From a virus (lineage: Duplodnaviria > Heunggongvirae > Uroviricota > Caudoviricetes): a stretch of 64,000 nucleotides of DNA. Below the pieces are notes generated by a model. That model saw only the letters and a list, made by a program, of their open reading frames with translations. It did no database searches and had not been told where the DNA came from. The stretch is taken from IMG/VR virus record IMGVR_UViG_2778261503_000006; one strand, written 5' to 3'. This document shows positions 1-64,000 of the stretch, in pieces. The position numbers and the translations under genes were made by a program. Within the stretch, counting starts at the first letter, position 1, and each line of letters opens with the position of its first letter.

Positions 1-141
1 GGAGGGTCGGGTAGGCTCTGGCCAGAACAGGATATTGTTCTTTTGTAAAGGCGCGCCCGTCGCACTTTAACCAGCCTGCTGGCGGTGTGGCGGTGGGCCA
101 CGGAACAGGCACACCAACGGGTAGCGCCGAGCCTTCTCCTA
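1..141 (-). CDS. tail-fibre C-terminal cassette, partial (conserved N-terminal segment of a third tandem copy; runs off the left edge)
   Basis: nt 1-152 is a near-identical copy of 441-592 and 912-1062, which encode the conserved first ~47 aa of the two complete cassettes. Confidence 0.35.
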
Positions 142-159
142 AACCAACGTTTCTATGCC
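134..159. other. candidate invertase crossover site (cix/gix-like)
   Basis: TTCTCCTAAACCAACGTTTCTATGCC resembles my recollection of gix (TTCC...AAACC...GTTTT); sits at a cassette junction. Confidence 0.3.
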
Positions 160-581
160 GCCCTTACGATGTAATTAAACGCAATGTTACGGGGACGAAT
201 GGTCACAAAATTAACCCCATCGCCTCGCGAAGGACCTGCAAATGAAAAACGGGAGAATCCAGGGTGGTTGTCAACGATTTGGTCATAGTTATTGATTGCA
301 TGACCAGACCCAATGTCAAAATTACCTGCGTAATGAGAAAAACTTGTACCATCCTGCCGTGAAAGCAGATCGCGCCCTGTATCCACTTTTCGCCCGTCGT
401 CCCATCCACGGATAAACTCACCGCGTAAATCGGGAAGACGGAGGGTCGGGTAGACTCTGGCCAGAACAGGATATTGTTCTTTTGTAAAGGTGCGCCCGTC
501 GCACTTTAACCAGCCTGCTGGCGGTGTGGCAGTGGGCCACGGAACAGGTACACCAACGGGCAGCGCCGAGCCTTCCCCCAA
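153..581 (-). CDS. phage tail-fibre C-terminal variable cassette with tail-collar-type motif; no ATG (the M in the track is a TTG artefact)
   Basis: 142-aa ORF; motif PWPTATPPAGWLKCDGR...YPxL...LPDLRGEFIRGWDDGR typical of phage tail collar domains; shares start and end (RPRNIAFNYIVRAA) with 592..1053 but differs in the middle. Confidence 0.6.
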   Translation of the reverse strand: MGEGSALPVGVPVPWPTATPPAGWLKCDGRTFTKEQYPVLARVYPTLRLPDLRGEFIRGWDDGRKVDTGRDLLSRQDGTSFSHYAGNFDIGSGHAINNYDQIVDNHPGFSRFSFAGPSRGDGVNFVTIRPRNIAFNYIVRAA

Positions 582-598
582 ACCAACGTTTTTATGCC
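395..598. repeat. direct repeat copy 2
   Basis: ccgcgtaaatcgggaagacggagggtcgggtag...aaaccaacgtt repeated; approximate left boundary. Confidence 0.8.
573..598. other. candidate invertase crossover site (cix/gix-like)
   Basis: TTCCCCCAAACCAACGTTTTTATGCC at the junction between the two cassettes. Confidence 0.3.
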
Positions 599-1053
599 GC
601 CCTTACGATATAATTAAAGGCAATATTACGAGGACGGTTTTCATTAGCTGTTGGCACGACACGAGAGGCGTCGAATCCAAGGTCATCGGTTTTGTCTATA
701 GTAGTTGTGTTATTCGGCATTCTCGCTGATCGTGTTCCTGCATCGTAAAAAGCCCCTCTGATTGCATCAAAAGACATACCGATCCCGCCATCTGCGAATC
801 CCTCAATATTTCTTATTGCATCCCCCTGTGAAGATAATAATTGTCGCCCGGCATCCACACCACGTCCGTCATCCCAGCCACGAATAAATTCACCGCGTAA
901 ATCGGGAAGACGGAGGGTCGGGTAGGCTCTGGCCAGAACAGGATATTGTTCTTTTGTAAAGGCGCGCCCGTCGCACTTTAACCAGCCTTCTGGCGGTGTG
1001 GCGGTGGGCCACGGAACCGGTACACCAACAGGCAATGCAGAGCCTTCCCCCAA
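592..1053 (-). CDS. phage tail-fibre C-terminal variable cassette (second variant)
   Basis: 153-aa ORF with the same conserved N-terminal ~60 aa and C-terminal 14 aa as 153..581 and a divergent central segment. Confidence 0.6.
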   Translation of the reverse strand: MGEGSALPVGVPVPWPTATPPEGWLKCDGRAFTKEQYPVLARAYPTLRLPDLRGEFIRGWDDGRGVDAGRQLLSSQGDAIRNIEGFADGGIGMSFDAIRGAFYDAGTRSARMPNNTTTIDKTDDLGFDASRVVPTANENRPRNIAFNYIVRAA

Positions 1054-1068
1054 ACCAACGTTTATCTC
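865..1068. repeat. direct repeat copy 3, adjacent to invertase gene
   Basis: same sequence as copies 1 and 2; approximate left boundary. Confidence 0.8.
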
Positions 1069-1070
1069 TC
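1045..1070. other. candidate invertase crossover site (cix/gix-like)
   Basis: TTCCCCCAAACCAACGTTTATCTCTC, 55 bp upstream of the invertase start. Confidence 0.3.
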
Positions 1071-1124
1071 AAATCCTCCCCACATTATCTCAGTACTTTA
1101 ACCACTCAAAAGGGAGTATTTTTA

Positions 1125-1697
1125 ATGCTGATTGGCTACATACGTGTGTCAACAAATGACCAAAACACAGATTTGCAACGCAATGCATTAATGTGCGCAG
1201 GATGTGAACAGATTTTTGAGGACAAAATGAGCGGAACCAAGTCGGAACGACCAGGCCTGAAACGCGCTTTAAAGTGCCTTAAAAGAGGGGATACATTGGT
1301 GGTCTGGAAGCTGGATCGGTTGGGTAGAAGAATGAAACACCTCATTGCTCTCACAGAAGAGTTACGCGCAAAAGGTGTCAATTTTCGCAGTCTGACGGAT
1401 TCAATCGATACCAGCACTCCGATGGGAAGGTTCTTTTTTCATATGATGGGTGCACTGGCAGAAATGGAGCGTGAACTGATAGTTGAGCGCACGCTGGCAG
1501 GACTGGCTGCTGCGCGAGCACAAGGAAGAGTTGGAGGACGTCGCCCGAAACTGACGAAGGAGCAGCATGAGCAGATCGCAAGATTGCTCCAGAAAGGGTA
1601 TGACAGAAAGCGGCTGGCAATTATCTATGATATTGGACTGTCAACGATCTACCGCTATCACCCTGTTGGGACTGTCATAACGCAACCTGAAATGTAA
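1125..1697 (+). CDS. cin: Cin/Gin/Pin/Hin-family serine DNA invertase
   Basis: 190 aa from ATG 1125 with AAGGGAG RBS; IGYIRVSTNDQ catalytic-Ser block, VVWKLDRLGR, C-terminal HTH; the track's longer ORF from 996 is an upstream extension. Confidence 0.9.
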   Translation: MLIGYIRVSTNDQNTDLQRNALMCAGCEQIFEDKMSGTKSERPGLKRALKCLKRGDTLVVWKLDRLGRRMKHLIALTEELRAKGVNFRSLTDSIDTSTPMGRFFFHMMGALAEMERELIVERTLAGLAAARAQGRVGGRRPKLTKEQHEQIARLLQKGYDRKRLAIIYDIGLSTIYRYHPVGTVITQPEM

Positions 1698-1913
1698 TTC
1701 TTTTTCAAATAATGAAACGCCGCGTGGATGCCATTTATCGCACAAGATAGAGTGCATTTATCGCGCGGCGCATCATCATTTGTTGATATGCGAATGTATC
1801 CAATAAGCATATGTCTCCCTTGTATGCTAAGGATACGATCCTAGAAGATGTCCTGTAAGGAAATAACAAACTGACTAAGTTAGTGGCGCATTAGATGTTA
1901 TTTCTGGAGGGGT

Positions 1914-2240
1914 ATGTTTGCAGATTATGAAAATCTGGCTGTAGTAGTCATAACATCCCTACTAAGTGGAACCGGCGTATTCCTTCTCGGAGTTAGAGAC
2001 GGGCGCATTTCTGCGTCCCTGCTCAATCTTGCGAGTGAATTGTTTACTGCGGTAACAGCCGGGCTTGCGGGGTATGGGGTGGCGGTTAGCCAAGAATGGC
2101 CTGAAGGTATCATTTTCTGCGTTGTTCTGATTGCCAGTAACAACGGTAGTGAAATTTTACAGGGCTTGAAGTCCAGAGCTAGTTACGTCTTGAATCTCTT
2201 AAGCGTAATAGCGAATGGGGGAAAAGGTGGAGAGAAATAA
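1914..2240 (+). CDS. holin-like small membrane protein (LydA-like by position and size)
   Basis: 108 aa with three hydrophobic segments; first gene of the operon after the invertase, as lydA in P1 (synteny from memory). Confidence 0.5.
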   Translation: MFADYENLAVVVITSLLSGTGVFLLGVRDGRISASLLNLASELFTAVTAGLAGYGVAVSQEWPEGIIFCVVLIASNNGSEILQGLKSRASYVLNLLSVIANGGKGGEK

Positions 2241-2686
2241 TGGGTAACTTTGGAAATTATTTCATTTTTATCATGGCATTTGTTGCCATCATTGACCGTT
2301 TCATTTTTCGTCGCAAGAGTGTTGAGATTTTGAGTATTGGTGACGCTGTAGTGAAAGAATCCGCTATAGCATTTCCTGTTTCGCTACGTGTTAAGCGAAG
2401 CTGGGTCAGCAATGCTCAAATCGAATATTGGTTGCAAGACCTGAAAAATCCATCTGTGGTTATTTCAGGGAAAACGCGACCAGTTGACGCCTCAAAACGC
2501 GGTGAGAGAGAAGAGTATTTGCTCATCGATACGAAATATCTTGAGCCAACGAAGTGGGATCTGAAAGTCACATTGACTAACGGTAACTGCCGACTGAATC
2601 CGCTTTATCGCATTTTCCCTATCAATGACTGCATAGAGCGCCAGTTTACGATCGAAAAGCGTAAAGGAGACTGGGATGTCAAATAA
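2240..2686 (+). CDS. hypothetical protein (LydB-like antiholin by position and size)
   Basis: 148 aa, start overlaps the stop of the previous gene; synteny only. Confidence 0.4.
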   Translation: MGNFGNYFIFIMAFVAIIDRFIFRRKSVEILSIGDAVVKESAIAFPVSLRVKRSWVSNAQIEYWLQDLKNPSVVISGKTRPVDASKRGEREEYLLIDTKYLEPTKWDLKVTLTNGNCRLNPLYRIFPINDCIERQFTIEKRKGDWDVK

Positions 2687-3296
2687 GAATAATTATGTTC
2701 TTCTTAATTATGATGAGTTAAACGAAAAGGGGCTGGCAAAACTCGTCAAAGAAATCAGCAAAGGTGGTTACAAGATAGCGAGGGTGATCCCTGCAAGTAA
2801 TGGCAGGAAGAAAGATGGGATCATGACGCGCACGTTTACCCTTATTGGTATTGATGAACAGACAATGGAAGTTCAGGTTAACGATACCGGTGATATATCT
2901 GGGATCAAACTGAATGGTAAAACAGTACCGTTCAAGCCAGTAAAAACAATGTCGGCTTTGGGGCAATCTCTTGCGGCTTTATTTAATCGCGGAGCAACTT
3001 CTTTCCAGAAGTCATTAGCTCGAAAACTTGCTCGTGCAGCAAAAAATATTGATGACGGAAATAAGAAGCGGCAGGGAGTTAAATCTAACGCTCAGAAATT
3101 AGCTGAAGCGAAAGAATCACGTGATGCACTCCGTGAAGATATCGCTAATGCTAACGACAAACTGTCTAAACTCCAGAGCAAGTCAGACAAAGTAATGCAA
3201 GATACGGGTAACGTTAAAGCTGCCTTGTCTCAGGAAGTAGCTAAGACACGTGCTCTTAAAGAAGAAATCGCGCGCCTGGAGGATGAGCATGATTAA
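2676..3296 (+). CDS. Hdf-like protein (shares a module with the following DarA-like protein)
   Basis: 206 aa; central segment resembles a segment of the 3283..5214 product (beta-rich stretch then K/R-rich helical stretch). Confidence 0.45.
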   Translation: MSNKNNYVLLNYDELNEKGLAKLVKEISKGGYKIARVIPASNGRKKDGIMTRTFTLIGIDEQTMEVQVNDTGDISGIKLNGKTVPFKPVKTMSALGQSLAALFNRGATSFQKSLARKLARAAKNIDDGNKKRQGVKSNAQKLAEAKESRDALREDIANANDKLSKLQSKSDKVMQDTGNVKAALSQEVAKTRALKEEIARLEDEHD

Positions 3297-5214
3297 CAAT
3301 CCTTTACGAATTAATATTCAGTCTACTTTTGCTGATACGATCCCCGGCTATGTGCCAAGTCGCTGGTCTTCAGAAGAATTAAGCGAAGATGACCTGATTT
3401 TTGAGGCGGCGACCTTAGAAGATATTGAGCTTGCCTATATGGGCAATGAAATTCTGGTTGTGTCTGACGAAGCTATGTTTGAGTCCATAACTACAACCAG
3501 AATTCGGTTAGCTCAAACAATGCGAGCTTTCGTCCGTGCGCTGAATCGTGGCCTGAATGGTACGAATATTATGGCAGGGACTGATGAAGCCGGGACCGAT
3601 GAAAATGGACGTAATTGTATTGGTGGTGCGATTATCGGTCGTGTACGTCGGGTAGCTAATATCCCTGTTTTGACCGCGCAGATACCGCTTACTGACGGGC
3701 AGAGTACAAGCATAATTTTCCACTCTCCAACAGCTGACGGGGCAAAAATAAAGAGTAACGACGAGCTTGTTGCATTTCAGTTTTTACTTAATAAGCGTAA
3801 CGTAACTCACGTTGTCGCCCCGATTGGTGGGAGAGATGTTTCTTTAAGCCAGGTATGCCAGGCGCTATCTAATTTGATTGAGCGTAACAGCGAAAAATTT
3901 AAGAAAGCAAAAGAGCGCCAGGACAAAATGAAGGCAGATATTGAGAGTTATCTCAATGAAGCAGATAAACTGGCAGAAGAACGGTCAATAATGATTGATC
4001 AGGTGGACGTTGCGCAACGTGGGCTGACTGAAAAGCGTGCTGCTCTTACGGAGATGCAAAAAAAACTTGATGCCCAGAAAGCCATCAACGAGGAATTACA
4101 AGAAAAACGCGATAAATTGTTGTCTGCTAAAGGTGAAAAAACGAAGGAACGAGCGTTTAGTGACCAGCTGCGACATGTAAAACATAATCTTGCCATTGAC
4201 GGAAAAACAGTGCTGGATAATGGCGCTGAAGTTAATTATATCACGTCCGGCAGTGACAATTTCGTTACGATAGTAGCACCTGAAGGTAAATTCAGTATTG
4301 ATGCCAGTGCTGTCAAAGGAGGCAGTTTGGCAGATGCTGCAACCAAATTACTTAAAGCCTACCGAGAGCATAACGCAGATAAATATAAAGTTGATGTGTT
4401 ACCAGGCCAGCAGGAAGACCCCGAACCACCACAGACAGACCCCGAGACGAACCCAGTATCACAACCAGAGAGCCAGGATGTAGGTAAATACCACTATGCA
4501 CTTCAATCTCGCCCGGCTGGTGTTGGTGCTGTGCCGGATGGAAATAAAGCCGTGCTTGATCGTCCTGACCAGGCTGATCAGTATTACGAATATGCTCGTC
4601 ACGGTATCATTACGTATGACCGTAAACTGACAGATGAAGAAGTCAGCCAGTACGAGTTGCTCTATCTTCCTGATGAAGATGAGCTGAAAGATTTTGCAGG
4701 CCAATTGGTTGTGTCCAGCATGTCGAAACATATTGATGGCTATGTAGACCTGTTTGGCAGTGACCTGAAAACATTCAAGGCGCAAGTGAAAATTCTTTTC
4801 CGCAAAGCGTTTCCAAACGTGGCGTATCCACTTGGTGATGGGGAGAACCTTTTCATTATGGACGTGTATAACGCCCTTCAAAATCATTCAAGCGAAGTAA
4901 AAACAGAGCATGTGGTTGAGCCGGAATCACAACCACAACCAGCACCAGAACAGGAGCCGGAGCCAGAAGAAGCTGGTGAATCAGCAAGTGAAGCTGATCA
5001 GGAGGCAGATAAAGCACTGGAGTACCTGAAATCCGTGCCGGAGCAGTTTACATCCCGCGATCTGACGGTCATCAGTGCTGAACTTGATCATGTGCAGGAA
5101 GCAGCAAACGCTCTAATCAGCGCAGGTCGATACGACGAGAACGAAGCCACTGTTGGTGCAGCAGTTGACTACCTGATCAACATTCTGGCTGAAATTCAGC
5201 AGGGAGGTGCTTAA
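3283..5214 (+). CDS. darA: DarA-like antirestriction/head-associated protein
   Basis: 643 aa from ATG 3283 with GGAGGA RBS; size and operon position match P1 DarA as I recall it; acidic Pro/Glu-rich linkers. Confidence 0.5.
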   Translation: MSMINNPLRINIQSTFADTIPGYVPSRWSSEELSEDDLIFEAATLEDIELAYMGNEILVVSDEAMFESITTTRIRLAQTMRAFVRALNRGLNGTNIMAGTDEAGTDENGRNCIGGAIIGRVRRVANIPVLTAQIPLTDGQSTSIIFHSPTADGAKIKSNDELVAFQFLLNKRNVTHVVAPIGGRDVSLSQVCQALSNLIERNSEKFKKAKERQDKMKADIESYLNEADKLAEERSIMIDQVDVAQRGLTEKRAALTEMQKKLDAQKAINEELQEKRDKLLSAKGEKTKERAFSDQLRHVKHNLAIDGKTVLDNGAEVNYITSGSDNFVTIVAPEGKFSIDASAVKGGSLADAATKLLKAYREHNADKYKVDVLPGQQEDPEPPQTDPETNPVSQPESQDVGKYHYALQSRPAGVGAVPDGNKAVLDRPDQADQYYEYARHGIITYDRKLTDEEVSQYELLYLPDEDELKDFAGQLVVSSMSKHIDGYVDLFGSDLKTFKAQVKILFRKAFPNVAYPLGDGENLFIMDVYNALQNHSSEVKTEHVVEPESQPQPAPEQEPEPEEAGESASEADQEADKALEYLKSVPEQFTSRDLTVISAELDHVQEAANALISAGRYDENEATVGAAVDYLINILAEIQQGGA

Positions 5215-5582
5215 TGACCATCTCTGTTTTAGACCGCCTGAAATTAGGTAAAGAGCTATCAGATCTAATGCAGGCGCAGAAAACGGCGCCAGTATTGCAA
5301 CGCGTCACCATTGGTAAGCAGATTGTTGATGTGATGCTGAAATTGGGCTTGGGGACTGCCGCGCAACCGGCAGCGGAACCGCAACAACAGACTGATCCTG
5401 TTGTAGATGAAGTTCCTAAGATAGTGACTGACTTCCTGGGCGGTGTGTTCACAAAGTCCACACAAATGGAATTTATTGATGCGCTGCGTGGGATCTCAAA
5501 CTATGTTGGCGAGTTCCTTACGTTGGAACAGGCAAAAGAGCAGACCATAAGCTGGGTGAAAGCCAACGGTTATGCAGGGTAA
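5214..5582 (+). CDS. small protein (DdrA-like by position)
   Basis: 122 aa, ATGA start/stop overlap with the DarA-like gene. Confidence 0.4.
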   Translation: MTISVLDRLKLGKELSDLMQAQKTAPVLQRVTIGKQIVDVMLKLGLGTAAQPAAEPQQQTDPVVDEVPKIVTDFLGGVFTKSTQMEFIDALRGISNYVGEFLTLEQAKEQTISWVKANGYAG

Positions 5583-5675
5583 TCAAAGGGGCTGAAATGC
5601 CCCTTTCACTTTCCTGTAAGTCCATAAATCACACACTTTTTACACTTCCTGCTTTCTATGTAAGGGGAGTGTATT

Positions 5676-8600
5676 TTGAACAAGTCAGTTACTTCCGCGC
5701 TATCCGAAGCAGCAGACATTAACAGTGTTATTGCGCTGGTTTCTTCATTAGAGAGGCGAGAAACACGCCAGGGGCGCAGTAGTTACGTAGTCACCAGTAA
5801 AGGGGCAGAGGTAAAGACGGCTTTTAAGGTCGTTGATGCCAGCAGTCTGATCATTTCGAACAACCTTGACGGTACGATTAATCCGGCCTTCCCGGAAGAA
5901 CTCCAGCCACGTGACCGTACACGGCTATCAAGCAAACTCCAGGTTAACCGTATTGCCTCCAATTTACGCCCGGCACAATTAACGGATTCCGGCATGAGCA
6001 GCCACGGAGCGCCGATAGTTGGTCCGGACAACGTTGTTGAATCCGGCAACGGAAGGAGCATGGGTATCTGGCGTGCCTATGAGCAAGGGCAGGCGGATGA
6101 ATATCGCCAGTACCTGATCGATCATGCAAAAGAGTTTGGTCTGAATCCTGACGACATTTCACAAATGTCTATGCCCGTATTGGTGCGAGAAAGACTCACA
6201 GATGTAGACCGCGCACAATTTGCCCGCGATTCAAACATCAGCGATCTGCAAGAGATGGCTGCAAGTGAAAAAGCGTATGCGGATGCGCAATTTCTCACTG
6301 AGAGCGTCATGGCGCTATTTAATCCTTCAGATGATGGAAATCTACTGGCGCGGTCCAATGATGCGTTTATTCGTGCGTTTTTGCGCGAAATAGGTGATAC
6401 GGCGACGGCAGGTTTGCTTACTGCCGATGGGCGTCCAACGAAACAACTTATCGACCGCATCCAGAATGCAATTTTTGCCAAAGCGTACAAGGATGAAAGG
6501 CTTGTTCGGCTGGTGGCGGAAGAGCCAGATCCGGAAATGCGTAACATTCTTACCGCATTAAATACGGCAGCCAGCGATTTTGCGCAAATGCAGTCGCTTT
6601 CAGGTGATGTTCACCATGACACGGTAACCGGACTGGTAGACGGTATAGAGCAATTGAATGGTCTGGATAAACAGGCTATTGCCGCGCTACAGGAAGCAAT
6701 TAACCTTGTTCGTGAAGCAAAAGATAACGGTCAGGCAGTAGAAGAGGTGATCGCACAGCGTGGATTGTTTGGAGATAGCACTCCGGAAGCAGAAGCGCTT
6801 GCTCTGTTTATTGTTGCCAACAACCGAAGCGCTAAGCGAATGGGGGCAGCTTTCAAGAAACTGGCGCAAAAAATTAACGATGAACTTATTCACCAGCAAC
6901 AAGCGTTAGGCGATATGTTCGGCGGCGGAGATGTCGATCTGCGTAGCATTTTATCTGCCGTTTCTGATGAAATTGAGGCTGAGTATGGCGAAGGTAAAGG
7001 GCTTAATTTCGCCATGTTTGAATCGGTTTCAGGAGAGGTCGAACCATACATTTCAAAGCTAATTGCTGATGCGACCAGCGTGGAGGACTTGATCCGAATC
7101 GTGAAGGTGTCAGAAAAAATTAAGGAGTCCGCAAAAAAAATAAAGCGCAATGTATTTTTGGAACTTGGTTTTTATATTCGCAATGTCACCGTTAATGAGA
7201 TTAAGGAGTGGGCTAAACGTTATGGATACAGCGACGCTGTGTTAACAACGATGTTATTGTCTTATCAACGCAGCAATTTTTATGCTAACGCACTGCGTGA
7301 CGCGATTGAAAAAGGAGATGAAGCTCCTTCGCTCGCAGATGAAAGAAATATTGATTGTGATATTGAAACGTTTTGCAACATATCAGAAGAAGGCGTGCCC
7401 GCTGAACAATTTATACGTGTTTTACATAATGCAGCAAAACATATTCCTGATGACTTTAGTATTGATGAATTGCGCAATGGTTGTCTTGTTTGGTTAGGTA
7501 ACTATTTAAAATCTCCAGCGTCTATTGCAGAGAAAACAGCTTTAAGATTTAGAAAGGAAATGAATAAAGCTGGAAGCGCAGAAGAGATGGTGTGCATAAT
7601 CCAAAATACTTTGAAGTTATTCAAAAAGAGCTTGCATAATATCGACGATATTATGGCGGCTGGTAGGAAAATAACAGCCAGTGTCGGAGTTAGCTCTGAA
7701 CTAACGGCAGAGGAGATCGCTGATGCGTATATTGAGACACTTGTCAGGCTTAAGGAGATAGTGGAATTAGCAGAGCATTCCTCATATTACGGAATCAAGG
7801 AGCGTGTTGACTTTACTATAGAACAAATCAATAAAGTTAGGTCAAATAAGGAAAAACTCACTGACTACCTTGCTGAGGTTTTGCACCAGAATGATCATGG
7901 GATTGGATATGATCTGAAAAAAATGCTTGTTTTTAATCTGGACATACCGGAAGACTTGCAAGCAGAACTATATGAAATAGCTTCATTAACACGTGGACAA
8001 AAAGCCTATCCTAATGCGCTTGAAAATGTAGTACATAAAAAAGTCAGAGCCGCATTTGACATGATTCTTGAATCGTCAAATGTGTCACATGACCAGTCTA
8101 AGGAATGGAGTCGTGGGATTGCTATTTCTGATGAAGCAGAGCAGTTAAGTGGTCACGATAATGAAACTTTCTCCCGTAAAGCATACAGTATTCGCGAGAC
8201 GATTGAAAAAGCCTATATTATTTCAGGAGGGACTTTATCTACATTAAAAAATATTAACCACAAGAACAATGTTCGTGCTTTTGCAAGTCGAAATGGGAAT
8301 ATAACAATTGATGCTAATAGTGATCACGAGCGTGTATTATGGCATGAAATAGGTCACCATATAGAACATTCAAATCCCCATCTATTGGAGAGGGCCAAAG
8401 CCTTCATTAAATCAAAAACTAACGGTAAAGTTTCTTATCATAATATTGGTAGCCGTGGCAGTGCTGAGTATTTGGTGCGAACCGACCTAAGTCATGGATA
8501 TATGTCTAAAATTTATATGGAAAATACGGTAAGTTCTGTCAGCGGCAGATTTATATCAAAGCCACCTGCATTAAGCAATTGCAGGGCGACTGAGATTTTT

Positions 8601-8717
8601 TCTATGGCCTTGCAGATGTATGCCGATCCGGAGCAGGCGACTAACTCTGTATTAAACAATGACGGCGTGCTGGAATTTTTCTTGGGATGTATGAAGGAGT
8701 TGCAAAATGAAGTATAG
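5676..8717 (+). CDS. large virion-associated protein (DdrB-like by position) with AT-rich C-terminal HExxH metallopeptidase-like module
   Basis: 1013 aa from TTG 5676 with AAGGGGA RBS; GC drops visibly after ~nt 7100; WHEIGHHIEH at nt 8339-8368. Confidence 0.6.
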   Translation: MNKSVTSALSEAADINSVIALVSSLERRETRQGRSSYVVTSKGAEVKTAFKVVDASSLIISNNLDGTINPAFPEELQPRDRTRLSSKLQVNRIASNLRPAQLTDSGMSSHGAPIVGPDNVVESGNGRSMGIWRAYEQGQADEYRQYLIDHAKEFGLNPDDISQMSMPVLVRERLTDVDRAQFARDSNISDLQEMAASEKAYADAQFLTESVMALFNPSDDGNLLARSNDAFIRAFLREIGDTATAGLLTADGRPTKQLIDRIQNAIFAKAYKDERLVRLVAEEPDPEMRNILTALNTAASDFAQMQSLSGDVHHDTVTGLVDGIEQLNGLDKQAIAALQEAINLVREAKDNGQAVEEVIAQRGLFGDSTPEAEALALFIVANNRSAKRMGAAFKKLAQKINDELIHQQQALGDMFGGGDVDLRSILSAVSDEIEAEYGEGKGLNFAMFESVSGEVEPYISKLIADATSVEDLIRIVKVSEKIKESAKKIKRNVFLELGFYIRNVTVNEIKEWAKRYGYSDAVLTTMLLSYQRSNFYANALRDAIEKGDEAPSLADERNIDCDIETFCNISEEGVPAEQFIRVLHNAAKHIPDDFSIDELRNGCLVWLGNYLKSPASIAEKTALRFRKEMNKAGSAEEMVCIIQNTLKLFKKSLHNIDDIMAAGRKITASVGVSSELTAEEIADAYIETLVRLKEIVELAEHSSYYGIKERVDFTIEQINKVRSNKEKLTDYLAEVLHQNDHGIGYDLKKMLVFNLDIPEDLQAELYEIASLTRGQKAYPNALENVVHKKVRAAFDMILESSNVSHDQSKEWSRGIAISDEAEQLSGHDNETFSRKAYSIRETIEKAYIISGGTLSTLKNINHKNNVRAFASRNGNITIDANSDHERVLWHEIGHHIEHSNPHLLERAKAFIKSKTNGKVSYHNIGSRGSAEYLVRTDLSHGYMSKIYMENTVSSVSGRFISKPPALSNCRATEIFSMALQMYADPEQATNSVLNNDGVLEFFLGCMKELQNEV

Positions 8718-9000
8718 CATTGTGAGTCCCGCTGGGATTAGAGGGATTGTTGAATGCTCTGATGACGGCACATTGCGTATATTTGAAGGCGATATTTCGG
8801 AAGAAAATATTGCGCAAGATTTACGCTTTATCAACACAAATTCCGCAATGGGGATCGTGAATACCATTCATGCCGATGGGGTGTTTGTTCTGCGGAGCCT
8901 GGAAACTGTTGGCTGGGAGGTTGAGTGGCCAGAGGTGGAAGGAGATCCTGACGACGAAGACGATACTGGCGAATCATATCAAGACATTGATGTGAATTGA
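8707..9000 (+). CDS. small acidic protein, possible partner of the upstream C-terminal module
   Basis: 97 aa, overlaps the stop of the 1013-aa gene, Asp/Glu-rich C-terminus, followed by a terminator. Confidence 0.5.
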   Translation: MKYSIVSPAGIRGIVECSDDGTLRIFEGDISEENIAQDLRFINTNSAMGIVNTIHADGVFVLRSLETVGWEVEWPEVEGDPDDEDDTGESYQDIDVN

Positions 9001-9013
9001 TATGATTGATAAT

Positions 9014-9036
9014 CCCGCCGTCAGGCGGGTTTTTTT
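9014..9036. terminator. rho-independent terminator (hairpin plus T-run), shared by convergent genes
   Basis: cccgccgtcaggcggg followed by ttttttt. Confidence 0.75.
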
Positions 9037-9298
9037 AGCGTGGTGTAAGAATAAATTCAGGATGCTCTCCAGCAAGCAATAACAGGTACTCAAATTCACC
9101 AGCCATAAGGCGTCTCGGTTTATTTCTATCTTCTTTGAATTGCCAAGCCCGGAGTTGATACCCCATTTTGTGGGCTAACTCCGTTTGCGTTAGCCCCATT
9201 CGCTGGCGGATTTCAATTATAGTTTCCGGGGTGTTTGGTGGGAGTTGTTTCACAATATGCCCTTTGCCAATGCTGTGATTCGCAACGAAGTATATCAT
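9035..9298 (-). CDS. XRE-family helix-turn-helix regulator
   Basis: 87 aa; RQRMGLTQTELAHKMGYQLRAWQFKE HTH signature. Confidence 0.7.
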   Translation of the reverse strand: MIYFVANHSIGKGHIVKQLPPNTPETIIEIRQRMGLTQTELAHKMGYQLRAWQFKEDRNKPRRLMAGEFEYLLLLAGEHPEFILTPR

Positions 9299-9310
9299 CG
9301 TTGAATCGAT

Positions 9311-9613
9311 TCACAGAGCTGCGCCGAATAGACCGCAGCATGGCATCCCTTCATCACAGTACCTGGCCCATTCTTTTTGGCATTCTTCTGTTTGCGCGTA
9401 TTGGCTTAACGCGTCATCCAGCATATCCCAGGCCTTATAGGAATCCTCTGCAACGCTAAACAAAGTCCTGCCTTCCCGGCTTAGAATTTGCAGATTGTAA
9501 ATGTTTTCATTGCTCAGACATGCGCGGCTGATATGCATGTAAACCGACCATGCAGGAACTCGATTTTTGATAGCAAGTTGGTGTAATTTGGAATTAATTA
9601 AAGAGCTTTTCAT
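9311..9613 (-). CDS. hypothetical protein co-transcribed with the downstream HTH gene (possible toxin-like partner)
   Basis: 100 aa from ATG 9613 with GGAGA RBS; 13-bp gap to the HTH gene. Confidence 0.45.
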   Translation of the reverse strand: MKSSLINSKLHQLAIKNRVPAWSVYMHISRACLSNENIYNLQILSREGRTLFSVAEDSYKAWDMLDDALSQYAQTEECQKEWARYCDEGMPCCGLFGAAL

Positions 9614-9796
9614 GGGATTTCTCCGCAGCAAAGTGGTCAACTTTTTCAATCTTAATGCGCACAATGTGCATATTCAAGTTTTATTCTTCACTTTGTTACG
9701 AGAGGGGCCAGCCAATATTTCTAGTTGAAAAGATCCATCATCAAAAATCACATACTGATTATGCTGCCGCAAACTGAAAACATTTCGCGGTGACTC

Positions 9797-11479
9797 ATGG
9801 CAACGAAAGACAAAAACAAAGGCTTTCTGTCGGCATTGAAGAAAGCCTTCAACAGTGGCGATGTCACGCCTGCCGATCCGGTCGTTTTTACGAGCGGTCA
9901 TAGTGTCGTTGCGCGTTCTGGTCTGTCCGCTTTACGTCCGGGGATACTGGGTGGCAATAGCGATGGCATGACAAGCGCGGCAGATACAGTATCAATTTCG
10001 GCAGAACTGCCCGGCGACCGCCTGCAAAAGTACAACATCCTGGAAACGATGGCTAAAAGCCCGACTATCTCGACGGCTTTAAATATTCACATTGCACATG
10101 CGCTTGCGCCTTCAAAAAAAACCGGACAAGCATTCATCCTTTCGCCAAAGGATGGTTCCGATGCCGAGGCAGTAAGTAGATGTGAAGAGTTAACCGCTGA
10201 TTTGGGGACGATGATTAATGACGGACTTCCTTCATGGGCCATGATTATGGCGATCTTTGGGGTGTCTTATGTCCGACCTTATGCTGAACAGGGCAGGGGG
10301 ATAACAGGCATTGAGTCCAGTTATTACACTCTGCCACACTTCGTCCAGGAGTTTTATCGTGGTAGCCAGCTGGTAGGTTTCAGTGGTGATTACATTCTGG
10401 ATACGCATAGTTTGCGCAGAGTAATAACCGAACCGTGGAATCTGGTTTCCATGAAAAATCCCTATTGGACGCCACAGCATAAAGTTATTCCGGTTAGCTA
10501 CGGCACAAAAGGGTACTCACTGTTAAGTGATCAGGCTGATAAGCCGTTAATGGAGACGCAGAATTACGGAACTTCATTCCTGGAATACAGCTATGAACCT
10601 TACCTTAATTTATGTGCTTCGCTCGCCGCGCTGAAATCAACGCGAAATAATGCAGCCAAAATTGACCGCCTGATTGCTCTTACGACGAACACACTGGACC
10701 CGGTTAATGCGGCGAACTATACGCGTGGCGTCAGCCAGGCATTGAAGCGTCATAGTGACCTGGTGGCGCAAAGGTCGATTAATGCCAACGCTATTCCGAC
10801 TGTGCTTAACCATCTGATACCTGTTATGGGAGACGGGAAGAACGGCATCACCATTGATACGCAATCCATACCCGCAGATATCAGTGGTATCGAAGACGTT
10901 ATGTTTCACCTCCGGCAGCTTGCTGCAAGCCTCGGCATTGACGCAACAATGCTTGGCTGGGCTGATCAGATGAGCGGAGGGCTTGGAGAAGGCGGCTGGC
11001 AGCAAACTGCTATCCAGGCTGCATTGCGTGCGAACTGGATCAGACAGGCCGCCCAGCGAACTATTTATCGGCTTCTGGACATTCACCTCGCTTATAAATA
11101 CGGCAAGGTTTACACCGAAACAAACCGCCCTTATGACGTGCAATTCAACTCAATGAACACAGCTATCCAGGAAGAGGAAAACCGAGAACTGGATGCACGC
11201 GCCAACTTTGTTGCTGTCATCTCCCAAATTATGGACCAGATCCAGAACAACCCGAAACTGGCTGGTAGCGACGCGTTTATGCGTTATCTGTTCACTGAGC
11301 AGTTGCACATCGACGATGACACTCTCAACACCATGATCAAAGAGTTTAAGGCGAATGAATCAGAGCAAAACAACGAGCATGGTATGTACGAATCCGCGCC
11401 GTTGTCGTCCGGTGACGATCCGGAAAACTGGACGCCAGAACAGTTAATAAACTTTGCAAAATTTGTGATGAGCAATTAA
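9797..11479 (+). CDS. large structural/morphogenesis protein (portal-like by size and context; not confirmed)
   Basis: 560-aa ORF with strong coding signal; no diagnostic motif recognised. Confidence 0.55.
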   Translation: MATKDKNKGFLSALKKAFNSGDVTPADPVVFTSGHSVVARSGLSALRPGILGGNSDGMTSAADTVSISAELPGDRLQKYNILETMAKSPTISTALNIHIAHALAPSKKTGQAFILSPKDGSDAEAVSRCEELTADLGTMINDGLPSWAMIMAIFGVSYVRPYAEQGRGITGIESSYYTLPHFVQEFYRGSQLVGFSGDYILDTHSLRRVITEPWNLVSMKNPYWTPQHKVIPVSYGTKGYSLLSDQADKPLMETQNYGTSFLEYSYEPYLNLCASLAALKSTRNNAAKIDRLIALTTNTLDPVNAANYTRGVSQALKRHSDLVAQRSINANAIPTVLNHLIPVMGDGKNGITIDTQSIPADISGIEDVMFHLRQLAASLGIDATMLGWADQMSGGLGEGGWQQTAIQAALRANWIRQAAQRTIYRLLDIHLAYKYGKVYTETNRPYDVQFNSMNTAIQEEENRELDARANFVAVISQIMDQIQNNPKLAGSDAFMRYLFTEQLHIDDDTLNTMIKEFKANESEQNNEHGMYESAPLSSGDDPENWTPEQLINFAKFVMSN

Positions 11480-11492
11480 CCGGAGGGAAATA

Positions 11493-12491
11493 ATGCAATC
11501 ACTGAATACTGTTACGGATCGCTTCTCCCTGGTAGAGAAAATCCGCAAACACACACCGCAGAACAACCGAAATTACGTCATTCAGTCGGTACGAGACACA
11601 TTCAACTCGCCAGAAACAAAAGAGCGTATCGCGCTGGGTGAGATGTATGGTTATTACGGTCATGGTCGCCGGGCGATGCACTATAACAAAACGAAAAGCC
11701 TGAACTTGCCGGAAGTCTCTGTTGTGATGGTAGATGGGAAGCCTGTTGTATTGGAGAACGTGCCGTCAAACAGGACTATCGACATTTCGATTGACGACAA
11801 CGGCATTGTTACTCATACGCAGGAAATACTGGATACAGACACCGGGCGTATTGTTCAGGGCATGATTAATTCTGGTGCTGGTGGTTGGTCGTGGGCTACA
11901 TCTGGTCCAGATTCATCGGTATCCCTGGTAAAGTCTTTCCACGGCTTTGATTACGTAACTGTGCCTAACTATATCAGCCTCGACAAGAAAAGCCTGATGC
12001 TTGAATCAGCAGAAGAGCGCGATGCGGCTATTCATGCAGCACTTATCGAACAAGGTTTTACCGATAACGCTGCTACGGATCTGGTTCACCACTTTTCAGC
12101 AATGAAAAATCAGCAAGCCATGCTCGAATCTGCACATCGTGAAGCCCTGGAATCAGAATTGATGCTCCTTGAAGTGGAAAACATACAGCTTCGAGATAAG
12201 CTGCGCGCTCAAACAGCGATGATGGAAAGCCAGGGGGAAAATGCAAAGCAATACCGCCGGATTTTGCGTGAAGCTATCCAGGAAATGCCTGTTTTTATCA
12301 GCGCAGAACAGCGCCGGGCGCTCTGCCGTATGCAGTCTGAAGATGATGCCCGCATAGTGGCTGCGATGCTTGAATCTCTTGGGGCAAATGCTACTTATGG
12401 CTTACCGGTATCAGGCAAGAAAGAACCAGAGTTATCACCGAAGGAGAACAAAAACACTACCCCGTTACTCTTCGTTTCCAGAAGGGGGTAA
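11493..12491 (+). CDS. hypothetical protein with C-terminal coiled coil (head protease/scaffold-like by context; not confirmed)
   Basis: 332 aa, 14 bp downstream of the previous gene. Confidence 0.5.
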   Translation: MQSLNTVTDRFSLVEKIRKHTPQNNRNYVIQSVRDTFNSPETKERIALGEMYGYYGHGRRAMHYNKTKSLNLPEVSVVMVDGKPVVLENVPSNRTIDISIDDNGIVTHTQEILDTDTGRIVQGMINSGAGGWSWATSGPDSSVSLVKSFHGFDYVTVPNYISLDKKSLMLESAEERDAAIHAALIEQGFTDNAATDLVHHFSAMKNQQAMLESAHREALESELMLLEVENIQLRDKLRAQTAMMESQGENAKQYRRILREAIQEMPVFISAEQRRALCRMQSEDDARIVAAMLESLGANATYGLPVSGKKEPELSPKENKNTTPLLFVSRRG

Positions 12492-12502
12492 TCGCCTTGT
12501 TA

Positions 12503-12520
12503 AGTTAAATTTCTAACATA
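12503..12520 (-). promoter_or_regulatory. operator-like motif (core TGTTAGAAA, reverse orientation)
   Basis: agttaaatttctaacata; member of the dispersed motif family. Confidence 0.4.
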
Positions 12521-12608
12521 GTGTATTTATATACACTGTTGATCCTGGTGGATGGGATCGAGTAGGATCGCGGTCACTGCTCCGGTAGCGACTGCCAAAA
12601 AAGCAAAA

Positions 12609-12629
12609 GCCGCTTCTCAGCGGCTTTTT
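12609..12629 (+). terminator. rho-independent terminator
   Basis: gccgcttctcagcggc followed by ttttt. Confidence 0.7.
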
Positions 12630-12781
12630 GGGTGTATAAATCCACTGCCATAGATTTATACGGTAGATAGATTTTTTCACGGAACTATCTGGCGAGTATT
12701 TTAAATTCAGTTTCAGTAACTTTCAACACTTCTGAGTATAAAAACAACACTGAATACCACAAAAAAATCAAAGGTCATCAG

Positions 12782-13654
12782 TTGAGTTTTTTTGCTCGTC
12801 ATAGCGGTCTTCTTTCCCCTTCACATAGCGCCATTATTGCCGAGTTCGCCAACCTGGCAGGGTCTACCGATGAATACATGATCCGTCGCTCATATGCTGA
12901 TATGTCCGAGATTACAGGACGCAGTATTTCTACTGTGCGCCGGGCATTTGCTGAAGCGACGAAGTGCGGAATGCTTGTTAAGCAACATCAGGTAGCGAAT
13001 AACAATGCCCAGGTGTGTAACGTATATCGGTTTACGACACAATTTCTCCACTTCATTCATGTAGCAATGGAGATAGGGGGTAAGCAGGGCATCAAATTTG
13101 CCAACGCCACAAAACTGGTTAAGCAGTTGATTTCAAAGGTTCGTTATTTTTTTGAAACTGGGAACCCCCTGTTCAAATTGAACAAGTCCCCCCATGTTCA
13201 AAATGAACAGCCAATAGAAAATAAGAGTCACTCTATAGCCAAAAGAAGAGAAAGATCATGCGCGGTTCAGCCAAAGGCTTCACCTGCAGATAGTTCTCAA
13301 ACGGATAACGGGGTACTGGATAAAAAACCAGTAATCAGGGAAGAACATACCAACCACTGCCTGGCGGCGGCAAAAGCGAGAGCTGCAAAGCGTCGTTCAG
13401 ACGAGGGGCACGCAAAACGGCAGGCTCTGTATCGTACCGCTGAAAATCTGGCAAAAAAATTTGCATGGATACGTAGTGCCGCTACCGCAGTGAATAAGCC
13501 TAAACAATCCAGTGCCCTAGATTTCTCAATGGATTATTCTGGCTCCCAGGGGTGTGCAACCATTGGTGAAGCCTTTGACCTGATGAAACAGCGTGGCTAT
13601 CGGTCTGAATTTGACCGTGAGGATTGGTCAATCCCTGCGGGATTTAGGGGATGA
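12782..13654 (+). CDS. DNA-binding protein, possible replication initiator (RepL-like by size and context)
   Basis: 290 aa from TTG 12782; HTH-like ITGRSISTVRRAFAEA; preceded by GATC cluster and palindrome. Confidence 0.4.
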   Translation: MSFFARHSGLLSPSHSAIIAEFANLAGSTDEYMIRRSYADMSEITGRSISTVRRAFAEATKCGMLVKQHQVANNNAQVCNVYRFTTQFLHFIHVAMEIGGKQGIKFANATKLVKQLISKVRYFFETGNPLFKLNKSPHVQNEQPIENKSHSIAKRRERSCAVQPKASPADSSQTDNGVLDKKPVIREEHTNHCLAAAKARAAKRRSDEGHAKRQALYRTAENLAKKFAWIRSAATAVNKPKQSSALDFSMDYSGSQGCATIGEAFDLMKQRGYRSEFDREDWSIPAGFRG

Positions 13655-13707
13655 CCTGTGTGTCTACAAAACATCCCAATGATCGGAAAATGCTCGGCCG
13701 ATTATTT

Positions 13708-13738
13708 ATGTTAGAAAATTAATTTGCTGTTTCTAAAA
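13708..13738 (+). promoter_or_regulatory. operator-like motif pair (atgttagaaaattaattt plus inverted partial gtttctaaaa)
   Basis: upstream of the icd-like/ant operon. Confidence 0.45.
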
Positions 13739-14067
13739 CGGAATGTATGATCTGCATCATCGACTGAAGTCATCCATTGCTGAAATTTTTAGTTGATCTT
13801 CCATGTTTTCAGGCTTATATTCATGCCGTCGTAGCAAATTCTGCGACCGGGTTTGACAGCCTGAATGTTAGTGCGGACAACCGCAGATTTCCGATATTGC
13901 GGTATTTTTGTGTCCGTAAACCGCGTTACGCCCGAATTATGGTGGGGCGTGATGGGGAGGCTTCGGCCTGCTGGTTTCACTAACGCCAGTCTGTCAACCC
14001 TGTCACGTCCTGCCACCTGTTTGACAGCGGGTGGCAGGTTGTTAAACCTGTTAGTGAGGCCGTAACT

Positions 14068-14292
14068 ATGGTTAATGCCAATCCTTGCTCACGTCCAGAA
14101 TTCATCTGGCGTTTCCACTCCCTGCAAAAACGCTGCGATCACTTCGCAATTGCCGCAACCGAAAAAGAAGCCCGTTCTCTGATCCCTGATCAGCATGGTG
14201 TTCTTACTGGTCGTTTCTCTACTTCCCCACAACCAAACACTAATCCCTGGTATCGCAATATTACCAATCCCGGCATTGCGGAGGCTCACTGA
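14068..14292 (+). CDS. icd: Icd-like host cell division inhibitor family small protein
   Basis: 74 aa; EFIWRF...AATEKEAR pattern; immediately precedes an antirepressor gene with TGATG overlap. Confidence 0.55.
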   Translation: MVNANPCSRPEFIWRFHSLQKRCDHFAIAATEKEARSLIPDQHGVLTGRFSTSPQPNTNPWYRNITNPGIAEAH

Positions 14293-14999
14293 TGGGTATC
14301 TGCATTCTCGAAAAACTATCAATGACCAGCATTGAGATTGCGGAGCTGGTGGGAAGCCAACACTCTGACGTTAAACGTAGTATTGAGCGTATGGTTGCTC
14401 GAAGCATTATCCGAAAACCGCCAATGGCTGTTTTCGAAAAAATCAATAACTTAGGATTGCGTCGTGGCGTTGAGGCTTACGTCTTCGAAGGCGAGCAAGG
14501 CAAACGAGACAGCATCATTGTCGTCGCGCAGCTCTCTCCCGAATTCACCGCCCGGCTGGTGGACCGCTGGCGCGAACTGGAAGAACAAGTACGCCAGCCG
14601 TTGACCGAAATAGAGATGATCGCTGCAATGGCTGCGAATGCAGTTCAGCAGCAAAAGCTGATTCATGCTGTTGAGTCAAAGGTTAGCCAGGTCGCTGAAA
14701 CCGTCGAGCAAATAAAGAAAGGCAATATTCCGGAAGGCTACATTGGCTACCGCCAGTTGGCGGCGAAATGCGGCCTGACTGAAGCCAAATGCCGAAACCT
14801 TGTCAACGCTTACCGGATTCCCACCGATACACATGAGTTTTTGACTCCAGAGGGGGTATTGTCGCGTCGTTCCATCGTGGCCTTATCTCCCTTCATGAAT
14901 GCTTTTAACCGGATGATGTCGGAGGCTGAACACCGAGGAAAACGCTGGTATCACCCCAAAATGGGGCAATTCCAGGTGATCGGTTGGGGAGGTGAGTGA
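14292..14999 (+). CDS. ant: phage antirepressor (Rha/Ant family)
   Basis: 235 aa; MTSIEIAELVGSQHSDVKRSIERM N-terminal Rha-type motif; C-terminal half near-identical to 52799..53740. Confidence 0.7.
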   Translation: MGICILEKLSMTSIEIAELVGSQHSDVKRSIERMVARSIIRKPPMAVFEKINNLGLRRGVEAYVFEGEQGKRDSIIVVAQLSPEFTARLVDRWRELEEQVRQPLTEIEMIAAMAANAVQQQKLIHAVESKVSQVAETVEQIKKGNIPEGYIGYRQLAAKCGLTEAKCRNLVNAYRIPTDTHEFLTPEGVLSRRSIVALSPFMNAFNRMMSEAEHRGKRWYHPKMGQFQVIGWGGE

Positions 15000-15196
15000 T
15001 GGACATCATGCAGGCGGTAAAAAAAATCAGGGAAGGACAGGCTGAAGTGTGCCGCCGTAAAGCATGGAGTGTTGGTGTATGGGCCTGGCCTGATAATTAC
15101 TCTACTACCGGATGGTTTTGTATTAATGGACTCCAGATCCGGGAAGTTGATTTATCGACGGCTGATATAGTCGGTAATGATTGGATCGTGACTTGA
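14996..15196 (+). CDS. DUF2829-like small protein (Tad2-like fold candidate)
   Basis: 66 aa; KKIREGQAEVCRRKAWSVGVWAWP...NDWIVT; homologous to the C-terminus of the fused 313-aa Ant at 52799..53740. Confidence 0.5.
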   Translation: MMDIMQAVKKIREGQAEVCRRKAWSVGVWAWPDNYSTTGWFCINGLQIREVDLSTADIVGNDWIVT

Positions 15197-15204
15197 AGCG
15201 TGAT

Positions 15205-15229
15205 GCCCCGGCCTGGCCGGGGCTTTTTT
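15205..15229. terminator. bidirectional rho-independent terminator between convergent genes
   Basis: gccccggcctggccggggc followed by tttttt. Confidence 0.7.
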
Positions 15230-15714
15230 CATGCCTCATTAGTTGAGGTTGCTGCGTCTCCGACTGGTAACAGGGCGGTATTGCGTGGTTCGCCAGCAGG
15301 CCAGCGATAGCCAGACACTCTTGATGTTGGGAATGCGCGAATATTAACCGCATCCCCCTGGTTCCCACCCAGGACAAGCAGATCGCCATTGGCGCGGCGT
15401 CCGACAACGAAGCCTACGTGCCCACCGCCTACGCGGGTAAATACAACGATACATCCGTATGCCGGTGTATCTAATTTCTCGCCCCAATCCAGATAGGATT
15501 TTGCCGACTCAAATCTTGTTGAGCGAATGCCTACACGTTCCAGCATTGCACCGACAAATGCTGCGCACCACGGCGTTTCATCGTCTTTAATTCCGCCGCG
15601 CTTGATGTCGCGCCAGAACTGAACGATTTCAGGGTTGTGTTTAGCGCCTTTTATTTCAGTCAAGCCAATGTGCTTACGGGCTTCAATTAGCCAGCGAGGT
15701 TCAATGTTTGCCAT
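15229..15714 (-). CDS. CHAP/NlpC-P60-like putative peptidoglycan hydrolase (TIGR02594-like)
   Basis: 161 aa; N-terminal Cys (PWCAAFVG) and downstream His (GGGHVGFVVG) spaced as in papain-fold amidases. Confidence 0.55.
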   Translation of the reverse strand: MANIEPRWLIEARKHIGLTEIKGAKHNPEIVQFWRDIKRGGIKDDETPWCAAFVGAMLERVGIRSTRFESAKSYLDWGEKLDTPAYGCIVVFTRVGGGHVGFVVGRRANGDLLVLGGNQGDAVNIRAFPTSRVSGYRWPAGEPRNTALLPVGDAATSTNEA

Positions 15715-15865
15715 ATTTTTCTCCCGGTCATGGGTTAATAAGTAGGCAAACTATGGGGAGTATGTGATTTTGACGGTAGTATCGTCCCCCTGAAAATAAC
15801 ATTCTCCATACCCTCTCAACCGTACCGCATAGCGGAATTTTTTACGGTTTAGAGGGGGAAATCCT

Positions 15866-18800
15866 TTGGACAAACTACTTCATTCAATCAGTGAAGCCTC
15901 CAGCTTAGGCGAACTGATTGAAATTGTTAGTCGGTTGCATAAATTACGTGCTGTTGCGACCTTTGGCGTCAGGAAAGCCGATGGCGTCAGTATTCAGAAA
16001 ACACGCCGGGCAGCAAACAATGCCGCAGTAAATCTTCTTAATTCCCTTCCGCCCGGCTTCGATGGGGCGAAATTAACTGACGAACAACGTCAGATTCTTG
16101 CTGGGTATACCGGTGAAGGCGGCCTGACAGATGGTGAGGGCAGCCAATACGAATACTACACGCCACAGTTTATGGCTGAAGGTATATGGGAGCTGTTTGC
16201 TGACTACGGTATTGATGGCGGTCACGTACTGGAACCATCAGCTGGCACGGGTATTTTCCAGGAGACAAAACGGCAGGGAATGATAATGACCAGCGCCGAG
16301 CTGTCTCCGATCTCCGGTCGAATCAACCAGCTGTTGCACCCGGAAGACGATGTGAACATTGGGGCGTTTGAGGCTCTGGCGGCGAAAGACGCAATGTATG
16401 ACCACGCTGTTGGTAACGTACCGTTTGGCGAAGGCCGTTCCGGCGTTGCAGGGCTTGATCCGGCATATGCAAACGAGAAGAACGTTGGCAATTACTTTGT
16501 GCTGCGCACGATCGACAAGGTTAAACCTGGTGGGCTTATCGTATTGGTGGTGCCGAATGGCATGACTGATGGTACGAAATACAAAAAATTGCGCGATAAA
16601 GTCAGCCGTAAAGCGGAATTTTTGGGCGCGCATCGTATGCCTTCCGGTACGTTCAGTGAATCAGGTACAGATACCGTGGTGGACGTATGGGTATTGCGTA
16701 AACACCCGGAAGCCTTCCTGGAGATGATCCCCGATACGGATGATTCGACGCTCAAATCGGCAAACGTCCTTTGGGTTACCTTCCTCAAAGGGAAATGGTT
16801 TACAACCGAAGGGAAGCGATTTGTTTACGGCGACATGGAACGTACCAGCTTCCGCAATACCCTAGTGGTGAAAAAAGACGGTCGTGTATCCAATGAGTCG
16901 ATGAAAACCGCGCTATCTCGTCGCTTTGATAGTCGCATCAATTGGGATTTGCTCGGCGTAACTACTCAGGCATGGCAGGGCGCGAAAGTGGGCGATAAAC
17001 GCCTTGTAGGCGGTATCTGGCATGAGTTTGATGGTCTGAAATGGGTTCAGGACACGACAACCAAATCCTCCGCGCTTGATGTAAGTCGATATGGTGTTTC
17101 GACGTTTGGCGATCTGCAGATCGCGTTCCAGTCAACAAACGGGATTCTGGCTTTGTCATGGGACCAGATATCGGCGATCGCGTCCGACTATCCATCGGTT
17201 GTCAGTGATGAAGTGGCAGCAATGATTCGCTTTGCTGGCAAGCAGCGAGAAAAAGACAGGGAGCGCGTTATGCGCGGTGCACTGATAGGTCAGTTGATCA
17301 ACAAGGCACTTGATTTGCGTAACCTGGGGGTGAACGTTGATGACAAACTGGCAGATGCATCCCGCTTGGCGGCAGCAGAAGTTGCGAAGTATGGACCACC
17401 GCACGCGATTAAGCTGAATGGGCTTGCTGAAGCTGGCGCTAAAAACTGGATGACGTTCACTGGCAATGTGAAACAGGATGGTTCCACTTCTGACCTTCTG
17501 GCAGGGCGACTTGATGTAACGGATGGTGCTGCCGGTATTGACTTTACGCGTCCTGAACAAGTGATAGCACATCTTTTTAGTGATGTAGCCCTTAATCCTA
17601 TAACGCTGGGCGACTTTCGTGAGGCGTTTGCTGGTGAACTGCCAGAGGACGACGACGCGGTCCTTGAATACCTGGCGAAATTTGATGATATCGCTATTGA
17701 TGGGTATGGCTGTCTGCTGCCGATGGACCGCGCCACCAGCGGCGATGTTGCAACCAAAACAGCACTGCTGGTGGGCTGGCGTGATGCGTCAACAGGTGAG
17801 CAGAAAGCGAACTTTGAGCGTCAGTTGGCGAAAATCGAAGAGAAACGCATTTTCACGCCACTAAATAAAGTCACCGTTAATCTGAATGCCCGCTGGCTGG
17901 ATCGCCGCTTGATAAAAGAGTTCCTGGCAGAGCAGGGCTATGACGAGTTTAAGTACACTGAACCTGATCTGAAGGTCGTCGATGGCATTCTGGTATCTCC
18001 GGACGATTACGAAGGTAAGGACGGGGTATTTACCGGCTATCAGCTACGAACCGTAAACGGCAAAAACGGGAATGAGTTCAAGAAGGCCAACAATAAAGAC
18101 GGCTTCCTGAACCAGTTAGAAAACTACCTGAACGGTGTTAAACCGCGTGGGCAGAACGCTAACGAGTACCTGGATAAAATTGCTCAACTGGAAGTTAGCT
18201 TTAACGACTGGTTACGCACCCACCCGCAGGCGGATCAGATAGCCCGTGACTATAACGACGCATTCAATGGTTTCATTCCGTTCACACATTCTGACGCACC
18301 GCTTGGCCTGGAAGGGATTAGTGGAAAGCGCATTCCTCTGACTTATCAGAATGAAGAAGTTCGGCGCTTGTCAGAAGATGGGCGTGGCATCATGGGATTT
18401 GGTACCGGGCTGGGTAAAACCACGACCGCGCTTGCGCTTGAGGCGTATAACTTCGAAACAGGTCGCACTAAACGCACGTGTATTGTTGTTCCGAAGGCGG
18501 TTTATCAGAACTGGTATCACGAGGCACAGAGTTTCTACAGTGCTGATGCCTTCGCCAATATGATGTTTATCGGTTTGGATGAAGTTCGTGATGACAGCGG
18601 AAATATTCTGACCGCGCCGGTGCTTGATGAAAATGGCGAACCACGCCTCGACAGTAACGGGCAGCCTCTTACCAGAAATGTTGTGAAAGAGTCCTCCAGC
18701 GCCGTTATCGTTCAGCGTATGAACATGATCCCGTCGTCAAATTGGCGAACGGTCATCATGACAAAAGAACAATTCGCGTCTATCCCGCTACGAGAAAAAA

Positions 18801-21800
18801 CCATCGAGGAGAACTCACAGCAAGCTGTCTTTAATGCTGTGGAAATGGGGCGTCTTGACCTGGCGTCCGGTAAACACCGTGATGCGCAGAAGAAGAACAA
18901 GATTAAGGATCAGGCCGCGAATACCGGTACAACGAAGAAGCAGAATATCCCTTACTTTGAGGATATGAACTTCGATAGCGTGATTGCCGACGAGGGGCAT
19001 AACTACCGCAACTCCTTTAATGCCGGGCGTGAAGCGGGACAACTGGCATATTTGCCTAACCCGGCAGTATCCAAGATGGCCCGCGACATGGCTGTAAAAG
19101 CTGCGTACATGATGAAACGCAACAACGGGCGTGGTGTAGTCATGCTGACGGCAACACCGCTGGTGAACAGTCCGATTGATGCCTTCAACATGCTGTCTAC
19201 TGTCATTCCGCAGGAAGAGTGGATGCGTATGGGCATCATTACGCCTGATGATTTCGTTCGTGTGTTTGGCAAAACAGCCACAGTTCAGGTCCAGAAAATT
19301 TCCGGGGAAGTGGAAGAGAAGCAGGGGCTGGTGGGCTTCCAGAACCTTGACGGCCTGCGTGGTATTTTCCATCGTTGGACCACTCTGAAGACTGCTGCAG
19401 ATGTCGGAGCGACGGTTAAAATTCCCGACATCATCGAGAACACCTTGCAGATCCCGATGACAGGGGAGCAGGAGACTGCTTATGAAGAGCTTCGTAAGCG
19501 TGCTCAGGAGTTAAGTCGCAATGATGAGCTGACAGTCGATGAAAACGGGCATATCACTAACGACAAACCGGATGATTTCATCTTCTCCATCATCCGTGAC
19601 ATGGATAAGGTTGCTATAGACCCGGATCTGTATGCCAGTGCGATTACATTCCAGTTCCCCGTTGAGCTTGCAGACCAGGTAAAAGCTATTGCTGATGCCT
19701 TGCCAAAAGTAGCTGGCGGTAAAGTGGCAGATGATGTTGATGAGGCCGAGGAAGACGGCGCTGGCGGGCTGGTCAGTACGCGTACCAGCAAGGTAGTGAA
19801 GACCGCTTTTAGTGAACATCCGACGCATGTTGAAATACGTGCCAGCATTGAACTGGAAGCTGAAATACTGAAGGCCATTGCGGCTGCCGGCATTGATATG
19901 CAGCAGGTGTCGCACCCCATCCCGCCGAAGTATGCCGCGCTGATCGAAAATCTTCGTGAAGGTCTGAAGAACGGTAAGCAGATCGTCTTTATTGATGAAA
20001 AAGCCCAGCACCAGAAGCTGCGCCGTATTATCGCCAGTGCACTGCAAATGCCGGAGCAGGAGATTGGCATTATCAATGCGACGACAGTTAGCCAGGCTGG
20101 TGGCATCAAGCTGAAGAAGGTGAATAAGCCGACCGAACCTACTCCAAACAAAAACGGTGAATACAAAGAAGGGGCATGGGAAACCTACTACAGCAAACTT
20201 GCCCAATATGAGGATTATCTCTCCGCTAAAAATGATGCTGGCCTTGAGGGCATGGAAGGTATTGCCGCCGACTATAACGAAGGTCGCACGCGCATCATAA
20301 TCTGTAACAAGAAGGCTGAAGTAGGTATTAACCTGCACATCGGGACAACCGATATCCACCACCTGACACTACCCTGGACACCAGCCAGTATCGACCAACG
20401 AAATGGGCGCGGTGCGCGCGTAGGTTCACCGCAAGAAAAGGTCAATGTTCACTACTATTGTGGCAAAGGCACATTCGACGACTTCCGTCTGGATACGCTG
20501 AAACGTAAGAAAGACTGGATCAAGATGGTGATGACATCCGACATGTCAGAGATCGCCAATGGTGATGCGGATGATGCTGATGAACGCGCCATTATGCTGG
20601 CGGCAAACCCGGAAGAACGCCGCGCAATCATGGCTCGCCAGGCGCAAGAGCGTGAAGAACGTCTGAAACTGAAAGCACAGCGCGAGGCCAACAATGCTCT
20701 CGATATCTACCTGAAAGCGGCAAACGCCGCCGGAAAAGATATCGGCATGATGGAGACAGAACTGAAAAGCGCGATGGAACAGATAGAGTATTACCAGCGC
20801 AATCTTGACGACCTGATAAAAGCGGGTACGAACAGGAATGGGCAAAAATACGCGCTTGAGCAGTTGAGTAGCTACAGAAAACGTGCGCGGGTGCTGCGGT
20901 TTGCGATCACCAGGGCAAAAGACGCGGATACCATAATGAAACGCTCTCGTGGTGATGTGGAGCGCGCTATTAAGTCTGGTGTGCTGGATATCAGTATCGA
21001 TGTTATTCAGAACCCACAGGAATATATGCGCACTGACAAGAATATCCTGTTGCATAAAGGTAGTTATTACCGTGCAGTCATTGATGATCGCGAAACAACA
21101 GCGATTGTCCGGGTGGAAAAAATTGACGGTGAAAAAGCACAATACCTCTGCCGTATCGCCTGGCTGGATAGAGCAAGTCGTTACGCTCGAGCACCGGGGT
21201 CAATCGTTACATTGCCGTTTGACTCTGTGATTGAAGCGGTAACTTTTGAAGAGGGGGTAGCTGAATCGCGCGCAACGGCTGCGCGTGGTGTTCAGTGCCA
21301 CCAGCTATCAACAATACTTACTCGCGATCAGTTCTATGATGCTATTCGCAATGGGGTAATGAATGTTATTGCTGGTAAACCTGGTAATGCATGGGGCGGT
21401 GGGTCAGCTATTAAATACTGGGCATATCGCACAGATGATGGTCAGATCGCGCTGTCATCGGCCTATGATGGCGTGATAGGCCAAAAAATCGGGCGAGCAT
21501 CGGATATAGCACCTGAGCGATGGATATATCCTGATGGCAACGACGAGGCGCTGAAGCGTGAAGTGGCAAAAATACAAGCCAGTGATAACCCGCTGAATAT
21601 CGTGGACGGCGAGGGATTCCTCCAGGCATTGTATGGGTATGATTACACCCAGGGAATGCAGGCATGGGGCGCACAGGCAACGATGGATGATGTTGCCCAT
21701 GAGTTCGAAAACTGGATGGCTGGGCGTGGTCTGTCAGGTCGTTCGCTTAATAAAGTCACTTCTGAAGATATTCTTAGCTTGTTCCGCAAACCGTCCGGAG

Positions 21801-22702
21801 AAGGTCTGGAATCATTCTGGAGGACCGTGCTGGCATACCGTTTATTCCAGGGCAGGATGAAAGCCTTTAGCAATATCGATGATATTGAACGGATGTTTAA
21901 TCAGGTCAAGATCGCGAAAATTAAGGCGAAGATCGAAAAAACACGTTCTGCGCTGGTGGCCTGGCGCGATGCATTGTTTGAGCAATATAAATCACTCAGT
22001 GATGCAGATGGATGGGCGGCATTGGAACAGCTGGCGAATAATGGGGTAGATGGAGCGAAACTCGCCATTGTTCAGGCTGATAACCCCCTGGAATCACCGG
22101 CAGCACAGTGGATTAAGGTGGGGGCTGTCATCAATGCATTTGATGAAAAACACATTAGTAAGGACGATTTTGCTGATGCTGTTTCTGTTAATCGCCTGGT
22201 AGAAATGGCTACCCGCCGCGCCCGTGAGTTGAAAGACGGCGACTATGTGAATGAGTTGCCGGATACGCTCAAATCGGCAACGTGGCAGGACTATGTATCG
22301 CTGAAAAACGGCGGGGCCACTGAATCAGAGATCGCGGAAAGGCTTGAGCAGGCTGAAAGCAAAAGAGAAGAGCAGGCGGCAGTGGCTGAAGCCAGAGCTG
22401 ATGAAGCGGCGAATGATGACTATATCATTGTGGTTAATGATAAGCCGATTCGCGCTAAGGCGCGTGTTCGCGGGCGCTGGTGGAGCGTCAGCGAGGACGT
22501 TGGCGCGGTTTATCTCATTGCCGACCAACCAGGTTCCTCGACAATACGGAACGCCAAAGACGCGATTAAGAAGATTGGCGGACGTTTCTGGAATTTTGAA
22601 GCAAACCCGGTTGCTGATGTGAACTTTGACCGTCCTGCATGGATGGTATCTACGCGTTACTCGGTAGATGAACTGCGTAAAATAATCGCCGATGCGGCCT
22701 AA
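15866..22702 (+). CDS. darB: DarB-like giant antirestriction protein: N-terminal N6-adenine-methyltransferase-like domain plus SF2 helicase domain
   Basis: 2278 aa from TTG 15866 with AGAGGGGGAA RBS; EPSAGTGIF (nt 16232-16258) and GNVPF MTase-like motifs; Walker A GFGTGLGKTT (nt ~18394-18423), DEGH box (nt ~18986-19000), motif VI QRNGRGAR. Confidence 0.75.
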   Translation: MDKLLHSISEASSLGELIEIVSRLHKLRAVATFGVRKADGVSIQKTRRAANNAAVNLLNSLPPGFDGAKLTDEQRQILAGYTGEGGLTDGEGSQYEYYTPQFMAEGIWELFADYGIDGGHVLEPSAGTGIFQETKRQGMIMTSAELSPISGRINQLLHPEDDVNIGAFEALAAKDAMYDHAVGNVPFGEGRSGVAGLDPAYANEKNVGNYFVLRTIDKVKPGGLIVLVVPNGMTDGTKYKKLRDKVSRKAEFLGAHRMPSGTFSESGTDTVVDVWVLRKHPEAFLEMIPDTDDSTLKSANVLWVTFLKGKWFTTEGKRFVYGDMERTSFRNTLVVKKDGRVSNESMKTALSRRFDSRINWDLLGVTTQAWQGAKVGDKRLVGGIWHEFDGLKWVQDTTTKSSALDVSRYGVSTFGDLQIAFQSTNGILALSWDQISAIASDYPSVVSDEVAAMIRFAGKQREKDRERVMRGALIGQLINKALDLRNLGVNVDDKLADASRLAAAEVAKYGPPHAIKLNGLAEAGAKNWMTFTGNVKQDGSTSDLLAGRLDVTDGAAGIDFTRPEQVIAHLFSDVALNPITLGDFREAFAGELPEDDDAVLEYLAKFDDIAIDGYGCLLPMDRATSGDVATKTALLVGWRDASTGEQKANFERQLAKIEEKRIFTPLNKVTVNLNARWLDRRLIKEFLAEQGYDEFKYTEPDLKVVDGILVSPDDYEGKDGVFTGYQLRTVNGKNGNEFKKANNKDGFLNQLENYLNGVKPRGQNANEYLDKIAQLEVSFNDWLRTHPQADQIARDYNDAFNGFIPFTHSDAPLGLEGISGKRIPLTYQNEEVRRLSEDGRGIMGFGTGLGKTTTALALEAYNFETGRTKRTCIVVPKAVYQNWYHEAQSFYSADAFANMMFIGLDEVRDDSGNILTAPVLDENGEPRLDSNGQPLTRNVVKESSSAVIVQRMNMIPSSNWRTVIMTKEQFASIPLREKTIEENSQQAVFNAVEMGRLDLASGKHRDAQKKNKIKDQAANTGTTKKQNIPYFEDMNFDSVIADEGHNYRNSFNAGREAGQLAYLPNPAVSKMARDMAVKAAYMMKRNNGRGVVMLTATPLVNSPIDAFNMLSTVIPQEEWMRMGIITPDDFVRVFGKTATVQVQKISGEVEEKQGLVGFQNLDGLRGIFHRWTTLKTAADVGATVKIPDIIENTLQIPMTGEQETAYEELRKRAQELSRNDELTVDENGHITNDKPDDFIFSIIRDMDKVAIDPDLYASAITFQFPVELADQVKAIADALPKVAGGKVADDVDEAEEDGAGGLVSTRTSKVVKTAFSEHPTHVEIRASIELEAEILKAIAAAGIDMQQVSHPIPPKYAALIENLREGLKNGKQIVFIDEKAQHQKLRRIIASALQMPEQEIGIINATTVSQAGGIKLKKVNKPTEPTPNKNGEYKEGAWETYYSKLAQYEDYLSAKNDAGLEGMEGIAADYNEGRTRIIICNKKAEVGINLHIGTTDIHHLTLPWTPASIDQRNGRGARVGSPQEKVNVHYYCGKGTFDDFRLDTLKRKKDWIKMVMTSDMSEIANGDADDADERAIMLAANPEERRAIMARQAQEREERLKLKAQREANNALDIYLKAANAAGKDIGMMETELKSAMEQIEYYQRNLDDLIKAGTNRNGQKYALEQLSSYRKRARVLRFAITRAKDADTIMKRSRGDVERAIKSGVLDISIDVIQNPQEYMRTDKNILLHKGSYYRAVIDDRETTAIVRVEKIDGEKAQYLCRIAWLDRASRYARAPGSIVTLPFDSVIEAVTFEEGVAESRATAARGVQCHQLSTILTRDQFYDAIRNGVMNVIAGKPGNAWGGGSAIKYWAYRTDDGQIALSSAYDGVIGQKIGRASDIAPERWIYPDGNDEALKREVAKIQASDNPLNIVDGEGFLQALYGYDYTQGMQAWGAQATMDDVAHEFENWMAGRGLSGRSLNKVTSEDILSLFRKPSGEGLESFWRTVLAYRLFQGRMKAFSNIDDIERMFNQVKIAKIKAKIEKTRSALVAWRDALFEQYKSLSDADGWAALEQLANNGVDGAKLAIVQADNPLESPAAQWIKVGAVINAFDEKHISKDDFADAVSVNRLVEMATRRARELKDGDYVNELPDTLKSATWQDYVSLKNGGATESEIAERLEQAESKREEQAAVAEARADEAANDDYIIVVNDKPIRAKARVRGRWWSVSEDVGAVYLIADQPGSSTIRNAKDAIKKIGGRFWNFEANPVADVNFDRPAWMVSTRYSVDELRKIIADAA

Positions 22703-22738
22703 CAGATAAGGAGCGGCCCCAACTGGGGCCGAATTTGA

Positions 22739-23173
22739 ATGACGACATTAATTGACACTGTAAAACCGACGGAATCCTACCTTGAGGACATTTTGCCGCA
22801 GGCGCTCAATGGCAGGAGTGAAGAGGCGTTTCTGGATGCATATCTGAATGGCATGGTGGAAAGGCTGAAACGAGATCCACAGCTTTATCACCTTTATGGG
22901 CCGTGGTGGCCTGCGCTTAAAACGTTATTGCTGGAGCGCGGCGACATATCATTTGGACAAGTTGTAGATAGTGATGTGGCAGAGATCTACAAAATGAGTC
23001 GCCCGGCGCTTACGGTTTTGGCTGGGCATCTGTATTCGAGCGATCGCCTGGAAAATGACGCGGTATACAATCCTGTTCATGCTCTGGAAGTCGCACCTTA
23101 TGCCGATGATACAGAGCCATACGTGTACACAAGTTACGACGAGTCTATAGAGAAATATCGAATTATGGGGTAG
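22739..23173 (+). CDS. hypothetical protein
   Basis: 144-aa ORF directly downstream of darB-like gene. Confidence 0.5.
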   Translation: MTTLIDTVKPTESYLEDILPQALNGRSEEAFLDAYLNGMVERLKRDPQLYHLYGPWWPALKTLLLERGDISFGQVVDSDVAEIYKMSRPALTVLAGHLYSSDRLENDAVYNPVHALEVAPYADDTEPYVYTSYDESIEKYRIMG

Positions 23174-23175
23174 CC

Positions 23176-23436
23176 ATGCGAAAGAATCGTAGGTTTACGG
23201 TCGAAGACCTAAAGGAATATTCCATATCGAAGGGGTATATCCTTGAGTTCCACCGATACAAGAAGGTTTTTACGCTGCGAAAAGCAGAAAACCCTGCGAA
23301 CTGGAGCTGGATATACTTTCCTCACACCGATGATAAGTTGGTAGAACTTGTTGATGATTTAACCTATGAAGGTTGGTTGATCGCAATCGACAAGACAATC
23401 AAAGAATTATCCGAACAGGATAAAATAACCCTTTAA
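23176..23436 (+). CDS. hypothetical protein
   Basis: 86-aa ORF, 3-bp gap from previous. Confidence 0.45.
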   Translation: MRKNRRFTVEDLKEYSISKGYILEFHRYKKVFTLRKAENPANWSWIYFPHTDDKLVELVDDLTYEGWLIAIDKTIKELSEQDKITL

Positions 23437-23572
23437 AAATAACAGGTTGGGTAAATGCCATGCGATTTACCCTCCTTGTTGATTAAGGTCACTCTTTACT
23501 CTAAAAGCAAATCCGACCTGTTGCATATAGACCATCCTTGAGTAGTATCTCTCTTGTTTTACAAATCTAACG

Positions 23573-24067
23573 TTGTTGTTATTATTTCGCATATTTACTA
23601 TCAATGGGTGTGTTAGAAAAATAGCGCGAAAGAGAAGGCGTCGCAGTGAATATTCTGAAACATCCCCACATGCCGCAGCTCTTAGAGAACTGGAGAAAAA
23701 CCCAGATCTAATCAAAAGGAACCATGAGCATTACGAGCAGGTTCGCGTCCTGGACTGGATGTATCGCAATATGCGTTATGTGTATGAGCATACTCACGCC
23801 ACTCCAAACGGTGGCCTGCGAGGCATAAGGACGGCAATAAAAATGGTGGCAGAGGGCCAAAAGAAGGGATATCCCGATCTTTCTATAGACCTTGCTTGTG
23901 GGGGATACCACGGAATGCGCATTGAGATGAAACATGGGAGAAATCGCCTGACTCCCGAACAACTCGTCTGGATGACTCGCCTCACAGAAGCCGGTTACTA
24001 CTGCTTTGAGGCGCGCAGTGCCGCTGAAGCCATAAAAGCTATCACGGAGTATGTTTGTCTTGATTAA
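23573..24067 (+). CDS. VRR-NUC domain nuclease (true start uncertain, probably internal)
   Basis: HEHYEQVRVLDWM...GYPDLSIDLACGGYHGMRIEMKHG: PD-(D/E)xK VRR-NUC pattern; operator-like motif lies inside the track's N-terminal extension. Confidence 0.55.
   Translation: MLLLFRIFTINGCVRKIARKRRRRSEYSETSPHAAALRELEKNPDLIKRNHEHYEQVRVLDWMYRNMRYVYEHTHATPNGGLRGIRTAIKMVAEGQKKGYPDLSIDLACGGYHGMRIEMKHGRNRLTPEQLVWMTRLTEAGYYCFEARSAAEAIKAITEYVCLD
23608..23625 (+). promoter_or_regulatory. operator-like motif (gtgtgttagaaaaatagc)
   Basis: core TGTTAGAAA. Confidence 0.4.
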
Positions 24068-24081
24068 ACGGAGAAATCGTT

Positions 24082-24282
24082 TTGCGGTTACTTAACGTGG
24101 CAGAACTTATCCCTGCAGGAACTAATGCTATCGCTCGTCGTCGCTCATGGCAGCAGGCTCTATGTATTGAGATCTCGAAACGTATCAATGGAAGTTTTGA
24201 AGCTCGCAATATTGTTACTGGCGATAAGGTTCACATAACCCCGGAAAGTGCAAGCGCTGATGATTGGGAGTTTGTACATTGA
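24082..24282 (+). CDS. hypothetical small protein
   Basis: 66-aa ORF. Confidence 0.3.
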   Translation: MRLLNVAELIPAGTNAIARRRSWQQALCIEISKRINGSFEARNIVTGDKVHITPESASADDWEFVH

Positions 24283-24578
24283 GCAAAAAATATTATGTGA
24301 GTCTGGCGTTCGCTGACGATGCGGGGAGGACGCGGAGTATCACGTTGAGCACACCGGTTAAGGCTGTGACAGCGCCGTTAATCCGTGAAGCTCTCAGAGA
24401 GCTGGAATTGGGGGAAAACTCGGCACTGTTGTCGGTTAGTTGGTTCGGGAAAATGTCAGAGAAACAATACGTGGATGGAGTTACCCCAATAACAGTAATG
24501 AGGCTACTTTCATTGCTGCAATGGGCCATCGTACCTGTATTTATCGCGTATCTTATTTATCAGGCTGCAACACAGTAA
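24264..24578 (+). CDS. small protein with C-terminal transmembrane anchor (start probably TTG 24279)
   Basis: C-terminal LLSLLQWAIVPVFIAYLIY hydrophobic helix; followed by terminator. Confidence 0.4.
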   Translation: MGVCTLSKKYYVSLAFADDAGRTRSITLSTPVKAVTAPLIREALRELELGENSALLSVSWFGKMSEKQYVDGVTPITVMRLLSLLQWAIVPVFIAYLIYQAATQ

Positions 24579-24588
24579 TTGCATAAAA

Positions 24589-24611
24589 ACCCGCCAATTA
24601 GCGGGTTTTTT
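24589..24611 (+). terminator. rho-independent terminator
   Basis: acccgccaattagcgggt followed by tttttt. Confidence 0.75.
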
Positions 24612-24650
24612 GTTTATTGCATCTTTCGATACTGTCATCAAACTAATAAA

Positions 24651-24670
24651 ATATGTTAGAAAAATAATTT
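24651..24670 (+). promoter_or_regulatory. operator-like motif (atatgttagaaaaataattt)
   Basis: 20 bp upstream region of 24692 gene. Confidence 0.45.
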
Positions 24671-24691
24671 AACAAAGTAACGGGAATAGCA

Positions 24692-25900
24692 ATGAGTCAA
24701 CACACTGATACTTCTAATCTGGAAATTATCTCGACAGCAATTGAAACGCTGCGCACACAAATCGCTCTTATACAGAAACGGAATCCGGGTGATGACCTGT
24801 CAAAGCGACTGCACGAGAGTGTCATTGCCACTACAGATAACCTGGTGGCGGAAATCAACAAGCTGCTTGATGATGGGGCAGTTGATTACAATAAGCTGGT
24901 GGATCAGTTTGAGGAATACCAACAAGCAGTTAATGATGGCTTGATCCGTTTTTCACAAGTCACAGGCGTATCAGCGACAGTTGAAAGCCTGGGTGATGCA
25001 GTTAATCAATTTGCCGCGAATATGCGTAATGAGATCGGCAATCTGGAAGCGCGTCTTGAACAGGCAAATACACTGCGTAAATCTGCCGAAGCCGATTTGA
25101 ACCGTTACAAAAAAGACTATCCGCCAAGCCTGACAAAGCGGCTGGATGTTGCGGAGAAGGATAACCGCACGCTGAAAAGAGAGCGCCGGGAACTAAAAGA
25201 GCGTTTAACCAAGCTCAATCAGCAATGCATTGATTATCAAGGCGAAGGCGTCACACTGCGTAAAAAGTTGGCTACAGCGCAGAGCATTATCGAAACATTA
25301 AAGCGAGAGTGCTCACAGCTTGGTCACGATCTGAACCGTGCTTGTGGCATGGGACAAAGACCAGAGACATTTCCACTTATGTATGATGGAAGGGATGCCA
25401 TTGCCTACATCCATGAGTATCCGCACGGCCTGGTTGCGGAAACTGGGCAGCGTGGCGAAGCACTGCTGACGGCTAATTACCATCAACAAATCAGAACCAA
25501 TCGCCTGTTAACGATGGATGTGATCCCATCGGTATGGGGAACGCCGCTTTACTATCGCCTGCCGGGCTTCGAAAAGGACTGGAATACCGACATAGACGAA
25601 TGTCTCGCAGATAAAATTATGGCGTATCTGGAGACGGATTTTCCGCGCTTATATCGCCGGATTATGGACTCTAAGGATGCGCCAATCGATGAATTAAAAA
25701 TGCGTCCGGAGACGCTGGAGGCAATCAAGCAGACGGAGTTTGATACTGTATTCAGTGTGGCCTGCATTCCAAGCTGTTTCCATGAAAGCATCCCGTTCAT
25801 GCAAGGAGATCGTCGTCAGGAAATCATTGACGCTTGCCGGGTATGGGCGAACGAATGGGATAAGAAGAATGGGGGTGTAGAAGATCTTTATGGGAAATAA
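24692..25900 (+). CDS. coiled-coil protein, function unknown
   Basis: 402 aa; long heptad-rich N-terminal half. Confidence 0.55.
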   Translation: MSQHTDTSNLEIISTAIETLRTQIALIQKRNPGDDLSKRLHESVIATTDNLVAEINKLLDDGAVDYNKLVDQFEEYQQAVNDGLIRFSQVTGVSATVESLGDAVNQFAANMRNEIGNLEARLEQANTLRKSAEADLNRYKKDYPPSLTKRLDVAEKDNRTLKRERRELKERLTKLNQQCIDYQGEGVTLRKKLATAQSIIETLKRECSQLGHDLNRACGMGQRPETFPLMYDGRDAIAYIHEYPHGLVAETGQRGEALLTANYHQQIRTNRLLTMDVIPSVWGTPLYYRLPGFEKDWNTDIDECLADKIMAYLETDFPRLYRRIMDSKDAPIDELKMRPETLEAIKQTEFDTVFSVACIPSCFHESIPFMQGDRRQEIIDACRVWANEWDKKNGGVEDLYGK

Positions 25901-25919
25901 TGTGTTAGAAATCTAAAAT
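25899..25919 (+). promoter_or_regulatory. operator-like motif (aatgtgttagaaatctaaaat)
   Basis: core TGTTAGAAA. Confidence 0.4.
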
Positions 25920-26055
25920 CACAATTCGAATGTATTGATTGTGAAGATAACTTAACATAGAATTTTCCTTGCTGGTGGGCGGTACCCACGTTTCGCTTGC
26001 TGGGCTTGATAGTCACTTATTGGTTATTGTTCGCCCACCAGCATTTAACAAATTA

Positions 26056-26074
26056 AAGTGTTAGAAATGTATAG
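26056..26074 (+). promoter_or_regulatory. operator-like motif (aagtgttagaaatgtatag)
   Basis: core TGTTAGAAA. Confidence 0.4.
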
Positions 26075-26650
26075 TAATGCAAGAGCACGCTTTGGCACCG
26101 TGCAGGCCAAAGTTCAGCAGGTTTAGTGCGGAAAGTGGTTTCAGAGAGAGCACTTTGCGGAGTAAACGACAATACATGTTGAGCCACGGAAGGTCTTTTT
26201 AAGGTGTTCATTGATGATGGTCCGGCAGAGAGTAACGGTACATGCTGCATCTAATCATCAATGCACATCTTCAACATTAAGGAGGCATAGGGATTTTTGT
26301 GGCGGTTACCTTTTGCCCTGAGTCTCCTTAATGTTGCGGTAATGCACCTATGCGGATGTGGCCTTGCATTGTGTCTTGAAAGAATGGGGTAAGGCCGGGG
26401 ATATCCCCAGGGGGAGGCACCCCCGCTGCAACGAACAGCCACAGACGGCAGTCGAGTGATGGAAACGTGTAAAGACTTTAAACCTCGTTACGGCTGGCGT
26501 GGCAAACGCGACAACCGAGACAGAGCGGTGACGGGCGGAGAGAGTGCCGCATCAAGAAAGAAGCCGACTTGTGATCCCTTTCAGCGGGCATTTGAAAGTG
26601 AATCCAGCTCAGGCAGTCGGCTTCTTTCTTGTGTGAGATGTAGCGTATTT

Positions 26651-26675
26651 GCCCATCTTCGGGTGGGCTTTTTTA
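26651..26675 (+). terminator. hairpin plus T-run
   Basis: gcccatcttcgggtgggc followed by tttttt. Confidence 0.5.
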
Positions 26676-27135
26676 GGGTTTTCGTCATGGTTAGCGACTT
26701 TGCGGCGGTTTAGAAACTGACCATTAAAGTAAATGCAAACGATGATCTGATGATGGTAGCGGCCTAAGAAGCCAGACGCCACGGGGTATGAGTCGTCCCC
26801 CGTCAAAAAAATCGACCGCAGAGTGTCCCCGTCTGTGTATTAGGGAACGGGGAGGCATAACAGGCAAGGGCGCTGGTGTGATTAACCAGATGAATGAGAA
26901 GGGTCAGGTCTTTCTGGTCAGCGCCCTTACCTGTTGCGTCCTTCCCGCGTAACAGCCATTGCTTAATGGCATCCTGGGAGAACTTCTTGTAACGGGTATA
27001 TCCCGTCATGCTGAAGGCGCTAATCACGCTGGAAGCCAGGGTTGTGCATCCCCTGTTACCGAATTGCAGCCAGGGCGCGGTGCGCCGAAAAGCATACGGA
27101 GGTGGAAGCCCTCGCCGGAGACGTACCCGGCAAGT

Positions 27136-27210
27136 GATGGTGTAGCTCAGCGGTAGAGCAGTTGGCTGTTAACCAACTGGTCGGTGGTTCGAATCCACCC
27201 ACCATCGCCA
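27136..27210 (+). tRNA. tRNA-Asn (anticodon GUU)
   Basis: manual cloverleaf: acceptor gatggtg/caccatc, D-arm gctc/gagc, anticodon loop ctGTTaa, T-loop ttcgaat, 3' CCA. Confidence 0.85.
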
Positions 27211-27215
27211 ATTTA

Positions 27216-27302
27216 GGGGAGTTAGTCCGTAGGGGTAGCGGGGTAGACTGTAAATCTACTGTCATTGCGACTCGGGTGGTTCGACTCCATCACTCCCCAC
27301 CA
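27216..27302 (+). tRNA. type II tRNA-like gene, anticodon GUA (Tyr) by manual fold; D-arm non-canonical
   Basis: acceptor ggggagt/actcccc, anticodon stem gtaga/tctac with loop ctGTAaa, long variable arm, T-loop ttcgact, 3' CCA. Confidence 0.55.
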
Positions 27303-27306
27303 AATT

Positions 27307-27382
27307 GCCGGTTTAGCTCAGTTGGTAGAGCAGTCGCTTTGTAAGCGAATGGTCAGCGGTTCGATCCCGTTAACCGGCACCA
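27307..27382 (+). tRNA. tRNA-Thr (anticodon UGU)
   Basis: acceptor gccggtt/aaccggc, D-arm gctc/gagc, anticodon loop ttTGTaa, T-loop ttcgatc, 3' CCA. Confidence 0.8.
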
Positions 27383-27836
27383 ACACAACAGGTAAGAGCA
27401 TTTGTAGAGTTCGACTCTCTACCGTGGGCTTTTTCCCGCGATGCGAGCCATAAATGCTCTTACCGTTGTGATGAAGTGCAGCTCTTTGAAGCAACCAGAA
27501 GATAAGCATCTGGCTTCACAACATAAACCGCAGGAACGACCAATAAACGGTAGTCCGTATGGAGAACACCCCGTTGAGGAAGAGGTCTGGCCGGAACCGT
27601 AACCGGCACTACAACGTTGAGAACACTGGCGTAACGGGGTCATATCCCAATCTACGAATAAATGTTGCGTTGCAGCGTGACAACCAGTGTTCTCAACATT
27701 GTGGTGAATGCGCAGGCTGATGCGCGAAAGACATTGCAGCTATTGCGGAAAAGAGCTGTTCGGCGGGGCAATTAAACGCCCGTGAGAGTCTGAAATAACC
27801 GCAAGCCGGAGATCAGCACCGGTCGCCACAATAACG

Positions 27837-27923
27837 GGAGAGTAGGGAGCATGGTGCTCAAGCGGTCTTGAAAACCGTCCCATTGCGCAAGCGATGATGG
27901 TTCGATTCCATTACTCTCCGCCA
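27837..27923 (+). tRNA. type II tRNA-Ser-like (anticodon UGA); D-arm short
   Basis: acceptor ggagagt/actctcc, anticodon arm gcggt-ctTGAaa-accgt (very like E. coli tRNA-Ser), 17-nt variable arm, T-loop ttcgatt, 3' CCA. Confidence 0.55.
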
Positions 27924-28214
27924 GTGCAACATTAAGGGTATTTGGCTAATTAAGCGAATGCCGGAAGCAGAACCGGATCACCAAATGCGTACAGGCGTCA
28001 TCGCCGCCCAGTCAGCCAAATGCTCTTACCATTGCGGTGAATGCGGCTAAGCGCACGCGGAACAGTTAAAACAGTAAAGGTGGTCTTTTTACTGGCGTAA
28101 CGAGAATCCATAAGTGATCCGGCGTTAATTGTTAACTGGTTAACGTCACCGGGAGGCGCCCGGCACCGCAACCTAACAGCAATGGCGTTTTGTCTTAAAA
28201 GGTGGCTGCAAGTG

Positions 28215-28343
28215 ATGGATTTTTGGGCGTTTGCCGATAAAAACCCGGAGTGGACATTATTGTTTCTGCTGGTGGTTGCATACGGGGTAGAGCAAGCGGC
28301 AAAAGCCTTACGCGGTTCTGGCAAAAAGCGTAAGCGTAATTAA
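28215..28343 (+). CDS. candidate 42-aa small membrane protein (below the track's size cut-off)
   Basis: ATG 28215 preceded by AAGGTGG; hydrophobic core TLLFLLVVAYGV and K/R-rich tail; ends 10 nt before a tRNA. Confidence 0.25.
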   Translation: MDFWAFADKNPEWTLLFLLVVAYGVEQAAKALRGSGKKRKRN

Positions 28344-28352
28344 CAGTAATCT

Positions 28353-28428
28353 GGCCCTTTAGCTCAGTGGTTAGAGCGGGCGACTCATAATCGCACGGTC
28401 ACCGGTTCAAGTCCGGTAGGGGCCACCA
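28353..28428 (+). tRNA. tRNA with anticodon CAU (elongator Met or Ile2/lysidine type)
   Basis: acceptor ggccctt/aggggcc with G1-C72, D-arm gctc/gagc, anticodon loop ctCATaa, T-loop ttcaagt, 3' CCA. Confidence 0.8.
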
Positions 28429-28880
28429 CATTTGGTTGTAACACGGCGTATGGCACATGCGTCGTTAGCGGTCTGGTGTAGCTGTTAGGTACCTTTTACT
28501 AACACTGCATGGGCACACCAGGTAGCCGGAATGTGCAAGCCCCGTTCATAGCGTCGGACTGCGGATTCACCATCCTGGCGATTCGGTGTGACAGCCGGAA
28601 GAGCACGGCGCACAACAGGAAAAGGCGTTTAATTAGCGTGAGCGCCGTTTCCGTTGTGGTAATTGCGGCTATGCGCTCGTGACGAAGCCATTTTCATTCA
28701 CTACGTTCTGATAAGTGACGTCGCCAGGAGTGGCTAACCTGGCAGGTGGAGGCACCACCGCCACAACTCCTTTCAATTCATCATATAGCCGCTCAGGCTG
28801 TACCCCTTAATTAATACGAAGTTACGACATCACTACCGGTACTTCCGGGGGATAGTCGCGCGTGTAAAAAAGGAAACGTT

Positions 28881-29456
28881 ATGTTAATGGCGAACGATAA
28901 CGCATATACAGAAGAAGATCTCATTTTGAGTGACTTCATAGGGAAGCGTGAACGCTGGACCCAAAAGCGAGAGGAAATTTACGCCTCATTAGTTCGCAAA
29001 GGCGTCAATATCGAAACCGCACAGAGCGGCGATATGACAGTGGTAAGCGTTGGATTGCACGGTGTAAGCGTGTCAGCAATCAATCATGAGCCATACGTTG
29101 CGTTATCCGAGTCAATGGTAAGGTTAGTTAAGTTCCTGAAATACACAGAAGCGAATAATGTAATCATTGGCAAAAAGAATATCCCTTTTTCCTCGGCTTT
29201 TTACTGGATGATGAAAGGGCTTGATGCCCGGCGGACATCATGGCCCAAAGGGAGCTATATATCGATGTTCCGTGGCAGTATTGGCAGCAAAGAAAAGCTC
29301 TTCGAATTCTTGCCGGAAGAGGCATTCGATATTGTGGAAGGGTGCGATGTGATGGTGATGCCTCGCCTGGTAATGATGAATGGGGATTTACAGGCGCAGA
29401 CAGACTGGTTTGCAACTGGTGTGGATATTATCGCGACTGACTGGGAGGCTTTCTGA
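28881..29456 (+). CDS. hypothetical protein with DUF2829-like C-terminal region
   Basis: 191 aa; C-terminal AFYWMMKGLDARRTSWPKGSYI...ATDWEAF resembles the DUF2829 pattern. Confidence 0.45.
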   Translation: MLMANDNAYTEEDLILSDFIGKRERWTQKREEIYASLVRKGVNIETAQSGDMTVVSVGLHGVSVSAINHEPYVALSESMVRLVKFLKYTEANNVIIGKKNIPFSSAFYWMMKGLDARRTSWPKGSYISMFRGSIGSKEKLFEFLPEEAFDIVEGCDVMVMPRLVMMNGDLQAQTDWFATGVDIIATDWEAF

Positions 29457-29848
29457 TGTACGGGACTACCAAATTAAGCACTCAACAGGCCACCAATATG
29501 GAGTGGTCTATCGCTAACTGTAAGATCGAGTCATGCAATGCCACGCGTACTGATGTGGGCCATAAAAGCACTATAACAGGCTATCTAGTAATGACCACCA
29601 GGGGGATAAGGGTTAGATTTCGCTGGAAAGCAGAGCAAGTAACCCCATTCAGAGAGCCATCAATGCCGCTGCAGGTTGAGCAGGATTATCTATGTTTACC
29701 AGAAATAGATGGAGGAATGCTGGTGGAGTCTGATGGTAGTAAGGCTGATTTTGAAGCCAATTTGAAGCTGGCACAGGCCGTAATCAATAGTTATCGCGGA
29801 CAGTGGATCGCAAAAGTGAAACATGTTGTTCGTTTGTCTCGCTGGTAG
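29456..29848 (+). CDS. hypothetical protein
   Basis: 130-aa ORF, start overlaps previous stop. Confidence 0.45.
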   Translation: MYGTTKLSTQQATNMEWSIANCKIESCNATRTDVGHKSTITGYLVMTTRGIRVRFRWKAEQVTPFREPSMPLQVEQDYLCLPEIDGGMLVESDGSKADFEANLKLAQAVINSYRGQWIAKVKHVVRLSRW

Positions 29849-29864
29849 CATTAGATATTTAGTA

Positions 29865-29883
29865 TTAATTTTCTAATACATTC
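29865..29883 (-). promoter_or_regulatory. operator-like motif, variant core (attaattttctaatacatt), reverse orientation
   Basis: upstream of Lpa-like gene; second variant ttagatatt at 29851-29859. Confidence 0.35.
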
Positions 29884-29956
29884 ATCTTTTTACCAGTCTA
29901 TACAGTTTTAACATTCTCATTATCATCCCCTCGGTCATTTCCTGCCCGGGGGATTA

Positions 29957-30349
29957 ATGGAACAAATCAGCAGCGCAGAAATTGCGGATATCATGATCAG
30001 GGCTGACTGCTATCTGACAGTCACTGAAATTACCACTCTCGCCAAAGAAAAATACCCTCATCTCCATGTTTCACGAGTAAGTGTAACTAACATCATTCGT
30101 CATTTTGTTCGTTCAAGCAGGGCAATCTGTGAGCTTGATGATCGTGTTTACCCACGAAAATACTGGTTGCATGGCCTGAACGGATATCAGTTCAAGGTGC
30201 GTGGGCGAACCCCTGAATATGGCAGTTTACTGGTTAAAAACTGTAGCAGGAAATCAGTCGAACAGGCGCGAAAAGAGCAACGAGAGCTGGTGGACATGGC
30301 GAATAAGCTGTGGAATGCCGCCGTTAAAAAGCGTGGTGTTGCTTTATGA
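29957..30349 (+). CDS. small regulatory protein (Lpa-like late promoter activator by position)
   Basis: 130 aa immediately upstream of terminase genes; synteny only. Confidence 0.4.
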   Translation: MEQISSAEIADIMIRADCYLTVTEITTLAKEKYPHLHVSRVSVTNIIRHFVRSSRAICELDDRVYPRKYWLHGLNGYQFKVRGRTPEYGSLLVKNCSRKSVEQARKEQRELVDMANKLWNAAVKKRGVAL

Positions 30350-31176
30350 GTCTGGTTAATTGGGAGGAGCACCGCGCCCGCTTTATAGCGTTGCGTGAAG
30401 AAAAAGGGATCACTGTAAAGGAATACTGTGAGGAGCATGGCCTTAGCTTCAATACAGCCAGAAAGCATCTCAATATGAAAAAAAATGAGGTGCGGTCGCA
30501 GGTAAAGACAACAAAAAAAAGCACCAAATCACCTGAAAAAAAACGGGCGGGAAGAGCAACAAAAAAGCTGGAAGAGGGTGCAGAAAAAACAAAATTTACA
30601 GAAATTGACAATTCGCAGGGCGCAGGTTCTTTCCGAAGTATGCCGAGAAAGAAAACTTCGGATCATGAAAATAATTCAAATAATAACAATGAGATAAAAG
30701 AATCTGTCAGGAGATCATTGCGCGAAAAAATGGCGAAAATGATCCCCGAAGAAGATAAAAACGCCCCAAAAATTGAGGGATCTTCTGCAATGATCCCTGA
30801 CGGTGCTGTGCAGCGTGCCACATTGCCAACTACGAATGTGGCTCGCGATATGATGAAGAACGGCGCAGAAGAACACCTGCGGTTAGCAATTCAAATGGCG
30901 CAAGAGCGCGCACTTCAGTATCAAAGCATTGTTGATCAGGAGGCCGAACGTCTACAGGCGGAAATAGACGCCTTGGGCGATAAAGAGCCAGAAGGAATGC
31001 ACCCTGGGCAGCGCCTTCTCGGTCTAATCAGTGACGCGGCCTACTACATTTTGGGATGTTCCCCTCCCACCAGCAGCAGCAGATCATTCAGTCAGTGCAG
31101 GAAACGGGGAGTAGGACGACCGTCACGTCCGGACACGGAACGGGGAAGTCGTCCCTTACCGCGATGTTGCTGTTGA
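30346..31176 (+). CDS. terminase small-subunit-like protein (PacA-like); 3' end probably not as in the track
   Basis: N-terminal HTH-like region; last ~40 aa (PPTSSSRSFSQCRKRG...) look like out-of-frame read of the next gene; overlaps 31056..32456 by 121 nt. Confidence 0.45.
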   Translation: MSLVNWEEHRARFIALREEKGITVKEYCEEHGLSFNTARKHLNMKKNEVRSQVKTTKKSTKSPEKKRAGRATKKLEEGAEKTKFTEIDNSQGAGSFRSMPRKKTSDHENNSNNNNEIKESVRRSLREKMAKMIPEEDKNAPKIEGSSAMIPDGAVQRATLPTTNVARDMMKNGAEEHLRLAIQMAQERALQYQSIVDQEAERLQAEIDALGDKEPEGMHPGQRLLGLISDAAYYILGCSPPTSSSRSFSQCRKRGVGRPSRPDTERGSRPLPRCCC

Positions 31177-32456
31177 TTTTTATGATCCTGTTCCCCGATG
31201 CCCGTGTCATCATTGTTGCTAACAAGATAGGCCAGGTAAAAACAGGCGTATTCAAATACGTTAAACAGTATTGGGCGAATGCAGTTAAGCGTCATGGGTG
31301 GTTGCAGACCTATTTTGTCCTCTCTGACACCATGTTTTATGAGCGCTCCCGTAAGGGGATTTGGGAAGTTCTCTGCAAAGGTTATCGACTCGGCAACGAA
31401 GAAGCGCTGGCGGGGGAACACGCGGCACATTTGCTTCTAATTCTGGATGAAGCATCTGGTATATCTGATAAGGCGATCGGCGTAATGACCGGTGCTCTTA
31501 CTGAAGAAGATAACCGGATGTTGATGCTATCCCAGCCAACAAGGCCAAGTGGTTATTTCTACGATTCGCACCATTCTCGAGCAAAAACCCCAGACAACCC
31601 GAAAGGGATCTGGACAGCAATTGTTCTTAACTCGGAAGAATCACCGTTCGTCACACCACAATTCATCAAGGAGAAGCTTCTGGAATATGGTGGGCGCGAT
31701 TCTATTGAGTACATGGTCAAGGTGCTTGGTCAGTTCCCACGAGAAATTAACGGCTATTTGCTTGGTCGTGATGAATGCGATCGCTCTGCTCGCCGCAAGG
31801 TGTTGTTGGAGAAAAACTGGGGATGGGTGGCAACGGCTGACGTTGGTAATGGGCGAGATAAGTCGGTCCTCAACATCTGCAAGGTATCAGGTCACAGGGA
31901 TAAGCGGCGCGTTGTTAACTTTAAGGTAATGGAGATGCCTGGCACTATGGACCCATTGGCCTTTGCTGACTTCATATATAACGAATGTACGCCGGAAAAA
32001 TACCCGAATATAACAATCGCGGTTGATGCTGATGGTTTTGGTTCTGATACGTGTGCGCAGTTGGTGCGTCGTGGTGCGAACCCGGTACGTATTCGGTGGG
32101 GAAAACCCATGTTTGCGAACAAAGACAGGGAGCGATTTGTTAATCAGCGTGCCTACGCAAATATTATGGCGCGAGATGCCATAAAGTCAGGGCGTATGCG
32201 GATAGACAGTGACCCTAAAACGGCAGAGCAAGCGTCAAAAATCCCCTTTTTACTGAATGAAGAAGGGAAAATGGCGATGATGCGCAAAGAGCACATGCGG
32301 CAAAAGCTAAACATCAAATCGCCTGACCGATGGGATACCTACTGCTTCACTATGCTGGTGGACTATGTGCCTGCTAATGAAGATATTGGTGCCGAAATGG
32401 CAACTTTCCGAGATCAGGTTCTGGCGGATATCGAAATGCCGGATCTGGATATATAA
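31056..32456 (+). CDS. terminase large subunit (PacB-like ATPase-nuclease)
   Basis: 466 aa; Walker A GHGTGKSS, Walker B LLLILDEASG, conserved GYFYDSHH block. Confidence 0.7.
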   Translation: MFPSHQQQQIIQSVQETGSRTTVTSGHGTGKSSLTAMLLLIFMILFPDARVIIVANKIGQVKTGVFKYVKQYWANAVKRHGWLQTYFVLSDTMFYERSRKGIWEVLCKGYRLGNEEALAGEHAAHLLLILDEASGISDKAIGVMTGALTEEDNRMLMLSQPTRPSGYFYDSHHSRAKTPDNPKGIWTAIVLNSEESPFVTPQFIKEKLLEYGGRDSIEYMVKVLGQFPREINGYLLGRDECDRSARRKVLLEKNWGWVATADVGNGRDKSVLNICKVSGHRDKRRVVNFKVMEMPGTMDPLAFADFIYNECTPEKYPNITIAVDADGFGSDTCAQLVRRGANPVRIRWGKPMFANKDRERFVNQRAYANIMARDAIKSGRMRIDSDPKTAEQASKIPFLLNEEGKMAMMRKEHMRQKLNIKSPDRWDTYCFTMLVDYVPANEDIGAEMATFRDQVLADIEMPDLDI

Positions 32457-32483
32457 AGCCCCGCGATGCGGGGCCGGTTGTGA

Positions 32484-33521
32484 TTACCAGAGCTTCGCGG
32501 CGTACTGCGTTTGGGGGAATGTGTATCCGTAACGTTCTTCGATTGCTTTGCCGTATTTTTTACGAGCTTCATTCAGTTTTATGCCGGTCAGGTCGTCTCC
32601 AGAGGCCATCATTACGTCTAACAATTCCAGATCCATTTTATCCAGCCTTGCCATTGCTTCACGTGATGTACGTATCTTACGCTCAATGATATGGCGAATA
32701 GCCGGATCGGCATCCTCCAGCATCTTAGCGGATTTCTGCTTAAGGCTTTCATTGCGAATATCGATGTTCCTTAAGATGTACGACTTCGCAACGTAGCTTG
32801 GCTGGTGTTTTTCCAGGTCACGAACACGATATAAGTTAAAATCGCCGAGAAGGCTGCAAGGTACCGATTCGACGCCAGAATAAATTGTAATGCTCCGGCG
32901 CTCACCAACATTATTGACAACGGGGATCGTTGTCTTCGGTAGTCTTGCGAAAACCAATGCGCCATGTGCGCCAACTCTAAAGCGAGAAAGGGCATTGCTG
33001 CCTTCGATGTTTGTTGTCAGCACAACATCTGTATATGCCTCTTTACGCGCCCGGTAGATCTCGCCTTCAGGCTCAGCTTCAAAGAAGCGCTGTTCTTCTT
33101 CAAGAGCACCTACGATTTGAGAAAAAACCCTATTTTTCAGGCTTTTCTTTATGATTTTGTCGTATTTTTTGAGCAATTGTTCACGTGTAAATGTACGTGT
33201 TGTTGTAGCGCTTTGCACAACAACATGCGTGCTTTGATTGGTGTCCTCAATGATGAATGGGATCGGAGAATATACAGACTCAACAATGTTCGACGCTTTG
33301 CCGTCGGCATCGCGGCACATGTCAACGAAGGCTTTCCATTCAGCAAGACATTTTTCAGCTTCTTCTAATATGTTTTGGTCATGCGTTAATGCAACATGGC
33401 GGAATTCCTCGCCAGCATAACTGGTATCATGGAAAACAGAGTTTGCGACCACCAGCTCTTTCCACCGTTCAGCGGTTTGCAGGAACCGTTTGTACTCTTT
33501 CTCGATCGACTTCTTACTCAT
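32484..33521 (-). CDS. hypothetical protein divergent from the recombinase locus (candidate immunity repressor by position only)
   Basis: 345 aa; operator-like motif 14-37 bp upstream of its start; no motif recognised. Confidence 0.5.
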   Translation of the reverse strand: MSKKSIEKEYKRFLQTAERWKELVVANSVFHDTSYAGEEFRHVALTHDQNILEEAEKCLAEWKAFVDMCRDADGKASNIVESVYSPIPFIIEDTNQSTHVVVQSATTTRTFTREQLLKKYDKIIKKSLKNRVFSQIVGALEEEQRFFEAEPEGEIYRARKEAYTDVVLTTNIEGSNALSRFRVGAHGALVFARLPKTTIPVVNNVGERRSITIYSGVESVPCSLLGDFNLYRVRDLEKHQPSYVAKSYILRNIDIRNESLKQKSAKMLEDADPAIRHIIERKIRTSREAMARLDKMDLELLDVMMASGDDLTGIKLNEARKKYGKAIEERYGYTFPQTQYAAKLW

Positions 33522-33534
33522 TATTCCTACTCGA

Positions 33535-33558
33535 TTTAGTTTTCTAACATAAAATTAC
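33535..33558 (-). promoter_or_regulatory. operator-like motif overlapping the promoter region of the 32484..33521 gene
   Basis: tttagttttctaacataaaattac; core TGTTAGAAA on minus strand. Confidence 0.45.
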
Positions 33559-33731
33559 TATGACAAATTTATGTCGAATAACAGAGTGAGTAAAGGATCG
33601 AACTGTGATTTTTTGTCATCAAATTTAGAAAACCAACTGTATAAACCACGCTTCGCAAATTAAAGACCATGAAGGCAACGTGTTACTGGTCAGAATCAAT
33701 CTGTGATGGATTAAAAAAAATCGCCATTTTA

Positions 33732-33763
33732 TAACTTTAAATAATTGGCATTATTTAAAGTTA
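33732..33763. other. rox-like 32-bp recombination site (14-bp inverted arms, 4-bp spacer)
   Basis: taactttaaataat tggc attatttaaagtta is a perfect 14-4-14 palindrome; its reverse complement matches the rox site of the Dre recombinase as I recall it; ~150 bp upstream of the recombinase gene. Confidence 0.8.
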
Positions 33764-33915
33764 GGCTATAATTATGGGTAGATGATCAGTATTGACATCA
33801 CTGAAAATACGCGCCTCGAATCAAAGGCTTGAATCTTGAAAATTAACTTATAGCTACCCTGTCATTTTTATATTTTTCGCGTAGCGTTATCTGTATATAG
33901 AGGTTAAATAGTTTC

Positions 33916-34944
33916 ATGAGTGAATTAATTATCTCTGGCAGCTCCGGTGGTTTTCTGCGCAACATTGGCAAAGAGTACCAGGAGGCCGCAGAAAACTTTA
34001 TGCGGTTCATGAATGACCAGGGGGCTTATGCGCCGAATACTCTGCGCGACCTCCGGTTGGTGTTTCATTCATGGGCGCGCTGGTGTCACGCTCGCCAGCT
34101 TGCCTGGTTTCCGATCTCACCAGAAATGGCCCGCGAGTATTTTCTTCAGCTGCATGATGCCGATCTGGCTTCGACCACCATTGATAAGCACTACGCCATG
34201 CTGAATATGCTGCTTTCGCATTGTGGCCTTCCGCCACTTTCGGATGATAAAAGTGTTTCTCTGGCTATGCGGCGCATCCGGCGCGAAGCGGCAACTGAAA
34301 AAGGCGAACGAACAGGCCAGGCTATACCGCTTCGGTGGGACGATCTGAAACTGCTCGACGTCCTGTTGTCCAGGTCAGAACGGCTGGTGGACCTGCGCAA
34401 CCGGGCTTTTCTCTTTGTTGCATACAATACGCTGATGCGTATGTCGGAAATCTCGCGTATTCGTGTAGGAGATCTGGATCAAACAGGTGACACTGTCACG
34501 CTACATATTTCACACACGAAGACAATAACGACCGCCGCCGGGCTTGATAAGGTGCTTTCCCGTCGCACTACCGCTGTGCTGAATGACTGGCTGGATGTTT
34601 CCGGGCTTCGCGAACATCCTGACGCAGTGCTGTTCCCGCCGATACACCGTAGCAATAAGGCCAGGATCACGACAACGCCCCTTACTGCACCTGCAATGGA
34701 GAAAATATTCAGCGACGCCTGGGTGTTGCTGAATAAAAGAGATGCTACGCCAAACAAAGGAAGATACCGGACGTGGACCGGGCATAGTGCACGCGTCGGG
34801 GCCGCTATTGATATGGCTGAAAAGCAGGTGTCTATGGTGGAGATCATGCAGGAAGGAACCTGGAAGAAACCGGAAACACTTATGCGGTATCTTCGCCGTG
34901 GCGGCGTGTCTGTGGGGGCTAATAGCCGCCTGATGGATTCGTAA
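33916..34944 (+). CDS. dre: Cre-family tyrosine recombinase (Dre-like)
   Basis: 342 aa; SVSLAMRRIRRE, LRNRAFLFVAYNTLMRMSEISRIRVGDL and WTGHSARVGAAIDMAEKQVSMVEIMQEGTW align block-for-block with P1 Cre. Confidence 0.85.
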   Translation: MSELIISGSSGGFLRNIGKEYQEAAENFMRFMNDQGAYAPNTLRDLRLVFHSWARWCHARQLAWFPISPEMAREYFLQLHDADLASTTIDKHYAMLNMLLSHCGLPPLSDDKSVSLAMRRIRREAATEKGERTGQAIPLRWDDLKLLDVLLSRSERLVDLRNRAFLFVAYNTLMRMSEISRIRVGDLDQTGDTVTLHISHTKTITTAAGLDKVLSRRTTAVLNDWLDVSGLREHPDAVLFPPIHRSNKARITTTPLTAPAMEKIFSDAWVLLNKRDATPNKGRYRTWTGHSARVGAAIDMAEKQVSMVEIMQEGTWKKPETLMRYLRRGGVSVGANSRLMDS

Positions 34945-34963
34945 ATTAAATTTCTAACACATC
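34943..34963 (-). promoter_or_regulatory. operator-like motif (aaattaaatttctaacacatc)
   Basis: starts within the recombinase stop codon. Confidence 0.4.
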
Positions 34964-35017
34964 TTTTTAGATTAACGCCTTTGCTGTAAAGTACCCTCGC
35001 CTATTTAGGAGGGTGCT

Positions 35018-35362
35018 TTGCAGAGTCAAATCACGGAATCAAGACGCTTCAAGGTGGATGGTTACACCGTAACCTTCGCCGCTGGTGTTAAGAACAGTCA
35101 TGCTGTCGTTGTGTTCGGCATCATGACCGGGCTTGAGGCCGTCCCTGTGTTTACCCTCGAAAAAAACTGGCGAAATCTGGAGGAAGCAGAAAGCTACGTC
35201 CGGAAAGTAACCATCATTGCCGCCGAAAAACTCCTGGCCCACTATCAGGAAAATTATCGCACTATGGTCGAGAAGATTAATCTCGCTTTCACTCGCCCCA
35301 CTACCGGCTTTATTGCACCGGATACTAATGCCGGTCGATATCCTGCAAGGGGGTGTCGGTGA
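35018..35362 (+). CDS. hypothetical protein downstream of recombinase
   Basis: 114 aa from TTG 35018 with AGGAGGG RBS. Confidence 0.4.
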   Translation: MQSQITESRRFKVDGYTVTFAAGVKNSHAVVVFGIMTGLEAVPVFTLEKNWRNLEEAESYVRKVTIIAAEKLLAHYQENYRTMVEKINLAFTRPTTGFIAPDTNAGRYPARGCR

Positions 35363-35835
35363 AAACTTATTACCCATCTCTGAATTGTTACCCGTCTTCC
35401 TATCCAGAATTATCCGGGAAGCTGTTAGCTCTATTAGCTAAAGCACCTACGGAATGGTTTAAGCCAGTCGTTATCAATCCACACTTCCTGGGTTACGGAT
35501 CTGTTCGCACTCGTAACGAACTCAAAAACCTACTGGCGCATGGATTCATTCGACACCGTGCCGGGAAAGGCTATCAGTTAGCGATTGCGCCAGAAGAGGC
35601 CGTGCGGCTATTCGCATATCGTGACAGCCAGACAAAAACTCGGGTAATAGCTCAAATACTTCATAACGGCAGCACCTATGCCCGCCAGTTTGGCGGCGAC
35701 ACGTCGCAGTTCTTGCGGGCGGTGCGATCGCTGGATGAGCAAGGAGTTATTGAAAGTTCCTGTCTTCCTGTTCCTACCGTTCCACATATCAAACGTCGGG
35801 TTTACACCTTCACGCAGAGAGCTAAAAAACAATGA
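35353..35835 (+). CDS. hypothetical protein
   Basis: 160-aa ORF from GTG 35353. Confidence 0.4.
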   Translation: MSVKTYYPSLNCYPSSYPELSGKLLALLAKAPTEWFKPVVINPHFLGYGSVRTRNELKNLLAHGFIRHRAGKGYQLAIAPEEAVRLFAYRDSQTKTRVIAQILHNGSTYARQFGGDTSQFLRAVRSLDEQGVIESSCLPVPTVPHIKRRVYTFTQRAKKQ

Positions 35836-36326
35836 TTTACGTAAAAGTGAAACGCCTACATCCGGCAGCAAAACTTCCAGCTTATGCCACCTCCGGATCG
35901 GCGGCGATGGATTTTGAGGCTGTTGAAATAAAACCATGCGTCGATAGCAATGGTGCAATTTCCTCAAGCTGGTGGGTGTATACCGGACTGGCTATGGAGA
36001 TCCCGCCCGGCTGGTGTCTGAAACTCTATCCGCGATCAGGATTGGGCTGCAAAAAACATACTCGCCTGGCTAACTGCGTAGGAATTATCGACTCCGATTA
36101 TCGCGGCGAAATCATGGCAAAACTGATTACTGATCCCGGCGGGGAAGGCGTTTGTCTCAAGCCTGGAATGGCTGTCATGCAAGGAATTTTTGAGCGTGTT
36201 GAACAAGTCTCACTAGTCGAGGTTGAGGAACTCAACGAAACGGAGCGTGGTGCTGGTGGCTTTGGTAGCACATCGGAAGGCCACTTTGAAATTAAGCGTT
36301 CACCGCTTCAGTACGAAAAGTTATAA
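35832..36326 (+). CDS. dut: dUTP diphosphatase (dUTPase)
   Basis: 164 aa; GIIDSDYRGEI and C-terminal RGAGGFGSTS motifs. Confidence 0.8.
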   Translation: MIYVKVKRLHPAAKLPAYATSGSAAMDFEAVEIKPCVDSNGAISSSWWVYTGLAMEIPPGWCLKLYPRSGLGCKKHTRLANCVGIIDSDYRGEIMAKLITDPGGEGVCLKPGMAVMQGIFERVEQVSLVEVEELNETERGAGGFGSTSEGHFEIKRSPLQYEKL

Positions 36327-36340
36327 GCAGAGAAAAGACT

Positions 36341-36781
36341 ATGAATAACATGGCAACGAAAGAGCTTTTTAAGTTCCGTCCCAAATACAAAGCTCACAAA
36401 AAAAATGGAACCACGGTCATCATTACGGATGACAACGGCGTGATGATTAATCTTACCGGGAGCGTAACTATTTCTGCTGGTGGCATCACCACCCAGCAAG
36501 AAGAAATCGACCTTGAAGCAGCCGACTTTTCAGACGCGCTGATGTGGCTGAAGGAAGGCAAGAAAGTTGCTCGACGCGGGTGGAACGGCGAAAACCAATT
36601 CTGCTGGCTGGTTCCTGAAGGACAGTACCCGGCACGAATGGAAGCCATTAAGGGATATTTCCCCGGCGACCTCGTTCCGTATGGTGCTTATTTCGCCTTA
36701 AAAAATGCACAAGGTGTAGTTGTTCCGTGGGTGCCTTCAGTTGGCGACCTGCTGGCCTGTGACTGGTTTGTTGTGGAGTGA
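36341..36781 (+). CDS. DUF2829-domain protein (Tad2-like fold candidate)
   Basis: 146 aa; FSDALMWLKEGKKVARRGWNGENQF...ACDWFVVE matches the DUF2829 hallmark as I recall it. Confidence 0.6.
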   Translation: MNNMATKELFKFRPKYKAHKKNGTTVIITDDNGVMINLTGSVTISAGGITTQQEEIDLEAADFSDALMWLKEGKKVARRGWNGENQFCWLVPEGQYPARMEAIKGYFPGDLVPYGAYFALKNAQGVVVPWVPSVGDLLACDWFVVE

Positions 36782-36787
36782 TTTGAC

Positions 36788-37555
36788 ATGGAAAGCACTA
36801 AAACAATTCAATACCGCTTGCGTAATGGCCTGCTGGTGGCTGTTAACGCCGACATGTCACTGCCGTTTGACACGATTGAACGCACTATCATGACGTATCT
36901 CGGCTTTAATGAAGAGCTGAATGAAGAGCATGGCGTAGCTATATGGAGTGATGCAGACAGCGGCGTTCGTCGTTACATCACCGCCAGGGGCAAAGACTAC
37001 TCTCTGGAAGAACTGTTTGCCCTTGCGCAGTCTTTCGAATGTGTAGCATTAGACCTGTTTAATGATCCTGCTATAGCGCAACGACTTATACGCGAGCTTG
37101 GGCTATCCGTTACACCAATTATATTTAAAAATGGCAGCCTGACTGGCACATGGCGCGTAGAACGCATCTCAAACTACCTTCCATATAACCGACAGTTAAA
37201 TGGAGTAATCTCCGGCGTTAACCAGCCCGTAGCGTGTGAAAATGTAAACCTAGTTGTCGCTGTTTTGGCAACCGCATGTCGTGTTATCGGTTTGGCTAAA
37301 CAGGCATTTATTCATTTCCCAAATGGTGCAGAAGGTAGCGCAGAGATTATCGCGTGTGATTTCGAATTTACCTGGATGCTACGCGAATATCTGGACCAAA
37401 CAGTATTCCGTGCCGAAGAACTGGATATGTATATCACGTCAACGATTCCAGACGATGTGCGAGCTGAAGCAATCGCTACAGCCAGGGCGAAATGCCGTGC
37501 GGCGATTGCAGAACAGGCCAAAGAAGAAGTTAAGGAAGTGGCAGATGGCGACTAA
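36788..37555 (+). CDS. hypothetical protein
   Basis: 255-aa ORF. Confidence 0.45.
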   Translation: MESTKTIQYRLRNGLLVAVNADMSLPFDTIERTIMTYLGFNEELNEEHGVAIWSDADSGVRRYITARGKDYSLEELFALAQSFECVALDLFNDPAIAQRLIRELGLSVTPIIFKNGSLTGTWRVERISNYLPYNRQLNGVISGVNQPVACENVNLVVAVLATACRVIGLAKQAFIHFPNGAEGSAEIIACDFEFTWMLREYLDQTVFRAEELDMYITSTIPDDVRAEAIATARAKCRAAIAEQAKEEVKEVADGD

Positions 37556-38639
37556 GAGCAATATTTATAAAGATCCGCGCTGGCTGTCGCTGGTGGAGAA
37601 ATATAAAGACAATTGGGTACTGGCAGCAAAAGAATTGTTTGATATTGATTTAAGCCACCAGCAACAACAAATTGTTGAAGCTATACAGCCCAATAATGCA
37701 AAAGCTACTGTCACCACTCCGTATGGGATCGGACGACCGCAAGTGCTTGCTGTTATTAGTACCCTTTATACGATTATGTATCCTGATTCCCGGACAGTAA
37801 TTGTTTATCCAAAATCAAATGTTTGCAAAAGAGGAATTGTTGCATATGTGTGGCAATGTTGGGAGGCATTGCTGAAAAAACAACCTTTTATCATTGAGTA
37901 TTTTAAGGTCGGTGATAGCGGTCTGATGTTCAATGAATTTTGGGGAATGTGCTTTTGTAACTTCCGCCTTAACTATGAAGATAGCATTGCAGGTCACTAC
38001 GCCGACCATCTTTTATTCATTATTGTGGATTCCGCACATATCAGCGATCGGGCATACAGCATTGTGTGGGCAAGCATGACTAGTGGTGATTCACGCATAT
38101 TGCTCACTTCAATTCCGTCACCAGAGGAAATAGGCTTTTTTTATGATTCACATCATGGACGTGCTTTAGCTGAAGATAATCCGAGTGGTGTATATAAAGC
38201 CATTAAGCTGAGTGCGGAGGATTCACCATTTATTACCCAAGAATATCTTGATCATTTTGCCGAAAGGTATGGCGGGCGAAATAGTGATGACTATCGTCGT
38301 ATGATTCTTGGTGAGTTCCCTGGTATTAGGGAGGCTGTTCTTGAATCAGATATGCCGAAGACAATGCGCTTTTCGATGCCTGATGGTAGTGAATGGACAA
38401 TACCATTACGAGTGATAGCCCGGCATCATGCGCAGCACCACGCCAAAAAACATGGCGTCACGACATTAGAATGGTTGAAATCGCACACCATTCCACTCTT
38501 CACTGCAGATCACAATGCTATCGTTGAGTGGGCAAAAACAATTCCGTGGGAGAATGTCGCTGAATACGCCCACATGCTAAAACCGCCGAAAGACAGGCAA
38601 GAAATTAGCTGGCTGACAGCAGAAAAAATCATTGAGTGA
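37545..38639 (+). CDS. terminase large-subunit ATPase-domain paralogue with degenerate catalytic motifs
   Basis: 365 aa from ATG 37545; aligns with 31056..32456 (SHQQQQI, HLLFIIVDSAH vs HLLLILDEASG, GFFYDSHHGRA vs GYFYDSHHSRA) but Walker A is TTPYGIGRP and no nuclease domain follows. Confidence 0.6.
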   Translation: MATKSNIYKDPRWLSLVEKYKDNWVLAAKELFDIDLSHQQQQIVEAIQPNNAKATVTTPYGIGRPQVLAVISTLYTIMYPDSRTVIVYPKSNVCKRGIVAYVWQCWEALLKKQPFIIEYFKVGDSGLMFNEFWGMCFCNFRLNYEDSIAGHYADHLLFIIVDSAHISDRAYSIVWASMTSGDSRILLTSIPSPEEIGFFYDSHHGRALAEDNPSGVYKAIKLSAEDSPFITQEYLDHFAERYGGRNSDDYRRMILGEFPGIREAVLESDMPKTMRFSMPDGSEWTIPLRVIARHHAQHHAKKHGVTTLEWLKSHTIPLFTADHNAIVEWAKTIPWENVAEYAHMLKPPKDRQEISWLTAEKIIE

Positions 38640-38645
38640 TAGTAA

Positions 38646-38675
38646 GAAGCCCGCCTGGTTGAGCGGGCTTCTTTT
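38646..38675. terminator. bidirectional terminator between convergent genes
   Basis: gaagcccgc...gcgggcttc hairpin followed by tttt. Confidence 0.7.
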
Positions 38676-39055
38676 CAAATATTGGAACCATATAGTTCAC
38701 GTAGTTTTTTCGCTACTGAAGATACGGGGATTTCACCAGTTGCAGCCCCCACTGCAAGCTCCACCAGCACGGGATCATCATATACCTGTATACCGTTACG
38801 GCGTAGAAATAGCAGCGCACTGTTTAGCGCGGTACGCTTATTGGCATCATTGAATATATGCCCTCTCGCCGTAGCCACCAGGTAGGTGGCGGAGACTTCG
38901 AAAAGGTCGGTGATCTCTTCGTAGGCAACTCTGGCCTGAACTCTCCCGATAATGGCCTCTGCCCTACCCGGATCTGACATTCCCGGCAGGCCGCCGTAGC
39001 GGCTTATATTCGCATCATGAAGCGCAATAAGTTCTTCCGGTGATATATGCCTCAT
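38675..39055 (-). CDS. doc: Doc toxin (Fic-fold kinase, death on curing)
   Basis: 126 aa; [22 protein letters not shown]... and Fic motif HIFNDANKR; matches P1 Doc as I recall it. Confidence 0.9.
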
Positions 39056-39276
39056 TATCGGTTAACCAGTTCCTTGTTGGTGGAGTCCAGGGTGTCAAAC
39101 AGGGATGCAAATTCGGCATCCAGCGCCGCTTTTTTGTAGGCTTCAAAAGTAGCCTTGCTGACAATTACTGCTGGCTCACGGCCTCTGCGGGTGATTTCAA
39201 CCTCTTCCCCGGCTTCAACATTGTTGAGCACTTCAGAAAGGTTGCCGCGCGCGGTACGGAAGTTAATGGATTGCAT
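39055..39276 (-). CDS. phd: Phd antitoxin
   Basis: 73 aa from ATG 39276 ([49 protein letters not shown]...); track's start at 39282 is an upstream GTG. Confidence 0.9.
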
Positions 39277-39384
39277 AAACACCTCGTGTGCTCGTTATGT
39301 GTACGCAATTATAGGTTTTAATGATGCTGAATACCACTTCTTGGTGCCTTAAATCCTCGAGATGCAGTCTTGCAATTGCTGGGA

Positions 39385-39807
39385 TTAAGCAGAATAAGTG
39401 GTTGGAATTCTGAGCAGTAATCCAATCTTGGCTATGTGCTCATATGGCAGCTCTCCGGTTTTACCATCATGTATCGAGGCTATCAGATTCAATTCTTGCG
39501 CCGCTTTACGAATTTCAGTTTCTGATGGAACAAGGCGAAAACCGATGTGTAACATTTTGATATAGAAAGGTAATAGTTCGTACTTCACCCGTAACTGTGC
39601 TGCCGCATCTTTCAAATCATGGATGATTTCTTGTTTTAAGTCAGAGCGGGGATTCGATAGCTTTGCTTGGTTAGACAATAACAGATGCGATATTTCCCCC
39701 AACTGTTCCTTGAATGAAATGTAAGACTCAACCCCCTTGATGATGAGTCGACCTAGGACAAAAACGCTTACTCCAGTGACAACAGTGACAAAAGCAGACG
39801 AACTCAT
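39385..39807 (-). CDS. hypothetical protein with N-terminal membrane anchor
   Basis: 140 aa; N-terminal FVTVVTGVSVFVLGRLII hydrophobic segment. Confidence 0.45.
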   Translation of the reverse strand: MSSSAFVTVVTGVSVFVLGRLIIKGVESYISFKEQLGEISHLLLSNQAKLSNPRSDLKQEIIHDLKDAAAQLRVKYELLPFYIKMLHIGFRLVPSETEIRKAAQELNLIASIHDGKTGELPYEHIAKIGLLLRIPTTYSA

Positions 39808-39941
39808 TCGCGTACCTAAAAAGAGAATTATAACCTCATCTTATCTTCAAGTGAGTAACCGCGTCTAATGGGAGGAATCATTTAAATGGCCAGGGCGATA
39901 TAGATCCAGTCATGCCTCTCTATGGTTTCTCTGAAAACAAA

Positions 39942-40331
39942 TCATATAGCAGGACTATCATCAAATTCACCGCCCCTGGCGTCATTGATAATGTGGGTGA
40001 TCACACCAAAAACAGCATTACTACCCGTGTAACCATCGTCATCTACTGGTAACGCCTCTTTCTTCCCGGTGCTTAAATCCTCCAGGTGCTGGCGCGGATA
40101 CTTCCGGTATCTTTTTACGCGATATTCTCCCTCCATAGCGCACACAAGCAGCGAACCATCAACTGGAGTAAGCGAAGAATCAACCACCAGCAAAGCACCC
40201 TGCAATATTCCCTCACGGTGATGGCTGTCTGCCGCCCGCATGAAGTATGTCGCTGATGGATGCCTGATTAGTTGCTGATCAAGAGAAATTCGGCTTTCAA
40301 CATAGTCCGCCGCAGGAGAAGGGAAGCCCAT
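39942..40331 (-). CDS. humD: UmuD-like S24 peptidase-fold protein (HumD-like)
   Basis: 129 aa; GFPSPAADYVE start typical of UmuD-prime-like proteins; sits upstream of phd-doc as humD does in P1. Confidence 0.65.
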   Translation of the reverse strand: MGFPSPAADYVESRISLDQQLIRHPSATYFMRAADSHHREGILQGALLVVDSSLTPVDGSLLVCAMEGEYRVKRYRKYPRQHLEDLSTGKKEALPVDDDGYTGSNAVFGVITHIINDARGGEFDDSPAI

Positions 40332-40578
40332 AGCGTTTTCACCTCAATAATACTGTTCATTTATACAGTATACATTAAAGAGACACATTTGGTGCAAACG
40401 CGTTACGTACATCAACCACCGCAGATGATTTTGTGCGCTTTGCTACTATTCATCACCAACGAATCAGCGTAACCTCGTTGCCCGGATTAGAGAAATGCAA
40501 AACGATAATAAAGGCTAAATCGAGGTAGAAAACACATTGTTTAAGGCCACTAATTGTGACCTCAAAGGGGAGAGATGC

Positions 40579-41130
40579 TTATTGGCTATGGCTAAAAATC
40601 AAATGAGACACTTCATGTGGTTGTAGCTCGTCAAGATCCGGGGCCACAAAACCTTTTCCGAAAGACTTCACAAGTGATTCACCAGCCGCATCATTGTCAC
40701 CTATTACGCGAAAGTCATACGGCAGCATCGCAAGTTGACGGCGTAATCCTGCGGAGAAAGTTGAACCTAACAGCGCCCACGAATTGCCGCCCGCGTTGTG
40801 TACAGCTGCGCTCTTAAAAATAGACTCAGTTATCCATATTGGGCCATCTTTTAAAGGAAGATAGGTTCCCCAAAGTAACTGTCTGCCGTGTGATCGCGTG
40901 AAATACCGGGCCATCTTCGGATTGCTATGCTGCTTAGGTGCACCTGGTCTATATGTCTGATACCCAGCCAACATCCCATCAAACCTGTAGAGAGGGAATG
41001 TAACTACTCCTTCGCTTTCATCGATCCACTGTCTATATGGGTGTATATCATGGCGGTAGTTGCGAGTTAGCAAATGAGCTTCCAGCTTTCCAAATTTTGT
41101 CATATTCCGTTCTTCCTGCATACTGGGCAT
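40579..41130 (-). CDS. hypothetical protein
   Basis: 183-aa ORF. Confidence 0.45.
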   Translation of the reverse strand: MPSMQEERNMTKFGKLEAHLLTRNYRHDIHPYRQWIDESEGVVTFPLYRFDGMLAGYQTYRPGAPKQHSNPKMARYFTRSHGRQLLWGTYLPLKDGPIWITESIFKSAAVHNAGGNSWALLGSTFSAGLRRQLAMLPYDFRVIGDNDAAGESLVKSFGKGFVAPDLDELQPHEVSHLIFSHSQ

Positions 41131-41405
41131 GTGTTCTCTGTGAAATATGGGAAACTATTATCCAGCTCATCTACCCACTGTTTATGGTCGAAGCAGAAAA
41201 ATATCTCCCACGGCATTCCATATTCTTCCATCCATAGGCGGATCTGCATTTCTATTGGAATCGGCGGTATTGCAGACACCATATCAACAGGATAACAGTT
41301 CAGACGACGTTCCAGTTCTTCTACTCTCTTCTGGAGATGAAATATCCGATCCAGATGCACACGCCGCTCCCGTGCCATTTTAAAATAAAGCTCGCCGGTC
41401 ATCAT
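41100..41405 (-). CDS. small coiled-coil protein with C-terminal Cys motif (paralogue of 41405..41689)
   Basis: C-terminal FFCFDHKQWVDELDNSFPYFTENTCPVCRK parallels AFWCYDHRRWCDELDSSFPYFAEGNSCPECRR. Confidence 0.4.
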   Translation of the reverse strand: MMTGELYFKMARERRVHLDRIFHLQKRVEELERRLNCYPVDMVSAIPPIPIEMQIRLWMEEYGMPWEIFFCFDHKQWVDELDNSFPYFTENTCPVCRKNGI

Positions 41406-41689
41406 TAACGCCTACATTCAGGGCAAGAGTTCCCTTCTGCAAAATAGGGGAAACTGCTATCAAGCTCATCACACCATCTGCGATGGTCGTAGCACCAAAA
41501 CGCCTCCCACGGTGCACGGAAATACTTCATCCACCAGGACACTCGATCAGGTATATCTGCTGGTGGCAGTTCTTCTGGCAATAATTTGCCTGATAATTCC
41601 CTTTCCGCCCGCGACAGCATTTTTTTGAGGCTCGCGTTCTCTTTTTCAAGCTCATCTACGCGCACCTGTAATTCAGCTTTCGTTGGCAT
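41405..41689 (-). CDS. small coiled-coil protein with C-terminal Cys motif (paralogue of 41100..41405)
   Basis: start set at internal ATG 41689 (MPTKAELQ...); track's longer ORF overlaps the upstream gene. Confidence 0.4.
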   Translation of the reverse strand: MPTKAELQVRVDELEKENASLKKMLSRAERELSGKLLPEELPPADIPDRVSWWMKYFRAPWEAFWCYDHRRWCDELDSSFPYFAEGNSCPECRR

Positions 41690-43193
41690 GGTCCACCTCA
41701 TGCTTTTCAGCCACCAGCGGCAATAAAGCCCTGGCCATCTTATGAACCAATAGTGCATCAATAATGCCAAGCGTATGCCCCGGCTTAATGTTTAATGCCG
41801 CCTCAAGGCGACACCTTTCCAGGCCACTTTTCTCGGCTTGTTTATGATGATCTGGTGTAATAACGTCGCCCAAAACACGGCTAATTCTTTCTCGTAATTG
41901 CTGGGTGCCAGCACACTTGATCGCTGTATCGTGGAGACGGTTAACCAGTTCGCGATAAACATGCGGCTTAATGCGGATACGTTCACCGGTGACGCCCTTT
42001 CCTGGCGCTGGCACCGAACTATCCGGAATATCCGGATAGTTGCCTGCCAGTCTACGCAACACAGCCTTAACGGCCTCAATACGGTCATCATCGCAACTTT
42101 CCGCCGTATCTATGCGGTCGAGCATGATGATGGCGTTATCAATATCAGGATTGCCGGTCCACTCATTACCGCGATTGGATTCGGCAGACTGGTTACCAGA
42201 TGCGGGTTGATTGTCGGCCTTACCCAGCCTGTCGTCGCTGCATGAATGCCCTTCCAGCCAGGCCAATGCTTGTCGCATGAAATACGCAATATGCTTGCCG
42301 TGGTAATCGTCTTCATCGATGTGAAAAGCGATACTGCGGATATATTCAATTGCGTTTTCAATGGCCTCCGGCGTTACCGGTGCTGACATATTTTGATTTT
42401 GGAGTGCCAAGACGCGGCTGGCATCCTCTACGCCTTTAACTGCATCTGCGCAGTAGTTATAGCGATTGCATTCCACTAACTTCTGCTTGAGATTTTCAAT
42501 TGCTTGCGCGACATCAGCCTGTATTGGCGGAACGGCTGTTTGCTCTCGAACGTCATTAGTCGCTATCGGTTCTGCTGCCAACTGACTGGCATATTTGTTA
42601 ATGGTAACGATAAGCTCTTGCTCGGCCTCATCCAGACAATCACCGATACCTCGCCTGTCACCGTCAAAATCATCGAAATCGGCACGAACTCTGGCAAACT
42701 TCAGGATTGCTGACAACACCTCACTAGGAATTACCGGATAGTTGGTTGACGTTTCCGCGATTTCCCGAAAATTATTGGTTGACGAATTCTTGCTTTCCCG
42801 AAAGTTTCCGGACTGAAGCATGGCGGTGCGGCAGGCGTTCCATATTTCGGCAGCAATATCGCGCTCGCTATCGGTTAATTTGTACGTGGAAACATAGCCA
42901 GAGAGCATTTCTACGTTTTCCGGAGTTGCTTCTTCCGGCACTACCGGCGCTGGCGGGGCGATGCGTCCAAGCAACTTATTTACCTCTTTCGCCATCGCGT
43001 CATATTTATCTAAATGGCGATTAGCTTCTAAGCAGACTCGGCGCATCTGATCTGAGTTAACTCGTTTAACTGGATCTGCTTCCAGCGATGCCAGCGCAAT
43101 CCGTGCCAGTTCCATTTGTTCACCACGGGTAAGCCCGTTTTCAAGCGGATTTTTAATGAACAATTCAATACGTTCTTTGGTAATAGTGGTCAT
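41673..43193 (-). CDS. large hypothetical early protein
   Basis: 506 aa; N-terminal MTTITKERIELFIKNPLENGLTRGEQMELARIALASLEA shared with 43469..43879; C-terminal segment resembles that of 50310..50921. Confidence 0.5.
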   Translation of the reverse strand: MTTITKERIELFIKNPLENGLTRGEQMELARIALASLEADPVKRVNSDQMRRVCLEANRHLDKYDAMAKEVNKLLGRIAPPAPVVPEEATPENVEMLSGYVSTYKLTDSERDIAAEIWNACRTAMLQSGNFRESKNSSTNNFREIAETSTNYPVIPSEVLSAILKFARVRADFDDFDGDRRGIGDCLDEAEQELIVTINKYASQLAAEPIATNDVREQTAVPPIQADVAQAIENLKQKLVECNRYNYCADAVKGVEDASRVLALQNQNMSAPVTPEAIENAIEYIRSIAFHIDEDDYHGKHIAYFMRQALAWLEGHSCSDDRLGKADNQPASGNQSAESNRGNEWTGNPDIDNAIIMLDRIDTAESCDDDRIEAVKAVLRRLAGNYPDIPDSSVPAPGKGVTGERIRIKPHVYRELVNRLHDTAIKCAGTQQLRERISRVLGDVITPDHHKQAEKSGLERCRLEAALNIKPGHTLGIIDALLVHKMARALLPLVAEKHEVDHANES

Positions 43194-43203
43194 GTGTTAC
43201 TCC

Positions 43204-43467
43204 TTAACCCGCAGTGCTTTCAACTGATGAGGGGAACAAAATCTTTTCATCAAACCCTGCATTCATATCATGAACAGCAACACACCAATCCATCGACGAA
43301 CGATTATCAAGAGTCTCCATGATTTCATCCATGCGGCGCAGGTCATACAGGTAAATGCTTTTATCGCCAATGGTGTAAAAACCAATTTTTTTCGGTGATG
43401 GACAGCGATCAAGAACGTCCTGTAATTCGTTCAACCATGCCCGTTCTTTTTTTGTTAAAGTTGCCAT
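43204..43467 (-). CDS. hypothetical small protein
   Basis: 87 aa from ATG 43467 (MATLTKKERAWLNELQ...) with AGGAGA RBS. Confidence 0.4.
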   Translation of the reverse strand: MATLTKKERAWLNELQDVLDRCPSPKKIGFYTIGDKSIYLYDLRRMDEIMETLDNRSSMDWCVAVHDMNAGFDEKILFPSSVESTAG

Positions 43468-43468
43468 A

Positions 43469-43879
43469 TCACTCTCCTTTCCCATGAAGCATAGCGGCGC
43501 GGCAGGCGTTCCAGCCTGTAGCGTATGCAGCCGCTTTGCTGCTGCCTTCAACTGGCGCATCCTGCCAATACATTTCATCCGGCACTACCGGCGCTGGCAA
43601 GGCAGCGTGATAGTAGAGTGGCATAGTTTTGTACAGTGGTTCGCCAGGACTTCCGTCAACCTGATTCCATTCTTCAACCCAGGCATCAACAACCGCTTTG
43701 CTGGTTGATACATGTTCTTCTGAATCTACATTTTGTCCTGATATACAGAACATAACTGCCTCTGCTTCCAGCGATGCCAGAGCAATTCGTGCCAGTTCCA
43801 TTTGTTCGCCACGAGTAAGTCCGTTATCAAGCGGATTTTTAATGAATAATTTGATACGTTCTTTGGTTATAGCGTTCAT
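43469..43879 (-). CDS. hypothetical protein sharing the N-terminal module of 41673..43193
   Basis: 136 aa from ATG 43879 (MNAITKERIKLFIKNPLDNGLTRGEQMELARIALASLEA). Confidence 0.45.
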   Translation of the reverse strand: MNAITKERIKLFIKNPLDNGLTRGEQMELARIALASLEAEAVMFCISGQNVDSEEHVSTSKAVVDAWVEEWNQVDGSPGEPLYKTMPLYYHAALPAPVVPDEMYWQDAPVEGSSKAAAYATGWNACRAAMLHGKGE

Positions 43880-43880
43880 C

Positions 43881-44636
43881 TCACTCTCCTTTGATGCGAA
43901 TGCCAGTAGCGCGGATTGCATCGATGACTTCAGAAACTTTGTATGCCATTACCGTTTGGTAATCATCGTGAAAATCTGTTCGATGAAGCATGCTGCTACG
44001 TTCCGGGAGCGATATTTCCCGAGCATCCAGTTCCTTAACGCGCTCCTCCAGTTCGTAGACCCTGCATTGTTCTCTATCATCAATCAGATATAACCCAAGA
44101 CATTCGCTTTCTACCCAACCGCCAAAATCATGATCGTAACGCTCACATGAAAACTCACCGTCACCGTCCTTTGTTGGAATGGTGTAACTATCTAATGGGC
44201 CACCATATGTCGGCACATTTCCCAATGTTGGATGCTCAATCCACATGAAAAATGCACGTCCGGTTATTGGGCAAATATCTGGCCGCCATTGGTTACGAAC
44301 AGCCTTGGTTTCGGATAATTCTTCAGCGTGTTGTTTTACTTCCTCAAGCTCAACTCTCAGCTTCCCAACCGTAAGAGCAATATCCTCGTTCTTCTGGTCG
44401 CGGCGTTTGATGTATTGCTGGTTTCTTTCCAGTTCATCCAGTAATGCCAAAGCAACCTTTGGATTAAAGGCAGCAATAAATTCAGCGTTGTTTTTCAGAA
44501 CGTGTTGCGCAATGGCCTGACCACTTAGTCGGACCTTATAACCACGTGCGCCACGGTGTGGTTTATATGAGTCCCAGTCTCCCCACGTTGCTTTCTCTGC
44601 CGCCTCACGCAGTGCCTGGTAATTAATTTTGCTCAC
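43881..44636 (-). CDS. Ead/Ea22-like family protein
   Basis: 251 aa; N-terminal YQALREAAEKATWGDW...AAFNPKVALALLDELE pattern. Confidence 0.5.
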   Translation of the reverse strand: MSKINYQALREAAEKATWGDWDSYKPHRGARGYKVRLSGQAIAQHVLKNNAEFIAAFNPKVALALLDELERNQQYIKRRDQKNEDIALTVGKLRVELEEVKQHAEELSETKAVRNQWRPDICPITGRAFFMWIEHPTLGNVPTYGGPLDSYTIPTKDGDGEFSCERYDHDFGGWVESECLGLYLIDDREQCRVYELEERVKELDAREISLPERSSMLHRTDFHDDYQTVMAYKVSEVIDAIRATGIRIKGE

Positions 44637-45072
44637 TGACTGCCTCCTTCTTAATCAGTTTACACAGGTGCTCCACAGCCACAGAGAGTGCATCCACCGC
44701 TCGTTTATCCAGACGCGGGGCCAGAGCAAGCAGTTCATTTATTGCAATCTGAATACCATGCTCCGCCGCCAGCGCCGCGCGATTGCTCTCCAGCTCTGCA
44801 ATGCGCTGTTTTGCGGTATCAAGTTCAATCGATAATTTTTCCAACTGCTCTTTATGCTTCTTGTATTCCTGATATGCGTGCCAGGACTGACCTTTGCGCA
44901 CACTATCAGTAATATCAGTAATCTGTTCTGGTGTTAGAGTGGTCAGTGGCTGTGCTGGGAAAATCAGCACTTTCCCGGAATCCCAATCAAAACCAGCGTG
45001 AATTGACTGAACCTCAACTGAGGGTGTTGAACCAATGCTGCCAGGCGAATGAACAACGATCGTTACATCCAT
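44623..45072 (-). CDS. hypothetical coiled-coil protein (start uncertain)
   Basis: ORF in track 44623..45168; internal ATG 45072 (MDVTIVVHSP...) preferred. Confidence 0.4.
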   Translation of the reverse strand: MDVTIVVHSPGSIGSTPSVEVQSIHAGFDWDSGKVLIFPAQPLTTLTPEQITDITDSVRKGQSWHAYQEYKKHKEQLEKLSIELDTAKQRIAELESNRAALAAEHGIQIAINELLALAPRLDKRAVDALSVAVEHLCKLIKKEAVSEQN

Positions 45073-45164
45073 ATCGCGACGATGGCTGTGGTTGTTGGAC
45101 AAAATACGATTCAACAAAATACGATTCACCAACTCAGAAAATTTGGAGAATTTCATGCGGAGCC

Positions 45165-45575
45165 TCAATATGCAAAATAGACCGTTGCCACGCCGTTATA
45201 GTGATCAAACGATACGGCGTTTACTTCATAACTGGCCGGGAGCTTCGAGCCAAGAACGTATCCGGGCCACGTTTTCCATGGAATTTCTCTATTCTCACTA
45301 CCCCCATATACCGTACATCCAAGTGAACCTACAGCTTCATTAGAACGCGTGCCGCACGTTATGAATCCCAGATTTTGCTTACTGCTCTTAATGGTGATTG
45401 AGTGAACGCTGGCTGATGCATTAGCAGCACGCTGTGCCTGTTGGTTTGCGATATTCGCAGAGTTCGCAGCAGCTACAGCAGCCGTAGTCGCGGCGGTAGA
45501 GGCTACAATAGCTGCTGAAGCATGCACTTGTTGGATATTCACCAACAATGCCGCGATAAAAATCATCTTCTTCAC
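45165..45575 (-). CDS. secreted Ala-rich protein with signal peptide
   Basis: 136 aa; MKKMIFIAALLVNIQQVHA signal-like N-terminus. Confidence 0.45.
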   Translation of the reverse strand: MKKMIFIAALLVNIQQVHASAAIVASTAATTAAVAAANSANIANQQAQRAANASASVHSITIKSSKQNLGFITCGTRSNEAVGSLGCTVYGGSENREIPWKTWPGYVLGSKLPASYEVNAVSFDHYNGVATVYFAY

Positions 45576-46294
45576 TTGTCAGCTCCTTTGCGAATCTGTT
45601 CCGCCCATTCTTCAAGGGATTTCTCCGCATATTCACCAGACAGGCCATCAATCGGATGCGCTTCATTAGCCAACTCTTCTTTCGCTGACAAAATCATGCG
45701 TGTAACGTCGAAAACTTCACGCAAAGACTTATTGATAAATCCGTGATTGAACGCAGCAGCAAGACGGCTGGCGGTATAGTTAACTCCCTCGTTGCGTGCT
45801 TCCGCACGAATTTCAGCCAGAAAAGCATCGGTGGCTGGCATATTTCCTGTTGCCTTCATGGCCTCCAAAATAACCAGAACGCCATCTCGCCCAACCTCCT
45901 CAGCGATAACCTCGGTGTTGTCGCCAACAACATCGCAGAATGCCTGAACTGCCTTACGAGCCAGTTCATTCTCCGCCGCCAGCGCCGCGAGATTAGTCTC
46001 AAGCTCTGCAATTCGACACATAGCATCAATATTTGTGTCCTCCAGGCGCTTAATTTCACCAAGAAGCTCCAGTGCAACCTTTGGGTTGAACGCGGCAACA
46101 TAACGAGCGTTGTTCTCTGCATTTTTCTGTCCATCAAAGCCGGTCCATTTGATAACGTCTTCACATCGTTCATCACCGGGCGTGTGCACCGCATAAGTAC
46201 CAGTATCCGTCGAAATAAATGCGACCCATTCGTCTGGTGTTGCCTTTTCTGCCGCCTCACGCAGTACCTGATAGTCAATTGTCATTCTCGCCAT
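45572..46294 (-). CDS. Ead/Ea22-like family protein
   Basis: 240 aa; YQVLREAAEKATPDEW...AAFNPKVALELLGEIKRLE; C-terminal region paralogous to 49503..50006. Confidence 0.5.
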   Translation of the reverse strand: MARMTIDYQVLREAAEKATPDEWVAFISTDTGTYAVHTPGDERCEDVIKWTGFDGQKNAENNARYVAAFNPKVALELLGEIKRLEDTNIDAMCRIAELETNLAALAAENELARKAVQAFCDVVGDNTEVIAEEVGRDGVLVILEAMKATGNMPATDAFLAEIRAEARNEGVNYTASRLAAAFNHGFINKSLREVFDVTRMILSAKEELANEAHPIDGLSGEYAEKSLEEWAEQIRKGADK

Positions 46295-46926
46295 CCTTCA
46301 CAGTTGTAATCACGACAGCCTTCAAAATCATATGGGCTGTACTGCCAGGTTATTTTTCCGCAATGCGGACAATTCCAACGCACCTTCCCGCTTCGCGACT
46401 TCTTTCTTCTGTTCTGCTCTTTCAACCAGTCAGGCATGACCAAACCTGCGCCCTGAACCATTGTTCTGCGGTTAAAGTTATTGATATTGAACGTCCGGCG
46501 CTTTGCTGCATCAGCAATGGAAAATGGCAACCAAACTATTCCTGGTTCGTTTTTGTTGGCGAAGCTAAAGATGGTCGCTTTACTGAAGTCATCTGTTGGC
46601 AATCCACCGTGTTGAAGCCAGTAAACATCGTTGCCGTTCCAGCTACCTTTTTTGTAGGCCACATACTCAGTGCAATCTGACTCAATCAGGCTTTCTGTAG
46701 GGATGTACTGGCAATCAACGTGCCACACAGCCATTGCATCCACACTATCGGCACAAACAGGCTGATCGATATCTCGCCCACAATTCCAGGCTTTTTGGGC
46801 TTCTTCCAGCGTGTAAATATGAGCGCGATCGATATCAGAACTGTAACCATTGCCGTTATGGCAATGGAATGAGGCGTTATTACCCACAGTTTCACGCAAG
46901 CACATCATGTAAAAGCGGTTATTCAC
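46282..46926 (-). CDS. hypothetical protein with C-terminal zinc-ribbon-like Cys cluster
   Basis: 214 aa; WNCPHCGK...CRDYNCEG. Confidence 0.45.
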   Translation of the reverse strand: MNNRFYMMCLRETVGNNASFHCHNGNGYSSDIDRAHIYTLEEAQKAWNCGRDIDQPVCADSVDAMAVWHVDCQYIPTESLIESDCTEYVAYKKGSWNGNDVYWLQHGGLPTDDFSKATIFSFANKNEPGIVWLPFSIADAAKRRTFNINNFNRRTMVQGAGLVMPDWLKEQNRRKKSRSGKVRWNCPHCGKITWQYSPYDFEGCRDYNCEGWRE

Positions 46927-47212
46927 TGGTTGCCTCCGCTTCCCACGTTTTCAGACTTTCACCACAGAATGGGCAAAATGAAACTCGAATAGGCGATTTA
47001 GAAAATTCACCAGACCGCAGCATGATCAGGTCTTGTGAATGAATTAATTCATGGTTATAGATTTTGTATTTCAGCAGACCTTTCCGCGTCGTGTATTCAG
47101 CATCCTGCTCCAGAGATTGTGCCAACGCCGCGCACGGTTCTATTTTTTTGTCATTAATCAAACAAGTGGAGATTCTGCACTTTGCAGCTCCGTCACCATT
47201 ACCTTGACTCAT
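46919..47212 (-). CDS. hypothetical small Cys-rich protein
   Basis: 97 aa; CPFCGES motif. Confidence 0.4.
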   Translation of the reverse strand: MSQGNGDGAAKCRISTCLINDKKIEPCAALAQSLEQDAEYTTRKGLLKYKIYNHELIHSQDLIMLRSGEFSKSPIRVSFCPFCGESLKTWEAEATSE

Positions 47213-47225
47213 TGCATTGCTCCCA

Positions 47226-48221
47226 TCAGTTATTGAACGTGATCACTCCGCGCTCAATGGCGAAGTCGAAAAGCTGGTTAGCGGCTACGTAAAGGCGTAT
47301 GCCATGTGCTTTTTCCCATGCCCGGACATCGTTTTCTGCGCTTCTGGCGCAGTCATCGCAAAGAGGAACAGTCCAGCGGTCGTGTTCGTTTAACGAGCGG
47401 GCGCGGTACATGAATGGGTGATTAACCTTGCCGCCGCAGCCTACACACGGGCGAGACACCACAAACCGGAGATAAGCCGGGCTTTTTCCGAGTAAGGTTT
47501 TTGGACGGCGCATATATAGGAGGCCAGAATCTTCATCGACGGACAGATTGACGATCTGCTCTGCGGAAATATCCACCAGCTCGCGGGTACTATGCTCCCA
47601 AGTAATATCCGACTCTTTCAGAGTGCCGGTAGGGATTTCAGTTTTTGGCTGACAAAATGCAATGCGACCAGCTTCATCAGGCAGTTCGTCTTTAAGATTC
47701 CGGCGAATGGCCCAAAAGGTGAGTTCAACCATGCTCAGATCGCGATCTGGCGGAAGTTTTAACTCGCTGGCAGCCCAGTTCATAATCCAGTTGGCGCGAT
47801 TCAGTGACAGTTGGTCTTCCAGCTTGCCGTATCCCTTCATCATGTATTCCGCATCATGCTTCCAGCACAGGCGAACGGCAGAACCGTTATAGAAATGGGT
47901 GGTTAGCTGGTGGCTGCAATCGCGCTTATCATGCACCTGGCAATCGTGAATGTTGGTGCTAACCCAGTGAACGAGAGAATCCTCACCACCTAACGCGTTA
48001 AATACGCGCTCACTTTGAAAAAAGGGTGCCAGTGACTGGTTGGCAACCAGTGAATAATTCAGGTCAACGACACCATCAGGGGTGTTTTCAGCCTGTTCAC
48101 GCGGCAATGGGGATATAAGAAAACGGCGTCCTGCGCCGATGTAATTGCTGGTGGGCTTATCTACAGGAAAGACAGCCACACCAGTTTCATTTACGACATA
48201 TGGGGTGATTATTGCACTCAT
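47226..48221 (-). CDS. hypothetical protein with C-terminal Cys/His zinc-finger-like motifs (DUF968-like impression)
   Basis: 331 aa; CVGCGGKVNHPFMYRARS...DRWTVPLCDDCA; operator-like motif pair upstream. Confidence 0.5.
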   Translation of the reverse strand: MSAIITPYVVNETGVAVFPVDKPTSNYIGAGRRFLISPLPREQAENTPDGVVDLNYSLVANQSLAPFFQSERVFNALGGEDSLVHWVSTNIHDCQVHDKRDCSHQLTTHFYNGSAVRLCWKHDAEYMMKGYGKLEDQLSLNRANWIMNWAASELKLPPDRDLSMVELTFWAIRRNLKDELPDEAGRIAFCQPKTEIPTGTLKESDITWEHSTRELVDISAEQIVNLSVDEDSGLLYMRRPKTLLGKSPAYLRFVVSRPCVGCGGKVNHPFMYRARSLNEHDRWTVPLCDDCARSAENDVRAWEKAHGIRLYVAANQLFDFAIERGVITFNN

Positions 48222-48260
48222 AATGCATACCGACTCTGTTTTGTTCCGATCGGTAAAATA

Positions 48261-48293
48261 ATATGTTAGAAAACTAAAATCAATGTTCTAACG
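48261..48293 (+). promoter_or_regulatory. operator-like motif pair in inverted orientation (atatgttagaaaactaaaatc / aatgttctaacg)
   Basis: 40-70 bp upstream of minus-strand gene starting at 48221. Confidence 0.45.
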
Positions 48294-48449
48294 TGATTTT
48301 GAGTGCGTAAATGATTTGATCAGACTTTAAGCTGCCCTCCCTTCACCTGCATTAGCGTCAGATTTCCGCTAAAAACCGCGCCCGTGTCTAGTTTCTATAG
48401 CCAGAACCATCAATACGGCTATATAAATTCACTTCATGCAGAGCCTGGG

Positions 48450-48761
48450 TCATGCGGCAACCTTCTCACGCAGCCAGATACAAACCGGACCATCTTCAGT
48501 GTCATGAATAGAGCCAACAAACCAGCCTTCACCCTCTGGTCGCTCCGGTTCCCAGGCGGCAATATCGGGACCAGCTGCGTCCAGATCAAAATCATCTTCA
48601 TCCATACTGCGAATAGTCCACTGAAGATTATTTTCCTTCATCCAGGCGTCAAATTCCTCAGTGGAAATATATTCACGACCTGCGCAAAACTTCTCATACT
48701 CCGGATGTGTCCAGCAGCCATATTCATCACGTTCTACCGGCATTTCTTTAATTGTGTTCAC
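48450..48761 (-). CDS. hypothetical acidic protein
   Basis: 103-aa ORF. Confidence 0.4.
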   Translation of the reverse strand: MNTIKEMPVERDEYGCWTHPEYEKFCAGREYISTEEFDAWMKENNLQWTIRSMDEDDFDLDAAGPDIAAWEPERPEGEGWFVGSIHDTEDGPVCIWLREKVAA

Positions 48762-48982
48762 TCTTCATCCTCCAAATCAGCAACCGCGTCCATCACATCA
48801 GAACCGCGAATAACTTCAAAAGCGCGGCAGGCCATTTGAAATACCCGTTGCTCTTGCGGGTGCGGAGACTCCCAATATTTGAAGCCTGGGCGATGCGTGT
48901 ACCCCATCATGGAATAAAAATCGCCAGCAAGTTCAATCGCGGCATCAACAAGTTCGCGATTTGTCATCGTCTGTTCTGTCAT
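48758..48982 (-). CDS. hypothetical small protein
   Basis: 74-aa ORF, overlapping stop/start with neighbours. Confidence 0.4.
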   Translation of the reverse strand: MTEQTMTNRELVDAAIELAGDFYSMMGYTHRPGFKYWESPHPQEQRVFQMACRAFEVIRGSDVMDAVADLEDEE

Positions 48983-49254
48983 TTGGTTTTCTCCTGTCTG
49001 AACATCACTATCATCAGGTCGCCTTTTGTCGCTATTCTGGCTGTTGTGCCTGGTTCAATGCGGCTAAGTTCAAATGCGTCATAGAACGCTTCTAATGCCT
49101 TCTGGCGTAGTTCCTGTTTGCGCCGTTTTTTCCACTCTTTTAGGAAAATGGAACCCAGCCATCGCCAGGTACGGGACATGATGTAAAGCCAACCAAGAAG
49201 TGCCAGACCGGTATTTAGGGCCGTATCGAGCGTTATCGTGGTGTCGATATTCAC
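48979..49254 (-). CDS. hypothetical small membrane-anchored protein
   Basis: 91 aa; LALLGWLYIM hydrophobic segment. Confidence 0.4.
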   Translation of the reverse strand: MNIDTTITLDTALNTGLALLGWLYIMSRTWRWLGSIFLKEWKKRRKQELRQKALEAFYDAFELSRIEPGTTARIATKGDLMIVMFRQEKTK

Positions 49255-49499
49255 TGTGGTGGTTCCTGCTTTTCTGCCTTCAATACCATGCGAGAACCAT
49301 CATCCAGCTCCCAATTAATTTCACCGCCTTCTGCCATGACCAGATGCCAGACGAGTTGAGCGGCCTCGTTGGTTACATCACGACCGCGATCATTGCCAAC
49401 ACGACGTTTTGTTCCATCCCCTAAGTCACGCATTTTTGCCAACACGATGGTTTTTGATAGCGGTGAAAAACCAAGCTGTAGTCGTGCGGTATTACTCAC
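49251..49499 (-). CDS. hypothetical small protein
   Basis: 82-aa ORF. Confidence 0.4.
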   Translation of the reverse strand: MSNTARLQLGFSPLSKTIVLAKMRDLGDGTKRRVGNDRGRDVTNEAAQLVWHLVMAEGGEINWELDDGSRMVLKAEKQEPPQ

Positions 49500-49502
49500 T
49501 GT

Positions 49503-50006
49503 TTACCTTCCTTTTCTAAGCTGTTCGGCGATATCTTCGAGAACGCCATCAGAGAATGAGCGGTCAAAATCGCCTTCCCGCGCATTAGCCATAAACTCAG
49601 TAGAGGTAAGAATCATCCGGGCAATATCCGCGGCGTTCTTCGCAGTATCATCAATAAAACCAGCTTCCCAAGCAGCCAGCATCCTGTTCGCCACAAAGTA
49701 AGCGCCCTCCTTGCGTGCTTCAGTCTTCACTTCATCCAGGAAAGTGTCGGTCGCAGGAGTGGTTTTTTGTGGTGATAGGGCGAGACGAATTGTTTCGAGA
49801 GCTGGATCTATTTCCACTGTTGGCACCTTGATAAAGCCAAGCTGCACGCCATTCATAATGAACGTGCGGCGATCCTCACATATCGCATTCAGTCTCGCAT
49901 TCTCCGCCGCCAGCGCAGCACACGCTTTCTCAAGTCGGGAAATTTCCGTTACATACTCAGCGTTACGCTCTGCCAGTTGTGCTGGCGTTAAACCTTCAGA
50001 CTTCAT
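49503..50006 (-). CDS. Ea22-like C-terminal-module protein
   Basis: 167 aa; DTFLDEVKTEARKEGAYFVANRMLAAWEAGFID parallels the C-terminus of 45572..46294. Confidence 0.45.
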   Translation of the reverse strand: MKSEGLTPAQLAERNAEYVTEISRLEKACAALAAENARLNAICEDRRTFIMNGVQLGFIKVPTVEIDPALETIRLALSPQKTTPATDTFLDEVKTEARKEGAYFVANRMLAAWEAGFIDDTAKNAADIARMILTSTEFMANAREGDFDRSFSDGVLEDIAEQLRKGR

Positions 50007-50313
50007 GTACTCTCCTTTCGAAATAAACGTACTGATTAATCATGCCCAGGGGCATTTCGAGTTTTTCCGCGATCTCACGGCGGGGAACACCACACTGATG
50101 AAGCTGCCGCGCCAGTTCTATATCGCTCTGCCGGAATTTGGCTGACGGATGAAAGTCTCCTTTCAGAATCATGCTGATCCCCAACTCCCGCGCTTTAGTC
50201 CTGACGGCATCACCGGTACGACCGATCAGCTTCCCAATACTCTCGACCGTCATAGTTCCGGCGCACTGGCGGAGTATCATGATTTCTGCCCTTCCCCATC
50301 CCCGCCAGCTCAC
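49996..50313 (-). CDS. small DNA-binding protein (HTH-like)
   Basis: 105 aa; IGKLIGRTGDAVRTKAREL and RREIAEKLEM helix-turn-helix-like segments. Confidence 0.4.
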   Translation of the reverse strand: MSWRGWGRAEIMILRQCAGTMTVESIGKLIGRTGDAVRTKARELGISMILKGDFHPSAKFRQSDIELARQLHQCGVPRREIAEKLEMPLGMINQYVYFERRVHEV

Positions 50314-50921
50314 GCAGAACTCCTTCTAACCAAAAGAACGCCATCTTCAGAAACAACGTTGCAGGACTTCAGGTAATTCATTGCCTCTTTCGGTAATGGA
50401 TTCTTTGGATCGGCGTTTGCCAGGGATTTCGATAACCTCATGATAAATTTGATCATTACCTTCTGGCGGAGCTTGTGCTCATGAGATAAAGACAGGTAAT
50501 AGGAAATGGTATGGGCTAAACGCTCACGAAGCTGTTCTGTGCCGTGATATACAGCAGCGATATCACGCAGTGCATTGACCAGTTCCCGGTAAATATGCGG
50601 AGCAACCTGGCATTCAATGTTGGTTGGTGACTCATAAATTACAGTCAGCCCCAGCTTTTCAGCCAGCGCGTGCTCTGCGCGAGCACCAACCGATTCTTCC
50701 CATCGATTGAGCAAGTAGATCGCATCAGCAGAACGCACCATTGCCAGGCAAATATCCATGTATTCACTCTGACAAAGGCCACCAGGTAACATAGCTGGAT
50801 TCAGAACGATATGCCCTTCAGCCATCAACTCGCTCGCTTTCGCATTAAACGCCGCACGGTTGTAATCTGGATAACCAGTCATCGGCCCCGCGATGTAAAT
50901 TTTCAAAACACGTTTCACCAT
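50310..50921 (-). CDS. DUF4406-like (nucleoside 2-deoxyribosyltransferase-like) N-terminal domain protein
   Basis: start set at ATG 50921 (MVKRVLKIYIAGPMTG...); KIYIAGPMTG motif. Confidence 0.5.
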   Translation of the reverse strand: MVKRVLKIYIAGPMTGYPDYNRAAFNAKASELMAEGHIVLNPAMLPGGLCQSEYMDICLAMVRSADAIYLLNRWEESVGARAEHALAEKLGLTVIYESPTNIECQVAPHIYRELVNALRDIAAVYHGTEQLRERLAHTISYYLSLSHEHKLRQKVMIKFIMRLSKSLANADPKNPLPKEAMNYLKSCNVVSEDGVLLVRRSSA

Positions 50922-51073
50922 CAAAATTTCCCCAGAATCGTGACGCAAAACATAAGCACTGCGAAAAGCTCAATACCAAGCTCAAGTAGCGCCAACGCCC
51001 CGAAAAACAACACATAGAACAGGCCAATCTCATTCACAGATGGCTGGTGGATCGCACTTAAAGCTATAAGCAT
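50921..51073 (-). CDS. candidate 50-aa hydrophobic peptide (below the track's size cut-off)
   Basis: manual translation MMLIALSAIHQPSVNEIGLFYVLFFGALALLELGIELFAVLMFCVTILGKF; GGAGGA RBS; stop overlaps next ATG (TGATG). Confidence 0.25.
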   Translation of the reverse strand: MLIALSAIHQPSVNEIGLFYVLFFGALALLELGIELFAVLMFCVTILGKF

Positions 51074-51113
51074 CATGTCCTCCAAACAGTTATCAGGAAT
51101 GATATTAATGTTT

Positions 51114-51146
51114 TGTGTTAGAAAATCAATTTTGAATATCTAACCA
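51114..51146 (+). promoter_or_regulatory. operator-like motif pair (tgtgttagaaaatcaatttt plus inverted variant atatctaacc) in a divergent promoter region
   Basis: between minus-strand operon ending 51073 and plus-strand gene at 51194. Confidence 0.45.
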
Positions 51147-51193
51147 TTTTGATCAATCATAGAAAAATCGTTGAAAAGTAAGAGACTGCCATC

Positions 51194-51772
51194 ATGCAGA
51201 AACAGAGTTATTGGGAGAAACAGAGACAAAAAGCCATGCAAAAATTGGCTGACCCGGCCTGGCGAGAGGAACAAAGGGCAAAGCGCCTTCAACAAGCTCA
51301 ACGCCAGCAGCAGCGAGCGAGAGAAAAAGCCGCATCGCCTGAATATCGGCAAAAGAAAATTGAAAAAGCAAAGCAATATGAACAGCGGAGAAAAGATAAA
51401 GCTGTATCCGCTCCGTCCAAAAAAACACGCACGTCACGCGGCCTGAAAGGCAGATCACTCACAGCCGATGAACGCCGGATACAGACCGCTATCGGTGCTC
51501 TCCCCTGCATTGCCTGCCATATTCACGGGCAACATAGCCCAGTGGTATCCCTGCACCATATCTTCGGGAGAACGGCAGAGAACGCGCATAAATATGTCCT
51601 CCCTTTGTGTAAATGGCACCACCAGTACGCAGCGCCAGCCGAGGTCAGAGAACAATATCCCTGGCTGGTCCCTGTTCATGCTGACGGAAAAATAGGCGGA
51701 AAAGCAGATTTCATGCGGCACAATGCCGATGAAATGACGTTGTATCAGATGGCGATTGAGTTGATAAATTAG
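51194..51772 (+). CDS. ref: Ref-like HNH-family nuclease with basic disordered N-terminus
   Basis: 192 aa; K/R/Q-rich first ~80 aa then Cys/His cluster LPCIACHIHG...SLHHIFGR...LPLCKWHHQ. Confidence 0.55.
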   Translation: MQKQSYWEKQRQKAMQKLADPAWREEQRAKRLQQAQRQQQRAREKAASPEYRQKKIEKAKQYEQRRKDKAVSAPSKKTRTSRGLKGRSLTADERRIQTAIGALPCIACHIHGQHSPVVSLHHIFGRTAENAHKYVLPLCKWHHQYAAPAEVREQYPWLVPVHADGKIGGKADFMRHNADEMTLYQMAIELIN

Positions 51773-51787
51773 TTTTCTAACATTTTA
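51767..51787 (-). promoter_or_regulatory. operator-like motif (aaattagttttctaacatttt)
   Basis: overlaps the Ref-like gene stop. Confidence 0.4.
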
Positions 51788-52103
51788 AGTTGAATTGAAA
51801 AACTCTCCGATGTACATTCACTACCGATTGGCACACCGGTCAACTTTTTGAGACAAACTGTTTAGTTTTTCGTATTATTGCCTCCGCCATACCTATGGCG
51901 GTGCAATATAGGTGGCTGAAAAGCCCCCGTTGACTCACGGTGTTCCAGCCTTTATTGCGCCGCCACCAGACCGTGGAACAGTCGATGGCGGCTCCGAAAG
52001 CAAGGAGTCACAACACTATGAACAACTACAGTCTTTTCCCATCACTCGTCTTCCACCACTCACGCGATAATCTGCATTCTTTACTCGCGCTGGAGGTGTC
52101 AAA

Positions 52104-52271
52104 ATGACGGTTCGCTACCTCAACTTTCAAATCAAGAACATTACTGGCGGTTGCTATGACTGGTTTGTCACTCTCGGAAAAGAAGTGATCACCGGGAAGC
52201 TGGATGAAGTGAAAGCTAAAGCAATGGCCTACGCCTGCAAGCAAGCCCGGAAGAAATCCGCCAAAGCATAA
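52104..52271 (+). CDS. candidate 55-aa small protein
   Basis: ATG 52104 with GGAGGTG RBS; below track size cut-off. Confidence 0.3.
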   Translation: MTVRYLNFQIKNITGGCYDWFVTLGKEVITGKLDEVKAKAMAYACKQARKKSAKA

Positions 52272-52376
52272 AATACTGACTGTTGCGCCCTGGCATTATC
52301 GTGGGGTATATTTCTACGGCACCTTAGAAAAACGGGTGCCGGGATTGAGACCCCGGATAATGCAAAAGGCGACACA

Positions 52377-52398
52377 GACGCCGAAAGCGTCTTTTTTT
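52377..52398 (+). terminator. rho-independent terminator
   Basis: gacgccgaaagcgtc followed by ttttttt. Confidence 0.7.
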
Positions 52399-52447
52399 GT
52401 GTCATGCCATCGCACAGCCATACGTAGCGTATAGCTCCAAGATCAAT

Positions 52448-52523
52448 GGTAGTGCTGGCTGGGCTGCCGAAAGGCAGGCCGGTTCCCTTTTGCGCCGGTA
52501 GTCTCAACCCAGCCAGTGCTACC
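52448..52523 (+). ncRNA. candidate structured antisense-type RNA upstream of the icd-like gene (c4-like by analogy); unverified
   Basis: 16-bp outer stem ggtagtgctggctggg/cccagccagtgctacc enclosing two hairpins. Confidence 0.3.
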
Positions 52524-52583
52524 GCCATTGAGATTGAGACCTCACGCGGTAGCTCCTTAAATTAGCAAAAGGAGGCTGCCAAT

Positions 52584-52799
52584 ATGGCTACTATCCCTAC
52601 CCCAACTCATTCTGAATTTATCTGGCGTTTCTATTCCTGCCAAAAGCACCTGTATATCTGCGTCATGGCTGCTACCGAATCAGAGGCGCGCTCATACCTT
52701 CCCGAAGAACCCTGCATTTTTGCTGCTCGCTTCACTCTTGATGCGATGGAGATCCTCAATTACTGGAATCTGCCGATGAACTGCGTGGAGGTGCGCTGA
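52584..52799 (+). CDS. icd: Icd-like small protein (second copy)
   Basis: 71 aa; SEFIWRFYSCQKH...AATESEARSYLPEEPCIFAARF; TGATG overlap with the ant gene. Confidence 0.55.
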   Translation: MATIPTPTHSEFIWRFYSCQKHLYICVMAATESEARSYLPEEPCIFAARFTLDAMEILNYWNLPMNCVEVR

Positions 52800-53740
52800 T
52801 GAATCTGTCCATCTCTCAAAAAGCGACAATGACCAGCATTGAGATCGCGGAGCTGGTAGGAAGTCGCCCAGATAGTGTGAAGAGAACTATCGAAACACTG
52901 GCTAAAAAGAGTGTGATCCAATTTCCACAATCTGTGGAAATTGAAAATAAACAATCAGTTGGCCCTCGTCGATTTTCCAAGGCTTACATCTTTGAAGGCG
53001 AACAAGGAAAACGAGACAGCATCATTGTCGTCGCGCAGCTCTCTCCGGAATTCACCGCCCGGCTGGTGGACCGCTGGCGCGAACTGGAGAATGCCCGGGT
53101 ACAGTTAAAATCAAAAGCCGAAATCCTGGCTGAAATGGCGCAAATGCATCTTGAGCATGAACGCCGGATCAACGCCGTAAATGCCCAGGTAGCCGAGGTA
53201 TCAGCACAAGTATCGATGGTCGCTGAAACCGTCGAGCAAATAAAGAAAGGCAATATTCCGGAAGGCTACATTGGCTACCGCCAGTTGGCGGCGAAATGTG
53301 GCCTGACTGAAGCCAAATGTCGCAACCTGGTTAACGCTTACCGGATTCCCACCGATACGCATGAGTTTTTAACTCCAGATGGTTTGCTTGCGCGACGCTC
53401 CATTGTGGCCCTGGCCCCCTTCCGGAAAGCCTTTAAGCAGGTGATGTCAGAGGCAGAACCACGCAATAAACGCTGGTATCATCCAAAGATGGGGATGTTT
53501 CAGGCAATCCACCATCCTGTGCCTGAAAGTCCAAAGGCAAACCTGTCGTTGCATACCGCCAGAGAGAGGATTAAAACAGGCTATGCAATCGTATGCCGTC
53601 GAGCATCCTGGCCTGAAGGTGTATGGGTGTGGCCCGAAGGTGGATCACGAAAGCACTGGCGCACTATCCGGGATGGGAAAATCCATGCGATTGATTTAGC
53701 TCCAGAGGATGTTGTTGCTACGGACTGGATTGTTAGTTAA
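52799..53740 (+). CDS. ant: phage antirepressor (Rha/Ant family) fused to a C-terminal DUF2829-like domain
   Basis: 313 aa; N-terminal MTSIEIAELVGSRPDSVKRTIE; C-terminal YAIVCRRASWPEGVWVWPE...ATDWIVS equals the separate 66-aa ORF of the first copy. Confidence 0.7.
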   Translation: MNLSISQKATMTSIEIAELVGSRPDSVKRTIETLAKKSVIQFPQSVEIENKQSVGPRRFSKAYIFEGEQGKRDSIIVVAQLSPEFTARLVDRWRELENARVQLKSKAEILAEMAQMHLEHERRINAVNAQVAEVSAQVSMVAETVEQIKKGNIPEGYIGYRQLAAKCGLTEAKCRNLVNAYRIPTDTHEFLTPDGLLARRSIVALAPFRKAFKQVMSEAEPRNKRWYHPKMGMFQAIHHPVPESPKANLSLHTARERIKTGYAIVCRRASWPEGVWVWPEGGSRKHWRTIRDGKIHAIDLAPEDVVATDWIVS

Positions 53741-53799
53741 TTACTGTTGCCCCGGCCTGTCCGGGGCTTTAACTACTAAATAACCGGATTCTCCGCACG

Positions 53800-54087
53800 A
53801 TGAAGAAAATAGATTTCACTTACTCTGCTGCCACAATCCAGCGACGTTTCAGTCTCATAAGGGAAGTGGAACTATCAAAAAACTGCTATCAAATTCTACT
53901 GGATGAAGAGTTTTCACTGATGGTTATAGCAGAAAAATTGGCTATGCCGAATGACCGACACAAGGTCATAGCCAGCCTCGATCTGGTGACAAACAGATAC
54001 TGGGAGACAGAGGAACTACATGAAGCGGGAGTAATTCGTGGCCTGATGGAGAATTCCGTTCCCCGTCGTTATAGTGTGATGAGCTAA
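53800..54087 (+). CDS. hypothetical protein
   Basis: 95-aa ORF. Confidence 0.4.
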   Translation: MKKIDFTYSAATIQRRFSLIREVELSKNCYQILLDEEFSLMVIAEKLAMPNDRHKVIASLDLVTNRYWETEELHEAGVIRGLMENSVPRRYSVMS

Positions 54088-54413
54088 AACTCACCTGCAC
54101 ACCGTCAGGCCCAACGCAAATAAATGAAACATCCCGCTCTTGGTGTTTCAGTGAAATAGCTCATTTTTAGCTTGGAAGCAACTTGATTATGAGCTAAGCC
54201 TGACATACACTTCAGCGAGAAAATGATCAAGTTAAAGACACAAAAGCTCTGTTTTAACAGAGCTTTTGTGTCTTTAAAACATAGATATCATGCCATATAT
54301 AGTGCCAAAATTAGTTTTAGACACTATATATATTATAAAAGGTAAAAACCGCTTCTACTTTTAACATCCACAGAAAAAAGAAAGCGGTTATAGATAAGGG
54401 AAAAGGAGGGGTT

Positions 54414-54719
54414 ATGCTCTATGCGGTTCCTCAGCAAGCTTCTGATTCTTTGAAGTTAATCAAGACTGTACTTCAGCTTATAGCATCTCAACAAGAAGTG
54501 TCACAGCAGTTAAAGTTACGGGTTTATGAGGTGATCAGAGAAGCCTCAAACTTAAGTGTAGATAAAGGTGATCAATTACAGATTCCTTCTCACAGAGAGT
54601 CCATCTCGCTCGCGGTAGAGATACGCCACACTAAGGCGCTCGCCCAGGTGCTAACCAAAGTAACTAGCGAAGATATGTTAGAACCCGTAATGGCCCGGAA
54701 TGTATTAGAGTACATTTAA
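54414..54719 (+). CDS. small helical protein, first gene of AT-rich three-gene operon
   Basis: 101 aa; ATG 54414 with AAAAGGAGGGG RBS. Confidence 0.5.
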   Translation: MLYAVPQQASDSLKLIKTVLQLIASQQEVSQQLKLRVYEVIREASNLSVDKGDQLQIPSHRESISLAVEIRHTKALAQVLTKVTSEDMLEPVMARNVLEYI

Positions 54720-55792
54720 TGCTTGCATTTACACAACTTACATTAGTTCGAAATAAGCTAAGGGAGATATCAGAATCTCCCTATTTTTCTAAAGACATGC
54801 ATGAATATCTTGCTGTTCTACAAGAAGCGGTAGATAAGCTCTATGAAAACCATGTGAATGTTGCTGATAAAATAATTGCGGATTGTACTTTTTTTATCAC
54901 CGATGCAGTTAATTTTTTCACTGGCAGTACTACAAAGAAAATTCCCTACGAGATTGTTTATTGCTTAAATGATGCCTGTAAAAAATGGATAAGTGAAAAA
55001 ACACTTATAACCACAGCCCTATCTCCAGATATGCATGGGTTTTATTTTAAGTCTGTAAACAAGAATTTGTATTCTTTATTTGATGAAGTTTTAAATGTCA
55101 AATTCGAGGTCGAATTAATTCAGATTTCATTACCTGAAATGTACAGAAGACGACCATTATGCTCTATACCTTTATATCACGAATTGGGACATTTCGTTGA
55201 TATTAGCAAAGGTATTTCTGAGCTTGCCTGTCTTAACTATCGTTCCAAGGACAAAGGCACACTTCCAGGACCAGAATGGAGTAATCTACCTGATGTTATT
55301 TGGATAAATCATTGCAGAGAATATTTTGCAGATCTATTTAGTGCCCAATTTATTGGAAAAAGTGGGGTAGATTTCTTATACAAATTAGCTGGCTCTCATC
55401 CTGCAAGCTATACTCACCCATCCACAGAAGATAGAGTTAAAATTGTAAGCGACTTTTTGAACAAAGTGGAAAATCCAGTTGTTGGCATGTTCAATGCTGT
55501 GATATCAGCCTTACATAAGGGTGGGCAGATTATTTCTCCTTGTTTGACATTGCCGACACCTTTGCTTGATGTGAAATCAGCTTTTGATAATGTGCGTCCT
55601 TTTGTTATTCGCGACCACAATGAAATGCATGCTTTTATTAACAGCAGCTGGCAGTACTTATGCTCTGAATGGGAAAAACCTACGGGTATATGGTCTGGGT
55701 TGTCAAAAGAAGCCATAGAAAAAACTATAAATGATTTGGTTGAAAAATCGATTCGAAACGTAATGATTCTTGAAAAATGGAGTGCACAATGA
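54719..55792 (+). CDS. HExxH zinc-metallopeptidase-like protein
   Basis: 357 aa; HELGH at nt 55178-55192; AT-rich; translationally coupled to both neighbours. Confidence 0.6.
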   Translation: MLAFTQLTLVRNKLREISESPYFSKDMHEYLAVLQEAVDKLYENHVNVADKIIADCTFFITDAVNFFTGSTTKKIPYEIVYCLNDACKKWISEKTLITTALSPDMHGFYFKSVNKNLYSLFDEVLNVKFEVELIQISLPEMYRRRPLCSIPLYHELGHFVDISKGISELACLNYRSKDKGTLPGPEWSNLPDVIWINHCREYFADLFSAQFIGKSGVDFLYKLAGSHPASYTHPSTEDRVKIVSDFLNKVENPVVGMFNAVISALHKGGQIISPCLTLPTPLLDVKSAFDNVRPFVIRDHNEMHAFINSSWQYLCSEWEKPTGIWSGLSKEAIEKTINDLVEKSIRNVMILEKWSAQ

Positions 55793-56406
55793 ATCTCCTA
55801 AGCAAAGCTGAATTGCTGCAATATTATGAATCAGAAGAACCTGAGTCGTTGTTCATTGAACCTCTTCTAAATAAAAACCAAATTGGAAACTTCACCATAG
55901 ACCTTAGACTTGGTTACGATTTTTTAGTGTCTATTATGACAAGGAAGCCGTCAATAGAGTTAATTCCCTCAAAAAACAATGATACTCATCAACCAATCAG
56001 AACATTTTTCCAGGAAACAAGGAGAGATCTTGGGGATAGGTTCATTGTTTACCCGAATCAAGTGGTACTGGCAACAACATTAGAATATGTTTGTTTGCCA
56101 CCAGATTGCTACGCTGATGTATTGTCCAGAAGCAGCTATACAAGGCTTGGTCTTTCATTAAATACCATGATACAACCAGGGTACAGAGGCTGTATATCTT
56201 TAGAGTTATTTAATCATGGGAATAGCCCTGTAGAACTTATTGTTGGATCTCGCATATGTCAAATTCGTATATTCAAGAATGAAACTGTCGGTGAATACAT
56301 AAGTCATGAGTCTCACAGGAAATATTTCGGAAATGTGAGGCCAACCGTCTCAGCAGCAGAAAGTGATAATGAATTAAATATGCTGGAAAAGATCCGACAA
56401 AAATGA
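55777..56406 (+). CDS. dCTP deaminase / dUTPase-fold enzyme (Dcd-like); alternative start ATG 55789
   Basis: IDLRLG, SSYTRLGL, PGYRGCISLELFN, GSRICQIRIF blocks align with E. coli Dcd. Confidence 0.7.
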   Translation: MECTMNLLSKAELLQYYESEEPESLFIEPLLNKNQIGNFTIDLRLGYDFLVSIMTRKPSIELIPSKNNDTHQPIRTFFQETRRDLGDRFIVYPNQVVLATTLEYVCLPPDCYADVLSRSSYTRLGLSLNTMIQPGYRGCISLELFNHGNSPVELIVGSRICQIRIFKNETVGEYISHESHRKYFGNVRPTVSAAESDNELNMLEKIRQK

Positions 56407-56494
56407 AAACTTTAATGCTTTATATTATAAAAACATACAGCGACAACGCAGCCACCAAGATGTGTTGTCGCCATGTTCAAAGTGCTAACACAGT

Positions 56495-56887
56495 TTAAAA
56501 ATCACCTGCGCGCTGTTTTTCAAGCACAGATTTAACATTTGGCACTTTCCCTTTAAAAGAATGGAAAGTGCCACATTTTTCTGTTTTAACTTCGCGCAGA
56601 GCTTCGCCATCGGCGTTCTGCCATTGATGGGATAATGTCATATCACCGCGAGAAGGAACATCCAGCGAGTACAGCGTGTAAGTTCCCCCCATCTCCGCAT
56701 ACTCCTGGAACACATAGCTCATTACGTCAGATTCAGTTTTTCGGTGTACGTTATCAACCTTATTCCCATTCAGAAATATGGCATCTGGATAGATTTTTAT
56801 ATCAAACCGACCGCACTTAACTTGTAAATTTCCGGCGCTCGCGATCAAAGGGAAAGACGCCAGTAAAGCAATTGTCAATCTTTTCAA
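56495..56887 (-). CDS. secreted small protein with signal peptide
   Basis: 130 aa; MKRLTIALLASFPLIASA signal peptide. Confidence 0.5.
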   Translation of the reverse strand: MKRLTIALLASFPLIASAGNLQVKCGRFDIKIYPDAIFLNGNKVDNVHRKTESDVMSYVFQEYAEMGGTYTLYSLDVPSRGDMTLSHQWQNADGEALREVKTEKCGTFHSFKGKVPNVKSVLEKQRAGDF

Positions 56888-56907
56888 TTCTGCCTCCGCT
56901 GCGTAAC

Positions 56908-57531
56908 TTATTGCCCGTATTTTTTACACCATTGCTCTGCCATTTGTTTGGCTAAAGGCCCGGCTACTGCACTGTATTCTGCTGTTTTACTTTGCACACA
57001 TGAAGCAGATGGTTTTTTATTTCGCTGCTCGGTTAGTTTGCGCTCATAAGCCATCATGCTATCGAACCCGGCAATATCACTTTGGCGAAGCATTCCCTTT
57101 TTAACCAAAAATTGCTGCCCCTCGGGCACCAACGCAAGCATAAAAAGTGGTTGCAATAACTCACCTAATCCTTGCTGGCGATACACTTCGAATTGCTGCC
57201 ATCCCTGACTTAATCTGGAAAGAGTATCTTTGGTTGAATAACCTGTTTTTGTTATAGCTTTGTCCGTCAGATATGCTGTATATGCAAAAACGCAAAAGTC
57301 AGTTTTACCAATAAACTGAGTTCCAACAGGCCGTAATGGAATGCCCTCCCTCTTGCAAAAGTCCATAATGGCCGCTTGTGAATGATCCCCACCAGCATTA
57401 TTCATAACCTGCTGCCCTGCCCTGAATTGTGCAGGTAACGCAGTTGCATTGGCAGTATTAGCAGATACGCATCCCAACATAGCCGCGAGCGCGGCCCCTA
57501 AAACCCTTAACTTCACTACACCATCCTTCAT
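56908..57531 (-). CDS. secreted/periplasmic protein with signal peptide
   Basis: 207 aa; LRVLGAALAAMLGCVSANTANA N-terminus. Confidence 0.5.
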   Translation of the reverse strand: MKDGVVKLRVLGAALAAMLGCVSANTANATALPAQFRAGQQVMNNAGGDHSQAAIMDFCKREGIPLRPVGTQFIGKTDFCVFAYTAYLTDKAITKTGYSTKDTLSRLSQGWQQFEVYRQQGLGELLQPLFMLALVPEGQQFLVKKGMLRQSDIAGFDSMMAYERKLTEQRNKKPSASCVQSKTAEYSAVAGPLAKQMAEQWCKKYGQ

Positions 57532-57799
57532 GTAAACAAAATGAAGTTTTATGTTATAAAAACAATTAACTACATCAACATGATTTAGGCCAAATTTCGG
57601 TCAAAAAATAAAATCCACAAAAAGTGGTTGACACTATTTTGGAAATCACAAACTGCACATAATCCATCGCGCTAACGGCTCCCGTTGAAGGTTCTTTTGA
57701 CGATTAACTTTCAGCCGAAGCGCGGTAGGGAGTCATAACGCCAAAGCAGGCCGCCATGTGCGGCCTTTTTTTGTATCCGTCATCCGTGGAGGAAGGAAA

Positions 57800-58453
57800 A
57801 TGGAAAAGATCGCAATATTCAGCCTGACCACCAGCAAGCCTCAAATGCTCACTGCAATACTGAAAGACGGTGCTCTCATTATTAACGAAGTAAAACCCCT
57901 TCCCGCGTCAGCATTGGAGCAAAAGCAAAAAATTCCTCCAGCTATAGCAGCCCTGCGGAAAAGCAAATTTAAGGTTCTAGTAGACGAAATTACGCCAACG
58001 ATCTCCGCTGGCACCGGAGCAAGCCAGGTGACTCTCAAGACCCGTCATGCCGATGGTAGAGCAGCAATCATCGTTGGGATGGAAAGATACAGAGAGTTAA
58101 AACTCCAGAAACTATTATCCCTGCCGCAAAATAACAAAGGTGCTTTCGAAATCCCCGACTCTATCGTTGATACCGAATACAACGGTAACGGAGAAGAAGT
58201 CTACAGGGTGAACTGGCAGGATATCAGGCCGGAGCATATTTTGATGATCCTGTGTTGCTACGCGACCGTATACCACAACGTTGCCAGTGCAGATTATGTA
58301 GAGCAGATGACCGGTACAGTCGAGAAAGAGCAAAAAACAGGCATACTCGCTTCGTTCCTGTCCATTATTGGGCATGAAAAAGTTAAAGCAGGCACCTCCC
58401 AGCCAAAGTCACTGGCTGGGAAAGAAGTTGATGAAGATACCGTGATACTTTGA
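57800..58453 (+). CDS. hypothetical protein
   Basis: 217 aa from ATG 57800 with GGAGGAAGG RBS. Confidence 0.45.
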   Translation: MEKIAIFSLTTSKPQMLTAILKDGALIINEVKPLPASALEQKQKIPPAIAALRKSKFKVLVDEITPTISAGTGASQVTLKTRHADGRAAIIVGMERYRELKLQKLLSLPQNNKGAFEIPDSIVDTEYNGNGEEVYRVNWQDIRPEHILMILCCYATVYHNVASADYVEQMTGTVEKEQKTGILASFLSIIGHEKVKAGTSQPKSLAGKEVDEDTVIL

Positions 58454-58781
58454 TCACATTAGTAGCTTTGTTAACTCCCTCAATACCAGGTAGAAGAGTA
58501 ACAAAAATATTGACGCGAGTATTTGAGTGGTCAATGAAGCGTTCATAAACAGATCAATTAGCATTAATAATTCGAATATAACATCCATGTCATTCACTCC
58601 GTTTAATTTTTAATCTAATGCCAGCAAATGAAGCTGGCCCCCGCACAAAGATTAATGAAAGTCACTTGTCACCAGTGAGGGGATTTATGAACCACATCCC
58701 CCTGAACTGGTGGCCTGTCTGTTTCTCACATTTCACACCCTGCATACAGTTTCCCCCAGGTTATGACTGAGAGGCTTTGTT

Positions 58782-59111
58782 ATGGGCTATAGCAGACTCG
58801 ACGACAGGTACATTGAAGACGATATTTTTCGTGCGCTGTTTCACCAGGAAATGATTAAGCGGGTATCGGAGTATCACTCTGATAATTTCCAGTACACGAT
58901 AAAGATTGATGAAGTATATCGTTCAGACCTTGCAGCCTACCGGGCGTATGGCAATGCAGATTTGCGCTGGGTATTCCGGGTGCTGGTGGGCCATGAGTCA
59001 GAAATGGAAGAAATGCCCGCCGGGACCACGTTAACTCTTCCTGATGTGGCATGGCTGAGGAACAAGATCCGTGATTACGCGAGCGCGGAACCGGAGATAG
59101 AAAATGCCTGA
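58782..59111 (+). CDS. hypothetical protein
   Basis: 109-aa ORF. Confidence 0.4.
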   Translation: MGYSRLDDRYIEDDIFRALFHQEMIKRVSEYHSDNFQYTIKIDEVYRSDLAAYRAYGNADLRWVFRVLVGHESEMEEMPAGTTLTLPDVAWLRNKIRDYASAEPEIENA

Positions 59112-60297
59112 TTTCCTGAAAAACCAGGACGGGCGCTATATCACTGACGGCCTGTCCTCTAAGGACTTCACGCGTTTATTCGACCTTATCAGGAAAGAAC
59201 AAACCCGTAAGCGCCGACAAGCTCACCGGACGCTGACGCCAGGTAGACTGAGGAACAAATCCGCCGAAGATATTCTCAAGTTAGGGAAGAAAAAAGGCGG
59301 CACGTTCTTCACGCGAGACGACCTGAAAGGTTTCGAAAAGCTACGGAGTAAAACACGCGAAAAATATGACAGCAAGACGGCTGGCATCACATACGCCCAG
59401 CTGGTGGCATCCAGCCAGGCAATCGATATTAAGCGTGCAAATAACGCCGTGGATGACGGATCTGGTATCAAAAGAGCTACACCCGTATCTCTTCGCCACA
59501 ACGTGATTAATATCCGCGTAGAAGCATCGGATATATCCGTCCACCAGCACCATATCGTCCGGATACGCTTTGAAGAATGGGATCAGATGGTTGATGACAT
59601 CGCAGAAGACGATAAATCAGCTCTGAAAATCACTAAATCACTGTGCGCCGGGCGAGTGTCTTTCGATTGTGACTGTGGTCGTCATCAATACTGGTATCGT
59701 TACATCGCTACTGCGGGTAACTTTGCCCTGGCCCCGCCAAAAGAATACGCCTATCCAAAAGTTCGTAACCCTAAGCTACAAGGCGTCGCCTGTAAACACG
59801 TGATCCACTCAATGACGCGGTTACAGTCCGCAAGTTGGCAAATGAGTATTGCTCGTGCACTACAAAAGGCTGCAACGCAAATTGCATTTGGTGACGATCG
59901 CCGACGTACAACCAAACACTTCTCAAAAGAAGACGAGAAGGAGTTTAATCGCAATCGTAGCAGTAAAACGAACGTTGAAGCCGCCAAACGCGAATGGAGA
60001 CTCTATCAGAAGCGCCAGGCAGCTTTAAGTACAAAACTGGCAAAGGACAACGGCAAGATCGACAAACTACGTGACCAATTGACCAAGGCCAGAAAGTTGT
60101 CAGATGCACAGAAAAAACGGGCGGCAGCAAAAGAAGCGGCCTTGCAACGTGAGAAACAGAAAAACAAGGAGCTTCAGCAACGCCTTGCCGATCAGTTCGC
60201 ACTGAAGAAGCAGGCGTTCATTGATGCGCTTGTCATGGCTGGAACACCACCAGCACAAGCTGAAAAAATGTTCATGGAGTATGTAAAAAAAGCATAA
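59104..60297 (+). CDS. SWIM-type zinc-finger protein with K/R-rich coiled-coil tail
   Basis: 397 aa; FDCDCGRHQYW...(x30)...CKHVIH fits CxCxnCxH. Confidence 0.5.
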   Translation: MPDFLKNQDGRYITDGLSSKDFTRLFDLIRKEQTRKRRQAHRTLTPGRLRNKSAEDILKLGKKKGGTFFTRDDLKGFEKLRSKTREKYDSKTAGITYAQLVASSQAIDIKRANNAVDDGSGIKRATPVSLRHNVINIRVEASDISVHQHHIVRIRFEEWDQMVDDIAEDDKSALKITKSLCAGRVSFDCDCGRHQYWYRYIATAGNFALAPPKEYAYPKVRNPKLQGVACKHVIHSMTRLQSASWQMSIARALQKAATQIAFGDDRRRTTKHFSKEDEKEFNRNRSSKTNVEAAKREWRLYQKRQAALSTKLAKDNGKIDKLRDQLTKARKLSDAQKKRAAAKEAALQREKQKNKELQQRLADQFALKKQAFIDALVMAGTPPAQAEKMFMEYVKKA

Positions 60298-60330
60298 ACC
60301 ACACATAGCCTAGCTGCCTAGGCTAGGCTT

Positions 60331-61059
60331 TCATCTTTTTGAAAAATCAATTTCCGTTTTATCAAATAAATTTGAAATATCAGCAACCAATTTATTAAAA
60401 TCATGATCGCCATTATAAAGCGAAGTCTTCTTTATTGCCATTACAAAATCATATAACTTTTCTGGGGAGTCAATACCAACCCCTCTACTTTTAAAAAGCT
60501 CAATGATAACTCCAACATCATCATATAATAATTTTATTGCCGCCATAATCTCTTTTTGCTGCCTAAGCAATCTCTCAAGTTCATTTTTATTTTCATCCAT
60601 AATTCTTTTGTTGAATTGTGTATCATTAATACTTTTTATTATTTCAGTCTCTTTTATTTGCAACGCCTTTCTTTTATTTTGATCCATGTCGGCATCCAAA
60701 TACCTTATCTCTGTATATATTTTACTTGTTAGCTTTGATACGCAAAGAGTGACAATCGGAGCTGCAATTGATGCAATAATTCCAAAAATAAATGGCAAGC
60801 AAAAATGATAAAACCAAGGAGACAAAACGCCTTCATAAACTAGAGGAATCTTACCTCCAACAAATGTTACAGATAAAGTATATAGGATATCATCCTTTGA
60901 CTTCATCAATATTAGTATATCTTTCCAATTAATAATTAGAAAAGAAATGAATATATATGCAAACACTTTATTAAAAAGCTTGTCTTTTATGGCATCTCCA
61001 AAAGATACTTTGATTAGATCATTTTCAGTCAATTTTTCTGTTGATGAATCTGTATTCAT
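60331..61059 (-). CDS. AT-rich membrane protein, candidate abortive-infection/exclusion protein
   Basis: 242 aa; two hydrophobic helices (VFAYIFISFLIINW; FCLPFIFGIIASIAAPIVTLCV) then coiled-coil tail; very low GC. Confidence 0.5.
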   Translation of the reverse strand: MNTDSSTEKLTENDLIKVSFGDAIKDKLFNKVFAYIFISFLIINWKDILILMKSKDDILYTLSVTFVGGKIPLVYEGVLSPWFYHFCLPFIFGIIASIAAPIVTLCVSKLTSKIYTEIRYLDADMDQNKRKALQIKETEIIKSINDTQFNKRIMDENKNELERLLRQQKEIMAAIKLLYDDVGVIIELFKSRGVGIDSPEKLYDFVMAIKKTSLYNGDHDFNKLVADISNLFDKTEIDFSKR

Positions 61060-61198
61060 ATAAACTACCGTGATTTCTAATATCTATTTTATGAAAATTC
61101 ATTTCCGGTTCGTTATCGAACATCGGTTCGACCGCACGCAGTGCGGCCTCATAATCTTGTTCTGTACGGATAGATTTAATGTTCATTAATTACAAAGG

Positions 61199-61225
61199 AA
61201 AGCCCACTTGCTAAGTGGGCTTTTT
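61199..61225. terminator. hairpin plus T-run between minus-strand genes
   Basis: aaagcccacttgctaagtgggcttt followed by tttt. Confidence 0.6.
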
Positions 61226-61242
61226 GTATGTGTTTTACTATA

Positions 61243-61581
61243 TCAGGCTGCTTTTTTATTCAGGTTCCGCTGAGAAATAAATTTTTCAGCAGTATTGATA
61301 CGACTTAACTCTTCCTGAACGCGCATATCATTTTCGACTTCCCACAGGTCTACTGCGGTCTGAAGATTAATCCAAAAATCTACAGAAGTATCGAATGCTT
61401 TTGCCAGGCGATATGCCATATCCATCGTTAGCTTACGATTATTATTAACAAGAGCACTTACGGTGTTACGATGAACATGAAGTATTTCTGCTAACTCGTT
61501 GATCTTCAGCTCTAACGGCTCCAGGTATTCGTACAGCAGGATATCACCTACGGTCGTCGGTTTTCTGGTTGCCTGTTTCAT
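61243..61581 (-). CDS. higA: HigA-family antitoxin (HTH)
   Basis: 112 aa; ILLYEYLEPLELKINELAEILHVHRNTVSALVNN HTH. Confidence 0.8.
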   Translation of the reverse strand: MKQATRKPTTVGDILLYEYLEPLELKINELAEILHVHRNTVSALVNNNRKLTMDMAYRLAKAFDTSVDFWINLQTAVDLWEVENDMRVQEELSRINTAEKFISQRNLNKKAA

Positions 61582-61651
61582 TTTTTGCCCTTACTAGCGT
61601 GCGTATTAAGTGGACTCTGGTCAGAACCCGGTCCGTAACCGGGTATCTGTT

Positions 61652-61954
61652 TTAGTATTTGTGAGGGTCGAGATACAAGTCCTCGGCCTTTCCGTTAACC
61701 CACCTAAAAATTAACCTATATTGCTTATTCACCCTTACTGATGAATAGCCATTTAGCTTCCCTGACAGTTCCTCATACCGATTACCTGGTGGTGATCTTA
61801 AATCCTTACAGGTAGTTGCGGCATTGATAATGTCCAACTTCCGTGACAATGTCATATGAATATCAGGAGGTATCTTTCTATGTGGTGTTGAAAATTCAAA
61901 AAAATCATCAAGCCACGCATCCCTGAAATCCTTTATGTTAATTTTTTTGGTCAT
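61652..61954 (-). CDS. higB: HigB-family toxin (RelE/ParE superfamily)
   Basis: 100 aa; GNRYEELSGKLNGYSSVRVNKQYRLIFRWVNGKAEDLYLDPHKY matches HigB C-terminal pattern; toxin-first order. Confidence 0.8.
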   Translation of the reverse strand: MTKKINIKDFRDAWLDDFFEFSTPHRKIPPDIHMTLSRKLDIINAATTCKDLRSPPGNRYEELSGKLNGYSSVRVNKQYRLIFRWVNGKAEDLYLDPHKY

Positions 61955-62116
61955 TAGTCATTTGATCCTCCGTGATGATTACCGAATGCCATAACTATAG
62001 CGCACCGTTGCACTGTGCGCAAGTGCATTTTATGAATTCCCCCTCCTTCATCCAAAATCACAATCTCCAGAAAATCTTCCTTTCGATACCTGACAGATCG
62101 ACCTTTGAGGATGCTT

Positions 62117-62908
62117 ATGGGCCGTTTTGACGAATGGTTTGCTGACGATGCAAACCTGGCAAGTAAGGAGTCAGAACATGACAGCACGCAGAGAGAAACG
62201 CCAGCGCCGATTGAAGCGAATGCAGGAGGCGCGCCGGAACATGGCAATACCGGTTCGGATTCATTCAGCATTCTGGAAGAGCAACCCGCCGCCAAAGCTG
62301 ATAGCCATGATAATTTTGCTGATAGCAACGGTGGCCTTACTCCGGATGCTGGCGAATCAGATATAGCCATACTTCCATCTTCCCTGGCTGGCAGAGAACC
62401 GACTCCACAGTTAAAAGCACGCTATAACGGGCATAAAGCCTTTAACGACCAAATCCGCGCAGACTGGATGCTGATTATTGAATCCAGCCCAGACGCGTTT
62501 CAGGCTCTCTTATATCGACCAGATGTTGGCACATATGGGGTAGTCAGCGACGAAACAGGAGAAGAGTCATTCACCGAACTGGATAACAACCAACGCGAAC
62601 TGACTTACCAGGAACCTGAAATCGTTTATGTGCTGGATAACCCTGACGGGCGTGACTCTTTCCATGCGATTGACGCAGACGGTGAGCAGGATGGCTTAAC
62701 CGATGATGTTCTGATTCTGCGTATTGCAGCAAATAACGTCCCCGTCGGCTCAATTCTTGAATGGAATGAAGAGATGGTAAACGGCGTAGCGCGCCGCTGG
62801 TGGTACGTGCACCGTATTTTTAGCTACGGCACACAGCATGTTGGTTCGCTTTACTACTGCATACCTGCCAGGAATTTTGATACGACTCAAAACGGAGTGA
62901 TCGAATGA
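62117..62908 (+). CDS. hypothetical acidic protein (possible virion protein)
   Basis: 263 aa from ATG 62117 with GAGG RBS. Confidence 0.45.
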   Translation: MGRFDEWFADDANLASKESEHDSTQRETPAPIEANAGGAPEHGNTGSDSFSILEEQPAAKADSHDNFADSNGGLTPDAGESDIAILPSSLAGREPTPQLKARYNGHKAFNDQIRADWMLIIESSPDAFQALLYRPDVGTYGVVSDETGEESFTELDNNQRELTYQEPEIVYVLDNPDGRDSFHAIDADGEQDGLTDDVLILRIAANNVPVGSILEWNEEMVNGVARRWWYVHRIFSYGTQHVGSLYYCIPARNFDTTQNGVIE

Positions 62909-63672
62909 CTTCAAATAAAACCCTCCTGGCGCGAACAGGTGAATGGCAAACCTCACGCACAGGAAAATTCCAGACCACGGGCTTTGAAAACGTGGATAAC
63001 GCGTTTGCGACGCTAATCAGCAACATTTTTTCTGATATCTTACTGGTGGCCCCCGCGCCGGAAGAAAAACGCTTTGCGTCATTCCTGAATCGTCCACCAG
63101 CAGAGCGTGTCTATGTGGCCCGTTTCGACAATGCGATCGAGTTTCTTAAAGCAGTTCGTCGCGCAAATGCCGGGCAAGGGAGAAAACCTGAAAACCAGAA
63201 CATTAACCGGGATGCTCTCCCCCTGGTCAATATCTCACGCAATATGGATATCAATTATATCAACGATGATCAGCAGATTGACCGCAAAAAAGTAGCCAGT
63301 TTTTGCGAACCGGATACCGGAATGCCTTTAGCAGAACTGGAATACACCCAGGCCATTCTGACGTATGACGTTACGTTAATGGCAACTGATAAAGCGACCA
63401 TGAGTCTGATGTGTAATTCGCTGGGCGCACGGCTTCGCCTGATGACAGGTACACAATTTGAAGCAACCACTCACCTTGTTCGTGTCCCGGTCCCGCTGAT
63501 TTGCTCGATACAGGATGCCAAAGAAGTCGGCTTTACGGATGTTTCAGCACCAATTGGAGAAGAGCGTATTTATGCCACACAAGCGCCGATAAGTGTGATT
63601 GCAGACGTGATCACAGCATGGGAGTTGGACGCAAAACGTATTATTACCGAAACCTCGATATCTATGGGGTGA
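62905..63672 (+). CDS. hypothetical protein (possible virion protein)
   Basis: 255-aa ORF with overlapping start. Confidence 0.45.
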   Translation: MTSNKTLLARTGEWQTSRTGKFQTTGFENVDNAFATLISNIFSDILLVAPAPEEKRFASFLNRPPAERVYVARFDNAIEFLKAVRRANAGQGRKPENQNINRDALPLVNISRNMDINYINDDQQIDRKKVASFCEPDTGMPLAELEYTQAILTYDVTLMATDKATMSLMCNSLGARLRLMTGTQFEATTHLVRVPVPLICSIQDAKEVGFTDVSAPIGEERIYATQAPISVIADVITAWELDAKRIITETSISMG

Positions 63673-63675
63673 TAA

Positions 63676-64000
63676 GTGGCCCAGGAGTTACAACAATATT
63701 TTCTACAGTCAGTGCTCATTAACGATAACAAAGTGCCACGAGACTGGATTTTTACCGCAGTATATGTAGAAAAAACCAGCCTCAAAGCCCCTTTGCTAAA
63801 ACTGGAAATTCATGACGCTACCGGCACCGTAATTGATGACTGGAAAGCCAAATACGGTGCATCGCTGGTGGCTGAAATGGGCGATCCAAACGGTAATGCA
63901 GGCACTTTTAAAACAGATTTCTTTGTTACGTCTGCAATGCTGGCTGGTGATGTTGTTACCGTTATTGCTGTCAGTGAAGACGTGCGCAGGTTTAAGATCC
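63676..64000 (+). CDS. hypothetical protein, partial (runs off the right edge)
   Basis: open frame from GTG 63676 to window end; not in the track because no stop is reached. Confidence 0.35.
   Translation, partial: MAQELQQYFLQSVLINDNKVPRDWIFTAVYVEKTSLKAPLLKLEIHDATGTVIDDWKAKYGASLVAEMGDPNGNAGTFKTDFFVTSAMLAGDVVTVIAVSEDVRRFKI

What the first reader, a model, noticed from the sequence alone, without database searches (positions are those of the whole stretch)
15866..22702. 2278-aa DarB-like methyltransferase-helicase
Seen: one uninterrupted ORF with an N-terminal SAM-MTase-like region (EPSAGTGIF at 16232-16258; GNVPF) and a central SF2 helicase core (Walker A 18394-18423, DEGH 18986-19000, motif VI QRNGRGAR), plus ~900 aa of unassigned C-terminal sequence. 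Established: P1 DarB is of this size and architecture and is injected to block type I restriction. The unassigned C-terminal third is the most likely place for lineage-specific function.
Basis: partly seen in the sequence, partly recalled or inferred. Interest (0 to 1): 0.5.

Follow-up and report, generated by a model that had tools for sequence, protein, structure and literature searches.

The report
DarB antirestriction gene of D6-like phage-plasmid
The 2278-codon gene is the already annotated DarB homologue of a phage D6-like plasmid prophage, a giant methyltransferase-helicase protein that P1-type phages carry in the capsid to protect their DNA from host type I restriction; it is a known gene.

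Summary
The ORF is real: 15866-22702, + strand, TTG start, 2278 aa, and the reported motifs are present. It is 99.1% identical in DNA (11 aa differences) to orf15 of Escherichia phage D6, which is annotated "defense against restriction; similar to P1 gene darB". Full-length copies sit on about 90-kb phage-plasmids in 93 of 5426 complete E. coli genomes.

It aligns with P1 DarB from residue 1 (40-43% identity). It has the same Pfam domains, and the methyltransferase and SNF2 ATPase motifs are unchanged across six diverged family members. ulx follows it, and hdf-darA-ddrA-ddrB lie upstream, so the whole Dar set is present. No nuclease domain or restriction partner gene was found.

The truly unassigned C-terminal part is about 720 aa, not about 900. 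It is the fastest-diverging segment (17-30% identity against 41-70% for the enzyme domains). It occurs only in DarB-size proteins and fragments of them (26 hits among 1.84 billion representatives). Its AlphaFold model is confident (pLDDT 85) but has no significant fold relative apart from a weak match of a small β-barrel to Tudor/SH3-type domains. It remains under purifying selection and is exchanged in patches by recombination among D6-like elements.

The verdict is that this is an already known gene of low interest. How DarB works is still undefined.

The parts
15866..22702 (+). darB homologue, 2278 aa, TTG start (D6 orf15 allele)
   Evidence: ORF. It is 99.1% identical in nt to D6 orf15, with 11 aa differences. 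It is 40-43% identical to P1 DarB over the full length. It matches phrog_1685 end to end.
15866..15955 (+). N-terminal 30 aa, positional equivalent of the P1 DarB capsid-targeting sequence
   Evidence: It aligns with P1 residues 1-30. By my count from the alignment, 8 of 30 residues are identical. In P1 these 30 residues suffice for capsid targeting (PMC9024508). Function here is inferred only.
15983..16150 (+). LPD36-like helical region with GxGU motif (GEGG, aa 83-86) and the TP cap (T99-P100) before the methyltransferase core
   Evidence: The motifs are conserved in all six full-length family members. The domain definition comes from PMC5512222. No Pfam model matched.
16151..16765 (+). gamma-class N6-adenine methyltransferase domain (motif I EPSAGTGIF, motif IV GNVPF)
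   Evidence: Pfam N6_Mtase and Eco57I. Weak match to the type I HsdM structure 7eew, aa 91-263. The motifs are invariant in the family; one member has NPPF instead of NVPF.
16766..18340 (+). about 525-aa middle region without assigned domain, mostly helical
18341..20545 (+). SWI2/SNF2-type SF2 ATPase (motif I GLGKT, II DEGH, III TATP, VI QRNGRGAR) with a long insert between the two lobes
   Evidence: Pfam SNF2-rel_dom, ResIII and Helicase_C. Motifs located and conserved in all family members.
20633..20974 (+). C-terminal module, part 1: three long helices (aa 1590-1703)
   Evidence: AF2 model m66e90b66cf57, helices 2-33, 37-64 and 68-114; mean pLDDT 84.8 for the whole 689-aa model, per-10-residue block means 83-94 across residues 1-120.
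21023..21241 (+). C-terminal module, part 2: small β-barrel weakly resembling Tudor/SH3/KOW folds (aa 1720-1792); a recombinationally variable patch
   Evidence: Strands 131-203 of the model. The only recurrent Foldseek matches are Tudor, KOW and LSm domains (target-normalised TM 0.64-0.82, E > 0.1), and the output does not state which query residues align, so the assignment to this barrel is my inference. In alleles L005 and L006 aa identity falls to 60-74% and nt identity to 63-73% here, and dS is 1.34 against 0.15-0.31 elsewhere.
21545..22408 (+). C-terminal module, part 3: helical domain (aa 1894-2181), preceded by the conserved YPDxxDxxLK motif
   Evidence: Model helices 305-592. Y1888, P1889, D1890, D1893 and K1897 are nearly invariant. 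No fold match.
22421..22699 (+). C-terminal module, part 4: terminal α/β domain (aa 2186-2278) with a conserved AKDxxK...G(A)xF/W...WW motif
   Evidence: Model strands and helices 597-689. Conservation shown. No Pfam hit in eight family members.
22739..23173 (+). ulx homologue (helper of DarB incorporation in P1), 36 nt downstream of darB
   Evidence: phrog_1629 'Ulx-like anti-restriction', E 2e-59. 46% identity to P1 Ulx. No terminator-like site lies between the genes.
2676..3296 (+). hdf homologue
   Evidence: phrog_1620. 40% identity to P1 Hdf.
3289..5214 (+). darA homologue (ATG at 3289 after GGAGGA; overlaps hdf by 8 nt)
   Evidence: phrog_1926. 39% identity to P1 DarA. Start read.
5214..5582 (+). 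ddrA homologue
   Evidence: phrog_1855. 33% identity to P1 DdrA.
5676..8717 (+). ddrB homologue, 1013 aa
   Evidence: phrog_2299. 44% identity to P1 DdrB over the full length.

Best explanation
The gene is the DarB orthologue of a phage D6-like, P1-related plasmid prophage. Shown here: the ORF is intact and under purifying selection. It is colinear with P1 DarB. It carries intact SAM-binding and N6-adenine methyltransferase motifs and intact SNF2 ATPase motifs. It sits next to ulx in a genome that also encodes Hdf, DarA, DdrA and DdrB. Taken from work on P1: DarB is built into the phage head as the last Dar component, directed by its N-terminal 30 residues, at about 40 copies per virion. It is believed to leave the capsid with the DNA, and it protects that DNA in cis against EcoK/EcoB-type type I restriction. 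Inferred mechanism: the protein binds the entering DNA and translocates along the duplex with its SNF2 motor. It then either methylates adenines before the host enzyme acts, or blocks or displaces the translocating type I complex. The roughly 720-aa C-terminal module is specific to this family and diverges fast. It most likely serves as an interaction or adaptor part, binding either capsid partners or host restriction complexes, rather than as a further enzyme.
For: Identity with the D6 darB homologue and its annotation. Full-length homology to P1 DarB and the same Pfam families. All catalytic motifs are conserved among six members at 36-53% overall identity. dN/dS is 0.03-0.14 in every segment. 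The complete Dar gene set is present at 33-46% identity to P1, in line with portal (51%) and protease (43%). The homologue P0002 lies on a 93-kb contig with RepL and with 566-aa and 334-aa genes placed where P1 has its portal and protease genes (size and position only, no annotation). P1 biology: PMC9024508, PMC12810830, PMC12707154. The methylase-SNF2 translocation model is from PMC5512222. The C-terminal module is confined to DarB-size proteins and fragments. It has a confident multi-domain model without enzyme-like fold matches.
Against: No experiment exists for the D6-type protein, and the P1 mechanism is explicitly 'not defined' (PMC11109961). Motif IV is NVPF rather than the canonical NPP(Y/F). 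From memory, not tested here, N-x-P-Y variants are active in Erm and KsgA adenine methyltransferases. Only 8 of 30 residues of the P1 capsid-targeting segment are identical by my count, and P1 residues 6-10 are not conserved. No target-recognition-domain fold was recognised in the middle region, so sequence-specific methylation has no support. No P1-type late promoter consensus was found upstream. The antirestriction seen with plasmid-borne P1 darB was a DNA artefact (Chi plus EcoKI sites), so the protein's activity has never been shown in isolation.
Confidence: 0.85

Rival explanations
1. The gene is the DarB orthologue, but it protects by physical occlusion or as a roadblock. In this view about 40 copies coat or ride on the entering DNA and sterically stop type I enzymes. 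The methyltransferase fold serves only as a DNA- or SAM-binding module, and no methyl transfer matters.
For: Dar acts only in cis, and a shielding hypothesis is current in reviews (PMC12707154; PMC5512222 introduction). Motif IV is non-canonical, NVPF. No TRD-like fold was found. DarB does not protect against all type I families in P1 (PMC12810830), which fits poorly with unspecific methylation.
Against: Motifs I and IV, the TP cap, and all ATPase motifs are strictly conserved across members that share only 36-53% identity, and dN/dS in the methyltransferase is 0.03-0.04. This argues that catalysis is under selection.
Confidence: 0.3
2. The protein is a restriction or defence enzyme of the prophage (type I, III or ISP-like R-M, or a DISARM/BREX-like component) that attacks other incoming DNA, not an antirestriction protein.
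For: The methyltransferase plus SF2 helicase combination is also the core of type I, III and ISP enzymes. Pfam ResIII matches aa 826-1048. There are weak partial matches to DISARM DrmD, ZorD and DpdE helicase lobes.
Against: No nuclease domain appears in any library search or in the two models. The NCBIfam DrmD score is 44.5 bits against a cut-off of 610. The neighbours are phage lysis, head, replication and Dar genes, with no hsdS, hsdR, res or mod. The protein is orthologous over its full length to a virion protein of P1.
Confidence: 0.02
3. The gene is a decaying remnant with no function in this element.
For: Damaged copies exist elsewhere: a frameshifted allele (L008) and an internally deleted, frameshifted copy joining aa 8-150 to aa 1887-2278 (L012).
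Against: The frame is intact over 6.8 kb. dN/dS is 0.03-0.14 in all segments against two diverged alleles. All catalytic motifs are intact.
Confidence: 0.01

Closest known systems
Escherichia phage D6 orf15 (ASR76325.1; MF356679 / NC_050154), annotated 'defense against restriction, similar to P1 darB'
   Same: It has the same length and the same TTG start. It is 99.1% identical in nt with 11 aa substitutions, and has the same downstream neighbours: ulx, orf13, pmgM and the genes that follow.
   Different: It is only an allelic variant. Upstream the window differs from the D6 record: ddrB is 1013 aa here against 454 aa annotated in D6. The window also has two extra tRNA genes.
Phage P1 DarB (AAQ13985, 2255 aa)
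   Same: The two proteins are colinear over the whole length and match the same Pfam families. The LPD36, methyltransferase and SNF2 motifs are identical. ulx lies downstream and the other five Dar genes are present.
   Different: Overall identity is 40-43%. The C-terminal 700 aa are only 19-26% identical, with several indels. The N-terminal targeting segment is 8/30 identical by my count. In P1 the gene lies divergently next to prt-pro and upstream of the EcoP1 res-mod genes; here it lies after repL, icd-ant and a peptidoglycan hydrolase gene, and no res/mod genes follow.
Methylase-SNF2 'dyad' polyvalent proteins of phages and conjugative elements (Iyer et al. 2017, PMC5512222), including the giant 'DarB-like' virion proteins of Bcep22-like and PEp14-like podophages
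   Same: They share the LPD36 + EcoKI/TaqI-like adenine methyltransferase + SWI2/SNF2 ATPase core. This protein gives a partial match to phrog_10089 'DarB-like antirestriction'.
   Different: Those proteins carry other effector domains and lack this C-terminal module. An exhaustive search found the module only in 2192-2289-aa P1-type proteins and fragments of them.
Type III and type ISP restriction-modification enzymes
   Same: They also couple an adenine methyltransferase with an SF2 dsDNA translocase. This is the mechanistic analogy proposed in PMC5512222.
   Different: No nuclease domain, no recognisable TRD and no partner subunit were found here. The biological role is the opposite one, protecting incoming DNA.

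Membership tests
P1 DarB family (virion-borne methyltransferase-SNF2 antirestriction protein of P1-like phage-plasmids) | Full-length, colinear sequence homology to P1 DarB | tested here: met
   BLASTP gives 40% identity over 2372 columns, E = 0, and 43% over aa 1-1935. The MAFFT alignment runs through to the last residues.
P1 DarB family (virion-borne methyltransferase-SNF2 antirestriction protein of P1-like phage-plasmids) | N-terminal LPD36 region (GxGU), TP-capped helix, and gamma-class N6-adenine methyltransferase with motif I and NPP(Y/F) | tested here: met
   GEGG aa 83-86, T99-P100, EPSAGTGIF and GNVPF are present. All are conserved in six family members, with motif IV as N(V/P)PF. Pfam N6_Mtase scores 20.7 bits against a cut-off of 20.4.
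P1 DarB family (virion-borne methyltransferase-SNF2 antirestriction protein of P1-like phage-plasmids) | SWI2/SNF2-type SF2 ATPase with intact motifs I, II, III and VI | tested here: met
   SNF2-rel_dom scores 46.7 bits and Helicase_C 24.3 bits. GLGKT, DEGH, TATP and QRNGRGAR are conserved.
P1 DarB family (virion-borne methyltransferase-SNF2 antirestriction protein of P1-like phage-plasmids) | Genomic partners: ulx immediately downstream, and hdf-darA-ddrA-ddrB in the same phage genome | tested here: met
   PHROG matches for all five partners. They are 33-46% identical to the P1 proteins.
P1 DarB family (virion-borne methyltransferase-SNF2 antirestriction protein of P1-like phage-plasmids) | N-terminal capsid-targeting signal and presence in the virion head | not testable with these tools
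   The first 30 residues are alignable but only 8/30 identical to P1 by my count. Packaging is shown only for P1 (PMC9024508).
P1 DarB family (virion-borne methyltransferase-SNF2 antirestriction protein of P1-like phage-plasmids) | Protection in cis of infecting DNA against EcoK/EcoB-type type I restriction | not testable with these tools
   This is a genetic phenotype known for P1 only.
Type I / III / ISP restriction-modification enzyme | Endonuclease domain in the polypeptide, or a partner restriction subunit gene nearby | tested here: not met
   No nuclease family appears in Pfam, NCBIfam or PADLOC. The fold searches gave no nuclease-like matches. The neighbours are phage genes.
Type I / III / ISP restriction-modification enzyme | Target recognition domain or specificity subunit | tested here: inconclusive
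DISARM DrmD and other SNF2-type defence helicases | Score above the curated family cut-off over the full model | tested here: not met
   NF038317 DrmD scores 44.5 bits against a cut-off of 610, and the match covers only the C-terminal helicase lobe. PADLOC matches are partial only.

The most novel reading that the evidence does not exclude
The family-specific C-terminal third could be an exchangeable specificity module rather than a passive tail. It consists of long helices, a β-barrel weakly resembling Tudor/SH3 folds, a helical domain and a terminal α/β domain. Its β-barrel patch and the whole module are swapped between D6-like phage-plasmids by recombination. The module would determine which host restriction complexes (type I families, possibly BREX) DarB engages, so that allele shuffling retunes the phage's antirestriction spectrum.
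Probability: 0.15. Interest if true: 0.55.

Novelty: already known. Interest (0 to 1): 0.15.

Why it matters
As an annotation the finding adds nothing new. The gene is the published darB homologue of phage D6, and it is common on E. coli and Salmonella phage-plasmids. Its wider relevance is indirect. DarB is the archetype of the methylase-SNF2 polyvalent proteins, and its mechanism is still undefined. A second lineage only 40% identical shows which features are indispensable: every catalytic motif, the YPD motif and the terminal α/β domain. It also shows which parts are free to vary: the targeting segment and the β-barrel patch. That comparison can guide mutagenesis. The D6-type and P1-type proteins could also be compared for the range of restriction systems they counter.

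Tried and rejected
- Pfam on separate segments (aa 1-100, 326-825, 1201-1445, 1540-2278), and on the last ~95 aa of eight family members, gave no credible family. My recollection that the terminal domain might be DUF5710-like was not supported.
- NCBIfam and PADLOC gave only partial helicase or methyltransferase lobe matches far below the cut-offs.
- PDB sequence searches found only weak HsdM and INO80 matches for the whole protein, and nothing for the C-terminal profile.
- Foldseek of the C-terminal model against PDB and BFVD gave no hit with E <= 1e-3. The afdb50 library was unavailable.
- hhalign of the C-terminal profile against DdrB and DarA from the window showed no paralogy.
- I derived a P1 late-promoter pattern from annotated LPlyz, LPdar and LPpro (AAGTNAYTW-N4-TANNNT). 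It had no site upstream of darB, and window-wide counts were at chance. Only a weak sigma-70-like site lies at 15770-15797.
- The three homologous-protein searches returned almost only near-identical fragments. Diversity came from the exhaustive representative search.
- The D6 genome paper (PMC5800970) and Piya et al. 2017 (PMC6011833) are not held.
- Co-variation of the variable β-barrel patch with ulx: the ulx of the L005 plasmid is 100% identical to the window's although the patch is 63-73% identical in nt. There is no link, but only two alleles were compared.


Full report
**Observation.** The window holds one uninterrupted ORF at 15866-22702 on the + strand, 2278 aa.
- It starts with TTG, preceded by GAGGGGG. 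An in-frame stop at 15830 leaves no earlier start.
- Pfam finds N6_Mtase/Eco57I (aa 151-281), SNF2-rel_dom/ResIII (826-1048) and Helicase_C (1464-1520). P1 DarB matches the same five families.

**Identity.** Megablast shows the ORF is 99.1% identical over 100% of its length to orf15 of Escherichia phage D6, annotated "defense against restriction; similar to P1 gene darB".
- The proteins differ at 11 positions.
- The surrounding genes match the D6 map: portal, protease, repL, icd, antirepressor and a peptidoglycan hydrolase on the opposite strand, then darB, ulx, orf13 and pmgM/R/S.
- Full-length copies occur in 113 plasmid records of E. coli, Salmonella and relatives, and in 93 of 5426 complete E. 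coli genomes. Nearly all are on ~90-kb non-mobilizable plasmids, where RefSeq calls the product "SNF2-related protein".
- The window is therefore a D6-like plasmid prophage and the gene is known.

**Relation to P1 DarB.**
- BLASTP against P1 DarB (2255 aa) gives 40% identity across 2372 columns starting at residue 1, and 43% over aa 1-1935.
- The other Dar components are all present in the window: hdf 2676-3296, darA 3289-5214, ddrA 5214-5582, ddrB 5676-8717 and ulx 22739-23173. Each has a specific PHROG match and is 33-46% identical to its P1 counterpart.
- This is similar to portal (51%) and protease (43%), so DarB has diverged in step with the rest of the genome.
- An exhaustive HMMER search yielded further full-length relatives of 2192-2289 aa. 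One of them, 53% identical, sits on a 93-kb contig with RepL, unannotated 566-aa and 334-aa genes where P1 has its portal and protease genes, and a ulx-sized gene downstream. This is the P1-type context.

**Anatomy and conservation.** In an alignment of six full-length members sharing 36-53% identity, every element is conserved:
- the LPD36 GxGU motif (GEGG),
- the TP cap,
- motif I (EPSAGxGVF),
- motif IV (GN[V/P]PF),
- helicase motifs I, II (DEGH), III ([T/S]ATP) and VI (QR[N/E]GRGARVG).

These are the features that Iyer et al. use to define the methylase-SNF2 dyad, of which DarB is the archetype (PMC5512222).

Pairwise identity by region:

| Region | Pairwise identity |
|---|---|
| Methyltransferase | 41-70% |
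| Middle region | 29-55% |
| Helicase | 44-69% |
| aa 1590-2278 | 17-30% |

It spans about 720 aa rather than about 900, because conservation around the helicase extends to about aa 1560.

**The C-terminal module.**
- It has no Pfam, NCBIfam or PDB sequence match.
- Among 1.84 billion representative proteins only 26 match it. All are DarB-size proteins or fragments of them. Two short hits were checked: one is truncated by a contig end and one lies in an internally deleted copy.
- An AlphaFold2 model built on 12 family sequences is confident (mean pLDDT 84.8) but multi-domain (pTM 0.47). It shows three long helices, a small β-barrel, a mixed α/β part, a large helical domain and a terminal α/β domain.
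- Foldseek against PDB and BFVD gives no hit at E <= 1e-3. The only recurrent resemblance is weak, to Tudor, KOW and LSm domains. I attribute it to the β-barrel, but the output does not report which query residues align.
- The module shows no paralogy to DdrB or DarA.

**Selection and mosaicism.** Comparison with diverged D6-type alleles shows purifying selection throughout. dN/dS is 0.03-0.07 in the enzyme parts and 0.08-0.14 in the C-terminal part, so the tail is a constrained protein, not junk.
- The gene is also a recombination mosaic.
- Against plasmid CP043277, aa 1651-1800 (the end of the helices plus the β-barrel) has dS 1.34, while the rest has 0.15-0.31. Nucleotide identity drops to 63-73% in that patch, between flanks of 89-99%.
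- Against an E. fergusonii plasmid, aa 2-1560 has dS of about 1.0 but aa 1561-2278 only 0.15-0.28. This places a breakpoint at the helicase/C-terminal boundary.
- The variable patch does not co-vary with ulx in the two alleles examined.

**Mechanism.** What the sequence shows is an intact, selected methyltransferase-translocase with the P1 Dar assembly partners.
- The P1 literature establishes the following. DarB is a head protein of about 40 copies, added last in an ordered pathway that depends on Hdf, DarA, DdrB and Ulx. Its first 30 residues suffice for capsid targeting. The Dar system acts only in cis against type I systems, DarB specifically against EcoK and EcoB (PMC9024508, PMC12810830, PMC12707154).
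- How it protects is not defined. The apparent activity of plasmid-borne darB was traced to Chi and EcoKI sites in the DNA (PMC11109961).
- The most likely mechanism is inferred, following PMC5512222. The ejected protein loads on the entering DNA, translocates with its SNF2 motor, and methylates adenines or displaces or blocks the type I complex.
- Strict conservation of both catalytic centres favours an enzymatic role over pure shielding, but shielding is not excluded.
- The non-canonical NVPF motif is compatible with activity by analogy with N-x-P-Y adenine methyltransferases. That analogy is from memory and was not tested here.

**Rivals.** A restriction or defence enzyme is rejected. No nuclease domain and no partner genes were found, helicase-lobe matches to DrmD and similar families lie far below their cut-offs, and the protein is orthologous to a virion protein. 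A pseudogene is rejected by the intact frame and the low dN/dS.

**Verdict.** The gene is already known (D6 orf15, a P1 darB homologue). Two modest additions come from this work: the C-terminal third is a family-restricted module without significant fold relatives, and darB is patchily recombined among D6-like phage-plasmids. Interest is low.

Noticed in passing
window 1-64000; inside darB at 17733(-), 17767(+), 19327(+), 20096(+), 21298(-), 21952(+), 22476(+): Chi (GCTGGTGG) occurs 45 times in the 64-kb window, against 1.5 expected from shuffles (maximum 5). Seven copies lie in darB. Chi enrichment is a known P1 feature, and P1 darB has 11 copies (PMC11109961). It fits the recombinational mosaicism seen in this gene.
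   Followed up: partly
window 27136-28428: There are five tRNA genes on the + strand: Asn, Tyr, Thr, Ser(tga) and Met. The corresponding D6 stretch has only Asn, Thr and Ser by ARAGORN. The D6 record annotates them on the strand opposite to the ARAGORN call.
   Followed up: partly
window 5676-8717: The ddrB homologue is full length here: 1013 aa, 44% identical to P1 DdrB end to end. The D6 record annotates a 454-aa ddrB-like gene followed by two small ORFs, so the window is not D6 itself in this stretch.
   Followed up: partly
L012:2044-3734 (Logan SRR23015449 contig): This is a P1-like element with an internally deleted, frameshifted darB. Homology to aa 8-150 is joined directly to homology to aa 1887-2278, between a 566-aa gene of portal size and a ulx-sized gene. 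It is either a natural decay product or an assembly artefact.
   Followed up: partly
L008 (CP042620.1 23884-30719): This D6-type darB allele, 96.9% identical, is 6836 nt long and frameshifted, and it is unannotated in the record. It may be a pseudogene or a sequencing error.
   Followed up: no
window 15229-15714 (-): A 161-aa peptidoglycan hydrolase-like gene lies divergently upstream of darB. RefSeq names it a TIGR02594 family protein, and its best PHROG match is 'baseplate hub subunit and tail lysozyme'. P1 has no gene at this position: there darB abuts prt-pro.
   Followed up: no
window 23573-24067: In related plasmids RefSeq names the pmgM-like gene downstream of ulx/orf13 a 'VRR-NUC domain-containing protein'.
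   Followed up: no

What the first reader, a model, noticed from the sequence alone, without database searches (positions are those of the whole stretch)
27136..28428. Phage tRNA cluster of five genes including two type II tRNAs with irregular D-arms, embedded in repeated hairpin elements
Seen by manual folding: tRNA-Asn(GUU), a Tyr-like type II tRNA(GUA), tRNA-Thr(UGU) back to back (27136-27382), a Ser-like type II tRNA(UGA) at 27837-27923 and a CAU-anticodon tRNA at 28353-28428. Between them lie long hairpins (27386-27470 with 18-bp arms enclosing a T-arm-like gagttcgactctc; 27580-27705 with 16-bp arms) and a thrice-repeated ~30-bp motif (aaatgctcttacc / ttgYggtgaatgcg at ~27452, ~27700, ~27995). 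Inference: tRNAs supplementing host decoding; the hairpins may be processing signals or tRNA-derived remnants.
Basis: seen in the sequence. Interest (0 to 1): 0.5.

Follow-up and report, generated by a model that had tools for sequence, protein, structure and literature searches.

The report
Phage tRNA array with hairpin cassettes
A P1-like phage-plasmid of E. coli carries five real tRNA genes interleaved with at least six copies of an apparently undescribed, widely shared family of long RNA hairpins whose stems are conserved while their interiors are swapped like cassettes.

Summary
PGAP on the identical plasmid pB2C_96 names them Asn, Tyr, Thr, Ser and Ile, so the CAU gene is tRNA-Ile2. The tRNA cluster is a known feature of P1/D6-type phages. 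Ser(UGA) has a selenocysteine-tRNA-like 8/4 shape, a class already reported in phages. The phage over-uses AUA, ACA and UCA 2.6-5.4-fold relative to K-12, which supports codon supply.

The new part is the hairpins. The two hairpins and the "thrice-repeated motif" belong to one family with six copies in the window (F, A, B, C, D, E). Each has a conserved foot, a covarying 17-23-bp stem, a freely exchanged interior, and a GGUGAAU tail followed by a small hairpin. The family is not in Rfam. In P1 it lies under the doubtful plp/upl CDSs. It also occurs in rV5-like tRNA arrays, in lambdoid early-left and late leaders that lack tRNAs, and in T1-like phages. About 20 cassette orders occur among 31 arrays. 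Some interiors mimic tRNA pieces.

Function is inferred, not shown. The most likely role is RNA processing and stability punctuation through RNase III stalks. Anti-Rho, decoy-carrier and recombination-joint roles remain open.

The parts
25935..25963 (+). Promoter-like site (TTGATT-17-TAGAAT) just after the pmgS-like gene. Candidate start of the RNA array transcript.
   Evidence: Consensus scan only. One site found against 2.9 expected by chance, so this is weak.
26272..26364 (+). Hairpin cassette F: stem CTTCAACATTAAGGAGGC.../...GTCTCCTTAATGTTGCG plus a GGTAATGCA tail hairpin.
   Evidence: R1 hit 26270-26364, 23.2 bits, E = 0.005. Folds at -39.3 kcal/mol, z = -3.5. The same cassette is upstream of most related arrays.
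26553..26676 (+). sRNA-like 20-bp hairpin followed by an intrinsic terminator (GCCCATCTTCGGGTGGGC TTTTTT). Corresponds to P1's annotated 'dicF-like region'.
   Evidence: Terminator scan. Fold -49.5 kcal/mol, z = -4.2. P1 annotation. Present in most arrays.
26856..26938 (+). Hairpin cassette A (17-20 bp stem, 39-43-nt interior), without the standard tail.
   Evidence: Inverted repeat I5. Fold -43.4 kcal/mol, z = -4.6. R1 19.7 bits, E = 0.03. Orthologue in P1 at L001 1361-1441.
27136..27210 (+). tRNA-Asn(GUU)
   Evidence: ARAGORN. Rfam tRNA 75.5 bits. PGAP tRNA-Asn. Equivalent to P1 trnA.
27216..27302 (+). tRNA-Tyr(GUA), type II with a long variable arm and an irregular D-arm. Optional slot in related arrays.
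   Evidence: ARAGORN. Rfam tRNA 41.9 bits. PGAP tRNA-Tyr. Close homologue (6 differences in 87 nt) in the rV5-like phage Mangalyan.
27307..27382 (+). tRNA-Thr(UGU)
   Evidence: ARAGORN. Rfam 67.2 bits. PGAP. Equivalent to P1 trnT.
27384..27484 (+). Hairpin cassette B (window type 'B.w'): 19-bp stem with a bulged A. The interior has a T-arm-like GTAGAG-TTCGACT-CTCTAC and a second small hairpin. It starts one nucleotide after the CCA end of tRNA-Thr.
   Evidence: -43.1 kcal/mol, z = -6.8. R1 47.2 bits, E = 6e-8. Same stem with different interiors in P1 and Ro157.
27607..27730 (+). Hairpin cassette C: 23-bp stem. The interior has a two-tier hairpin CGTA-ac-GGG-GUCAUAU-CCC-aatc-TACG, resembling an initiator anticodon arm. 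Tail GGTGAAT plus the small hairpin UGCGCA-GGCUGA-UGCGCG (27709-27726).
   Evidence: -49.2 kcal/mol, z = -6.6. R1 35.7 bits. Interior motif and its covariation. Tail fold.
27837..27923 (+). tRNA-Ser(UGA) with an 8/4, tRNA-Sec-like architecture: 8-bp acceptor stem, 4-bp T-stem, 5-bp D-stem with a 3-nt loop, a 5-6-bp V-arm with a GCAA loop, and G73. Optional slot in related arrays.
   Evidence: ARAGORN. PGAP tRNA-Ser. Rfam tRNA-Sec 43.5 bits with alignment. Variants and the Mangalyan homologue show compensatory V-arm changes. The class is described in PMC5389517.
27927..28063 (+). Hairpin cassette D: stem with two G-U pairs and a 3-nt internal loop. The ~60-nt interior is conserved downstream of tRNA-Ser in rV5-like phages. 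Tail GGTGAATGCGGCTAAGCGCACGCGG.
   Evidence: I2; -39.4 kcal/mol, z = -1.7. R1 22 bits. 56 bits for close variants. Mangalyan comparison. Travels with tRNA-Ser in ~35 IMG/VR contigs.
28033..28170 (+). STnc100-like structured region, homologous to the dicF-dicB intergenic region of the K-12 Qin prophage. Its closing helix uses the 3' foot of cassette D (UGCGGUG with CACCGCA).
   Evidence: Rfam RF02076 39.1 bits, below the gathering score of 47. ~80% identity to E. coli chromosomes.
28353..28428 (+). tRNA-Ile2 (anticodon CAU, presumably modified to lysidine to read AUA)
   Evidence: ARAGORN 'Met(cat)'. Rfam 66.7 bits. PGAP tRNA-Ile. P1 trnI is annotated as tRNA-Ile2, 89% identical to ileX.
28611..28685 (+). 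Hairpin cassette E: short version with a 16-19-bp stem and a 7-15-nt loop. Tail GGTAATTGCGGCTATGCGC.
   Evidence: R1 66 bits, E = 9e-12. Fold -29.7 kcal/mol. Conserved in most arrays.
28881..29456 (+). Tad2-like (anti-Thoeris) gene, the first supported CDS after the RNA array. Context, not part of the RNA element.
   Evidence: Pfam PF11195, 39.3 bits. PGAP name.

Best explanation
Window ~25.9-28.9 kb is the variable, almost CDS-free RNA-gene array of a D6/P1-type phage-plasmid of E. coli. It holds five functional tRNA genes: Asn, Tyr, Thr, an 8/4-type Ser(UGA), and Ile2(CAU). These mainly top up decoding of host-rare, phage-frequent A-ending codons (AUA, ACA, UCA). Interleaved with them, on the same strand, are six copies of a structured-RNA cassette that appears not to be annotated anywhere. 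Each cassette has a conserved foot (CACAAC(A)GG... / ...CC(N)GUUGYGG), a 17-23-bp stem that covaries, an exchangeable interior, and usually a GGUGAAU tail followed by a small covarying hairpin. My best guess for how they work is that they act in the RNA of the long untranslated transcript as punctuation. The two-turn double-stranded stalks would be entry sites for host RNase III. The tail and small hairpin would define and protect the next 5' end. The precursor would thus be cut into tRNAs and small structured RNAs and be less exposed to decay and to Rho. As a side effect that is shown here, the repeated feet and tails serve as recombination joints that shuffle tRNAs and cassettes between phages. 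Shown: the tRNA calls, the family, its structure, its strand bias, its distribution and the shuffling. Inferred: transcription as one precursor, RNase III cleavage, and the stabilising role.
For: tRNAs. Codon over-use relative to K-12: AUA 5.4x, ACA 2.8x, UCA 2.6x (p < 1e-12), and AGA 4.6x for the alternative Arg(UCU) slot.

Family and structure: the long helix is 96.5% paired, 10 of 19 pairs change on both sides, 0 of 500 shuffles reach the observed values, and slid controls give 32-58% paired. The same holds on 48 distinct model-aligned copies. The small tail hairpin covaries (GCGCA/UGCGC, GCACA/UGUGC, UCGCA/UGCGA).

RNA-level strand bias: the tail is asymmetric. All 102 strong hits in 28 arrays lie on the tRNA strand, and mirror hits score 20-35 bits lower. 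Non-Watson-Crick pairs are G-U 17 against A-C 5 on that strand.

Other points. Stems are about two helical turns, the length RNase III needs. Cassettes abut tRNA 3' ends: B starts 1 nt after Thr-CCA and D starts 3 nt after Ser-CCA. The family occurs only in long untranslated stretches of four phage groups that share the host, which points to a host factor: the P1-type array, the rV5-type tRNA array, lambdoid early-left leaders, late leaders between Q and holin, and T1-like gaps. The homologous Qin region makes DicF, which is known (from memory: Faubladier et al. 1990) to be matured by RNase III and RNase E.

Shuffling: ~20 architectures among 31 arrays. Junctions fall at feet and arms. B stems are found fused to three different tails. 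Conservation is not explained by coding: the plp ORF is broken in the window and in relatives, and the two 43-aa ORFs have no family.
Against: There are no expression or cleavage data for any copy, and RNase III has no sequence requirement that would explain the strongly conserved foot and GGUGAAU tail. In T1-like phages the element is antisense to its neighbouring genes. An intrinsic terminator (26651-26676) lies between the only promoter-like site and the tRNAs, so a single precursor is unproven. The G-U versus A-C count and the co-orientation counts rest on related sequences. The seed copies were chosen with a hairpin scanner, which inflates the percentage paired, though not the number of pair types. 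Asn and Tyr are poorly explained by codon supply.
Confidence: 0.45

Rival explanations
1. Anti-Rho or antitermination elements. The 3' arm carries a boxA-like word and is followed by a spacer and a small boxB-like hairpin. The elements would load Nus factors, or simply make the RNA too structured for Rho, so that RNA polymerase can traverse long untranslated stretches and the terminator upstream of the tRNAs.
For: The commonest 3' half, UGCUCUUACC-guuguggugaau-GCGCAGGCUGAUGCGC-gaaag, parallels P22 nutL CGCUCUUUAAC-uucgaugau-GCGCUGACAAAGCGC-gaac and lambda nutL CGCUCUUA-aaaauuaa-GCCCUGAAGAAGGGC. All 3' arm types stay pyrimidine-rich and boxA-like. Locations are exactly where lambdoid phages need antitermination: just after the repressor gene in the early-left operon, and between Q and holin. 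Every context is a 0.7-3-kb untranslated stretch. Cassette F lies between the promoter-like site and an intrinsic terminator that precedes the tRNAs.
Against: The boxA-like word is fully base-paired in a covarying 19-23-bp helix, whereas NusB/NusE bind single-stranded boxA. Several types have poor boxA matches (GCGCCGUUUCC, UACCCUUACC). No N-like gene follows the element in the lambdoid contigs, and no second (nutR-type) copy follows cro there. The model finds nothing at the lambda, P22 or HK022 nut/put sites, and HK022 putL is unrelated in sequence. One element would be enough, yet the array has six.
Confidence: 0.15
2. Carrier cassettes for small tRNA-piece mimics. The stalk is only packaging. 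The functional part is the interior, a small RNA that mimics a tRNA arm (initiator anticodon stem-loop, T-arm) and titrates or decoys tRNA-binding host factors such as anticodon nucleases. The array together with Tad2 would then be a counter-defence island.
For: C/X-type interiors carry a two-tier hairpin whose outer stem covaries and whose inner part is GGG-NUCAUAW-CCC. Copies in L047 and L160 have exactly GGGCUCAUAACCC, the anticodon stem-loop core of E. coli tRNA-fMet (sequence verified). B-type interiors carry T-arm-like GAGTTCGACTC or GAGGGTTCGAATCCC. Interiors are exchanged while stalks are kept, and the D interior is kept in an rV5-like phage inside a different stalk. A Tad2 anti-defence gene is adjacent. 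Phage tRNAs are known counter-measures to tRNA-targeting defences (general knowledge). Asn and Tyr are poorly explained by codon use.
Against: Rfam's tRNA models find no significant partial tRNA in any interior. Positions 32 and 38 of the anticodon-like loop vary and are non-canonical in the P1-type copies (GUCAUAU). Cassettes E, A and F have no tRNA-like piece. No target nuclease is identified, and no literature precedent was found.
Confidence: 0.12
3. DNA-level elements: either selfish MITE-like inverted-repeat elements, or hairpin-forming recombination sites (attC-like) whose primary function is to exchange cassettes.
For: Terminal inverted repeats of ~20 bp flank a variable 15-130-bp interior. 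The conserved ends ...AAC / GTT... recall attC R''/R' boxes. Arrays are combinatorial, with junctions at feet. The element is spread across four unrelated phage groups.
Against: Arms differ between copies by compensatory changes, so pairing itself is selected rather than a transposase-binding sequence. There is strict co-orientation with transcription in P1-type, rV5-type and lambdoid contexts, an excess of G-U over A-C on the sense strand, and an asymmetric conserved 3' tail. The feet do not fit RYYYAAC/GTTRRRY. No integron integrase or dedicated transposase is nearby. No target-site duplications were noticed, although they were not searched for systematically.
Confidence: 0.12
4. The conservation reflects protein-coding genes on the opposite strand (P1 plp and upl) or the small + strand ORFs, and the hairpins are incidental.
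For: P1's record annotates plp and upl over this region. PGAP annotates two 43-aa ORFs.
Against: The plp frame has a stop and a frame break in the window, a stop in Ro157c2YLVW, and is truncated wherever cassettes differ. Its C-terminus is the antisense of tRNA-Thr. The small ORFs match no Pfam or PHROG family. Covariation follows base pairing.
Confidence: 0.03

Closest known systems
tRNA region of the ban operon of phage P1 (trnA-trnT ... trnI) and of phage D6 (Asn-Thr-Ser)
   Same: Same locus and synteny, 87-90% DNA identity in the shared parts. Same Asn, Thr and Ile2 genes, and the same Ser gene as D6. Hairpins A, B, C and an X cassette are present in P1, and A-E in D6.
   Different: The window has five tRNAs (Asn-Tyr-Thr-Ser-Ile2) and lacks tciA/B/C and ban next to the array. 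It is flanked by pmgS-like and Tad2-like/lpa genes, as in D6. The hairpins are not annotated in any of these records, and in P1 they lie under plp/upl.
(8/4) tRNA-Ser of the allo-tRNA group (Mukai et al. 2016, PMC5389517)
   Same: Long V-arm, G73, a serine anticodon, a tRNA-Sec-like long D-stem with a tiny loop, and an acceptor/T branch that can be drawn as 8/4. The class has been reported from bacteriophages.
   Different: The 8th acceptor pair (A8-U) competes with a canonical 7/5 drawing that uses a G-U pair, and no covariation is available to decide between them. The D-loop is 3 nt here, against 4 nt in the rV5-like homologue.
RNase III processing stalks (T7 early-mRNA R sites, rRNA operon stems, lambda N-leader and sib sites, DicF maturation in the Qin dicB operon)
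   Same: Repeated hairpins about 20 bp long that punctuate a polycistronic phage or stable-RNA transcript. Stalks enclose a payload, as the 16S/23S stems do. Part of the array is homologous to the dicF-dicB region.
   Different: No cleavage is shown. This family has a strongly conserved foot and tail sequence that RNase III sites do not need, and it has exchangeable interiors.
Lambdoid nut sites (boxA-spacer-boxB) and HK022 put RNAs
   Same: A boxA-like GCUCUUA word, a spacer, then a 5-bp GC hairpin. The position is at the head of the early-left operon. Like put, it consists of two adjacent stem-loops acting in cis.
   Different: The boxA-like word is locked in a long helix. There is no N gene and no right-hand copy. 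The model does not hit the lambda, P22 or HK022 sites, and there is no sequence similarity to putL.
Integron attC sites and cassette arrays
   Same: Structure is conserved while sequence varies. The ends are conserved (...AAC / GTT...), there is a recurrent extrahelical base, and arrays of exchangeable cassettes share one orientation.
   Different: The payloads are 15-130-nt non-coding interiors lying inside the hairpin, not ORFs lying between hairpins. No integrase is present, the feet do not fit the attC consensus, and the strand asymmetry points to RNA.
STnc100 (RF02076) / PasD prophage sRNAs
   Same: Window 28033-28170 aligns to STnc100 positions 31-147. The family's 3' foot plus GGUGAAU plus small hairpin forms the 5' part of that structure (preprint 10.64898/2026.05.13.724894).
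   Different: The score is below the gathering threshold (39.1 against 47). STnc100 does not include the long hairpin, and the preprint does not describe the hairpin family.

Membership tests
Bacterial tRNA (Rfam RF00005 / ARAGORN cloverleaf) | Cloverleaf scoring above the curated threshold, with a 7-nt anticodon loop | tested here: met
   Asn 75.5, Thr 67.2, CAU 66.7 and Tyr 41.9 bits against a gathering score of 29. All five are called by ARAGORN and PGAP. Ser does not reach the RF00005 threshold.
(8/4) tRNA-Ser / allo-tRNA group | 12-bp acceptor branch split 8/4 instead of 7/5 | tested here: inconclusive
   The tRNA-Sec model aligns an 8-bp acceptor stem (A8-U) and a 4-bp T-stem. A 7/5 drawing with a G-U pair is also possible, and the 10 variants show no change at these positions.
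(8/4) tRNA-Ser / allo-tRNA group | tRNA-Sec-like D-arm (long stem, 3-4-nt loop), long V-arm, and G73 or U73 | tested here: met
   D-stem GAGCA/UGCUC with loop UGG (AUGG in Mangalyan). V-arm of 5-6 bp with compensatory changes. Discriminator G. Criteria taken from PMC5389517.
(8/4) tRNA-Ser / allo-tRNA group | Charged by SerRS and used in translation | not testable with these tools
   Needs an acid-gel Northern blot or an in vitro charging assay.
tRNA-Sec (RF01852) | Score above the gathering threshold and a UCA anticodon | tested here: not met
   43.5 bits against 47. The anticodon is UGA, which reads the UCA serine codon.
tRNA-Ile2 (lysidine, CAU) | CAU anticodon with an Ile2-type body rather than a Met body | tested here: met
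   PGAP (tRNAscan-SE) names it tRNA-Ile. P1's orthologue is annotated as tRNA-Ile2, 89% identical to ileX. TilS modification itself is not testable here.
Lambda-type nut site | Single-stranded boxA followed by a boxB hairpin | tested here: not met
   A boxA-like word and a following small hairpin exist, but the word lies in a 96.5%-paired covarying helix. The model does not hit the lambda or P22 nut sites.
Lambda-type nut site | A cognate N-type protein gene downstream, and a second site after cro | tested here: not met
   No Arg-rich N-like ORF follows the element in L015, L028, L032, L034 or ST64B, by inspection of the ORF translations. The model found no second copy after cro in the contigs searched (L015, L028, L032, L034, ST64B).
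HK022 put RNA | Homology to the putL/putR two-stem structure | tested here: not met
   No model hit in HK022. The pL-nun interval shows no similarity by eye.
RNase III processing site | About 20 bp or more of near-continuous double-stranded RNA within a transcript | tested here: met
   Stems of 17-23 bp with at most 3 irregularities. Transcription of this strand is inferred from co-orientation with the tRNAs.
RNase III processing site | Staggered cleavage that depends on rnc | not testable with these tools
   Needs end mapping in wild-type and rnc strains.
Integron attC | R'' RYYYAAC / R' GTTRRRY boxes and an integron integrase nearby | tested here: not met
   The feet are CACAAC / GTTGYGG and do not fit. 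No integrase lies next to the arrays.
MITE | Transposase-type terminal inverted repeats with target-site duplication and orientation-independent insertion | tested here: not met
   Arms covary between copies, and orientation is fixed relative to transcription in 28 arrays and 7 leader contexts. Target-site duplications were not systematically searched for.
STnc100 sRNA (RF02076) | Score above the gathering threshold | tested here: not met
   39.1 bits against 47 for window 28033-28170. It is a homologous region, not a certified member.
Bacterial Y RNA (YrlA) or other tRNA-like RNAs in Rfam | Any Rfam hit over the hairpins | tested here: not met
   cmscan at E <= 5 over 26300-28900 gives only chance microRNA-like hits on hairpins A and D.

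The most novel reading that the evidence does not exclude
The hairpins are exchangeable RNA cassettes. A conserved stalk, processed by a host RNase, delivers small RNAs that mimic pieces of tRNA: the initiator-tRNA anticodon stem-loop in C/X cassettes and T-arms in B cassettes. Together with the unusual tRNAs (8/4 Ser, irregular Tyr) and the adjacent Tad2 gene, they would form a modular counter-defence island that decoys or replenishes the targets of tRNA-cleaving host immunity. The conserved feet would let phages of four different groups trade cassettes by recombination.
Probability: 0.1. Interest if true: 0.85.

Novelty: new variant of a known kind. Interest (0 to 1): 0.55.

Why it matters
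The tRNA cluster itself is ordinary for P1-like phages. The hairpin family is not. It is a conserved, covarying RNA structure present in several copies in the classic phage P1 (under two doubtful CDS annotations), in lambdoid prophages of E. coli and Salmonella at the heads of the early-left and late operons, in T1-like phages and in rV5-like phages, yet it is absent from Rfam 15 and from the annotations I could read. If the cassettes are processing or anti-Rho modules, they would explain how phages keep kilobase-long untranslated RNA arrays intact. They would also explain how tRNA sets are shuffled between unrelated phages. If the interiors are tRNA-piece decoys, this would be a new type of RNA-based counter-defence. 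Either way, the work gives a covariance model and clear coordinates for experiments in a very tractable system (P1 and E. coli K-12), and it suggests that the P1 genes plp and upl should be re-examined.

Tried and rejected
1. A genome-contig scan with the 17-mer CCNTTGYGGTGAATGCG returned almost only chance hits across all phyla, because the pattern is too short for 596 Gb. Only one of the 120 hits (L160) is a true copy.
2. The P1 genome paper (PMC523184) is not held. Literature searches for the P1 ban operon and tRNA, for tRNA-like decoys, and for the P1 transcriptome gave nothing on the hairpins.
3. The nut and put hypotheses were tested against lambda, P22 and HK022. There is only a resemblance, with no model hits.
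4. The P1 C1-operator consensus has no match in the window with up to 3 mismatches, so C1 control of this array, as at P1 Pban, could not be shown.
5. Coding explanations (plp/upl, the 43-aa ORFs) were rejected.
7. The attC, MITE, retron ncRNA (no RT gene), CRISPR-repeat mimic and Y-RNA ideas were considered and set aside, for the reasons given in the membership table or because the required protein gene is absent.
8. The G-U versus A-C strand test is suggestive only (17:5, non-independent).


Full report
**Source and observation.** The window is a P1-like phage-plasmid of E. coli. Positions 26900-28700 are 100% identical to plasmid pB2C_96 (NZ_CP035876.1) and 87-90% identical, in patches, to phages D6, P7 and P1. 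Rfam's tRNA model passes its threshold for four of them. The Ser gene fails it but scores 43.5 bits on tRNA-Sec, against a threshold of 47. PGAP annotates all five on the identical plasmid and names the CAT gene tRNA-Ile. P1's orthologue is annotated as tRNA-Ile2, 89% identical to ileX. Both hairpins and the repeated motif exist. The second hairpin's true limits are 27607-27706, with 23-nt arms, and the third repeat lies at 28018-28041.

**The tRNAs.** The cluster is the known tRNA region of P1-type phages. P1 has Asn, Thr and Ile2 in the ban operon. D6 has Asn, Thr and Ser, with a note that tRNAscan-SE did not call the amino acid. Ro157c2YLVW has Asn, Tyr, Thr and CAT. Across about 40 related contigs the array is modular: [Asn or Arg(UCU)] [Tyr, optional] Thr ... 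[Ser, optional] ... Ile2.

The Ser gene aligns to the tRNA-Sec model with an 8-bp acceptor stem, a 4-bp T-stem and a 5-bp D-stem with a 3-nt loop. It has a long V-arm, G73 and a serine anticodon. This is the "(8/4) tRNA-Ser" of the allo-tRNA group, which Mukai et al. reported from bacteriophages (PMC5389517). A 7/5 drawing cannot be excluded, because the decisive positions do not vary.

The rV5-like phage Mangalyan has closely similar Ser and Tyr genes. Its Ser has a tetraloop D-arm and compensatory V-arm changes. Its tRNA set (Arg, Tyr, Ser, Lys, Thr, Met) parallels the P1-type sets, so these genes move between unrelated phages.

Codon use supports supplementation. Compared with ORFs from 50 kb of K-12 called by the same method, the window's 36 long ORFs use AUA 5.4x, ACA 2.8x, UCA 2.6x and AGA 4.6x more often (all p < 1e-11). 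AAU is 2.0x, and UAU/UAC are 1.1-1.3x (an earlier comparison used values from memory).

**The hairpins are one family.**

- F 26272-26340
- A 26856-26938
- B 27384-27470
- C 27607-27706
- D 27927-28037
- E 28611-28658

Each copy has a conserved foot (5' CACAAC(A)GG..., 3' ...CC(N)GTTGYGG) and an inner stem that differs between copies but stays complementary (GGTAAGAGCATT, GTTGAGAACACTGG, GGAAAAGGCG, TTAAGGAGGC...). Each has an unrelated interior of 7-130 nt and, in most copies, a tail GGTGAAT followed by a small hairpin.

On 15 diverse copies the 19-bp helix is 96.5% paired. Ten pairs change on both sides, no shuffle out of 500 reaches the observed values, and sliding the partner drops pairing to 32-58%. 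On 48 distinct model-aligned copies the result is the same. The tail hairpin covaries (GCGCA/UGCGC, GCACA/UGUGC, UCGCA/UGCGA) around a conserved GGCUGA loop.

A covariance model (R1) run with filters off finds the six copies at 19.7-66 bits. The mirror images of A, B, C and E score lower, those of F and D fall below E = 1, and nothing convincing appears elsewhere in the 64 kb. Rfam has no family for the hairpins.

**Not a coding effect.** PGAP places no supported CDS between 25900 and 28880, only two 43-aa ORFs that match no Pfam or PHROG family. In P1, hairpins B, C and a fourth cassette (X) lie under the minus-strand CDSs plp and upl. The plp frame has a stop and a frame break in the window, a stop in Ro157c2YLVW, and is truncated wherever cassettes differ. 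Its C-terminus is the antisense of tRNA-Thr.

**Distribution.** The 3' foot-plus-tail word hits 47 IMG/VR contigs. Besides P1-type arrays, the element occurs in the following places:

- Lambdoid early-left leaders, just downstream of and co-directional with a cI/XRE-type repressor gene: L015, L028, L032, L034; ST64B, with two copies in an ~815-nt gap; and an E. coli chromosomal prophage upstream of yfdPQR.
- Late leaders between the Q antiterminator gene and holin: L018 and L210, the latter with two copies in a 970-nt gap.
- An ~840-nt noncoding gap among the tail genes of T1-like phages DS8 and BUCT610, where it is antisense to its neighbours.
- As AT-richer variants between tRNA genes of the rV5-like phage Mangalyan.

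None of the lambdoid sites has tRNA genes. In K-12 Qin the tail module directly follows DicF and begins the STnc100-like dicF-dicB spacer, which is homologous to window 28033-28170.

**Strand and level of action.** The tail makes the element asymmetric. In 28 further D6-type arrays, fetched through the Tad2-like gene, all 102 strong hits lie on the tRNA strand. Non-Watson-Crick stem pairs are G-U 17 against A-C 5 on that strand (these are related sequences, so the result is suggestive only). Cassette D pairs through two G-U pairs that would be A-C mismatches on the other strand. I therefore treat the element as an RNA structure of the tRNA-sense transcript, with a confidence of about 0.8.

**Cassette behaviour.** Among 31 arrays there are about 20 different orders of tRNAs and cassettes, for example Thr-[B.p]-[C]-Ser, Thr-[B.p]-[B.r]-[C]-Ser, Thr-[B.w]-Ser and Thr-[C]-Ser. 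The same B stem is joined to three different tails. The module [tRNA-Ser + D 5' arm + D interior] replaces P1's X cassette, with junctions at a foot-like CACAA word and inside the shared 3' arm. So the conserved feet and tails are, as a matter of fact, recombination joints.

**Interiors.** B-type interiors contain T-arm-like hairpins: GTAGAG-TTCGACT-CTCTAC in the window, GAGGG-TTCGAAT-CCCTA in P1, and GAGTTCGACTC in a lambdoid copy. C/X-type interiors contain a two-tier hairpin. Its outer stem covaries (CGTA/TACG, CTGTA/TACAG, GCGTG/CACGC, CCGGACG/CATCCGG). Its inner part is GGG-NUCAUAW-CCC, and in L047 and L160 it is exactly GGGCUCAUAACCC. That is the anticodon stem-loop core of E. coli initiator tRNA, whose sequence I verified at 100% identity in 5,426 genomes. 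Rfam's tRNA models nevertheless give no significant partial hit in the interiors.

**Mechanism.** I commit to RNA-level punctuation of long untranslated phage transcripts as the most likely mechanism. The two-turn stalks would be RNase III entry sites, and the tail and small hairpin would define the next 5' end. The supporting points are:

- The stem length fits what RNase III needs.
- The cassettes sit hard against tRNA 3' ends.
- They are restricted to untranslated stretches in four phage groups that share only the host.
- Part of the array is homologous to the DicF region, which from memory is matured by RNase III and RNase E.

This is inference; nothing shows cleavage. The conserved foot and tail are not explained by RNase III.

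The main rival is an anti-Rho or antitermination role. The 3' half parallels P22 nutL and lambda nutL, and the positions are where lambdoid phages need antitermination. Against it, the boxA-like word is locked in the helix, there is no N gene or right-hand copy, and the model misses the lambda, P22 and HK022 sites. A decoy-carrier role and a DNA-level role are kept as further rivals.

**Verdict.** The tRNA cluster is real and already known in kind. The 8/4-type Ser and the Ile2 assignment refine the picture. The hairpins are a genuine, widely distributed and apparently undescribed structured-RNA cassette family whose function is open. This lifts the finding above an ordinary phage tRNA cluster.

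Noticed in passing
window 13815-14020 and 52319-52529: Two C4 antisense RNA genes (13935-14020, 52442-52529), one c4 a1b1 target (13815-13867) and an isrK Hfq-binding RNA (52319-52397). The plasmid therefore seems to carry two immI-like RNA modules.
   Followed up: no
window 28881-29456: A Tad2-like (anti-Thoeris) gene lies immediately after the RNA array, followed by an unknown 130-aa gene, lpa and the terminase genes. The array sits in an accessory or counter-defence hotspot.
   Followed up: partly
window 26553-26676: An sRNA-like 20-bp hairpin plus a strong intrinsic terminator, corresponding to P1's annotated 'dicF-like region'. Its 3' foot (CTTGTGTGAGATG) resembles the family foot. It lies between the only promoter-like site and the tRNAs.
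   Followed up: partly
L001 (phage P1 NC_005856) 1769-2338 = record 69472-70041: The P1 genes plp and upl are annotated antisense over tRNA-Thr and hairpins B, C and X. The plp frame is broken in several relatives, so these CDSs are probably not real genes.
   Followed up: yes
L056 (Escherichia phage Mangalyan OR449013) 1899-1997: An annotated 99-nt 'tRNA-Lys' with anticodon UUU has a long variable arm and a tRNA-Sec-like 6-bp D-stem with a tetraloop (read by eye from the sequence). This is an allo-tRNA-like body carrying a lysine anticodon, so it could be mischarged with Ser or act as a decoy.
   Followed up: no
window 27466-27521 and 28032-28170: The 3' feet of cassettes B and D can pair, alternatively, with downstream CACAAC-like words (CTTCACAAC at 27513; CACCGCAA at 28163). 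The second pairing is the closing helix of the STnc100-type structure, so there may be alternative folds.
   Followed up: partly
window 28033-28170; L051 (K-12 Qin) 2477-2686: A sub-threshold STnc100-like region is homologous to the dicF-dicB spacer. 4,668 of 5,426 complete E. coli genomes match some part of window 27100-28700 (tRNA homology included), and in the sampled weaker hits the match is this stretch, at roughly 80% identity.
   Followed up: partly
window 54224-54287 and 61176-61228: Weak AT-rich hairpin hits of the family model (about 20 bits, E about 0.02). They are probably unrelated hairpins.
   Followed up: no
L209 (E. coli NZ_CP074756) 2859-3582; L210 (NZ_CP123321) 2442-3411: Chromosomal prophages have 0.7-1-kb stretches without annotated features, after the repressor gene and between Q and holin. 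These contain the hairpin family and share 97-98% identity with short parts (10-12%) of the plasmid array, which suggests recent exchange between prophages and P1-like plasmids.
   Followed up: partly

What the first reader, a model, noticed from the sequence alone, without database searches (positions are those of the whole stretch)
30346..32456. Terminase gene pair with a 121-nt frame overlap suggesting a frameshift or gene fission, plus a GATC cluster
Seen: the pacA-like ORF ends at 31176 with a Ser/Arg/Pro/Cys-rich tail that looks like an out-of-frame read; the pacB-like ORF opens at 31056 and cannot extend upstream beyond a stop at 31032-31034. The paralogue at 37545 has ~35 residues N-terminal to the shared SHQQQQI block, and its AA...L segment aligns with ISDAAYYIL in the pacA frame just before 31056, implying the two frames were once continuous. 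Four GATC sites fall within 30712-30800. Established: the P1 pac site lies inside pacA and contains Dam-methylated GATC hexamer repeats.
Basis: partly seen in the sequence, partly recalled or inferred. Interest (0 to 1): 0.45.

Follow-up and report, generated by a model that had tools for sequence, protein, structure and literature searches.

The report
Deleted terminase genes in D6-like plasmid prophage
The odd overlap between the two DNA-packaging genes of this E. coli plasmid prophage is the scar of a 762-base deletion, found in this one isolate only, that cuts the end off one gene and the start off the other; this is ordinary prophage decay, not a frameshift signal or a gene fission.

Summary
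The window is an Escherichia coli plasmid prophage about 98-99% identical to phage D6 across lpa-pacA-pacB-c1-rox-dre. The described sequence features are real. They come from a 762-bp deletion relative to D6 and every relative examined. The junction is at 31049/31050, with 1 nt of microhomology. The deletion removes PacA residues 235-454 and PacB residues 1-34. In D6 the two genes lie in different frames and the deletion is a multiple of 3. The pacA frame therefore runs out of frame into pacB, giving the 42-residue Ser/Arg/Pro/Cys tail. The "pacB start" at 31056 is the internal Met37 and has no Shine-Dalgarno sequence. None of the 110 PLSDB plasmids or 97 complete E. coli genomes that match a junction probe spans the junction. 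It occurs only in GCA_002232105.1 and in an independent assembly of run SRR3957118. The element is most likely packaging-defective. GATC density alone is not significant. However, five GATC sites at 30661-30795 are invariant in relatives down to 68% identity while neighbouring synonymous positions vary. This is probably a D6-type pac element, but it does not have P1's 4+3 TGATCA/G layout. The locus is already known; interest is low.

The parts
29957..30349 (+). lpa (late promoter activator), overlaps the pacA start by 4 nt; context gene
   Evidence: Pfam BPP1_LPA, E = 5e-57. Annotated lpa in D6.
30346..31049 (+). pacA', native part: codons 1-234 of the small terminase / pacase A subunit, including the N-terminal HTH
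   Evidence: 98% identical to D6 PacA residues 1-235. Collinear with AY753669 nt 761-1464. Weak HTH_23 match at residues 7-42. Intact D6 PacA matches phrog_1711 'terminase', E = 3e-183.
30659..30797 (.). Array of five conserved GATC (Dam) sites inside pacA (GATC at 30661, 30713, 30741, 30779, 30792). Motifs: RGATCA x3 and AATGATCCC x2, the latter 51 nt apart. Candidate D6-type pac element (inferred).
   Evidence: All five are invariant in 7 sequences from 3 clades down to 68% identity. Only 11% of 4-nt windows in this region are invariant. Synonymous positions inside GATC are fixed while adjacent ones vary. The control GATC at 30934 is lost in the diverged clades.
31049..31050 (.). Deletion junction: 762 bp of D6 (AY753669 nt 1465-2226) are missing; 1-nt (T) microhomology
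   Evidence: Window 29586-31049 = D6 1-1464 and window 31049-36000 = D6 2226-7177. Junction read base by base.
31050..31176 (+). Non-native tail of pacA': pacB codons 35-76 read out of frame, ending at TGA 31174-31176
   Evidence: Three-frame translation and comparison with D6 PacB.
31050..31056 (+). T TTG GGA: an X XXY YYZ heptamer in the pacA frame, created at the junction. A -1 slip here would enter the pacB frame.
   Evidence: Only such heptamer inside the overlap. No unusual downstream structure, z = -0.44. Almost certainly incidental.
31056..32456 (+). pacB': large terminase / pacase B subunit from internal Met37 to the native stop. Walker A GHGTGKS and the nuclease half are retained; the N-terminal 36 residues and the native ribosome-binding site are lost.
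   Evidence: 99% identical to D6 PacB residues 35-502. 100% identical to pB2C_96 PacB residues 37-502. Terminase_6N and phrog_2 matches. The D6 GGAGG upstream of its ATG is absent here.
32484..33521 (-). c1 repressor, convergent with pacB'; intact context gene
   Evidence: D6 annotation. PF27008 Phage_P7_repressor_C1.
37545..38639 (+). ATPase-domain homologue with a degenerate Walker A (PYGIGRPQ) and an unrelated C-terminal ~100 aa. Not part of the lesion.
   Evidence: 37% identity to D6 PacB residues 10-264. phrog_5902, E = 9e-165. Absent from phage D6 itself. Present in pB2C_96.

Best explanation
The region is the pacA-pacB (small and large terminase, 'pacase') operon of a D6-like plasmid prophage of E. 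coli. It carries a 762-bp deletion found only in this isolate or its close lineage. The intact locus is known from P1. PacA binds the pac site that lies inside its own gene. PacB, an ATPase-nuclease, cuts there together with PacA, IHF and HU. Headful packaging then follows. In this window, illegitimate recombination with 1 nt of microhomology joined pacA codon 235 to pacB codon 34. Because the two genes lie in different frames, pacA' now encodes 234 native residues plus 42 nonsense residues. pacB' can only start at internal Met37, which has no Shine-Dalgarno sequence and lies inside a translated region. The lost parts are the C-terminal 220 residues of PacA and the conserved N-terminus of PacB. 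The inferred consequence is that the element still replicates as a plasmid but cannot cut pac or package its DNA, so it is a freshly defective phage-plasmid. The deletion, its derived state, its restriction to one lineage and the frame logic are shown. The loss of pacase function is inferred.
For: Window 29586-36000 is collinear with D6 AY753669 at about 98% identity, apart from one 762-bp gap. The junction and frames were read directly. D6, pB2C_96, five further relatives down to 68% nucleotide identity, and P1 all keep full-length PacA (454, 440 or 397 aa) and PacB (494-502 aa). None of the 110 PLSDB records or 97 complete E. coli genomes that match a 121-nt junction probe spans the junction. 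The junction has no exact match in GTDB genomes, IMG/VR or JGI metagenomes. The exact 276-aa product occurs only in GCA_002232105.1 (contig NLUX01000021.1, same coordinates as the window) and in a Logan assembly of SRR3957118 that is 100% identical over 5.9 kb, junction included. The deleted DNA is nowhere else in the window. The missing PacB N-terminus is conserved in P1 PacB and in the paralogue (DPRW...Y..). The native GGAGG before the pacB start is lost. Among 88 conserved ORFs compared with pB2C_96, pacA and pacB are the only core phage genes truncated; a variant DUF2829 accessory gene is also shorter. This fits a recent event. P1 pacase biology is taken from PMC10028697.
Against: No reads were inspected. 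If SRR3957118 is the same isolate as the GenBank assembly, the two assemblies are not independent samples. Loss of function is not tested. PacB' keeps every recognisable ATPase and nuclease motif and could be made at a low level. About 25 kb of the plasmid and the rest of the genome lie outside the window, so a second pacAB copy elsewhere in the cell cannot be excluded.
Confidence: 0.88

Rival explanations
1. Programmed -1 ribosomal frameshift: ribosomes translating pacA' slip at T TTG GGA (31050-31056) into the pacB frame and make a PacA(1-234)-PacB(37-502) fusion that serves as a single-chain pacase.
For: The heptamer fits X XXY YYZ in the pacA frame. It lies where the pacB frame is open (after TGA 31032-31034). 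It is the only such heptamer in the overlap, and a -1 slip is the required direction.
Against: The heptamer in this frame is created by the deletion itself and is not in that frame in any homologue. About 0.2 such heptamers are expected by chance in 47 codons (own arithmetic: 1/256 per codon). No downstream structure stands out, z = -0.44 with 60 of 200 shuffles folding as well, and there is no upstream SD-like stimulator. Any fusion would still lack 220 PacA residues and 36 PacB residues that are conserved in P1.
Confidence: 0.03
2. Small-indel frameshift, or fission of an ancestral single terminase gene: the pacA and pacB frames were once continuous.
For: The out-of-frame tail and the missing PacB N-terminus look superficially like a frameshifted single ORF.
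Against: The difference from every relative is 762 bp, not 1-2 bp. pacA and pacB are separate, differently framed genes with a 1-nt stop/start overlap in D6 and in P1. The paralogue's N-terminus aligns with intact PacB, not with the pacA frame.
Confidence: 0.01
3. Assembly or sequencing artefact: the plasmid in the cell is intact and the 762 bp were dropped during assembly.
For: The source is a draft assembly, with the plasmid split over contigs. No reads were examined.
Against: There is no repeat at the breakpoints that could collapse; homology is 1 nt only. A second assembly made by a different pipeline (Logan, SRR3957118) gives the identical junction. The segment is unique within the window.
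Confidence: 0.06

Closest known systems
Phage D6 pacA-pacB (AY753669; NC_050154 gp003/gp002) and D6-like plasmid prophages such as pB2C_96 (NZ_CP035876.1)
   Same: Same genes in the same order (lpa-pacA-pacB-c1-rox-dre). About 98-99% nucleotide identity to D6. 100% identity to pB2C_96 over the 10.1 kb left of the junction.
   Different: The window lacks 762 bp across the pacA/pacB boundary, so both products are truncated. No other record has this junction.
Phage P1 pacase and pac site (NC_005856: pacA 90529-91722, pacB 91722-93206, pac cleavage at 90804-90813)
   Same: Two-subunit terminase. PacB is 56% identical and PacA about 20% identical with the same N-terminal HTH. A cluster of Dam sites lies inside the 5' third of pacA. 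The D6 site at pacA nt 316 (S-D-H) aligns with the P1 HEX3 element D-D-H.
   Different: P1 has seven TGATCA/G hexamers in a 4 + 3 layout about 95 bp apart, plus an annotated IHF site. The D6 type has five sites (RGATCA x3, TGATCC x2) over 136 nt with no site matching TGATCA/G. No IHF consensus was found within one mismatch.
Defective P1-like phage-plasmids that have become plain plasmids through gene loss (Pfeifer and Rocha 2024, PMC10879196)
   Same: Loss of an essential phage function while plasmid maintenance genes persist.
   Different: Here a single small lesion affects only the terminase pair and the other compared core phage genes are intact, so this is a very early stage of decay.

Membership tests
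P1/D6-type pacase operon (pacA-pacB) | PacA homologue with an N-terminal helix-turn-helix | tested here: met
   Residues 1-234 are about 98% identical to D6 PacA. Weak HTH_23 match at residues 7-42.
P1/D6-type pacase operon (pacA-pacB) | Full-length PacA (397-454 aa) including the C-terminal half | tested here: not met
   Truncated after residue 234, followed by 42 out-of-frame residues.
P1/D6-type pacase operon (pacA-pacB) | PacB with Walker A/B ATPase and C-terminal nuclease half | tested here: met
   Residues 37-502 are present and 99-100% identical to D6 / pB2C_96 PacB. Terminase_6N and phrog_2 matches.
P1/D6-type pacase operon (pacA-pacB) | Conserved PacB N-terminus (DPRW...Y.. segment) and its own ribosome-binding site | tested here: not met
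   Codons 1-34 and the GGAGG upstream are deleted. The segment is conserved in P1 PacB and in the paralogue.
P1/D6-type pacase operon (pacA-pacB) | pac cleavage and headful packaging activity | not testable with these tools
   Needs induction, complementation and cleavage assays.
P1-type pac site | Lies inside the 5' part of pacA | tested here: met
   GATC array at pacA nt 316-450; P1 pac is at pacA nt 195-350.
P1-type pac site | Seven TGATCA/G hexamers arranged 4 + 3 around the cleavage site | tested here: not met
   Five sites: GGATCA, AGATCA, TGATCC, GGATCT, TGATCC. None matches TGATCA/G.
P1-type pac site | Dam (GATC) cores under selection at the DNA level | tested here: met
   All five are invariant in 7 sequences from 3 clades. 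Synonymous positions inside GATC are fixed while flanking ones vary. R/G amino-acid swaps keep the GA. The control site at nt 589 is lost.
P1-type pac site | IHF binding site next to the cleavage point | tested here: not met
   No WATCAANNNNTTR within one mismatch in 30600-30900 on either strand.
P1-type pac site | Cut by pacase; virion DNA ends map there | not testable with these tools
   No D6 virion end data could be read: the D6 papers are not held and the D6 records annotate no pac feature in the stretches fetched.
Programmed -1 ribosomal frameshift site | X XXY YYZ heptamer in the upstream frame within the overlap | tested here: met
   T TTG GGA at 31050-31056.
Programmed -1 ribosomal frameshift site | Downstream stimulatory structure or upstream SD-like element | tested here: not met
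   Fold of 31057-31140 gives z = -0.44. No SD-like sequence upstream.
Programmed -1 ribosomal frameshift site | Conserved in homologues | tested here: not met
   The frame relationship exists only because of the deletion. All homologues have separate full-length genes.

The most novel reading that the evidence does not exclude
The five invariant GATC elements at 30659-30797 are the pac site of D6-like phage-plasmids, built differently from P1's 4+3 TGATCA/G hexamers (RGATCA x3 plus AATGATCCC x2). This plasmid has lost its pacase but keeps that site intact. It would then behave as a helper-dependent replicon that only a co-infecting D6-like phage supplying PacA/PacB in trans could package.
Probability: 0.3. 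Interest if true: 0.35.

Novelty: already known. Interest (0 to 1): 0.15.

Why it matters
It matters mainly for annotation. The two ORFs should be labelled as disrupted pacA and pacB (pseudogenes) of a D6-like plasmid prophage, not as an overlapping or frameshifted terminase pair. The plasmid should be scored as probably unable to form infective particles. This is relevant when phage-plasmids are counted as vehicles of gene transfer. The side result is a testable candidate for the D6-type packaging site: five Dam sites in pacA held constant at the DNA level in relatives whose pacA 5' region is only 68-70% identical.

Tried and rejected
1. Frameshift or fission reading: rejected once alignment to D6 showed a 762-bp gap.
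2. GATC density as evidence: rejected, because shuffles reach the same density in 27-71% of trials. Conservation across relatives was used instead.
3. Match to P1 pac hexamers and to an IHF consensus: not found.
4. Paralogue as a relative of P1 pdcB, the gene next to doc in P1: no similarity.
5. Paralogue and neighbouring ORFs against PADLOC and NCBIfam: no hits.
6. Solved structures for PacA and PacB by sequence: none. No structural statement about the lost segments was therefore possible.
7. The D6 and P1 source papers could not be read: Sauer and McDermott 2004, Gilcrease and Casjens 2018, Lobocka 2004. Whether a D6 pac site has been mapped is unknown to me.
8. A search for other carriers through the 427- and 430-aa pacB' gene calls found only the same isolate, plus two plasmids with intact pacA where the 430-aa product is just a different start call.
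Full report
**What the region is.** A megablast of window 30000-33000 finds phage D6 at 99% identity, in two pieces that span 3763 bases of D6 for 3001 bases of query. The D6 records annotate lpa, pacA (454 aa), pacB (502 aa), c1, the rox site, dre and dut in the order seen here. Pfam agrees for the flanking genes: BPP1_LPA for 29957-30349, tyrosine recombinase for 33916-34944, and a weak Terminase_6N match for the second ORF. The window is therefore the immC/pac region of a D6-like plasmid prophage. An exact-sequence look-up places it on contig NLUX01000021.1 of E. coli assembly GCA_002232105.1, at the same coordinates as the window.

**Checking the observation.** The ORFs are as described: 30346-31176 (276 aa) and 31056-32456 (466 aa), overlapping by 121 nt. 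A TGA at 31032-31034 closes the pacB frame upstream. The Ser/Arg/Pro/Cys-rich tail is real. Four GATC sites start at 30713, 30741, 30779 and 30792, and a fifth at 30661.

**What caused it.** Pairwise BLAST against AY753669 gives two collinear blocks: window 29586-31049 = D6 1-1464, and window 31049-36000 = D6 2226-7177. The window therefore lacks 762 bp.
- The left flank in D6 reads ...CTACTACAT|GAATG.
- The right flank in D6 reads ...GATAT|TTTTGGGATG.
- The window reads CTACATTTTGGGATG, so homology at the joint is a single T.

In D6 the pacA stop and the pacB start overlap by one base, so the genes lie in different frames. The deletion joins pacA codon 235 to pacB codon 34. Because 762 is a multiple of 3, the pacA frame continues through pacB codons 35-76 out of frame for 42 codons until TGA at 31174-31176. 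The ATG at 31056 is Met37 of D6 PacB. The deletion removes PacA residues 235-454, PacB residues 1-34 and the native GGAGG ribosome-binding site of pacB. The new context (ACATTTTGGG|ATG) has no Shine-Dalgarno sequence. The deleted DNA is not found elsewhere in the window, and no second PacA C-terminal half is present.

**Direction of the change, and how widespread it is.**
- Full-length pacA and pacB occur in D6, in pB2C_96, in five further plasmids chosen to span 93% down to 68% identity (E. coli, E. marmotae, S. dysenteriae, E. fergusonii), and in P1. The window's state is therefore derived.
- The 40 best-matching records listed from each of PLSDB and the complete E. coli genomes hold the query in two pieces spanning about 2873 bases. 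That is the intact length; one record has an IS inserted and three differ by 1-2 nt.
- A 121-nt probe centred on the junction matches 110 plasmids and 97 complete E. coli genomes, but none across the joint.
- The 35-nt junction has no exact match in GTDB genomes, IMG/VR or JGI metagenomes.
- The exact 276-aa product is on record only for GCA_002232105.1 and for a Logan assembly of run SRR3957118. That contig is 100% identical to the window over 5941 bp, junction included.
- Two other plasmids share a 430-aa pacB gene call, but they have an intact 454-aa pacA. That call is only a different start choice.

The junction is thus reproduced by a second assembler. There is no repeat at the breakpoints that could cause a collapse, so an assembly artefact is unlikely, although I could not inspect reads.

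**State of the rest of the element.** The nearest complete relative is pB2C_96. It is 100% identical over the 10.1 kb left of the junction and 99.3% identical over the 5.3 kb to the right. Among 88 ORFs of 100 aa or more shared at 85% identity or better, pacA and pacB are the only core phage genes truncated. The other length differences are start-codon choices, record-origin effects, antisense ORFs, variant accessory genes (including a shorter DUF2829/Tad2-like gene at 36341-36781) or the window end. The lesion therefore looks recent. Other D6-like plasmids carry independent lesions in the same pair: an ISVsa5 insertion in NZ_CP077493.1, and 1-2-nt length differences in three records that may be sequencing errors.

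**How it most likely works.** Established for P1 (PMC10028697; NC_005856 annotation):
- PacA and PacB together, with IHF and HU, recognise and cut a 161-bp pac site inside pacA.
- That site holds seven TGATCA/G hexamers whose Dam methylation controls cleavage.

Shown here:
- D6 PacB is 56% identical to P1 PacB, including the N-terminal DPRWR..V..YRY segment.
- The paralogue keeps that segment too.
- PacA is about 20% identical to P1 PacA, with the same N-terminal HTH.

Inferred:
- A PacA lacking its C-terminal 220 residues, and a PacB lacking a conserved N-terminus and a ribosome-binding site, cannot form an active pacase.
- In phage lambda the C-terminus of the small subunit binds the N-terminus of the large subunit. 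This is from my own knowledge and was not tested here. If the same holds for PacA and PacB, the deletion removes both partners of that contact.
- The element should persist as a plasmid but fail to package DNA, which is an early step on the phage-plasmid-to-plasmid route described for P1-like elements (PMC10879196).

In the pacA frame, the only X XXY YYZ heptamer inside the overlap is T TTG GGA at 31050-31056. It was formed at the junction, and a -1 slip there would enter the pacB frame just before Met37. I treat this as incidental, for four reasons:
- The frame relationship is created by the deletion and is absent from all homologues.
- About 0.2 such heptamers are expected by chance in 47 codons (own arithmetic, 1/256 per codon).
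- The downstream 84 nt fold no better than shuffles, z = -0.44.
- There is no SD-like element upstream.

**The GATC cluster.** Density alone is not evidence. Four GATC per 100 nt is reached in 71% of dinucleotide shuffles of the window, and five per 140 nt in 27%. The sites also do not match P1 pac. P1 has TGATCA x4 at pacA nt 195-229 and TGATC(A/G) x3 at nt 325-348. Here the sites are GGATCA, AGATCA, TGATCC, GGATCT and TGATCC at nt 316, 368, 396, 434 and 447. No IHF consensus was found within one mismatch.

Comparison across relatives changes the picture.
- In an alignment of seven pacA 5' regions from three clades, only 43% of columns and 11% of 4-column windows in nt 150-500 are invariant, yet all five GATC sites are invariant.
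- In nt 300-500, four of the five invariant runs of 6 nt or more contain a GATC: CGGATCA, GATCATT, AAATGATCCC and AATGATCCC.
- The constraint acts on the DNA. The Asp codon at nt 316 stays GAT and both Ile codons stay ATC in all sequences, while the adjacent codons vary (CAT/CAC, CCC/CCT/CCA, TCT/TCA).
- At nt 368 and nt 434 the amino acid switches between Arg and Gly but the GA is kept.
- The GATC at nt 589 serves as a control: it is lost through a synonymous GAT to GAC change in the diverged clades.
- D6-like plasmids also encode a large Dam-family methyltransferase (pB2C_96).
- In the PacA alignment, the S-D-H at nt 316 falls opposite the D-D-H of P1's HEX3 element.

I conclude that this array is a functional DNA element and probably the D6-type pac site. 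That is an inference by analogy and has not been shown. The array lies upstream of the deletion and is intact in the window.

**The paralogue.** ORF 37545-38639 aligns with D6 PacB residues 10-264 at 37% identity. It belongs to phrog_5902. Its Walker A is degenerate (PYGIGRPQ in place of GHGTGKS), and an unrelated C-terminal ~100 aa replaces the nuclease half. It is absent from phage D6 itself. It is present in pB2C_96, and copies at about 51% identity occur in a few P1-like records. It cannot replace PacB. Its N-terminus shows what the window's pacB' has lost, not that the pacA and pacB frames were once continuous.

**Verdict.** The locus is a known one (D6 pacAB) carrying an ordinary loss-of-function allele confined to one isolate or lineage. 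Interest is low. The conserved GATC array is the only part that offers a new, testable lead.

Noticed in passing
window 37545-38639 (+): PacB paralogue of 364 aa. Its ATPase domain is 37% identical to PacB, but Walker A has no lysine (PYGIGRPQ) and an unrelated C-terminal ~100 aa replaces the nuclease half. It matches phrog_5902 over its full length. It is absent from phage D6, present in pB2C_96, and present at about 51% identity in a few P1-like records. It lies next to doc/phd. It might act as a decoy or exclusion factor against incoming P1/D6-type packaging; this is untested. No PADLOC, Pfam or NCBIfam hit.
   Followed up: partly
window 28881-29456 (+) and 36341-36781 (+): Two Tad2-like / DUF2829 (PF11195, Thoeris anti-defence family) ORFs flank the lpa-pac-c1-dre module. 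The second is a shorter variant (146 aa against 220 aa in pB2C_96, 85% identity).
   Followed up: no
window 1-1063: Several mutually similar segments match the pB2C_96 tail-fibre and recombinase region (19874-21922) in both orientations. This looks like a Cin/Min-type invertible tail-fibre cassette, in a different arrangement from pB2C_96.
   Followed up: no
L004 (NZ_CP035876.1) and other D6-like plasmids: NZ_CP077493.1, CP042632.1, NZ_CP050999.1, NZ_MN101855.1: Independent lesions of the same terminase pair in other D6-like plasmids. NZ_CP077493.1 has an ISVsa5 insertion within pacAB. Three other records differ in pacAB length by 1-2 nt, which may be sequencing errors.
   Followed up: no
window 39300-44350 and 54076-61100: Accessory regions on the phd/doc side are mosaic relative to pB2C_96, with gaps and 90-97% identical blocks. 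The identity drop begins just right of the pac junction: 100% on the left against 99.3% on the right.
   Followed up: no
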